This document shows positions 1-64,000 of a DNA stretch of 64,000 nucleotides, piece by piece (the first letter of the stretch is position 1; each line of letters opens with the position of its first letter). The notes below the pieces were generated by a model. The model had not been told where the DNA came from and searched no databases. It saw only the letters and a program-made list of their open reading frames with translations. The position numbers were made by a program, and so were the translations under genes. The stretch comes from an uncultured Ignavibacteria bacterium (GTDB taxonomy: Bacteria; Zixibacteria; MSB-5A5; JAABVY01): positions 5,811 to 69,810 of the forward strand of contig CAZBZV010000004.1 of the NCBI GenBank assembly GCA_964496505.1. The letters are read 5' to 3'.

Positions 1-38096: not shown

Positions 38097-38384
38097 CTAT
38101 TCAAACATATCCTGCTGATTCGGATCAGCGAACAGCCTGTTCCATTCCTGCCTGATAACAGGTAGATACAGATCCCAGATGGTCCATTCTTTAGAATCAT
38201 CATCAAAGCCATAATCGCCGTAGGGAACGTTGGCTTTTACGAACTCTATGAACGTCCTGGCTTTTTCCTTATCCCTCCACTCAGAAGTCAGATGCATCTT
38301 GAAATACCCTGCTGTCGGTGCAAACAACGGCATATCAAAACCCCACCACGTTAAATGATTTGAACAAAAAACCGGAGAAATCAC
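38097..38384 (-). CDS. Hypothetical protein
   Basis: ORF from the track only. Confidence 0.3.
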   Translation of the reverse strand: MISPVFCSNHLTWWGFDMPLFAPTAGYFKMHLTSEWRDKEKARTFIEFVKANVPYGDYGFDDDSKEWTIWDLYLPVIRQEWNRLFADPNQQDMFE

Positions 38385-38682
38385 ACTTGGGACACGTCGC
38401 AGTCGGCGGATCGGTCTGTAGGATATCCTTGTCTCTATCGAGTTTGGTATCGCATTTAGGACAGGCGTATTTTACTTTCAGGTCATCAAGAATCCATTCC
38501 ATGAAATCGCTTACACGCTCTGCTTTATTTCCAGTCTTGCCGTAAGCAACCGCCTGGCCATACCAGAAGGGCCTTCTGTCCGATGTGACCTTATCGAAGG
38601 CAATGACAATCATGCCCTCACATTTCAGCGCCCTGGCCAGGGCGCTGACATGCTCAATTGTCAAATCTTCAGCAGCCATCAC
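38335..38682 (-). CDS. Hypothetical zinc-ribbon protein
   Basis: Contains the motifs CPKCD and CPKCD (ACPKCDTK...TCPKCDF). Confidence 0.35.
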   Translation of the reverse strand: MMAAEDLTIEHVSALARALKCEGMIVIAFDKVTSDRRPFWYGQAVAYGKTGNKAERVSDFMEWILDDLKVKYACPKCDTKLDRDKDILQTDPPTATCPKCDFSGFLFKSFNVVGF

Positions 38683-38854
38683 ATTTCCTGATCTTGAGTT
38701 CTTTTTTGATCTTCACGCTTGCACGGTTGCAGATATCGGAATCAGTCAGACTAAAGCGCCTGGTAACGACATTGAGGATTTCTATATCCGGGAGAACTTT
38801 GGCGATTGTTTCGGCTTCCTGCCGCGTGAGCTTAATCCTTAAATGCCCTGACAT
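38669..38854 (-). CDS. Hypothetical small protein (start trimmed to MSGHLRIK, just after the ParB stop)
   Basis: The track ORF 38669-38947 overlaps the 3' end of the ParB gene. The internal Met at 38854 removes that overlap. Confidence 0.3.
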   Translation of the reverse strand: MSGHLRIKLTRQEAETIAKVLPDIEILNVVTRRFSLTDSDICNRASVKIKKELKIRKCDGC

Positions 38855-38855
38855 A

Positions 38856-40652
38856 TCAGCTCTTCTTTCCTTTCTTCTTGGATTTCTTCTTGGCCCTCTT
38901 TTTCCTGCCCTTATCTTGACAGGCTGAGCACAGAGTATGTGTCTCATCTACCCAATAGCATGGATCCCCCATATCATCAACACATGGCGCTGAATCGGTG
39001 CAACCGCATTTCCGGCATATTCCAGGCGTTAAAGATTTTTTCTTCTTAGTCTTATTCTTGCCGGCTGCCTTCTTCTTTCCTGATTTCTTCTTTGTCTTTC
39101 CCGGCGGCTCTTCCTCGAGCTTGTCCGGAAAGATTGACTGGTAGGATTTCTTGGTGAATGGCGGCCATGATTTCGGGCGCTTGATGGTTTCGACAGCCGA
39201 GACTTTGTAACGCCCGAAATCCAGGCCCAAAAGTTTGTCTGTAAAATCGTTCAGGTCCTTTTCGAATTTATTGACCGGTTCATGCCAGATCTTGACCTGG
39301 CTTTCGATAGAAGTAAGATACTCAAGCATTCCATCCCTGCACTGATCAATGACCATTGATCTGAGCTTTTTGGTTTCGCCGTTATTATTTGCAAATGCCT
39401 TCCATCTTTCATATCCCAAATAATCCTTGGCGCCAGTACCATAGGAAAGCAAGAATCTCAGCATATTCAATACTTCAAATGGGTCATCGCCTGAGAAGAA
39501 TTTACAGGACTTAAGCTTGCGGATGTGATCATCCAATTGGCTGATTATCCAGACAAAGCGCCTGATCTCGAGCTTGATTTCCTTTTCCTCCTGGGTCATT
39601 GGGCCGATCTTTTTACCGGAATTCTCACCCGCCGTGGCTGGTCTCTCGGGTTTTATCCAGGACAGTTGCCCTGCAGCTCCGCCATCGGCTATAATTACAG
39701 GTATAGCGCCCCTAAAATCTTTGGAGGTCTCTTCATAATCAAACCTCGCAAGCACTGGAGCCGGTAAGGTCCTGCCTGGTATTTTCCCTGGATAATAGCC
39801 TTCTCGGGATATCAGCTTGAGATTCTTGTGTTCGGCGCTTAGTTCGGTGTATTTTTTCTGAATAAAGGCATCCAGCTTTTTCGTATAGCATCCGGCATCC
39901 AGACATTGCTCATCGCGCTTAACAGCTTTTTCGGTCAGATCTTCGTGGAATAATTCAGGCTGCCGGCCGGAACGCTTGGGACAGTTGGTGCAGGCCCCCG
40001 CTTCCGGAAGCAGTGTGTCATCATTCAGATCCCAGGGCGCAGACCTCAAGGTCTGATGGTATTCGGACAAAAATTCTCGTATCTGATATTCGGTAATCAG
40101 TTCATCAGGGATGTAAGAAACTTCCTGGAATATCTCATCCTGAACATCTTCATTCCACTTGGCCACAAGCTCGAGAGCCGAGACAGTAATCAGATCGGCG
40201 TTTTCTTTGAGCCAATCCTTCCATTCCTTCGAGAGCTTCAATAACTGCGCTCGCCTGGCCACGAACTGCTGTGTCTTTCCCAGCTCCGCGGCAGCTTCCT
40301 CATAATTCAGGCCGCGATCGAGTAAGATCTGAATCGCCTGGGCCTCCTCGAAAGGTTCGAGGTTTTTGCGCTGCAGGTTCTCGGTTACGCGTATGGCCTG
40401 TGCCTTCATATCATCAGCCTCGACAACCTCGGCCCTGATCTTGGCCTCTCCGAGAGATTTGATTGCCGCGAGGCGCCGATTGCCGGCAATCAGGTCATAT
40501 TTGGTCTTACCCTTTTTGCGGACAATGATGGGATTTAGAAGGCCGACCGCCTTGATGTTCTTGGCCAACTCCTCGACGGAAGCCTTGGTCACCTTCCGGG
40601 CATTGTCCTTTCCGATACTGATGCTCTTAACATCGATTAACTGTGTACTCAT
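38856..40652 (-). CDS. ParB-like nuclease domain protein with a C-terminal Cys-cluster (zinc ribbon) and a polybasic tail
   Basis: N-terminus KYDLIAGNRRLAAIKSLG...IRVTENLQRKNL (ParB box). C-terminus CRKCGCTDSAPC...CYWVDETHTLCSACQ followed by KGRKKRAKKKSKKKGKKS. Confidence 0.65.
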   Translation of the reverse strand: MSTQLIDVKSISIGKDNARKVTKASVEELAKNIKAVGLLNPIIVRKKGKTKYDLIAGNRRLAAIKSLGEAKIRAEVVEADDMKAQAIRVTENLQRKNLEPFEEAQAIQILLDRGLNYEEAAAELGKTQQFVARRAQLLKLSKEWKDWLKENADLITVSALELVAKWNEDVQDEIFQEVSYIPDELITEYQIREFLSEYHQTLRSAPWDLNDDTLLPEAGACTNCPKRSGRQPELFHEDLTEKAVKRDEQCLDAGCYTKKLDAFIQKKYTELSAEHKNLKLISREGYYPGKIPGRTLPAPVLARFDYEETSKDFRGAIPVIIADGGAAGQLSWIKPERPATAGENSGKKIGPMTQEEKEIKLEIRRFVWIISQLDDHIRKLKSCKFFSGDDPFEVLNMLRFLLSYGTGAKDYLGYERWKAFANNNGETKKLRSMVIDQCRDGMLEYLTSIESQVKIWHEPVNKFEKDLNDFTDKLLGLDFGRYKVSAVETIKRPKSWPPFTKKSYQSIFPDKLEEEPPGKTKKKSGKKKAAGKNKTKKKKSLTPGICRKCGCTDSAPCVDDMGDPCYWVDETHTLCSACQDKGRKKRAKKKSKKKGKKS

Positions 40653-40670
40653 ATATCCTCCATTTATAAA

Positions 40671-41618
40671 TCAATATTCCTCCTTTATGATTTCCATTGC
40701 CCGGTCGTAACCGTACTCGATCCCCGCATTGATCTGCTTTCTGTCAAAACTGAGGGTGTCGATTACTTCATGCTCCGGAGCTATAACTGTGAACTTGATC
40801 TTGCGATATTTTTCACCCACGCAGTTGGAATCTACCATCTGATTGATAAAATTCATGTAGGACAGATCTTCGTTGTAGATCTCATTGAGCGCCATGGAGA
40901 GCGACCGGGTCCCGATATCCAGTATATTGCCCTTGTATTCCCAGCTCTCGATATCAAGCGGGCTGCATTCAATCAGAATGATGTAATCAGCTCCGGCATC
41001 GAGGCCCTCTTTTAGCGGCGTCATATTTCGAACACCGCCATCAAGATAATGCCTGCCGGCAATCTCAACAGGCGCCGCATATCCAGGCATACAGCAGCTG
41101 GCATATATGAAGTCATGGGGATGCGCATTTACACCGCGGCCATCAGGAGTCTCGACAGTACCATTGCTGATTGCGATCGTGTAATACTTTCCGTCCTCAA
41201 GGCAGACTACGCCGGAACGGGCGGGGATTTTGAATTTTGATATGTCAGCATATTCACCTATAAGTCTGCGTAGCGGAGAGAAGTCGTATATGCTTGTAAT
41301 ATCGAATGTGGCCAGGCCGAGCTTTGACCAGAGATACTTCCAACCGATGTCGGTGAAACTGTGGGCTTCGCGGTAGATGTCTTTTTGGCGAATTGATCCC
41401 CAGATTCGCTCCATCATCTCGTAATCCTGCATGGCCACAAATACCATCTGCAGGTTGCCGGTGGATACACCGGAAACGCCGGTTATTTCAAAGCCTTGAT
41501 CGAGCAAGGCCTGAATGGCTCCAACCTGGAAGCAGCCCTTGGCGCCGCCTCCGGAGAGTACCAGCCAGATCTTCATATCATCTATTTCGAATTCAATCAT
41601 ACCGATTCTCCCAGTCAT
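40671..41618 (-). CDS. Patatin-like phospholipase
   Basis: Oxyanion motif LSGGGAKG, nucleophile elbow GVSTG (GxSxG) and the catalytic DGG triad (YLDGGVRN). Confidence 0.75.
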   Translation of the reverse strand: MTGRIGMIEFEIDDMKIWLVLSGGGAKGCFQVGAIQALLDQGFEITGVSGVSTGNLQMVFVAMQDYEMMERIWGSIRQKDIYREAHSFTDIGWKYLWSKLGLATFDITSIYDFSPLRRLIGEYADISKFKIPARSGVVCLEDGKYYTIAISNGTVETPDGRGVNAHPHDFIYASCCMPGYAAPVEIAGRHYLDGGVRNMTPLKEGLDAGADYIILIECSPLDIESWEYKGNILDIGTRSLSMALNEIYNEDLSYMNFINQMVDSNCVGEKYRKIKFTVIAPEHEVIDTLSFDRKQINAGIEYGYDRAMEIIKEEY

Positions 41619-41805
41619 TTATTTCTGCCAATTCCGCATCCAGTTCCATCTTGACCCATTTTTGTGGATTCTCTAAAGCCTCTATTTCCTCAAATGGGGC
41701 AAGTAAGAAGCCAAAGTTGAAATCGAATTTATTGTATTCATGGCCCTCCGGCCAATAGCCAAATCGCTCAGTAATTAGGTCATCGCCAGCTCGCCATAAG
41801 GTCAC
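41593..41805 (-). CDS. Hypothetical protein
   Basis: ORF from the track only. Confidence 0.3.
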   Translation of the reverse strand: MTLWRAGDDLITERFGYWPEGHEYNKFDFNFGFLLAPFEEIEALENPQKWVKMELDAELAEINDWENRYD

Positions 41806-41869
41806 CTTGAATGTATCTTGTTCAGCACTGGCAATCAGCTCCCCAAGATCATAATCATCAGTGTTAATG

Positions 41870-42754
41870 TTAGCATTCCGGAAAACTCCTTTCCTGGCAT
41901 CCTTCAGGCCATTCGCTCATGTCGTGGCTGACCCTGCCGTCAATCTCTACCTGCTTGACGAAGCACGGCACTCCGGCCTCTTTGCACTGGTCAACTATTG
42001 ATTCAATCCATTCGAGCTTACAGGGACGGCGTTTCGGGCCGGATTCACAGCCGACAATTACCCAATCAAGTATTGGGGTTGGATTTTTGCATAGATGATG
42101 ATCCCAATGTATATACATGTCTTTCCGTGAGTATCCGCAACCTTGACATCTCAAATAATCTTTAACATCAATCTCCCCCAGCATTGGCTCTATGCTGACG
42201 AATTTAACAGCAGCCGGAACCTGCAACAGAATCGGAATGCGTTTGTCGGCCTGCTCTTGATTCTCGGCTGTGACACCAAGCCAGATATGATGCAGATATT
42301 CCTCTGGAATTTTGCTCCGGGTCTCGAGGTTTGTTCCCGGCATAAACACCGCGCCGTCTCTTTTCAGATGCTCATAATATTCCAGCATTCTCTGCGGCCG
42401 TTTGGTTAGCAATATTATAGTTTTCTTTTGATTGCGTACCCATGCAAACTGCCTGAAACATCTATCCAGAATATCAAATGGCACATTCTCGTGAAAAATG
42501 TCTCCCATGCTTCCGATGAATATCTTTTTTCCGGCCGGAGCTTTTCGTATTTGTTCAAGTGCCGGTCTATGAAAAGCAACCTGGCCAGTCCAACCACATT
42601 CATTAATTACAGTTTGGTACTGTGGCTTTCCCATTGCCTTAAGTCTCTTGGCCATTCGTTCAGCATAACAATTTTGACAACCTGGGCTGACCTTAGTGCA
42701 GCCGACAATGGGGTTGATGGTCATGTCAGTCCATTCAATCTTGCTCTTTGCCAT
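41870..42754 (-). CDS. Phage Gp37/Gp68 family protein (DUF5131)
   Basis: The N-terminus MAKSKIEWTDMTINPIVGCTKVSPGCQNCYAERMA is the family hallmark. Confidence 0.7.
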   Translation of the reverse strand: MAKSKIEWTDMTINPIVGCTKVSPGCQNCYAERMAKRLKAMGKPQYQTVINECGWTGQVAFHRPALEQIRKAPAGKKIFIGSMGDIFHENVPFDILDRCFRQFAWVRNQKKTIILLTKRPQRMLEYYEHLKRDGAVFMPGTNLETRSKIPEEYLHHIWLGVTAENQEQADKRIPILLQVPAAVKFVSIEPMLGEIDVKDYLRCQGCGYSRKDMYIHWDHHLCKNPTPILDWVIVGCESGPKRRPCKLEWIESIVDQCKEAGVPCFVKQVEIDGRVSHDMSEWPEGCQERSFPEC

Positions 42755-43199
42755 AAATTGTCCCTTTCAGCAATACACTCAACTCTGCCGCGATCTTCCT
42801 GATTTCATGGTCTGGAAAATTGAGCAAGTTTTCGTATTCTATCGATATGAATTGTGGTTTAATGTTGAGCTTATAACTGCCGTTTCTGTCAGAAACAATC
42901 AGGCCGCCCTCAGGATAAATCTTAAATGTGTCCTGAATGCCATTGCAATCCACTTCCTTTTTGAGATTGTATATGTATCTGGTCTGGCAATCCCCGCAAT
43001 CAAGCTTCTCTTTGTGGAGCCAGCCGCTGGCATCTTCATAAGCCCAAGTCGATGTGACAATGGCTCGATAAGCCAGCTTCGTTAAATAGGTAAAGCTCTT
43101 TTGGGTCAAGAATAAATCCTTATCCAAGAAACGGATGTGAAATCTCAGGCCGCTTCCTACATATTTGGGTTTTCCGATAATATTCAATTCCTCACTCAC
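42735..43199 (-). CDS. Hypothetical protein
   Basis: ORF from the track only. Confidence 0.3.
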   Translation of the reverse strand: MSEELNIIGKPKYVGSGLRFHIRFLDKDLFLTQKSFTYLTKLAYRAIVTSTWAYEDASGWLHKEKLDCGDCQTRYIYNLKKEVDCNGIQDTFKIYPEGGLIVSDRNGSYKLNIKPQFISIEYENLLNFPDHEIRKIAAELSVLLKGTIYGKEQD

Positions 43200-45022
43200 G
43201 CCAATTCCTCCGGAAACAATACTTCCTGTTTGGCCCGGACTTCCCGCCCAGGCAGATAGTCTATAACTTCAAATGTGTTATGAAGCCGGCCCATGTAATT
43301 ATTGAAGGCCCCACCGCCTTCCGCATATCCGAGAGTCCTGGCCAGCTCCTCTCTGCTGATACTGTCCGGGTATATCTGAATCAAATACTCGAGGATCTTC
43401 TGGAGTGGAGCTTGCCTAATTATCTTCAGCCAGCCGCGATGCAATTCCTCAACTCCGGCAATCGGCTCGACCATGCCGGCGGCTTCCCTTCCGGAGTCAG
43501 TCAGCTCGACTTTGCCGCCCTCCGGATAATCGATGTAACCGCCAGACCGAAGCCTGCCGAGAAGGTTATTGAAAGCCCCGCCTTTCGGACTATACTCTGC
43601 CTTGGCCGCGACCATTTCCTTGCTGGGTTTATCTATGCCCAGGGCTTCGAATGATGCTATGGCCTGGAGGACGCGGCGTTGAGGATTGGAGAGTTCAGAA
43701 TTTACAACTGAAGGTAATTTCTTAATCGGTCTCTCCGTGAAATTCTCAACTGTAGATCTGTCCTGAAGGTCGTTGGCTATTGATTGGCCGCGATCAGACG
43801 CTAACCCCTCCATACGATCGAGCAGTTGCCACGGCCTTAGAGACTTTTCCGTAAGCTCCTCGACGTCCTTGCCAATTTTCTGGCTCATTAAATGTATGGC
43901 CTGGAGCGTATTCTCAATTTCACCGCCTGCCTTCTTCAATTCATTTTGCAGAATCCGGATTTGCTTTTTCTGAGCCTGAATTATCGGCCCATGATTACAT
44001 GGCGCCGGGGTATCCTTTTTCAAAAGAGTATTTTCGCGCTTAAGTGCGGACAGTTCTTTCTTCAACTCGACCATATCCTTGGCCCGCTTCTCTGCCTGCT
44101 GGGGAATATCCTCAAGTTTCTCAATCAGTTCTCTGATTTTGCCGGTAGCTTCCGGATGAGTTTCGATGTGCTGTGTTCCGATCTTGGGATGGGACGATTC
44201 AACATCACCGACCTTAACCAGGACAATATCGTCAACCGGAATATATCCCTGGGAGCCTTCGTGTATCCGGAAGGCAGGGCCATAGCAGTGGAATTCCCCG
44301 GGCTGGAGCTTCCGCAGCGCCAGGCTCTCTTCCCTCGAGACAAATCCCAGCTCGTCTACAGCCCGCTTCCGATCGATATCCTGAATAGTCCTGCCGATCA
44401 TCTTATTGCCAAGTTCCGCCGCGGCATCCTTATTCAGCTTGGCCAGTCGCTGGGTTGCCATGATTGTACATATCCCGCGTTTGCGTCCTCGAGTGGCCAA
44501 GTCGATTACTGCCGCTGCGGATTCCGCTTTGCCCTTTTCCGGGCAGATTAAATGCGCTTCGTCCAATACCACCAGAACTGGATGTCGGTATTTGCGCGGC
44601 GCACTGATCAGGGCTTCTGAGAATGCTTTAACGTATGCAATCCGCTCATGTTTTTTCAGTTCGTATAGATCAAAGATGCAGGATGCATTGAACTCGAGAA
44701 GCTTTTTGGCCAGGAGCTTCACTGATTTCAAATCGGCCGGAATATCCCCACCCTTGCCGGCAATGATGTAATCGAACTTTTCTCTGAGTGTATGGAATTC
44801 ACCTTCCAGGTCGATTACCAGTTGCTGGATCCTGCCGTGTGACTGCTCGAGGATTCTCCGGATAAGCCAGGACTTCCCGGCGCCGCTCATGGCCTGGATC
44901 ATGAGACGGGTTTCGGTTAATGTCGCCAGGTCAAGCCCGACCGTTTTATTGTCATGCAGCCCGAGATTTATCATCTTTGCCCTTTGTGATTTGAGTTGGA
45001 ATTTTCTGATCATGCTGGCCAT
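43196..45022 (-). CDS. HerA/DUF87-like P-loop ATPase with two C-terminal winged-helix-like repeats; start uncertain (45022 or 44974)
   Basis: Walker A QAMSGAGKSWL, Walker B VLVVLDEAHLI and a downstream ATQR motif. The C-terminal tandem repeats each contain GGAFNN(L/Y)(L/M)GRL. The track start at 45187 overlaps the upstream zinc-finger ORF. Confidence 0.55.
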   Translation of the reverse strand: MASMIRKFQLKSQRAKMINLGLHDNKTVGLDLATLTETRLMIQAMSGAGKSWLIRRILEQSHGRIQQLVIDLEGEFHTLREKFDYIIAGKGGDIPADLKSVKLLAKKLLEFNASCIFDLYELKKHERIAYVKAFSEALISAPRKYRHPVLVVLDEAHLICPEKGKAESAAAVIDLATRGRKRGICTIMATQRLAKLNKDAAAELGNKMIGRTIQDIDRKRAVDELGFVSREESLALRKLQPGEFHCYGPAFRIHEGSQGYIPVDDIVLVKVGDVESSHPKIGTQHIETHPEATGKIRELIEKLEDIPQQAEKRAKDMVELKKELSALKRENTLLKKDTPAPCNHGPIIQAQKKQIRILQNELKKAGGEIENTLQAIHLMSQKIGKDVEELTEKSLRPWQLLDRMEGLASDRGQSIANDLQDRSTVENFTERPIKKLPSVVNSELSNPQRRVLQAIASFEALGIDKPSKEMVAAKAEYSPKGGAFNNLLGRLRSGGYIDYPEGGKVELTDSGREAAGMVEPIAGVEELHRGWLKIIRQAPLQKILEYLIQIYPDSISREELARTLGYAEGGGAFNNYMGRLHNTFEVIDYLPGREVRAKQEVLFPEELA

Positions 45023-45215
45023 ATCCAAGGATGTGATAGCGGCGAGATTCTCCGCACTTGCCGCAAGATGGGCTGTGCTTGTTAATTCCCAATTGCTGCA
45101 TTTCCCGGAATGTCCTCGAATCTTTGTGACCGCATTTATAGCAGCCGTAGTGGATTGTGGGATTCTGGGGGTCTGCCTGGGTATCAAATCTTACGCTTCT
45201 ATATGCGGGATGCAT
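44952..45215 (-). CDS. Hypothetical zinc-ribbon protein
   Basis: Motifs CYKCGH....CGKCGE. Confidence 0.35.
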   Translation of the reverse strand: MHPAYRSVRFDTQADPQNPTIHYGCYKCGHKDSRTFREMQQLGINKHSPSCGKCGESRRYHILGYGQHDQKIPTQITKGKDDKSRAA

Positions 45216-45323
45216 TATCTGACCTCCACTGTCATTAAATCCTACCAGCTCCCCGGAGGGGTGGGTTACAATGCGATGAAAGGGGGCCGCACCATAACTG
45301 TCCGGGGAGCCGGATAAATCTGT

Positions 45324-45950
45324 TTAGCTTGCCATCATGCTGGTCTGAGACTGATTTGAGTTATGCTTCATGATGATCTTGTCCACCTTGTCCAGTCTGG
45401 TCTTAAGCTGCTTGTCGGTCAGCTTTTTCTTTTTATCCTCATTCTCTATTTTGGCGATTGCCTTCTTTGCCTCGGATATCCGGTTGACGTCCTCGGAGAA
45501 TGCCAGGTCATCGAGGCGCTGACGCTCGGAAGATTTTTTGGAGGTATCTTCTTTTGCCGGCTCCGGAGGATGCACAACGCGCTTGATGGCATTCACTCTG
45601 GACCTGAATTTGGTGGCCGGGAGCTTTTCCTTGGCGTCCTCTTCCTTCAGATCCTTTATCATCTTCATGGCTTCCTTGTTTTTCTGGGTGGCCTCTTCTT
45701 CTTCGAGGTTCGCCAGTTCGATTTCAGCATCCCTGCGGTTAAAGAAGTCCATCTGTGCCTGTCCAAGCTCTTCAATGGTTATTGAGCAGCTTGCTTCGTT
45801 GGCCTGGTCGAGCAGGTCATTTACATTGATGCCCCGATTTCTATCGATCCTGAACTCAAAGACAATCCGGCCCACCATCTTCTCGAGATCACCGATCTTC
45901 CTCATCCGGAATGTCGGGGGTGACATTGTGCCTTGAATCTTAAACGACAT
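45324..45950 (-). CDS. Hypothetical coiled-coil protein
   Basis: ORF from the track only. Confidence 0.3.
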   Translation of the reverse strand: MSFKIQGTMSPPTFRMRKIGDLEKMVGRIVFEFRIDRNRGINVNDLLDQANEASCSITIEELGQAQMDFFNRRDAEIELANLEEEEATQKNKEAMKMIKDLKEEDAKEKLPATKFRSRVNAIKRVVHPPEPAKEDTSKKSSERQRLDDLAFSEDVNRISEAKKAIAKIENEDKKKKLTDKQLKTRLDKVDKIIMKHNSNQSQTSMMAS

Positions 45951-45976
45951 AATTCCTCCATGATTATTTATGACTG

Positions 45977-46594
45977 TTAATCAAGTCTTACAAACCTCGG
46001 TGTCCCATCCGGATAATGCTCCAGATGGTTCTCATCAACATTATCAAAATCAATAGTAGCAATGGCCTTTGCCAGCGCAAGCAGACCCCCATTGCAAATG
46101 GTAAATCCCTTCTTAATGTATTTCTGCATTCTCTGCATCGTAGAGAGTGGCTTCGGTAATGAGTTAATTACCAGCTTACGAGCGGCCAAATCTATGAAAA
46201 ACGTATCGTGATGGATTACTTCAACCGTGTCTACAGCGGCACAACATACAGTGAAATCAAAATTGTCAATCGTTTCCTGGGGGCCCGGGAAATAGATTTT
46301 TATAAGCTGGAAATGATGCTTTTTATACCTATAATCTATGGAATTCGTAAAATCCCCGATTAATTCGGCTCCCTCATTATTCCAGACTTTTTCATTGAAA
46401 TACTCCTTTGCCCTCTCGAGCTCGTATTCGTCAGAAAAATAGATATCTATATCACTGTGGGGATATCCATAAGAAAAAAAGTCTCTCAATGCGCCTCCTG
46501 CAATCCAGCAGTTTCTGCCACAACCGGCCTGACCAAGCAACTCGCCGAGAATAAGATTATCAAAATAGCTTACACATCTATCTAATTGCTCCAT
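45977..46594 (-). CDS. Minimal Pol-beta-superfamily nucleotidyltransferase related to the poly(A) polymerase/CCA-adding enzyme head domain
   Basis: Segment WIAGGALRDFFSYGYPHSDIDIYF fits the GGxxRD-(8-9)-DxD motif of the PolyA_pol/CCA head domain. At 205 aa it lacks the neck, body and tail domains. Confidence 0.55.
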   Translation of the reverse strand: MEQLDRCVSYFDNLILGELLGQAGCGRNCWIAGGALRDFFSYGYPHSDIDIYFSDEYELERAKEYFNEKVWNNEGAELIGDFTNSIDYRYKKHHFQLIKIYFPGPQETIDNFDFTVCCAAVDTVEVIHHDTFFIDLAARKLVINSLPKPLSTMQRMQKYIKKGFTICNGGLLALAKAIATIDFDNVDENHLEHYPDGTPRFVRLD

Positions 46595-46657
46595 AATATT
46601 CCTCTCAAAATCACTGCGGCCATAATCAGGATCATTAGGATTCCTGTTACAATGACC

Positions 46658-46912
46658 TCAAGTTCTTGCTTCTGATATCTCTTTTTTGCGCTCATTCCTG
46701 CGTTTCTCATAGTCCTGTTGATTGAAATAGTTGACGATCGCGATTGAATCATCGATCGCATTCAGTTCAATGACCTGGTGATTGCGATATTCATTGACTT
46801 TTGCCGGCATAAGGTCCTGGCTGAATATCTCTTCCTGGTACCACTGCCGGCGGCGTTTCTTAACCGCCTCCAGGAAGGCGATTACTTCTTCTGGTGATAT
46901 ATGGTTGGTCAT
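46658..46912 (-). CDS. Hypothetical protein
   Basis: ORF from the track only. Confidence 0.3.
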   Translation of the reverse strand: MTNHISPEEVIAFLEAVKKRRRQWYQEEIFSQDLMPAKVNEYRNHQVIELNAIDDSIAIVNYFNQQDYEKRRNERKKEISEART

Positions 46913-47121
46913 GGTATCATCTCTCCGCTCTGCTTTTGCGCCTCAGCCTTGGCTGCTTCAATGCTTTTAGCGATGCCAGAATAGAGTCTGCCCTTGGAAT
47001 CCCGATAATCCCACTGAACCCTCATTCCCTGAGCAATCGGCGAGTAATATTCCTCATAGGCGAATTGCCCTCTGTCATTAGTAATTGTGCAGCCATTCTT
47101 ATTAAGATTGGTTTCCGTCAT
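46909..47121 (-). CDS. Hypothetical protein
   Basis: ORF from the track only. Confidence 0.3.
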   Translation of the reverse strand: MTETNLNKNGCTITNDRGQFAYEEYYSPIAQGMRVQWDYRDSKGRLYSGIAKSIEAAKAEAQKQSGEMIP

Positions 47122-56286: not shown

Positions 56287-56523
56287 ATGGGGAGTTTTCA
56301 AGTGTACGTTGTGAAGGAAGGAACTAATCCTGTTGTTGGAGTGCCAGTGCGGCTGGAATTCCGAGGGCATAAACCCGGTATGAGCGCTGAAAAGCGAACG
56401 GATATAAATGGCTCCGTGCAGTTTAATTATTACGAGGAGAGTGAAGTTGAGATCTTCATCGCGGGCCGCGATTGCGGGGCTTACAAGTACAAAAACGGAG
56501 AAAGCATTACAATAAAAACATAG
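56287..56523 (+). CDS. Small beta-rich hypothetical protein
   Basis: ORF from the track with a GGAGGGAG RBS. Confidence 0.4.
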   Translation: MGSFQVYVVKEGTNPVVGVPVRLEFRGHKPGMSAEKRTDINGSVQFNYYEESEVEIFIAGRDCGAYKYKNGESITIKT

Positions 56524-57157
56524 AAAAAATCTCTGCCCTTCTATGGTAGGGAGACCTGGAGGATAAAAAGGGAGGTCCCAAAAGGGCCTCCCTACTGAAA
56601 ACAGATAGTATGATGGTAAGCGAATACTTAAATTGAGGTTTCAACTCGTGTAAATTGTTGAAACTTGAAGGGATACTCACCAGCAGTAATATAAGACAAT
56701 GCGTGGATCGGTCAAGGGAGAATTTAGCAAATATGGATTATGCAATCCATAGAGGAGACGGAAGAAATTTAGAGCAGGTAAGCTTGCGAGAGAGACTTAC
56801 CCCTCCATGAATTAAGAGAAAGAGAGTACGTCGCTCGAGGCGATTTAAATGCTGATGTCCCTCAAATGTCTATAGGCGATCTACATGGATGTTATCGGCA
56901 TGTGTTAAATATACTTGAGAATATTTATATGTATACTATAGTTTAAAATGCCAAAAGATAATCTGATGAAAACGATTGAATATAAAGCCAGGGAGGCTGC
57001 CAGAACTGAGGGGGGTATGAAAAAAGGAGGCTCTTACAGGCCTCCCTGGATGAAATCATCCGAAGTTCAAGAAGCTCTGGATGGGTGGGAAATATTTTAT
57101 AAGGAGTGACAATACACTTGAATTATTATAACTTACCTGACTCGTTGGTGGATACGA

Positions 57158-59464
57158 ATGGCCATACAATATTATTCTCATAGCGAAAATTTATGCGGGG
57201 ATCACAATCCATTGTCTGATCATCTCATTGGCGTGGCCAAGCTCGCCCGAGAATTTGGTACTCCATTAGGAATAGAAAAGGAATCCGAGCTTGCCGGAAT
57301 TCTGCATGACCTTGGTAAATATGGTGATTTATTTCAGAAACGTTTACGCGGTGAAATTAGAGGTATTGATCACTGGTCTGCCGGAGCCTGGACTGCCATT
57401 CAAAGATATAAGCAAAATGGCATAGCCTCTGCCCTGGCAATCCAGGGACACCATATAGGCCTGCAGGAGGTCTCTAAGGATGCCCTGCAAGGAATGGACT
57501 TGCAAGCATTATCAGAGCAGCATCCATTAAATCTGAGGCTGTCTGAACAAGATTTGAATAATCTGATTTATCGGCTCAAGGCAGATGGCTTAACACTGCC
57601 AAATGATTTAAATCATTCACTATTTGATATTAGCGAGTCGAATAAAACCCCAGCCTCATCGATGCTTGACTTTCGAATGCTGTATTCCATTCTTGTAGAT
57701 GCTGATTATTTAGATACTGAAGCACATTTCAATGCAGAATCAGCAGGCATAAAAAACTATCGAAAACAAGGACAATCTATCAAATCTCATGAGGCATTTA
57801 ATATTCTTCTATCATATATTAAAATCCTCGCAAAAAACTCAACTTCAGCTATAAAAATGAATGACTTGCGAGCAAAGCTGCTTGAAGATTGCTTATCAGC
57901 CGCTGAACGCCAAACCGGATCATTTAATCTTTCAGCCCCAACAGGCTCAGGAAAAACACTTAGCATGATGGCATTCGCCTTAAAGCATGCTATCAAGAAT
58001 GATCTAAGAAGGATTATTATTGTCATCCCTTATTTGAGCATTATTGAGCAAACTGCCCGGGTGCTGAAAAACATATTGTCTGACAAATTCGGAAAAGATT
58101 ACATTATCGAAGATCATAGTCTGGTTGAATCAGGAGCAAGCAGTAATGTTAATTCCGATTCACGGCAAGCAAAACTGTTATCAGAGAATTGGGATGCTCC
58201 AGTAATAATCACAACCAGCGTACAATTCTTGGAATCAATCTTCAGCAACCGACCGTTTAGATGTCGCAAGCTCCACAGAATGGCCAAAAGCGTTGTTCTT
58301 TTTGATGAAGTTCAGACACTTCCAACCCATGCGATTATTCCAACGCTTGCAACCCTCTCACGCATTTGTGAGAGATATGGTTCTTCTATAGTCTTCTCTA
58401 CGGCGACTCAGCCCGCTTTTAATCATTTGCATAAACATGTTTCTGTTCTCTGCAACCAAGGTTGGGAACCATCGGAAATTGTAAATGATCATCAGTCCAT
58501 GTTCAAGAGGGCCAGTCGAGTGAGTGTCTCTTGGCCTAACGAGAATGAAAGAGTACCATGGGAACAGTTGGCTGGGATGCTGACTAAACACTCCCAGGTA
58601 CTGTGCATTGTCAATTTAAAACGGCATGCCCATACTCTTATTGATGAATTGGCAAAAACCGATAATACAGGGTTGCTGCATTTATCAACAAACATGTGCC
58701 CTGCCCATCGCGCGACGGTTTTAGAGCATGCCTCTCAAATGCTTGGAGAAGGCTCCCAATGCAGGCTCATATCCACTCAATGTATTGAAGCCGGAGTAGA
58801 TATTGATTTCCCGGTCGTTTACAGGGCATTCGGCCCTCTCGATTCTATAGCCCAGGCCGCGGGCAGGTGTAATCGCAATGGCAATAATGATCTGGGGAAT
58901 GTGACTGTCTTTATCCCCGACGAACCATGGAGTAAATCATATCCAGATGGAGCTTATAAACAGGCAGCAGAAGTAACAGCTTTAATATTGAAAAGATGCG
59001 GAACATCGAAAGCTGATATCACAGATACAAATCTTTTCGAAGATTATTTTCGGGAGCTTTATTCTATCAGAAATATTGGAAATGATAAAACGGAATTAAC
59101 AATAGCAATAAAAAGACTTGATTTTGTGACCACCGCTAAGAAATACTATGTTATTAAGAATCAGGATACTATCAGGATTTTGGTACCATATGATTTGAAG
59201 GACTATTCACAATTAAGAGAAGCATTGGATGAGAAGGGTCTTACGAAGGAATGGATAAATTCTGCACAATACCATAGCATTAACATTTTCAGGCCGAAGC
59301 CGGATTCAAATGCATGGAATTACCTCGATCCCGCCCCTATAGGGCCAAGAATAAAACATAATAGAGAAAAATCAGATAGCTGGTATGTTTATTTGGATGA
59401 GGAACATTACGATGCAATTAAGGGATTGCTGATACCCAAAGACACTGAATACATAATTGCTTAA
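57158..59464 (+). CDS. cas3: Cas3 HD-nuclease/helicase (type I)
   Basis: HD motif ILHDLGKY. Helicase Walker A SAPTGSGKT and the DExQ box LFDEVQ. Confidence 0.9.
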   Translation: MAIQYYSHSENLCGDHNPLSDHLIGVAKLAREFGTPLGIEKESELAGILHDLGKYGDLFQKRLRGEIRGIDHWSAGAWTAIQRYKQNGIASALAIQGHHIGLQEVSKDALQGMDLQALSEQHPLNLRLSEQDLNNLIYRLKADGLTLPNDLNHSLFDISESNKTPASSMLDFRMLYSILVDADYLDTEAHFNAESAGIKNYRKQGQSIKSHEAFNILLSYIKILAKNSTSAIKMNDLRAKLLEDCLSAAERQTGSFNLSAPTGSGKTLSMMAFALKHAIKNDLRRIIIVIPYLSIIEQTARVLKNILSDKFGKDYIIEDHSLVESGASSNVNSDSRQAKLLSENWDAPVIITTSVQFLESIFSNRPFRCRKLHRMAKSVVLFDEVQTLPTHAIIPTLATLSRICERYGSSIVFSTATQPAFNHLHKHVSVLCNQGWEPSEIVNDHQSMFKRASRVSVSWPNENERVPWEQLAGMLTKHSQVLCIVNLKRHAHTLIDELAKTDNTGLLHLSTNMCPAHRATVLEHASQMLGEGSQCRLISTQCIEAGVDIDFPVVYRAFGPLDSIAQAAGRCNRNGNNDLGNVTVFIPDEPWSKSYPDGAYKQAAEVTALILKRCGTSKADITDTNLFEDYFRELYSIRNIGNDKTELTIAIKRLDFVTTAKKYYVIKNQDTIRILVPYDLKDYSQLREALDEKGLTKEWINSAQYHSINIFRPKPDSNAWNYLDPAPIGPRIKHNREKSDSWYVYLDEEHYDAIKGLLIPKDTEYIIA

Positions 59465-59498
59465 TCATACACATTTAATTAAATCTATGGGAGGAATC

Positions 59499-60248
59499 AT
59501 GAAATCAAAGGATCAGGCCTTGGAGGTCTGGGGCGATTTTGCCTGCTTTACAAGGCCGGAGATGAAAGCGGAACGATTCAGCTATCCTGTGATTACGCCT
59601 TCTGCGGCTCGCGGCATTTTCGATGCCATTTACTGCAAGCCGGAGCAATTCCGATGGCAAATCACAAAGGTTGAAATCATATCCTTACCAAGCTATATCG
59701 CTTTGAGGAGAAATGAGGTTAAGGAGAAGATTAGCACAAAGGCAATTCAGGCTTATATCAAGGGTAAAAAAGACCCTGTGCCAATATTTGCTGACGGTGA
59801 TATCAGACTAACAGGATCTGATGTCAAGGGCCGTACACAGAGGCAAACCATGGCATTGCGTGATGTGCACTATCATTTACATGCCGAAATTCGTCCCTGG
59901 CCGGAGTATGAGGATCGCATTCAGGATTTTGAGGCACAATTCAGGCGGAGGGCATCTAAGGGGAAATGTTTCCAGCAGCCATATTTCGGATGCCGTGAAT
60001 TTCCCGCATTTTTCCGGCTAATCGAACTCCATGAGGAGCAGTCAAAAACAATTGATCAAGACTTGGGGGATATGGGATGGATGGTATATGATGTTTTTGA
60101 TCTGGCTAATAAAGGCAAAAGCGACAGCAAACCTTTTATCAGCCTTTTTAAACCATCCATTGAAAACGGTGTATTGCATATTCCATCATACGACTCTGAT
60201 GAAGTTATCAAACCTAATCAGGGAGGTTACGATGCTGCATCTACTTAA
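59499..60248 (+). CDS. cas5c: Cas5c (Cas5d) of type I-C
   Basis: N-terminus MKSKDQALEVWGDFACFTRPE is the Cas5c hallmark. Start moved to 59499, which has a GGGAGG RBS 5 nt upstream; the track start 59457 overlaps cas3. Confidence 0.85.
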   Translation: MKSKDQALEVWGDFACFTRPEMKAERFSYPVITPSAARGIFDAIYCKPEQFRWQITKVEIISLPSYIALRRNEVKEKISTKAIQAYIKGKKDPVPIFADGDIRLTGSDVKGRTQRQTMALRDVHYHLHAEIRPWPEYEDRIQDFEAQFRRRASKGKCFQQPYFGCREFPAFFRLIELHEEQSKTIDQDLGDMGWMVYDVFDLANKGKSDSKPFISLFKPSIENGVLHIPSYDSDEVIKPNQGGYDAAST

Positions 60249-61989
60249 GGATTATGCTGAGAGACACGGCATTGTGGCTGAACCGGGTTTCACGAGAATG
60301 GATATTAAATGGGCAATTATCTGCGATGATTCCGGCCAATTTGAAGAGATTATTGAGTTGGGCAATCCGGAAGATAAAAGAAACACAGGTATTACATTTT
60401 TAAAAGTCCCAGATATCAGCTTTACCAGCGGTGGGAAAAAGATGAGCAAGCCCCTGTGGGAAACCGCGAAGGTGATCGCTTTTCTTGGCTCCCCAGCTGA
60501 TGATGAGAGTATTAAACCTAAGCATAAATACTTTATTGACCAGCTAAAATCAGCCTCGGAATACTATAGCCCTCTGACCAACATATCTGAGCAGTTAAGT
60601 AATTCAGGTACTGTCGAATGGCTAAGATCGAAAATGGACGATCTTGGAATAAAGCCAACTGATAAGATCACATTTAAAATCGGCCCGGAGTATATAATCG
60701 ATCTTGAAGATTGCCAGGAATGGTGGAGGAAAATTCATAAATCCTCGAAGAAGAAAAAGGCCAAAAAGAAAAGCGTGGATGAAATGCTCTGCCTTATGAC
60801 TGCGGAACAGACAAGGCCAGCACTAATCCATAACAAAATAAAGCAACTCGCCAATGTTGGCGGGCAGGCCTCGGGTGATGCCTTGATTAGCTTCAAGCAG
60901 GAATCTTTCCAGTCATTTGGACTCCCAAGTTCAGCCAATGCCCCTGTTTCTGAAGAGAATATGACCACTTATACTCAGGCTCTAAATGTGCTCATTAATG
61001 AATCCGGCAGAAAGTTGGGAGATACCAAAATTGTCCATTGGTTCAAAAATCGAATCAGGCCTGAGGATGATCCGCTTAGCTGGCTTGTCGAGTCAGAGGA
61101 GATTAGCGAGCTAAATGCTCAGCAACGGGCAAAAGAGATGCTTGACAGCATCAGATCCGGAAAAAAACCGGAATTGCATGATAATTTCTACTACGCCTTA
61201 ACTGTCTCTGGTGCGAGCGGAAGGGTCATGGTCCGTGACTGGATGGAAGGCCAGTTCTCGGATTTAGTCGAGAACATAAACACATGGTTCGATGATCTAT
61301 CGATTGTCAATCGAAATGGCTCTGGCCTTGCACCTCCGCCGAAATTCATATCCGTTCTCGGGGCATCGGTCAGGGTATTGGATGATTTGCATACACCATT
61401 TGTCGCAAAAATGTGGCGGAGGGCTCTTAAGGGTGAGACCTTCCCTGCCTTCGCTCTGGCTGGAGCAGTCAAGAGAATGAAGATTGATATCATCAACGAT
61501 GAGCCCGCCAACCATGCCCGGGCAGGTCTGTTAAAAGCATATTTTGTTCGAAAAGAAAGATTTTATGGAAAGGATATAACTATGCAACCTTATCTGAACG
61601 AGGATCATCCTCATCCCGCATATCATTGCGGCCGATTACTTGCGGTTCTGGCAGCGTTACAGCGCAGAGCCCTGGGAGATGTTGGGTCCGGTATTATTCA
61701 GAGGTATTACACATCGGCATCCGCAACCCCCGCCCTTGTGCTTGGTAAACTCACCAGCGTCAGCCAGCATCATCTGAATAAAATTGAATCTGGAGGACTG
61801 AAGTACTGGTATGAAGGGAAAATTGCTGACATCTGGAGCAGGATCAAGGACCAGATTCCCGGAACGCTTTCTCTCGAAGAGCAAAGCCTCTTTGCTCTCG
61901 GATATTATCAGCAGATTGCCGATCTGCGAACCCGCAAAGTTGAAGCTATTGAAACAAATGAAGAATCAGGGGAGGTAGAAAATGTCTGA
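60232..61989 (+). CDS. cas8c: Cas8c (Csd1) large subunit of type I-C
   Basis: Position after cas5c and before cas7c. Start set at [13 protein letters not shown] (60232), which has a GGGAGG RBS; the track start 60031 overlaps cas5c. Confidence 0.8.
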
Positions 61990-62932
61990 ACCAATTAAAA
62001 ATCGTTATGAATTTATGCTGCTTTTTGAGTGTGAAAATGGAAATCCCAATGGCGATCCTGATGCAGGCAACGCGCCACGCATAGATCCGCAGGACTTACA
62101 TGGGCTTGTCTCAGATGTTGCACTGAAAAGGAGGCTACGCAATTATGTTCAAATTGCAAAGGGCAATAAAATGCCCTATTCCATCTTCATTGAGCACTCC
62201 ACAAATCTAAACACAAAAATAGTAAGATCACATGAAGAAACAGAAGGCGGTTTAGGAGATGGTTCAAAGGGTGCCAAAAAGGAAAAGGTGGATTTGGCGA
62301 AGCGCTGGATGTGTGATAATTTCTTTGACATACGGGCTTTTGGTGCAGTAATGAGCACAGGCCCGAATTCAGGCCAGGTTCGCGGTCCTGTGCAGTTCTC
62401 TTTCGCACGTTCAGTCGATCCAGTGCTTCCACTCGATCTGTCAATAACTCGCATGGCTGTGGCGGAAAATGTCAAGGGTGCAAAATCAAGCGCTGACTAC
62501 GAAAAATGGGAAAGCGAGCAGCCGGAAGACAAGCTTCGGACAATGGGACGGAAAGAATTGATACCCTATGGCCTTTACGTGGCCAAGGGTTTTATCAGCG
62601 CTAATCTTGCGCAAGAGACTGGATTTGGCGATAATGATCTTGAGCTTTTGTGGGAAGCATTATTGAATATGTATGAGCATGATAGGTCTGCCAGTAAAGG
62701 ACATATGGCGGTCAGAAATCTTTTCATATTTAAGCATGTTGGTACTGATACTGACCAGGAACAGCGAGTCAGGGAAGCCATACTTGGATGCGCCCCCGCG
62801 CATAAATTGTTTGATCTTGTAAAGATTAATAAGAAAGAAGATGTTAAAGCCCCGCGAAAATATGTGGATTATGATGTCAACATAGATGAGGGTAGCCTGC
62901 CCTCAGGGGTAGAGTTGATAAGGAAATCGTAG
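61982..62932 (+). CDS. cas7c: Cas7c (Csd2) of type I-C
   Basis: N-terminus [24 protein letters not shown] is the Csd2 hallmark. Confidence 0.9.
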
Positions 62933-62933
62933 C

Positions 62934-63656
62934 ATGTTTTCTGAAGATGATCTGCTGCCGATTTCCGCTCTGCAGCATCTAGCATTCTGCAAAAGACAGT
63001 GGGGATTAATGTACCTCGAGGGTATATGGGCTGAGAACCTTCTCACTGTGGAAGGTTCTCAGCTTCATGAAAAGGCTGACGAGCCCTCACACCAAATACA
63101 GGATGGTGTCTTGATTGCCCGGGGTCTAAAGCTTAGATCATTGAGAATCGGTCTGATTGGCAGAGCTGATGTCGTTGAATTTCATAATATCCCGCTCAAA
63201 CACTTGTTGGCTGGGAGAGAGGACAATGTATCAAATACACCAAACATATTCGATTTGATTAAACGGGAAATGGACATTGTCCCCTTCCCTGTCGAATACA
63301 AACACGGTAAGCCTAAAATCGATTTATGCGATGAAGTCCAGCTTTGCGCGCAGGCATTGTGCCTGGAGGAAATGCTGGAGATCGAAGCGCCGCGGGGGGC
63401 GATTTTCTACGGAAAACCACGGCGTAGAACAGGTGTCGATTTCGATGACAAATTGAGAAGAGCAACAGAAGAATATGCTGCCGAATTGCACCATTTGACT
63501 CTCCTTGGCAAAACACCTATTGCCAAATACGAAAAAAAGTGCAAAAGCTGTTCCATTATGGATTACTGTCTGCCAAAATCTGCCGGACATGGAAAAAGCG
63601 CCAGGAAATATATCTCCGATCAGATTGATCAGCAGTTGTCTGATACCGAGGATTGA
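62934..63656 (+). CDS. cas4: Cas4 RecB-like nuclease with an Fe-S cluster
   Basis: An N-terminal Cys plus the C-terminal CKSCSIMDYC cluster. About 240 aa, located between cas7c and cas1. Confidence 0.85.
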   Translation: MFSEDDLLPISALQHLAFCKRQWGLMYLEGIWAENLLTVEGSQLHEKADEPSHQIQDGVLIARGLKLRSLRIGLIGRADVVEFHNIPLKHLLAGREDNVSNTPNIFDLIKREMDIVPFPVEYKHGKPKIDLCDEVQLCAQALCLEEMLEIEAPRGAIFYGKPRRRTGVDFDDKLRRATEEYAAELHHLTLLGKTPIAKYEKKCKSCSIMDYCLPKSAGHGKSARKYISDQIDQQLSDTED

Positions 63657-63658
63657 AC

Positions 63659-64000
63659 CATGAAAAAGATGTTGAATACGCTGTATGTAACCGTTCCGGA
63701 CGCATACTTATCCAAGGATGGCGAGAATGTTGTGGTAAGCATCGAAAATGAGAAGAAAATGAGGATTCCGATCCATAACCTGGATGGCATCGTCTGCTTC
63801 GGGCATGTCCTCTGTACCCCGGCCCTTCTGGGACTTTGCGCCTCGAGAAATGTATCTGTTACCTTTCTAAGTATGTATGGTCGATTTATGGCCAGAGTTC
63901 AGGGTCCTGTTTCCGGTAATGTGCTATTGCGAAGAGAACAATACAGGCTTGCTGATAATCCTGATTTTTGTACTGAGATTTCATCCGGAATAATATTTGC
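63659..64000 (+). CDS. cas1: Cas1 (N-terminal part; truncated by the window end)
   Basis: Manual translation gives MKKMLNTLYVTVPDAYLSKDGENVVVSIENEKKMRIPIHNLDGIVCFGHV, a typical type I-C Cas1 N-terminus. Confidence 0.85.

Follow-up and report, generated by a model that had tools for sequence, protein, structure and literature searches.

A gene for a single patatin-like protein, set among the replication and repair genes of a phage element, raises the question of what a phage would gain from carrying an acyl hydrolase of this kind. Patatins often serve as effectors in CBASS and in other systems of defence, and the CapV and CapE proteins of CBASS are patatin phospholipases activated by cGAMP or cUA. 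Phage and virus patatins have already been reported by annotation, in Wolbachia phage WO, in Burkholderia prophages and in giant viruses; our literature searches returned no experimental or functional study of a solo phage patatin. An initial annotation of the 64,000-nucleotide stretch analysed here (the window) described the gene as a stand-alone 315-aa patatin in the early region of a prophage, pointed to the membrane-degrading effectors of CBASS and abortive infection, and proposed a lysis accessory, a superinfection-exclusion effector or a lysogenic-conversion factor as its role. What the present analysis adds is a placement on the PlpD/RssA-like rather than the CapV/CapE branch, evidence for a selected autonomous cassette, and the recurrence of its closest phage relatives in replication and repair modules.

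The coding sequence and its predicted product

The minus-strand ORF at 40671..41618 (315 aa) was confirmed in the window and agrees with the first description of the gene, but its start most likely lies eighteen nucleotides further in, at the ATG at 41600, which gives a protein of 309 aa. The gene and the elements that frame it are as follows.

40671..41600, minus strand: coding sequence of the patatin-like acyl hydrolase as probably translated, 309 aa plus stop (Pfam PF01734, E 2.2e-24)
41601..41618, minus strand: six-codon N-terminal extension from the alternative ATG at 41618, without RBS and absent from the homolog P0001
41607..41612, minus strand: Shine-Dalgarno-like GGGAGA, 6 nt 5' of ATG 41600, from a reading of the sequence
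41593..41805, minus strand: upstream 70-aa ORF whose stop overlaps the patatin start as ATGATTGA
40653..40670, minus strand: 18-nt spacer with GGAGGA, from the patatin stop to the next gene

We prefer the start at 41600 because of the GGGAGA placed before it, the overlap of its ATG with the stop of the preceding ORF, the homolog P0001 (90% identical), which begins at the equivalent position, and a public protein collection in which the exact 309-aa protein is present and the 315-aa form is absent. The six codons upstream are probably not translated. Translation of the patatin is probably coupled to that of the 70-aa ORF, which matched neither Pfam nor PHROG. A scan of the gene's own strand for a sigma-70-like promoter or an intrinsic terminator framing it returned none, the promoter part relying on the sigma-70 consensus only, which may not fit the uncultured host.

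The domain assignment is far beyond chance: Pfam Patatin (PF01734) covers residues 19-204 and model positions 1-189 of 191, at 87.2 bits against a cut-off of 27.7. All three patatin catalytic elements named in the initial annotation (GGGAKG, GVSTG and DGG) were found, and a phmmer alignment places them on the solved structure of PlpD.

41535..41552, minus strand: oxyanion-hole/phosphate-binding motif G23-G24-G25-A-K27-G28, aligned to GGAARG of PlpD
41457..41471, minus strand: nucleophile elbow G50-V-S52-T-G54, aligned to GTSMG of PlpD
41034..41042, minus strand: catalytic Asp motif D193-G-G195, aligned to DGG of PlpD
41301..41351, minus strand: subclade-specific aromatic insertion, residues 90-106 (DIGWKYLWSKLGLATFD, which includes GWKYLWSKL)

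Aligned with 13 homologs, all three motifs are unchanged throughout. Replacement of the catalytic Ser or Asp, which would have undermined the assignment, was looked for in a wider set of 139 non-identical relatives drawn from viral contigs, cellular genomes and metagenomes; S52 and D193 are intact in the window and, like S22 and G23-G25, conserved in every member, G28 and G54 are likewise invariant, and K27 and G50 are kept in 132 and 138 of the 139, respectively. The protein thus conserved appears catalytically competent, with an intact Ser-Asp dyad.

The product is acidic (pI 4.7), lacks a signal peptide and any transmembrane segment (Kyte-Doolittle maximum of 1.2 over 19-residue windows) and has no recognisable domain other than PF01734, its N-terminus not being hydrophobic and its C-terminus ending about 110 residues past DGG. 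These properties predict a soluble, cytoplasmic, single-domain enzyme, in keeping with its earlier description as a stand-alone patatin. An AlphaFold (AF2) model built from the homolog alignment reached a mean pLDDT of 82.8 and a pTM of 0.83. Its best PDB match by Foldseek was PlpD (E 6e-15, TM 0.81 on the target), with CapV, CapE and plant patatin next in rank, and the top 40 PDB matches were all patatin or cPLA2-fold proteins; the best fold match in BFVD was UPI000018F622 (TM 0.75), an entry that carries no name and that we tentatively take to be the patatin of Rhodothermus phage RM378. Only the window protein, P0001, P0002 and P0003 have the insertion at residues 90-106, and the other aligned relatives show a gap there. 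AF2 places a helix at residues 88-99 (pLDDT about 71-79), and the insertion could form an interfacial or lid helix, a candidate membrane-binding element.

Placement among known patatins

Scores of the family profile favour one branch of the patatins: 98 bits for PlpD, against 50 for VipD (N-terminal motif only), 46 for CapV, 36 for CapE and 31 for ExoU. PlpD of Pseudomonas aeruginosa (PDB 5FQU/5FYA) is also the best solved relative, with E 7e-12 for the single sequence and 7e-27 for the family profile, and shares the GGGxK/RG, GxSxG and DGG arrangement. The identity is 21-24% and the homology is confined to the passenger domain, PlpD being a type Vd autotransporter whose signal peptide, POTRA domain and beta-barrel translocator the phage protein lacks. 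In size class, solo domain and cytoplasmic location the window protein resembles the RssA/YchK type (PRK10279, COG1752 'NTE family'), and 'NTE family protein' is the label that JGI gives to its homologs. RssA is also the best NCBIfam match (PRK10279/NF007623), at 47.3 bits against an equivalog cut-off of 272 and over residues 14-83 only; orthology with RssA was rejected on this low and partial score. None of the PHROGs families matched.

The comparison with defence effectors and toxins is less close. CapV and CapE are single-domain patatins of similar length and related fold (Foldseek E 1e-12 to 1e-10, with the predicted model), but they act with a CD-NTase, and a scan of about 20 neighbouring proteins found none; nor is there, nearby, a cyclic-nucleotide-binding or SAVED-type partner, for which the initial annotation had suggested looking. 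On curated models the protein scored 12.2 bits with the CBASS lipase model NF041079 (cut-off 200) and 11.4 bits, with no significant stretch, with PADLOC PDLC00758. Membership of the CapV, CapE or other defence-effector groups was rejected on these models and on gene context, and the CBASS and abortive-infection framing first given to the gene is not supported. ExoU and VipD have the catalytic motifs in common with the phage protein, the match being limited to the N-terminal 55-60 residues (28-50 bits); they run to 550-700 aa and end in C-terminal domains for targeting or activator binding, which the 309-aa protein does not have. By these scores, the window protein consists of the catalytic domain alone and falls on the PlpD/RssA-like branch, not with the CBASS effectors or the toxins of ExoU type.

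Gene context and relatives in phages and cells

Between about 52.8 and 1.8 kb of the window, nearly all genes lie on the minus strand, the patatin among them. The neighbours that bear on its role are listed in the order in which this strand is read.

53455-53910, divergent from the patatin operon: CI-like repressor
47375-51031, minus strand: fused SbcD-SbcC nuclease, upstream of the patatin
45977-46594, minus strand: small nucleotidyltransferase (NTase) of the poly(A)-polymerase/CCA class (PF26128, with PF01743 in some members)
43196-45187, minus strand: HerA/FtsK-like ATPase, upstream of the patatin
41870..42754, minus strand: DUF5131 gene of the phage Gp37/Gp68 type (Pfam E 2.5e-71, phrog_2045), upstream of the patatin
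38856..40652, minus strand: ParB-like protein by Pfam and PHROG (ParB_N and HTH_ParB, Lys-rich, Cys-rich tail), downstream of the patatin
2909..3676, minus strand: candidate lysis cassette, 37 kb from the patatin, with an endolysin-like protein of 144 aa (3242-3676) and a 107-aa protein with one transmembrane (TM) segment (2909-3232)
2683-2835: small hydrophobic ORF in the candidate lysis cassette

Downstream of the ParB-like gene come several small ORFs, a DnaD-like gene and a DnaC-like helicase loader, and then the large terminase, portal, capsid and tail genes. The ParB-like and DUF5131 genes are context, and the ParB-like protein is no partner of the patatin. The NTase, the sole nucleotidyltransferase among the scanned neighbours, is 4.4 kb away and adjoins no relative of the patatin; a PDB search with it gave nothing useful. 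In the candidate lysis cassette, the protein at 3242-3676 matches phrog_3108, a family of unknown function, at E 3e-32, and its PDB matches to phiKZ gp144/lytic transglycosylase are non-significant (E about 0.4), so that its identity as an endolysin is weak. The N-terminal TM segment was read by eye, and no spanin-like lipoprotein could be recognised at 2683-3676.

With replication and repair genes around the patatin and terminase, portal and capsid genes downstream on the same strand, the early-region part of the first description stands, while its prophage part is plausible only. A temperate prophage is plausible because the element has cellular flanks and a CI-like repressor. To the left lies the gene of a secreted peptidase of the C1A type, which shares about 70% identity with proteins of uncultured Zixibacteria, Cloacimonetes and Planctomycetes; to the right are the genes cas3-cas5-cas8c-cas7-cas4 of a type I-C operon. 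A search of the window gave no integrase ORF, nor any repeat of at least 12 nt that might plausibly link both flanks of the element as an att pair; a sequence like the 3' half of a tRNA, at 1625-1650, occurs only once and finds no support in Rfam. A diderm from one of the uncultured phyla of FCB/PVC type is the probable host. In a mosaic phage, the position of a gene gives a rough guide only to the timing of its expression.

How far the gene depends on this setting can be seen from a 1.7-kb fragment of a related phage (L167) that carries a 90%-identical patatin. DNA homology with the window runs only from the patatin ATG to 21 nt past its stop, the 18-nt spacer included. On the 5' side, an MmcB-like repair protein (phrog_5429) stands in place of the 70-aa ORF; on the 3' side there is no ParB-like gene, and the patatin is followed directly by a homolog of the small gene at about 38669-38854 of the window. 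Between the two patatins dN/dS is 0.088 at a dS of 0.63. The limits of the homology, the different flanks and the low dN/dS together mark the gene as a selected, self-sufficient single-gene mosaic cassette, a discrete unit that is under strong purifying selection and depends on neither neighbour.

The immediate subclade is rare, with only about nine proteins below E 1e-30 in a search of 5.8 billion and 12 clusters below the same value among 1.84 billion representatives; the family of solo patatins of 270-330 aa as a whole comprises 1,402 clusters at E 1e-10 or better. A genome scan returned relatives of at most 37% identity, and a 51%-identical homolog has what appear to be cellular Zixibacteria genes around it. 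A crude NJ tree, built without reference patatins, groups the window clade with viral sequences first, and sequences from cellular genomes attach only further out. Conserved partners were sought with home-made ORF calls and all-against-all BLAST of the neighbours at 80 viral and 59 cellular loci. When 168 related loci were compared with all window proteins, no shared neighbour emerged beyond isolated matches in at most two loci each, and the cellular relatives (about 30% identical, from many phyla) showed no conserved operon; around the patatin of Sphingopyxis, synteny is conserved at the genus level. One candidate partner, a signal-peptide, Gly/aromatic-rich and possibly outer-membrane protein encoded just upstream of the patatin in three loci (L011, L013 and L014), was dropped: none of the three proteins matches Pfam, resembles the other two by BLAST or has a counterpart in the window.

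In IMG/VR, a scan with one family motif yielded 91 viral contigs that encode a solo patatin of full length (270-330 aa), and many of these contigs are from jumbo phages of 200-530 kb. These proteins, and Rm378p022 of the lytic Rhodothermus phage RM378, are 25-35% identical to the window protein over their full length, have the same invariant catalytic residues and are annotated as hypothetical proteins only. The closest phage relatives repeatedly place the patatin in nucleic-acid-metabolism modules: two genes from the DNA polymerase gene and near a helicase in RM378, among RNR, HD and HNH genes in the loci encoding P0003, near a Cas4-like nuclease and a metallophosphatase in L007, and near RtcB in L010. 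In L013 a related patatin is found two genes away from a tyrosine integrase, where morons typically sit. In a distant clade of jumbo phages the gene sits among members of a multi-copy paralog family that has no Pfam match and only phrog_8198 (unknown function) to describe it; these paralogs are possibly tail-fibre-like. The role of the patatin may differ between phage clades, because in this jumbo-phage clade it is not found among replication genes.

A predicted role in the lytic cycle and its alternatives

The reading we favour, with middling confidence, is that of a cytoplasmic acyl hydrolase that acts alone in the lytic cycle and serves the turnover of host membrane or lipids during takeover. 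Because the gene is placed in an early/middle operon of DNA and RNA metabolism, the protein would be made in lytic growth together with the replication proteins, and not in the lysogen. A function in the lytic cycle rather than in the lysogen is also suggested by the IMG/VR contigs with solo patatins, so many of which are of jumbo size. In the predicted reaction, Ser52, activated by Asp193, would attack an acyl ester, with the backbone of G23-G25 as the oxyanion hole and Lys27 holding the phosphate or carboxylate; hydrolysis of the acyl-enzyme would then set free a fatty acid that came from glycerophospholipids or lysophospholipids of the host, on the inner side of its cytoplasmic membrane. 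The phage would benefit from a remodelled or weakened host membrane and from lipid turnover during takeover, and the cell might be primed for release. We infer the substrate, the timing and the physiological benefit, and claim no mechanism beyond generic lipid hydrolysis. The enzyme may be weak, specific for lysophospholipids or otherwise regulated, because an unregulated phospholipase made early in the cytoplasm should harm the host prematurely.

Roles in dedicated lysis, in defence or as a toxin are less likely than that of a lytic-cycle phospholipid or lysophospholipid hydrolase. A late lysis enzyme would follow holin and endolysin and destroy the outer or the remaining inner membrane in place of spanins, a substitution for which LysB of mycobacteriophages sets the precedent. 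The element would seem to leave room for such an enzyme, its candidate lysis cassette having no recognisable spanin and its host being probably diderm. WO phages, too, have been proposed to lyse with a patatin, from a 'putative patatin-based lytic cassette' in which the gene stands beside holin-like and ankyrin genes, just upstream of the tail module (PMC9203015). The seven phage-database matches of the window protein included no WO record. The WO patatin is likewise carried by a temperate phage and its role is putative (PMC9203015), but the window gene differs from it in lying inside a replication operon, 37 kb from the endolysin and holin candidates and with no adjoining holin-like gene; its product lacks an export signal, and its close relatives are in DNA-metabolism modules and not beside lysis genes. 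We therefore regard dedicated late lysis as unlikely, and of the roles first proposed that of a lysis accessory is possible, with the same distance and the missing export signal counting against it. The other two proposals, superinfection exclusion and lysogenic conversion, are disfavoured because the gene belongs to a tight, co-oriented lytic operon, showed no sigma-70-like promoter or terminator framing it, and has relatives in strictly lytic and jumbo phages. A prophage defence effector, that is, a lipase of abortive infection that would stay silent until another phage enters the cell, would match CapV and CapE in being a single domain of about 300-350 aa, would suit an element that looks temperate, with its CI-like repressor, and would find a parallel in the moron-like position of the gene in L013. 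The scores of 12 bits against 200 and of 11 bits in PADLOC speak against it, as do the class of the nearby NTase, which is not that of a CD-NTase and is not conserved beside the relatives, the co-orientation of the patatin with lytic genes, the scans for a sigma-70-like promoter and for a terminator, neither of which was found to frame the gene, and the homologs in lytic RM378 and in jumbo phages. Defence is in our view quite improbable.

An exported toxin of lysogenic conversion, directed against other cells in the manner of ExoU, VipD or Pat1/2, can be given hardly any credence. Burkholderia prophages do carry patatin-encoding morons that have been discussed as virulence factors (PMC2920897), but the window protein has no signal peptide, secretion-system signal, chaperone or C-terminal targeting domain, its resemblance to ExoU and VipD is confined to the N-terminal stretch with GGG and GxSxG, and it belongs to a lytic operon in a phage of an environmental uncultured bacterium. 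A milder possibility is an esterase for a substrate other than bulk membrane phospholipid, such as lysophospholipids, acylglycerols or storage lipids, or another acyl ester, which would make the protein an auxiliary metabolic or detoxifying enzyme. By profile its closest characterised cellular relatives are of the RssA/PlpD type, and many patatins of that type are non-toxic cytoplasmic enzymes. More than 1,400 clusters of similar solo proteins occur in cells of many phyla, with no toxin-like context, and a non-lytic activity fits early expression more easily. PlpD itself is a phospholipase, though, the aromatic insertion at 90-106 resembles an interfacial membrane-binding element, and sequence does not distinguish the substrate classes, so we hold the esterase reading to be doubtful.

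A bolder generalisation of the favoured lytic-cycle reading, which we offer as speculative and rather unlikely, is that solo PlpD/RssA-like patatins are widespread and unrecognised early/middle phage genes that edit the host membrane from the inside during replication, and not at lysis. Solo patatins occur in the lytic RM378 and in phages whose size runs from about 50 kb (temperate) to 500 kb (jumbo). Such editing might knock out respiration or membrane-anchored defences, prevent superinfection, or help to set up or release a replication site associated with the membrane.

At present the finding stands as a well-supported annotation with a predicted role, and the pattern is mildly interesting and not surprising. 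In phage biology, patatin lipases have mostly been treated as weapons of the host, as in CBASS effectors, or as bacterial toxins. In this element, and in many other phage genomes too, it is the phage that keeps a catalytically intact patatin with no partner, strongly selected against change and mostly placed with genes of replication. Should hydrolysis of host lipids be a routine part of phage replication, this would add a lipid-level layer to host takeover, and such genes would also be a source of small, self-sufficient lipases.

Boundaries of the phage-like element

Three features lie towards the two ends of the element or beyond them:

1625-1650 (-), CCGGGGTTCAAGTCCCTGCACCGCTA, resembling the T-arm and 3' acceptor half of a tRNA
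1830-2666 (-), gene for a secreted protein, final gene beyond the candidate lysis cassette
57158-63656 (+), type I-C CRISPR-Cas operon, approximately 3 kb past the repressor end of the phage

The tRNA-half-like sequence is located between the left cellular gene, which encodes a C1A peptidase, and the last phage-side gene, and occurs in one copy in the window. It could be an att remnant; neither ARAGORN nor Rfam returned a call for it, and no integrase was found in the window. The N-terminal segment of the protein encoded at 1830-2666 is dockerin-like, with 63% identity to dockerin proteins of Zixibacteria across 41 aa. The protein also matches the Fibrobacter succinogenes major paralogous domain (E 5e-54), and its gene may be a moron carried by the phage or else the first gene of the host. 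On the opposite flank, the cas operon comprises genes for Cas3 (HD and helicase), Cas5c, Cas8c/Csd1, Cas7/Csd2 and Cas4, the last four of which cleared the NCBIfam cut-offs. The array of this system, together with cas1 and cas2, would be expected outside the window.

Features near the packaging module

Two short elements were noted in the vicinity of the packaging genes:

32281-32356 (-), tRNA-Gly(UCC) with a terminal CCA, called by ARAGORN
34395-34439, perfect 22-bp tandem duplication, TTTTGTCCATCTTTGGGGGAAA x2

The tRNA call directly precedes the large terminase gene and falls within a mechanical ORF (32253-32972), but is at odds with an Rfam scan at gathering thresholds, which yielded no matches in the entire window. 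The tandem duplication is placed between small genes, in the gap upstream of the packaging module.

Genes accompanying the patatin in the replication module

The following minus-strand genes were inspected:

38856-40652 (-), 598-aa ParB-like protein that carries a Lys-rich tail and, at its C-terminus, a Cys-rich motif
43196-45187 (-), 663-aa protein whose N-terminal half is a HerA/FtsK-like P-loop ATPase (DUF87)
45977-46594 (-), minimal nucleotidyltransferase of 205 aa with the motif GGALRD...DIDIY
47375-51031 (-), single 1218-aa ORF fusing an SbcD/Mre11-type metallophosphatase to an SbcC/Rad50-type ATPase

As a rule, the SbcD/Mre11 and SbcC/Rad50 subunits are separate proteins. In the fusion ORF the metallophosphatase part spans residues 17-247, and the ATPase part contains a coiled coil and matches phrog_77 (E 1.5e-51). 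The ATPase of the 663-aa protein is followed by a coiled coil and by two repeated winged-helix-like segments in the C-terminal part; this protein also matches a 'terminase large subunit' PHROG (E 9e-21), and its gene lies in the replication module, distant from the true TerL. Relative to L167 (1557-1658), a fragment of a related phage, the ParB-like gene of the window is a clean indel: L167 retains both the RBS spacer that follows the patatin and the next small gene, and lacks only the ParB gene.

Neighbors of the patatin in related loci

Upstream of the patatin, three of the closest IMG/VR loci encode a protein of approximately 160-180 aa:

L011, 2188-2724, one gene upstream
L013, 3031-3564, one gene upstream
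L014, 9034-9777, two genes upstream

All three proteins have a signal peptide and a composition high in Gly and aromatic residues, and judged by eye they look like outer-membrane proteins; none had a Pfam match, and BLAST revealed no similarity among them. L013 also carries a tyrosine integrase two genes downstream. In 31 IMG/VR loci from one clade, on contigs of large and jumbo phages, the patatin is surrounded by members of a paralog family, with up to five copies per locus (for instance L019 6318-7286, L026 8074-9267, L025 and L029). An N-terminal region of roughly 100 aa (...DKxDFETNYK...) is common to the copies, and their C-termini are highly variable (65-1755 aa). They are possibly tail-fibre-like or receptor-binding-like; Pfam gave no match for the family, and only phrog_8198, to which no function is assigned, was matched.

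The 205-aa nucleotidyltransferase of the window belongs to a phage and metagenome family (PF26128; 150 homologs), some members of which contain a PF01743 poly(A)-polymerase head. Since a giant CCA-NTase/HD protein is encoded near the patatin in one related locus (L007) and RtcB in another (L010), RNA-repair-type genes recur in patatin-bearing modules.

Follow-up and report, generated by a model that had tools for sequence, protein, structure and literature searches.

The window, by which we mean the whole 64,000-nucleotide stretch of DNA analysed, carries a prophage whose TerL (30052-32250), portal, protease, capsid, sheath and tape-measure genes lie away from the ATPase gene described here. 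This gene sits within one long minus-strand block, co-oriented with early lytic genes, and no minus-strand terminator-like site was found between 41.5 and 47.5 kb. Approximately 6 kb from it is a gene for a DnaD-like replisome organiser or initiator (36840-37796), adjoined by one for a loader-like AAA ATPase (36089-36904). The first-pass annotation had read the maximal open reading frame, which runs from a TTG (43196-45187, minus strand; 663 aa), as a HerA/DUF87-like ATPase with a duplicated winged helix-turn-helix (wHTH) module. The domain assignment holds but the start does not: the true start is almost certainly the ATG at 44974, giving a product of 592 aa. This ATG has an AAAGGG ribosome-binding site on its 5' side, the homologues in the family alignment all start at the equivalent position, and a database protein of 592 aa (P0001) is identical over its whole length (100% identity and coverage). 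The features of the locus are:

43196..44974, minus strand: gene for the HerA-like ATPase with linker and tandem wHTH repeats, stop codon included
44189..44974, minus strand: ATPase core, aa 1-262, FtsK/HerA-type P-loop fold without HAS barrel
44870..44890, minus strand: Walker A, aa 29-35, MSGAGKS
44555..44578, minus strand: Walker B, aa 133-140, VLVVLDEA
44447..44488, minus strand: GRKRG (candidate arginine finger) and ATQR (sensor), aa 163-176
43799..44191, minus strand: linker or coiled coil, aa 262-392, with a conserved segment (HPKxG and PPxPTxKIK..L.KLADLP.EAE) followed by long helices, from alignment and model
43700..43798, minus strand: variable, disordered tether, aa 393-425
43457..43699, minus strand: wHTH repeat 1, aa 426-506, recognition helix GGAFNNLLGRL, from profiles and model
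43199..43456, minus strand: wHTH repeat 2, aa 507-592, recognition helix GGAFNNYMGRL, from profiles and model
44952..45215, minus strand: zinc-ribbon ORF, 87 aa, CxxC-x22-CxxC, overlapping the ATPase start by 23 nt

The N-terminal part of the protein resembled HerA. It passed the Pfam threshold for DUF87, the HerA central domain (PF01935; 32.7 bits against a cut-off of 23.2, over residues 9-72), and was matched by the PADLOC profiles HerA and mad8 at about 1e-13. The best matches in a sequence search of the PDB were all HerA, with a profile E value of 1.5e-10 to 9x1l, and the AF2 model of the 592-aa protein (pLDDT 88.6, with the core region above 90) had HerA 4d2i as its best Foldseek match (E 1e-12). 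FtsK_SpoIIIE (PF01580) gave no Pfam match at E 0.01 or better, a PHROG FtsK-like profile matched weakly (E 0.0014), and the best NCBIfam match, NF040819, scored 37.5 bits, short of the HerA equivalog cut-off of 970. These matches indicate that the ATPase is a member of the HerA clade within the HerA/FtsK superfamily, the superfamily originally proposed for it. The extent proposed at the same time, about 350 aa, was too long because it included 71 residues upstream of the true start; the core spans about 262. An alignment of 40 homologues showed S30, G31, G33 and K34 of Walker A, D138, E139 and A140 of Walker B, G163-R-K-R-G167 and T174-Q-R176 to be invariant. Walker B aligned with that of HerA 9x1l and 4d2i, and GRKRG...TQR with the HerA segment 'eGRKfG...sQRp'. 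Judged by these motifs, the core retains all of the catalytic residues, among them the arginine motif that a ring oligomer would be expected to use in trans. In the model Walker A is preceded by no more than two short strands and a helix, and since it already lies at residues 29-35, the N-terminal HAS barrel of HerA is absent.

Beyond the core, H262 and P263 open the linker and are invariant in the same 40 homologues. The model places helices at residues 278-287, 290-320, 329-367 and 372-392, and profile searches gave weak matches to coiled-coil segments of Rad50, JetC and LmuB. The tether that follows was conserved neither in length nor in sequence, and residues 391-425 had a pLDDT below 50.

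The motif GGAFNN occurs at residues 465 and 554, a period of 89 aa. The two repeats shared 44% identity over 43 aa in a pairwise BLASTP comparison (E 3e-8), their family profiles matched each other with a probability of 99.65% (E 4.5e-25), and an HMM built from repeat 2 alone recovered repeat 1 in all 120 homologues. Even at the DNA level the duplication was still detectable, with a spacing of 267 nt. By these alignments the C-terminal repeats are a true duplication, as had been noticed at first reading; the unit is not the ~55 aa then assumed but a whole wHTH of some 85-89 aa. A model of the C-terminus (pLDDT 94.8, pTM 0.87) displayed the H-H-H-beta-beta pattern twice. The wHTH profile was matched by the DtxR-like structure 5zr4 (E 3.9e-4) and by MarR, and the Pfam families HrcA_DNA-bdg and Mrr_N were matched in this region in 13 and 12 of 32 members, respectively; there was no Pfam match to FtsK-gamma in the C-terminus. 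The DtxR, MarR and HrcA matches are weak but consistent, with Foldseek E values of 3.5e-3 or worse, and on this basis each repeat is predicted to be a wHTH related to the DNA-binding domains of these regulators.

In 120 homologues, the recognition-helix region was 65% identical between the repeats of one protein and 42% identical between repeats of different proteins, and the within-protein value exceeded the mean between-protein value in every one of the 120. The segments on either side showed nearly no such excess (31 versus 25% and 41.5 versus 39.5%). The recognition helices thus co-vary within proteins, and the two wHTHs therefore appear to follow a shared specificity that changes from one phage to another. 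This suggests that the pair reads a repeated DNA site whose sequence varies from phage to phage. Recognition-helix types in the family include, for example, FNNLLG, YFNNLG, FNNPKG, YTNNVS, FGTY and FGEY. Repeat searches found no iterons or other binding sites in or near the gene, and no AT-rich block was present in or beside it. Nor were any repeated 10-12-mers common to the window and the locus of an 82%-identical relative (L084), despite identical recognition helices.

Full-length homologues with the same architecture, at 35-50% identity, formed over 1,000 clusters. The fusion was found in 183 viral contigs and in the genomes of 92 species spread over many phyla, phage and prophage contigs being the main home of the family, and the complete 43-kb phage MW202482.1 encodes a homologue at 26% identity. 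Actinobacterial plasmids carried only distant full-length relatives (24-27% identity). An ATPase-only relative occurred on Sphingobium and Sinorhizobium chromids and, at the single locus looked at, lay next to a gene for a phosphotyrosine phosphatase. In a related version from gut phages the ATPase is the same, and the C-terminal tail, read by eye, resembles a single wHTH. Databases label the family 'DUF87 domain-containing protein' and nothing more, and we found no published description of a HerA/DUF87 ATPase with tandem wHTHs in the literature on HerA/DUF87, FtsK-HerA phage ATPases, DUF5131 and HerA/FtsK capture systems.

We searched for a partner by BLAST clustering of neighbouring genes, in 75 and then in 142 loci, and by a Pfam and PHROG census of about 270 neighbouring proteins. 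No partner was conserved across the 142 loci, the commonest neighbours being DUF5131 (15%), ParB-like proteins (8%) and integrases (7%). In particular, no operonic nuclease or effector (NurA, Sir2, DUF4297 or similar) was conserved in these loci, and none was matched among the neighbours in the window. The lack of a nuclease partner, first remarked on for this locus, is thus real but is a trait of the whole family rather than a local quirk. The zinc-ribbon ORF, which had been put forward as a possible conserved neighbour, was rejected as a partner. Its zinc-ribbon matches all fell below threshold (FmdB scored 16.1 bits, the cut-off being 31.3), and it had no real homologue among 1.84 billion representative proteins; it is missing from L084, the closest relative, where about 95 nt separate the flanking genes, and CxxC...CxxC ORFs were not enriched next to homologues. 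The link to the neighbouring SbcDC gene extended to only about 4-5 related loci. A 154-aa gene that overlaps the ATPase stop codon was found in close relatives only, and bore no relation to its positional counterpart in L002. Across the loci the neighbours were of replication, recombination and modification, and included RecT, YqaJ, DnaB, PIF1, SSB, RuvC, methylases, ParB and SbcCD. This neighbourhood is too variable to link the gene to one pathway.

The protein was compared with known systems. With HerA, as found in archaeal HerA-NurA and bacterial Sir2-HerA and DUF4297-HerA, it shares the ATPase clade and the Walker A/B, GRKxG and QR motifs, but it lacks both the HAS barrel and a nuclease or effector partner, and has instead a helical linker and the C-terminal wHTH pair. 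In FtsK/SpoIIIE and in Streptomyces TraB, a C-terminal winged-helix reader loads or orients a ring pump on short repeated motifs, KOPS being read by FtsK gamma and the clt repeats by TraB. The present protein may follow a common design principle. However, it has no FtsK_SpoIIIE or FtsK-gamma match and no membrane anchor, carries two DtxR/MarR-type wHTHs per chain, and is encoded in phage early regions rather than at division or conjugation loci. In its compact size and lack of an accessory N-domain the core is like the ATPases of STIV2 (B204), the A32-like and PH1 groups and corticoviruses, and the top BFVD matches were of this minimal viral packaging NTPase type. Enzymes of this type, which are part of the FtsK-HerA superfamily, come from viruses that contain a membrane and have double-jelly-roll capsids, and they lack the linker and wHTH pair, whereas the present gene lies in a tailed prophage with TerL, portal and sheath. 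The wHTH fold itself is shared with DtxR/IdeR, MarR, HrcA and the tandem-WH protein STK19, and GGxFNNxxGxL aligns with the DtxR recognition helix. This similarity is weak (profile E 4e-4), and DtxR, MarR and HrcA are homodimers, whereas here the pair is covalently tandem and fused to a motor. Domains of the wHTH fold are also capable of mediating protein contacts.

The reading that we prefer, with a probability of roughly 0.45 and partly by analogy, is that the protein is a self-contained ring motor, a translocase or helicase that is targeted by sequence and acts in early phage DNA metabolism. Since both wHTHs bear the same kind of recognition helix, they would dock on a repeated DNA site, packed together as a single compact unit. 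The helical linker of about 130 residues and the flexible tether would join this reader to the HerA-clade ATPase, and the ring, loaded beside the site, would spend ATP to translocate along the duplex or to unwind it, following the logic of FtsK gamma on KOPS or of TraB on clt repeats. We infer that the gene is expressed together with early co-directional genes for recombination, modification and replication, and that the most likely task of its product would be to remodel or process phage replication or recombination DNA. It would not act as a HerA-nuclease pair. Nor is it the packaging enzyme, because the prophage has its own TerL and portal; an initiator and a loader-like ATPase are present as well. 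Packaging ATPase identity was rejected on the canonical TerL, portal and other structural genes of both the prophage and MW202482.1, and no characterised packaging or replication ATPase was matched. An earlier suggestion of a replication or recombination motor agrees with this context but is too vague, and a DnaD-like initiator and a loader-like ATPase are already present in this prophage.

These same two genes bear on a more specific alternative, namely that the protein is an origin-binding initiator-helicase, whose tandem wHTH would bind the origin for the HerA-type ring to melt or unwind, in the manner of phage P4 alpha or SV40 large T antigen, which combine a helicase with an origin-binding domain. 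The protein would then be the first FtsK/HerA-class initiator of replication. The fusion gene of L171 is followed by one small ORF and then an IstB/DnaC-like loader, the usual position of an initiator, that of L170 lies between a PIF1-like helicase and SSB, and MW202482.1 has no annotated initiator, primase or replicative helicase; initiators typically have a DNA specificity that is particular to the phage and evolves fast. However, DnaB occurs within 8 genes in only about 4 of the 142 loci, a loader or helicase is rarely adjacent, the prophage of the window has its own DnaD-like organiser and loader-like ATPase about 6 kb away, iterons or an AT-rich block are absent in or beside the gene, and we know of no replicative helicase in this superfamily. 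We therefore consider an initiator-helicase unlikely. Equally doubtful is the broader proposal of an unrecognised class of phage motor, in which a HerA/FtsK ring and a co-evolving wHTH pair would serve many temperate phages as an origin-recognising initiator-helicase or as a site-specific loader for recombination-dependent replication. To our knowledge no member of the superfamily acts in either way.

An FtsK-like pump for segregation, concatemer resolution or packaging, which would move or clear DNA for partition, for recombinase activation or ahead of the terminase, shares the motor-plus-wHTH logic of FtsK gamma and TraB. The fold resembles that of the STIV2 B204 packaging NTPase (TMt 0.73 in Foldseek), and PHROG 2666, a 'terminase large subunit' profile, matched at E 9e-21, but over the P-loop part alone (positions 319-515 of 555). 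Of the 142 loci, 12 have ParB-like genes no more than 8 genes away (2.5 kb downstream in the window), integrases are nearby in about 10 and TerL is 4-8 genes downstream in 4; each association is below 10%, as is typical of any early-region gene. Together with the canonical TerL and portal and the absence of FtsK_SpoIIIE and FtsK-gamma Pfam matches, this makes a pump very unlikely. A role in conflict, either prophage defence against phages and plasmids or counter-defence, with the wHTHs recognising foreign or host DNA and the motor capturing, stripping or blocking it by the scheme suggested for HerA/FtsK 'capture' systems, seems to us improbable, if less so than a pump. In its favour, HerA/FtsK motors beside rapidly diversifying wHTH domains are a described theme of defence systems (PMC12839542, PMC10853773). 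Apart from Pfam, the best profile matches of the ATPase were PADLOC HerA and mad8, both weak; DUF5131, the commonest neighbour, matched the PADLOC candidate-system proteins PDC-M41B and PDC-M30B at E 3e-62, and the block of the window that holds the gene also encodes a patatin-like phospholipase and a small nucleotidyltransferase. These were single-gene profile matches only, however: no complete PADLOC system was found at the locus, and no partner matches among the neighbours. Furthermore, no adjoining nuclease or effector is conserved in the 142 loci, the gene runs in the direction of the early lytic genes rather than being transcribed separately as a moron, and both the architecture and the ATPase are well conserved over dozens of phyla. 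For the anti-defence factor first suggested we found no evidence.

Known HerA/FtsK motors work with nucleases in repair and defence, serve as pumps at the septum and in conjugation, or package DNA into capsids. The present family adds a fourth arrangement: a partner-less motor of tailed phages with its own tandem wHTH reader, whose specificity is apparently diversifying between phages. Once worked out, its target sites and activity would give a function to a common unannotated phage sequence, and could yield a new phage mode of starting or processing DNA replication, or a programmable sequence-targeted translocase.

Finally, we considered gene variants and contig positions. Free-standing tandem-wHTH proteins, which might have proved the reader to be an independent module, were mostly artefacts. 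L170 and L171 are single full-length ORFs wrongly called as fragments, and L166 is a full fusion gene with two frameshifts. L169 may be a true split gene, and L167 is the sole stand-alone tandem-wHTH case without an ATPase. P0163, on a 2-kb contig, is an apparent DUF5131-wHTH chimera. Among 58 long contigs, 23 carried the gene in their outer 10%. We rejected this as a signal of genome termini, since the bias is at least partly due to the breaking of assemblies by tandem repeats that lie 0.6-9 kb upstream; 8 contigs begin within such an array upstream of the gene. The periods of these arrays are all multiples of 3, which indicates coding repeats.

On the minus strand of the window the maximal open reading frame spans 43196-45187 and, read from a TTG, would encode 663 aa; an 87-aa ORF (44952-45215) overlaps it in a different frame. 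The ATG at 44974 has the ribosome-binding site AAAGGG ahead of it; translated from there the product is 592 aa long, an entry in the protein collection (P0001) is identical to it, and the start residue is equivalent in all aligned homologues. On these three grounds, the ATPase gene is assigned to 43196-44974. The first-pass annotation had placed the N-terminal ~350 aa in the HerA-type ATPase clade; the clade holds but the length does not, as 71 of the residues counted there lie outside the real protein.

The ATPase passed the Pfam cut-off for DUF87, the HerA central domain (32.7 versus 23.2 bits), gave sub-cut-off Pfam matches to the AAA_22, Zot and TrwB P-loop families, and matched the PADLOC HerA and mad8 profiles at ~1e-13. 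It fell far short of the NCBIfam HerA equivalogs (37.5 bits versus a cut-off of 970). All of the closest solved structures by sequence were HerA proteins (phmmer E 8e-6; family profile against the HerA structure 9x1l, E 1.5e-10). An AlphaFold2 model of the 592-aa protein (mean pLDDT 88.6; input 40 homologues) had as its top PDB fold matches Sulfolobus HerA 4d2i (E 1e-12), HerA-NurA, Sir2-HerA and DUF4297-HerA, and covered almost the whole of the minimal STIV2 packaging NTPase B204 (TMt 0.73); no match among the BFVD viral structures extended past the ATPase core (TMq 0.36 or less). In the homologue alignment, Walker A S30, G31, G33 and K34 and Walker B D138 and E139 are invariant, as are G163-R-K-R-G167 and T174-Q-R176, which align to the HerA 'GRKfG...sQRp' stretch, the segment that holds the trans-acting arginine finger of HerA. 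Since Walker A already occupies residues 29-35, the HerA-defining HAS-barrel N-domain is absent from the 592-aa protein. Judged by its motifs, the protein is a minimal, catalytically intact HerA-clade core and no HerA orthologue.

The core leads into a conserved segment, with an invariant H262-P263 followed by PPxPTxKIKxxLxKLADLPxEAE, then long helices (278-392) and a variable tether (391-425) that is disordered in the AlphaFold2 model (pLDDT below 50). The C-terminal 167 residues are a duplication, with GGAFNN at residues 465 and 554. The two halves are 44% identical over 43 aa (E 3e-8), and an HMM made from repeat 2 only recovers repeat 1 from each of the 120 homologues tested. The nucleotide sequence still shows the duplication too, its copies set 267 nt apart. 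The wHTH-like repeats proposed at first reading are therefore real (repeat 1 versus repeat 2 family profiles: probability 99.65%, E 4.5e-25), with a period of 89 aa and not ~55 aa. Modelled separately, the region forms two helix-helix-helix-hairpin units packed against each other (pLDDT 94.8, pTM 0.87). Its profile weakly matched DtxR-like and MarR wHTH domains (E 4e-4 to 5e-3), HrcA_DNA-bdg was matched by 13 of 32 members and Mrr_N by 12 of 32, and the fold matches of the model were likewise weak (the tandem-WH protein STK19, IdeR-DNA complexes, SelB and MarR; E 3.5e-3 or worse). In the DtxR alignment the GGxFNNxxGxL motif coincides with the recognition helix.

Across 120 homologues, the recognition-helix region is 65% identical between the two repeats of one protein, as against 42% between repeat 1 and repeat 2 of different proteins, and the within-protein value exceeds the between-protein mean in every one of the 120. 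Matching pairs include SGGYFNNLG/SGGYFNNLG, SSAYTNNVS/SSAFTNNVS, GGTFGEYL/GGTFGEYL and GGGFNNPKG/SGGFNNPKG. In the flanking segments of the same homologues the excess has nearly gone (31 versus 25% and 41.5 versus 39.5%). The restriction of the excess to the reading surface favours functional co-evolution over gene conversion of whole repeats as the source of the likeness. The two wHTH domains seem to recognise sites of one kind, with a specificity that varies between phages.

By its genes, the window is a bacterial genome carrying a prophage. Host type I-C cas genes (57158-63656) adjoin the prophage, and GC falls from ~0.48 to 0.42 over the junction near 52-56 kb. The prophage is myovirus-like, with TerL, portal, protease, capsid, sheath and tape-measure genes, and the ATPase gene belongs to a long minus-strand block, listed here in order after the cas genes.

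57158-59464, Cas3 (HD + helicase)
60031-61989, Csd1/Cas8c
61982-62932, Cas7
47375-51031 (-), SbcD-SbcC fusion: single 1218-aa ORF, SbcD/Mre11-like phosphoesterase and SbcC/Rad50-like coiled-coil ATPase
47118-47432 (-), Lsr2-like protein, 104 aa (PHROG)
(-), DUF3873
45977-46594 (-), small Pol-beta-type-like nucleotidyltransferase (PHROG E 3e-28 to 1e-10)
(-), 208-aa protein of unknown function
44952-45215 (-), zinc-ribbon ORF
43196-44974 (-), ATPase
(-), 154-aa protein of unknown function
41870-42754 (-), DUF5131
40671-41618 (-), patatin-like phospholipase (Pfam E 2e-24)
38856-40652 (-), ParB-like protein, 598 aa, ParB-N + ParB-HTH
(-), DnaD-like replisome organiser
(-), loader-like AAA ATPase
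(-), RusA, then packaging genes

No minus-strand terminator-like site was found at 41.5-47.5 kb of the window. The SbcD-SbcC fusion recurs at L084, the locus of the closest relative (1213 aa), and is two separate genes at another locus, L002; a 326-aa gene of unknown function (50985-51965 in the window) accompanies it in these loci. In the ParB-like protein one segment is Cys-rich and zinc-finger-like, and the C-terminal tail is very rich in lysine. The Lsr2-like ORF owes its PHROG match to a 14-residue N-terminal segment only (GPYCKFCNRRCFTA-like, two stretches, E 1e-10), and the label of DNA-bridging protein is probably misleading. Patatin-like phospholipase and nucleotidyltransferase-like genes flank the ATPase in this early block; patatin-like phospholipases and Pol-beta-type nucleotidyltransferases are frequent in conflict systems.

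The zinc-ribbon ORF, noted at first reading in front of the ATPase, is not its partner. It contains CxxC-x22-CxxC and matched only FmdB-type and SprT zinc-ribbon models, well under their cut-offs; among 1.84 billion representatives HMMER found only the ORF itself and two weak matches to long repetitive proteins, and in the 82%-identical relative the genes flanking its site are adjacent, ~95 nt apart. On this evidence, the ORF is either spurious or an insertion specific to the lineage.

The family is large: more than 1,070 protein clusters matched at E 0.001 or better, the best 120 of them full-length at 40-50% identity, and relatives are encoded by 183 IMG/VR viral contigs and 92 GTDB species genomes. 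The species genomes come from Zixibacteria (whence the closest relative, 82% identical, in a MAG), Ignavibacteria, Chloroflexota, Patescibacteria, Planctomycetota, Acidobacteriota, Gemmatimonadota, Proteobacteria, Bacteroidota and several archaeal bins. The GenBank phage collection gave matches in three records only, one of them full-length (26% identity): MW202482.1, a complete 43-kb genome with its own large terminase, in which the protein is annotated 'hera helicase'. ORFs were called in 75, later 142, non-redundant loci and the neighbours clustered; no neighbour family was conserved across the 142. Within 8 genes, DUF5131 was commonest (21 loci, mostly 1-3 genes downstream), followed by ParB-like genes (12, and also the gut-phage locus L172, at 2364-3857), integrase (10), ASCH (8), N6/N4 methylase (8), SNF2 (6), YqaJ (5), reverse transcriptase (5), DnaB (4) and TerL (4). 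Pfam and PHROG censuses of ~270 flanking proteins agree on an early region that varies in content and is made up of genes for replication, recombination and modification.

The ATPase gene lies near contig ends above chance frequency, at least partly because assemblies break in tandem arrays upstream of it; eight contigs start within one. In related phages these arrays lie 0.6-9 kb upstream, for example as 27-nt nonapeptide repeats (such as SAASSGDRS) or hexapeptide repeats, and since every period is a multiple of 3 the evidence points to coding repeats. They occur as follows.

L056, 1-118
L045, 1-173
L115, 8682-9193
L153, 6862-7137
L083, 5015-5275
L018, L032, L036, L092, L112 and L114, at the contig starts

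The apparently stand-alone tandem-wHTH proteins that came up in a profile search proved mostly to be gene-calling artefacts. The seemingly lone proteins P0189, P0180 and P0122 are fragments of complete ATPase-wHTH genes, produced by an internal start, by two frameshifts (L166) or, at L170, by an ORF called on the opposite strand across the ATPase region. L170 5876-7570 and L171 5675-7486 are single ATPase-linker-wHTH ORFs, and L166 6937-8672 is the same full-length gene with its frameshifts. L169 may be a true split gene, and L167 was the sole inspected case whose locus lacks the ATPase.

The protein is a HerA-clade ATPase with intact motifs, a helical tether and a compact predicted wHTH pair with co-evolving recognition helices; it has no obligate partner and sits in a phage early region with a separate terminase. 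The most parsimonious mechanism would be a sequence-targeted ring translocase or helicase, in which the wHTH pair would dock on a repeated DNA site and the motor would then work on the adjacent duplex. FtsK is guided by its gamma domain and Streptomyces TraB by its C-terminal wHTH; the same logic of targeting by an own domain is proposed here by analogy, not homology, since the Pfam and C-terminal searches matched neither FtsK_SpoIIIE nor FtsK-gamma. Searches in and beside the ATPase gene found neither an iteron array nor an AT-rich block, and the window and L084 have no repeated 10-12-mer in common. We infer that such a motor supports early phage DNA replication or recombination, the role that best suits its context (probability roughly 0.45 for mechanism and role together).

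A more specific and more novel version, an origin-binding initiator-helicase, would suit L171, where a DnaC-like loader follows the fusion gene, L170, where the gene is flanked by those for a PIF1-like helicase and SSB, and MW202482.1, which has no annotated replication initiator. However, helicase or loader adjacency is rare and the window prophage has a separate DnaD-like initiator and loader, and we regard this version as unlikely. The DUF5131 protein carries an N-terminal Cys motif and matches the PADLOC candidate-defence proteins PDC-M41B and PDC-M30B (E 3e-62); a defence or counter-defence role for the ATPase is nonetheless improbable. One paper places the DUF5131 family in the radical-SAM superfamily. 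An FtsK-like segregation or packaging-accessory role, for a protein related in fold to B204 in a prophage with its own TerL, is less probable still. Returning to the sequence-targeted motor, a literature search found no paper on a HerA-like ATPase with linker and tandem wHTH, and databases name the family only 'DUF87 domain-containing protein' or 'hera helicase'. The HerA/FtsK-superfamily motor is of a known kind; the architecture is new, widespread and partner-less. A family this large, with readers that co-evolve, is well suited to experiments on the function we infer.

A related ATPase of a human gut phage (MT835519.1; L172 5830-7164) is 37% identical over the core. By eye, its short C-terminal tail reads like a single wHTH replacing the linker and tandem pair. 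Downstream lie genes for 415- and 925-aa proteins in which HTH and Cys-motif units recur many times.

Elsewhere in the window, 34395-34438 is a perfect 22-bp tandem duplication (two copies of TTTTGTCCATCTTTGGGGGAAA). It is intergenic, with a 57-aa ORF on one side and, on the other, the 212-aa gene ahead of the packaging genes. L084 showed no counterpart of the array, and none of 100 shuffles gave two matches at up to 3 mismatches. The duplication could be a regulatory or pac/cos-related site.

Follow-up and report, generated by a model that had tools for sequence, protein, structure and literature searches.

What does a nucleotidyltransferase of 205 residues, which bears the head-domain motif of the CCA-adding enzymes and poly(A) polymerases, do in a phage? 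The question is raised by a gene in the window, that is, the whole stretch of DNA that was analysed, 64,000 nucleotides in length. The initial annotation proposed three functions for it (tRNA 3′-end repair, synthesis of a nucleotide signal and a toxin/antitoxin-type module) without naming Gad2 and so missed the key link: the protein falls in a catalogued anti-Gabija family, PF26128. Within the large, known and mechanistically unsolved Gad2 family, which is a phage-specific branch of the class-II (CCA-adding/poly(A) polymerase-like) pol-β nucleotidyltransferases, the gene is an unexceptional member. By homology with Gad2, the stand-alone enzyme would most likely be an enzymatic counter-defence factor, a reading that we hold to be slightly better than even.

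The gene and its product

The open reading frame lies on the minus strand, its stop codon being counted in the coordinates, and its translation begins MEQLDRCVSYF. Over this interval the plus strand is interrupted by stop codons throughout. The gene and its ribosome-binding site are located as follows.

45977–46594, minus strand: coding sequence of the 205-aa Gad2-family nucleotidyltransferase, taken from the open reading frame list (identity with the database protein P0001, PF26128; AlphaFold2 pLDDT 95.2), with the stop codon at 45977–45979
46601–46606, minus strand: Shine-Dalgarno sequence GAGAGG, read from the sequence, with a 6-nt spacer to the ATG at 46594

The reading frame is a real gene, far beyond chance. 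A search with the protein returns 150 homologues, with E values down to 1.9e-68, together with one identical database entry, and an exhaustive profile search retrieves 9,971 cluster representatives (50% identity) at E ≤ 1e-3. Both the frame and its near-canonical GGALRD...DIDIYF head-domain motif, described in the initial annotation, are confirmed. The product is acidic, with a pI of 5.0.

The phage is one with a contractile tail, and the gene forms part of a long transcription unit whose genes all run in one direction. No promoter-like or terminator-like sites are seen on the minus strand at its flanks, which places it inside a polycistronic unit. Three small, translationally coupled open reading frames of unknown function (46658–47432) are found immediately next to it; they had been said to follow the gene, but because it is encoded on the minus strand they lie upstream, not downstream, in the direction of transcription.

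Fold and catalytic motifs

The AlphaFold2 model of the protein has a pLDDT of 95.2 and a pTM of 0.88. In a Foldseek comparison with the PDB, the 42 matches that reach E ≤ 1e-4 all belong to CCA-adding, A-adding or poly(A) polymerase (PAP) enzymes. Class-II structures of these kinds are matched with E values of 1.6e-7 to 1e-4 and a probability of 1.00, and the alignments with CCA-adding enzymes extend over 150–200 columns. TM-scores normalised to the target amount to 0.23–0.35, the matched structures being 340–520 residues long against 205 here. The protein is thus predicted, with high confidence in the model, to consist of a class-II head domain followed by the first helices of the neck. At the level of sequence the PDB is less informative: the single protein retrieves noise only, and the family profile yields weak matches through motif A.

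Four regions are pertinent to catalysis and classification. Residues are numbered as in the 205-aa protein; conservation refers to a reference alignment of 53 homologues and to a wider set of 314 relatives.

46436–46507, minus strand: motif A, residues 30–53, WIAGGALRDFFSYGYPHSDIDIYF, with the G33-G34 helix cap, R37 and the metal-binding carboxylates D48 and D50
46235–46270, minus strand: motif B equivalent, residues 109–120, IDNFDFTVCCAA, with F112-D113-F114-T115 where class-II enzymes have RRDFT
46058–46201, minus strand: three helices (132–137, 149–161 and 168–179), motif C–D region at the head/neck junction, delineated from DSSP of the model, hhalign, conservation and Foldseek lengths
45980–46024, minus strand: conserved C-terminal peptide, residues 191–205, LEHYPDGTPRFVRLD-COOH, the mark of the short-form subfamily

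Motif A, which includes the GGALRD...DIDIYF motif, corresponds in alignments to GGAVRD...DID of human TRNT1 and of Escherichia coli PAP. G33, G34, R37, D48 and D50 are invariant across the 53 homologues, and G33, G34, D48 and D50 are conserved at 96–98% in the wider set. Among these 314 relatives the metal-binding Asp48 and Asp50 and six other core residues are 95–99% conserved, and they are present in Gad2 too; likewise the elements of the catalytic core (GG, DxD, FDFT and R155) are all shared by the window protein and Gad2, each being 95–99% conserved. The earlier description of a minimal pol-β/class-II nucleotidyltransferase with intact carboxylates therefore stands, on the strength of the 42 fold matches and the invariant D48 and D50. 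Neither an assignment to a non-catalytic family nor a loss of the catalytic carboxylates, the two outcomes named at the time as refuting it, was found. The accompanying statement that neck, body and tail are all lacking holds for the body and the tail only: part of the neck is present, as indicated by the 150–200 aligned columns and by residues 107–172 at the head/neck junction.

Motif B departs from the class-II pattern. The family consensus enFDFTvc aligns with qRRDFTIN of PAP and kRRDLTIN of the E. coli CCA enzyme, and F112, D113 and T115 are conserved at 95–99% in the 314 relatives (F112 at 99%). N111-F112-D113 is aligned to the R-R-D of both enzymes, and the RRD of motif B is hence missing. 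Further along, in the head/neck-junction helices, D135, P149, R155, Y159 and G163 are conserved and EDxxR is replaced by (K/F/Y)-PLST. Residues 107–172 align with residues 86–158 of the E. coli CCA enzyme (the motif B–C–D region) in a weak hhalign match (E 3.4e-3), in which K148-P149-L150-S151 is set under E-D-P-L-R; the Glu, Asp and Arg are missing and the family consensus reads (F/Y/K)PLST. The EDxxR of motif D thus appears to be absent from the protein, as judged from an alignment that is weak (E 3.4e-3) and from a pattern of conserved residues that agrees with it.

The C-terminal peptide divides the family. F201 and D205 occur together in 155 of the 314 relatives, with the Asp as the very last residue in 152 of them and C167 present in 154 of them (Fisher p 6e-28); none of the 16 long forms has this peptide. 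Among cultured phages, short forms with a terminal Asp are encoded by Moineauvirus phages of Streptococcus thermophilus (CHPC927 ORF 36, for instance) and by Moorella phage MTATph1 (CDS0192). The pLDDT of the model drops to 85, and then to 62, at this peptide.

These features bear directly on the proposal that the protein is a minimal CCA- or A-adding enzyme that repairs tRNA 3′ ends against host tRNA nucleases. Among solved structures the nearest in fold are without exception CCA-adding, A-adding or poly(A) polymerase enzymes, motif A is near-canonical and some records give relatives the name CCA tRNA nucleotidyltransferase or polyA polymerase. Moreover, two homologues, P0002 (26.6 bits) and P0035 (26.1 bits), pass the PF01743 cut-off of 23, and the phage carries one tRNA gene. 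The window protein itself, however, scores 13.5 bits against PF01743 (E 0.094), below the gathering threshold of 23 bits, is matched by no NCBIfam CCA model and is acidic. As CCA-adding enzymes need the RRD of motif B (N-F-D here), EDxxR and the body and tail domains, all of which are missing from this half-sized protein with its low target-normalised TM-scores, tRNA repair is unlikely, and decidedly so. For the same reason no canonical holding of tRNA, nor templating of C, C and A, would be expected. The phenotype of the validated relative is also of another kind, namely resistance to Gabija, a DNA-targeting system (10.1101/2023.05.01.538930).

The small size of the protein invites another comparison, with nucleotidyltransferases directed at small molecules or nucleotides: an ANT-like enzyme of minimal size, or one that makes or modifies a signalling nucleotide interfering with the immunity of the host. 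The layout (a head and a short helical bundle, about 200 aa) resembles that of minimal enzymes, and an acidic pI suits a substrate other than nucleic acid. Foldseek gives a weak match to ANT(2'')-Ia (E 0.027), and the homologue P0002 matches the Pfam family Aminoglyc_resit with E 0.0017. The ANT-type alignments are confined to 73–102 columns, however, and the ANT matches fall short of those to the class-II RNA 3′-end nucleotidyltransferases by a factor of about 10^5. The nucleotide-signal synthase of the initial annotation fares no better: cGAS, DncV and CD-NTase structures are absent among the best 50 PDB fold matches, and no PADLOC model, those for CD-NTases included, matches the protein. 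Gabija is not known to employ a nucleotide signal. A small-molecule or signalling role is therefore regarded as improbable.

Membership of the Gad2 family

The identical database protein P0001 (100% over 205 aa) carries the precomputed annotation PF26128.2, named ‘Gad2’, on which membership of PF26128 rests; all 120 homologues listed carry PF26128 as well. Genuine Gad2 and its orthologues have it as their single domain. As a Gad2 fragment comprising residues 175–400 only is devoid of PF26128, the model covers the N-terminal nucleotidyltransferase domain. The best PHROG of the window protein is phrog_4400, and phrog_18122, to which Gad2 of SPbetaL7 has a full-length match (1e-89), is matched only at 3e-16, through the N-terminal domain. 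Direct comparisons point the same way: tblastn with the window protein finds the annotated Gad2 gene of SPbetaL6/L7 (E 3e-7), BLASTP against Gad2 gives E 9e-14 with 32% identity over residues 16–167, and hhalign of the family profile with Gad2 of SPbetaL7 aligns 165 columns of the N-terminal nucleotidyltransferase domain (99.0%, E 7.4e-18). The alignment with the window protein ends at about residue 180 of Gad2. It is near-certain that the protein belongs to the Gad2 family (PF26128, PHROG 4400).

Gad2 keeps G33, G34, D48, D50, F112, D113, T115, P149, R155 and Y159, and departs at four positions that are 84–97% conserved in the short-form subfamily (R37 to T, D38 to S, D135 to H and G163 to E). 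Full-length Gad2 orthologues are confined to Bacillales. C-terminal modules vary across the family, being the domain of Gad2, other domains or the short invariant peptide; no Pfam match was found in the C-terminal extensions of 10 long relatives, and none of the long relatives’ extensions resembles the C-terminal domain of Gad2. A split Gad2, in which the 208-aa downstream frame (45324–45950) or the small upstream frames would supply the C-terminal domain, was considered and rejected, as BLASTP against the C-terminal half of Gad2 and 15 long forms gave E values of at least 0.19.

Deletion of gad2 renders SPbetaL7 sensitive to Gabija, and a Gad2 homologue from a Brevibacillus prophage restores resistance; AlphaFold predicts a nucleotidyltransferase domain in Gad2, and the expressed SPbetaL7 protein is toxic (10.1101/2023.05.01.538930). 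The gad2-deletion phage, prepared and purified on Bacillus subtilis BEST7003, a defence-free strain, had lost Gabija resistance only (10.1101/2023.05.01.538930). The mechanism is still listed as unsolved in 2026 reviews (PMC12904381, PMC12881386). Strong induction of gp22 of phage Emajogi, a nucleotidyltransferase annotated as belonging to the Gad2 family, is toxic. The companion paper on the structure of Gabija makes no mention of Gad2, and a literature search for ‘PF26128’ found no paper. In the published version of the Gad2 study, mutants in the nucleotidyltransferase active site reportedly lose function.

Genomic setting and distribution

The distribution of the gene is nearly all viral, with 42 IMG/VR loci and 134 phage records; outside viruses it was encountered on 3 short MAG contigs only among 185,579 species genomes. 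A megablast search with 12 kb gave no match, and the large terminase of the phage shares no more than 27% identity with its counterpart in any cultured phage. At 57–64 kb of the window there is a type I-C CRISPR-Cas operon.

Within the window the gene sits between an SbcD-SbcC fusion and a HerA-like ATPase. At other loci the relatives adjoin genes for DnaC-like and DnaB proteins, for SSB, PDDEXK and SNF2 proteins, or for DNA ligase and Dam. The gene order in Streptococcus thermophilus phage CHPC927 is RecT, unknown, nucleotidyltransferase, SSB and Holliday-junction resolvase, and in Bacteroides phage BF486P2 the gene has dUTPase on one side and two dCMP hydroxymethyltransferase genes on the other. 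Over 45 loci the recognisable neighbours are mainly replication and nucleotide-metabolism genes, and the home of the gene is usually a phage DNA-replication/recombination module. A conserved partner gene was not found: all-against-all clustering of about 1,000 open reading frames from 50 loci places the nucleotidyltransferase in 49 of 49 loci and the best neighbour family in 6, while the neighbours in the window recur in none. In a Pfam census of 149 neighbours no family occurs more than three times.

The lack of a recurrent partner weighs heavily on the suggestion of a toxin or antitoxin of the MenT, AbiEii or MNT-HEPN type paired with a small neighbouring gene. Three small coupled frames do lie just upstream, over-expressed Gad2-family proteins can be toxic, and MenT1 (E 0.025), of an enzyme type that acts on nucleic-acid 3′ ends, is weakly matched in fold. 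That match, with a probability of 0.69 and an rmsd of 9.1 Å, is nonetheless about 10^5-fold weaker than the matches to CCA enzymes (probability 1.00), no neighbour family reaches more than 6 of the 49 related loci, and the gene is essentially limited to viral sequence. Neither the NCBIfam profiles nor the PADLOC defence-system and toxin–antitoxin profiles match the window protein (PADLOC at E ≤ 10). The toxin/antitoxin proposal of the initial annotation is, in consequence, scarcely credible.

An alternative is a role in the DNA metabolism of the phage itself. The enzyme might add nucleotides to DNA or RNA ends, or modify a nucleotide or DNA base, within a replication, recombination or DNA-modification pathway, and the position between the SbcD-SbcC fusion and the HerA-like ATPase, the settings in CHPC927 and BF486P2 and the general run of neighbours would all accord with this. 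The Arg-to-Phe change in motif B could, in addition, relax discrimination of the ribose and permit the use of dNTPs. Yet no single gene for replication or modification accompanies it in more than 6 of the 49 loci, and the distribution is patchy, as in an accessory gene. The gad2-deletion phage was grown on a defence-free host and lost resistance to Gabija alone (10.1101/2023.05.01.538930). Because early and middle regions of phages mix anti-defence with replication genes, a replication context does not discriminate between the two roles, and we regard participation in phage DNA metabolism as possible but not probable.

A putative counter-defence enzyme

The nucleotide- and metal-binding signature (G33-G34, D48, D50, D113, T115 and R155) is kept in the window protein and also in the genetically validated Gad2. 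Judged from these residues, the 205-aa protein is probably an active nucleotide-transferring enzyme, which would bind an NTP or dNTP with Mg2+ and move a nucleoside monophosphate onto an acceptor hydroxyl group. The Arg pair of motif B, which in CCA enzymes contacts the ribose 2′-OH and the triphosphate, the base-templating EDxxR and the tRNA-holding body and tail appear all to have been lost; as a result the nucleotide specificity would not be CCA-like, nor the acceptor a canonically held tRNA.

From the homology with Gad2, a counter-defence role can be proposed with moderate confidence. In this accessory role the enzyme would disable a defence with which the host targets DNA (Gabija or a comparable system that senses ends), or would help the phage to evade it. 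It could do so through modification of the 3′ ends of nucleic acids or through nucleotidylylation of a protein of the host. The F-x3-D-COOH peptide might stand in for the C-terminal domain of Gad2 and is a probable targeting or regulatory element. The toxicity of SPbetaL7 Gad2 and Emajogi gp22 suggests an enzyme that may act on a general cellular component. The occurrence of the gene as an accessory solo gene, with no conserved neighbour in 49 loci, speaks for counter-defence. On the other side, the C-terminal half of Gad2, about 220 aa that are absent here, may determine the target, and full-length Gad2 orthologues occur only in Bacillales. With 9,971 clusters at 50% identity and varied C-terminal modules, branches of the family may differ in their targets. 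The pI of 5.0 argues against extensive binding of nucleic acid, and the replication/recombination context would fit a role in the phage’s own DNA metabolism equally well.

A bolder and tentative proposal, which we consider more likely wrong than right, is that the short tail-bearing Gad2-like nucleotidyltransferases, about half of the relatives sampled, form a distinct enzyme class and are not truncated Gad2 proteins. They would be terminal (deoxy)nucleotidyl transferases or protein nucleotidylylases of replication/recombination modules, the use of dNTPs would be made possible by the Phe that replaces Arg in motif B, and F-x3-D-COOH would dock on a protein that processes or senses DNA ends, which would furnish a general enzymatic answer to defences that sense DNA ends, Gabija and possibly others among them.

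Gad2 is one of few anti-defence proteins predicted to be enzymatic rather than stoichiometric blockers. The conserved unit of its family is a class-II-like nucleotidyltransferase core of about 180 aa, found in about 10,000 clusters at 50% identity that are almost exclusively viral. A confidently modelled, stand-alone member of 205 aa is a handy minimal system in which to look for the nucleotide and the acceptor, and its conserved terminal peptide lends itself to mutation. Finding them would show whether the automatic ‘anti-Gabija’ labels on all PF26128 proteins are justified.

Comparison with known systems

The MenT/AbiEii toxins (PDB 8AN5, 8RR5) are, like the window protein, small nucleotidyltransferases of the pol-β fold and can be toxic. 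The window protein differs from them in its weak fold match, in the lack of a PADLOC match and of a cognate partner gene, and in a viral rather than cellular distribution. ANT(2'')-Ia (PDB 4WQK, 5CFU) is of comparable size, with a pol-β head and a short helical region, and shows weak structural and profile similarity. That similarity is marginal (E ∼0.03, 73–102 columns), and the GGxxRD and FDFT motifs of the window protein are of the class-II and not of the ANT type.

The class-II CCA- and A-adding enzymes and PAP I (PF01743; PDB 1MIV, 5HC9, 4WC2, 3AQL) share with the window protein the fold of the head and the start of the neck, GGxxRD...DxD of motif A, the Asp and Thr of motif B, and D-L...R-x-L and the P-L...R...(F/Y)...G-(F/Y) pattern of motifs C–D. 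In contrast to them the window protein is half the size and without body and tail, has x-F in place of the RR of motif B, has lost EDxxR, scores below the PF01743 threshold and is acidic.

Gad2 of SPbetaL7 (PHROG 18122) has 400 aa, of which about 220 form a C-terminal domain; the window protein ends at 205, without that domain, in the conserved F-x3-D-COOH peptide that no long form possesses. Gad2 has T37, S38, H135 and E163 where the short-form subfamily has R, D, D and G, and it is for the long form that the anti-Gabija phenotype is shown, whereas the window protein is a short form. The two have in common a homologous nucleotidyltransferase domain, the same Pfam family and the core G-G...D-x-D...F-D-F-T...P...R...Y, and both are encoded by accessory genes of phages.

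The NTase gene and its neighbours

The nucleotidyltransferase (NTase) gene proposed in the initial annotation is real: the open reading frame at 45977-46594 on the minus strand encodes 205 residues, including WIAGGALRDFFSYGYPHSDIDIYF, and stop codons close off the complementary plus strand there. A ribosome-binding site, GAGAGG, lies 6 nt ahead of the ATG. No minus-strand promoter-like or terminator-like site was found in the flanks of the gene, which therefore sits inside a long minus-strand transcription block running from ~52.8 kb down through the structural genes. The window belongs to a contractile-tailed phage, in which tail sheath, baseplate wedge, tape measure, portal, large terminase and prohead protease are recognizable. 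Megablast returned no close cultured phage, and terminase identity to any of them does not exceed 27%.

Genes of the phage block
47375-51031, minus strand: SbcD-SbcC fusion, 1,218 aa, a single polypeptide just upstream of the NTase
46658-47432, minus strand: three small ORFs (84, 70 and 104 aa), neighbours overlapping by 4 nt
45977-46594, minus strand: NTase
43196-45187, minus strand: HerA/FtsK-like ATPase, 663 aa (DUF87, E 1.2e-7)
41870-42754: DUF5131 protein, adjoining the phospholipase
40671-41618, minus strand: patatin-like phospholipase (E 7e-12 to P. aeruginosa PlpD, PDB 5FQU)
38856-40652: ParB-like nuclease-domain protein, 598 aa, adjoining the phospholipase
32281-32356, minus strand: tRNA-Gly(UCC), the sole tRNA gene of the window

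The three small ORFs had been described as following the NTase; as the gene is on the minus strand, they lie upstream of it, together with the fusion, and a 208-aa ORF of unknown function and the HerA-like ATPase lie downstream. In the fusion, residues 17-247 form an SbcD/Mre11-type metallophosphoesterase, which is joined to an SbcC/Rad50-type coiled-coil ATPase; the gene shares 58 nt with the next ORF (47118-47432). The middle small ORF encodes a DUF3873 protein (E 7e-9), a family described from Bacteroides thetaiotaomicron, which hints weakly at a host related to Bacteroidota. The match of the 104-aa ORF to an 'Lsr2-like' PHROG covers just 14 residues.

The HerA/FtsK-like ATPase contains a long coiled-coil and, at its C-terminus, two repeats that resemble each other (...SPKGGAFNNLLGRL... 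and ...AEGGGAFNNYMGRL...); its likeness to a 'terminase large subunit' PHROG runs via the ATPase core only, and the true terminase is a distinct gene at 30052-32250. Just upstream of the latter, the tRNA gene falls within the 3' end of a predicted ORF (32253-32972) that is either shorter than listed or spurious. A perfect 22-nt tandem duplication, TTTTGTCCATCTTTGGGGGAAA twice over, occupies 34395-34439 in a stretch devoid of long ORFs (34258-34700).

Boundary region and CRISPR-Cas operon

A compositional and strand boundary spans 52681-56523. GC content drops from ~0.48 to ~0.40-0.43 near 53 kb, and the sign of the GC skew switches near 53-54 kb. The region resembles a lysogeny switch or the edge of a prophage; the labels of its genes, given below, were read from their translations.

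Features of the boundary region and the plus-strand block
52681-52890, minus strand: excisionase/AlpA-like HTH protein
53056-53310, minus strand: AbrB-like ORF
53455-53910, plus strand: XRE/CI-like repressor
within 52681-56523: two predicted membrane proteins
57158-59464, plus strand: Cas3 (E 1e-94 to PDB 8G9U/8ZNS)
59457-60248, plus strand: probable Cas5
60031-61989, plus strand: Cas8c/Csd1 (E 2e-50)
61982-62932, plus strand: Cas7/Csd2 (E 9e-89)
62934-63656, plus strand: further ORF of the cas block

The plus-strand block at 57158-64000 is a type I-C CRISPR-Cas operon, separated from the phage block by a region of ~4 kb. No CRISPR array was found within the window. Similar Cas7 proteins (48-51% identity) occur only in three 'Bacteriophage sp.' fragments, which are unannotated and derive from human faecal samples; the operon may be phage-encoded or part of the host flank of a prophage.

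Fold and catalytic motifs

As a single sequence the NTase has no match in NCBIfam, in PADLOC or, by sequence, in the PDB, and its PF01743 match stays below threshold (13.5 bits against 23), a threshold exceeded by its nearest homologues, P0002 and P0035. The family profile matches human TRNT1 (E 1.7e-3) and E. coli PAP via motif A. An AlphaFold2 model built from a 53-sequence family alignment (pLDDT 95.2, pTM 0.88) upholds at fold level the initial proposal of a class-II NTase: each of the 42 PDB matches at E<=1e-4 is the structure of a class-II CCA-adding enzyme, A-adding enzyme or poly(A) polymerase, with probability 1.00 and 150-200 columns aligned. MenT1, ANT(2'') and GLD-2 come next, at E >= 0.025, and the top 50 fold matches contain no cGAS/CD-NTase. 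An enzyme directed at small molecules or nucleotides is an improbable reading of the gene.

Motifs were mapped with the real E. coli cca and pcnB sequences and a PAP alignment, using class-II definitions that reportedly go back to Li et al. 2002 and related work. Motif A has the canonical residues (G33, G34, R37, D38, D48, D50); motif B reads N-F-D-F-T in place of RRDFT. A D-L...R-x-L and P-L...R...Y...G-F pattern is discernible in the motif C-D region, where the weak alignment statistics make the mapping inferential, and the EDxxR base-templating residues are absent. The protein therefore comprises the head domain and the first neck helices, with neither body nor tail domain.

These results bear on two functions suggested at the outset. 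Repair of tRNA 3' ends is now a quite remote prospect, given that four of the six defining features tested are lacking. A toxin-antitoxin NTase is the least probable reading of all: the gene has no partner and no PADLOC match, and the fold match is weak.

Membership of the Gad2 family

The protein is not an orphan and very probably belongs to the Pfam family PF26128, named after Gad2, the Gabija anti-defence 2 protein of Bacillus phage SPbetaL7. A large homology search recovered one identical entry and 149 relatives, and precomputed PF26128 assignments, called 'Gad2' in the context tables, are present on all 120 relatives listed. Independently, a tblastn search of phage genomes led to the gene annotated as Gad2 in Bacillus phages SPbetaL6 and SPbetaL7. 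BLASTP aligns residues 16-167 with Gad2 14-163 (E 9e-14, 32% identity), and hhalign matches the family profile to Gad2 with 99.0% probability (E 7.4e-18) in an alignment of 165 columns that stops at Gad2 residue 180.

In a Gad2-seeded search, Gad2 and its full-length orthologues (386-474 aa, from Bacillales) carry PF26128 as their sole domain, and a Gad2 fragment of residues 175-400 lacks it. PF26128 is therefore the N-terminal NTase domain of Gad2, exactly the portion common to both proteins. Genuine Gad2 itself has no match in the Pfam copy used or in NCBIfam; neither includes a Gad2 model, which accounts for the empty first scans of the window NTase.

Distribution and gene neighbourhood

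In an exhaustive profile search over representatives of clusters at 50% identity, 9,971 matched at E<=1e-3 and 5,124 at E<=1e-10; among the 150 best, lengths of 190-240 aa predominate. Relatives occur in 42 IMG/VR loci and 134 phage records, 54 of them Streptococcus phages; the others include phages of Bacillus, Aeromonas, Vibrio, Maribacter, Bacteroides and Listeria. A scan of 185,579 species-representative genomes with a single peptide pattern gave matches in only three short MAG contigs.

Clustering of all ORFs from 50 loci placed the NTase in 49, followed by a DUF932-like protein (six loci), DnaB (five) and SSB, YqaJ-like exonuclease, PolB, PolA and ThyX (three each). None of the window's own NTase neighbours recurs in the clustered loci, nor do the small ORFs at 46658-47432 stand next to the NTase elsewhere. 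In a Pfam census of 149 neighbours no family exceeds three proteins, and recognizable neighbours are mainly replication, recombination and nucleotide-metabolism genes. The NTase is thus an accessory gene, mobile and without a fixed partner, whose usual place is in DNA-metabolism modules.

Gene orders at homologous loci
Logan metagenome contigs L002 and L003: DnaC-like, NTase, DnaB
S. thermophilus phage CHPC927, L056 1257-4539: RecT, unknown, NTase, SSB, Holliday-junction resolvase
Bacteroides phage BF486P2, L058 1451-4964: dUTPase, NTase, two dCMP hydroxymethyltransferase genes

Such contexts favour a role in which the enzyme serves the metabolism or modification of the phage's own DNA. The patchy distribution speaks against it, as does the fact that a gad2 deletion phage can be obtained and purified on a defence-free host; we hold this role to be unlikely. 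The BF486P2 arrangement raises a possible link to DNA base-modification pathways, and base modification is another route of escape from Gabija (2026 review, PMC12904381).

Proposed mechanism

SPbetaL7 loses its resistance to Gabija when gad2 is deleted and regains it with a homologue from a Brevibacillus prophage; Gad2, the second Gabija anti-defence protein, is toxic on expression and has an NTase domain predicted by AlphaFold (10.1101/2023.05.01.538930). An NTase of phage Emajogi annotated to the Gad2 family is likewise toxic. This shared toxicity suggests action on a general cellular component rather than mere binding of Gabija.

What is established is the gene, its predicted fold, its catalytic signature and its homology to the NTase domain of Gad2, whose anti-Gabija role has genetic validation. 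The enzyme would bind a nucleotide and Mg2+ via D48/D50 and the GG/R37 helix cap, D113 and T115 lying close to the ribose, and would move a nucleoside monophosphate onto the hydroxyl of an acceptor. The missing motif B arginines and EDxxR imply a specificity that is unlike that of CCA enzymes and may admit dNTPs; the lack of body and tail domains implies an acceptor other than a conventionally held tRNA. Clues to the acceptor conflict: the closest folds all extend RNA 3' ends, yet the protein is acidic (pI 5.0 against a family median of 6.2), which argues against a large nucleic-acid-binding surface.

Because Gad2 and the Emajogi NTase are toxic and Gabija is a DNA-end-sensing system (PMC12904381), our leading model, towards which we lean slightly as a whole, is an enzymatic counter-defence factor that would modify nucleic-acid 3' ends or nucleotidylylate a host protein, the C-terminal peptide acting as a targeting or regulatory element. 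Reviews list the mechanism of Gad2 as unsolved (PMC12904381, PMC12881386).

Comparison with Gad2

The C-terminal peptide of the window NTase is LEHYPDGTPRFVRLD (45980-46024, minus strand), and the homologues at L007:4923-5540 and, in CHPC927, L056:2953-3597 have an ending of the same kind. Short forms share the invariant ending ...YPDGTPRF-x3-D-COOH. Among 314 relatives aligned to the family HMM, 155 possess F201 and D205, Asp being the literal last residue in 152 of these, and C167 accompanies the tail in 154 (Fisher p 6e-28). Asp is likewise the final residue of short forms from cultured phages (Moorella MTATph1, ...RRIRAVD; CHPC927, ...SFYEGID). None of 16 long forms such as Gad2 has the tail, which could serve as a docking peptide or an active-site lid.

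G33, G34, D48, D50, F112, D113, T115 and R155 are each 95-99% conserved among the same 314 relatives, and Gad2 keeps all eight. It differs at positions 37/38/135/163, with T/S/H/E against R/D/D/G in the subfamily of the window NTase, which moreover lacks the ~220-aa C-terminal domain of Gad2 and has the tail peptide in that position. A split Gad2 was considered, and no neighbouring ORF encodes the missing domain. In other long forms the C-terminal extensions have no match to Pfam or to Gad2; the family appears to combine a conserved catalytic core with interchangeable C-terminal modules. The best PHROG of the window NTase is phrog_4400 (2.9e-28), whereas Gad2 falls full-length in phrog_18122 (1e-89) and reaches phrog_4400 just via residues 22-216.

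The family is already known, being represented in Pfam and PHROGs with a published phenotype for one member, and the window NTase is a typical short form. A modest novelty is that the tail-bearing short subfamily is here explicitly set apart from genuine Gad2, which implies caution over blanket 'anti-Gabija' annotation. The kinship of the window NTase with Gad2 lies at the level of the domain, not of the orthologue.
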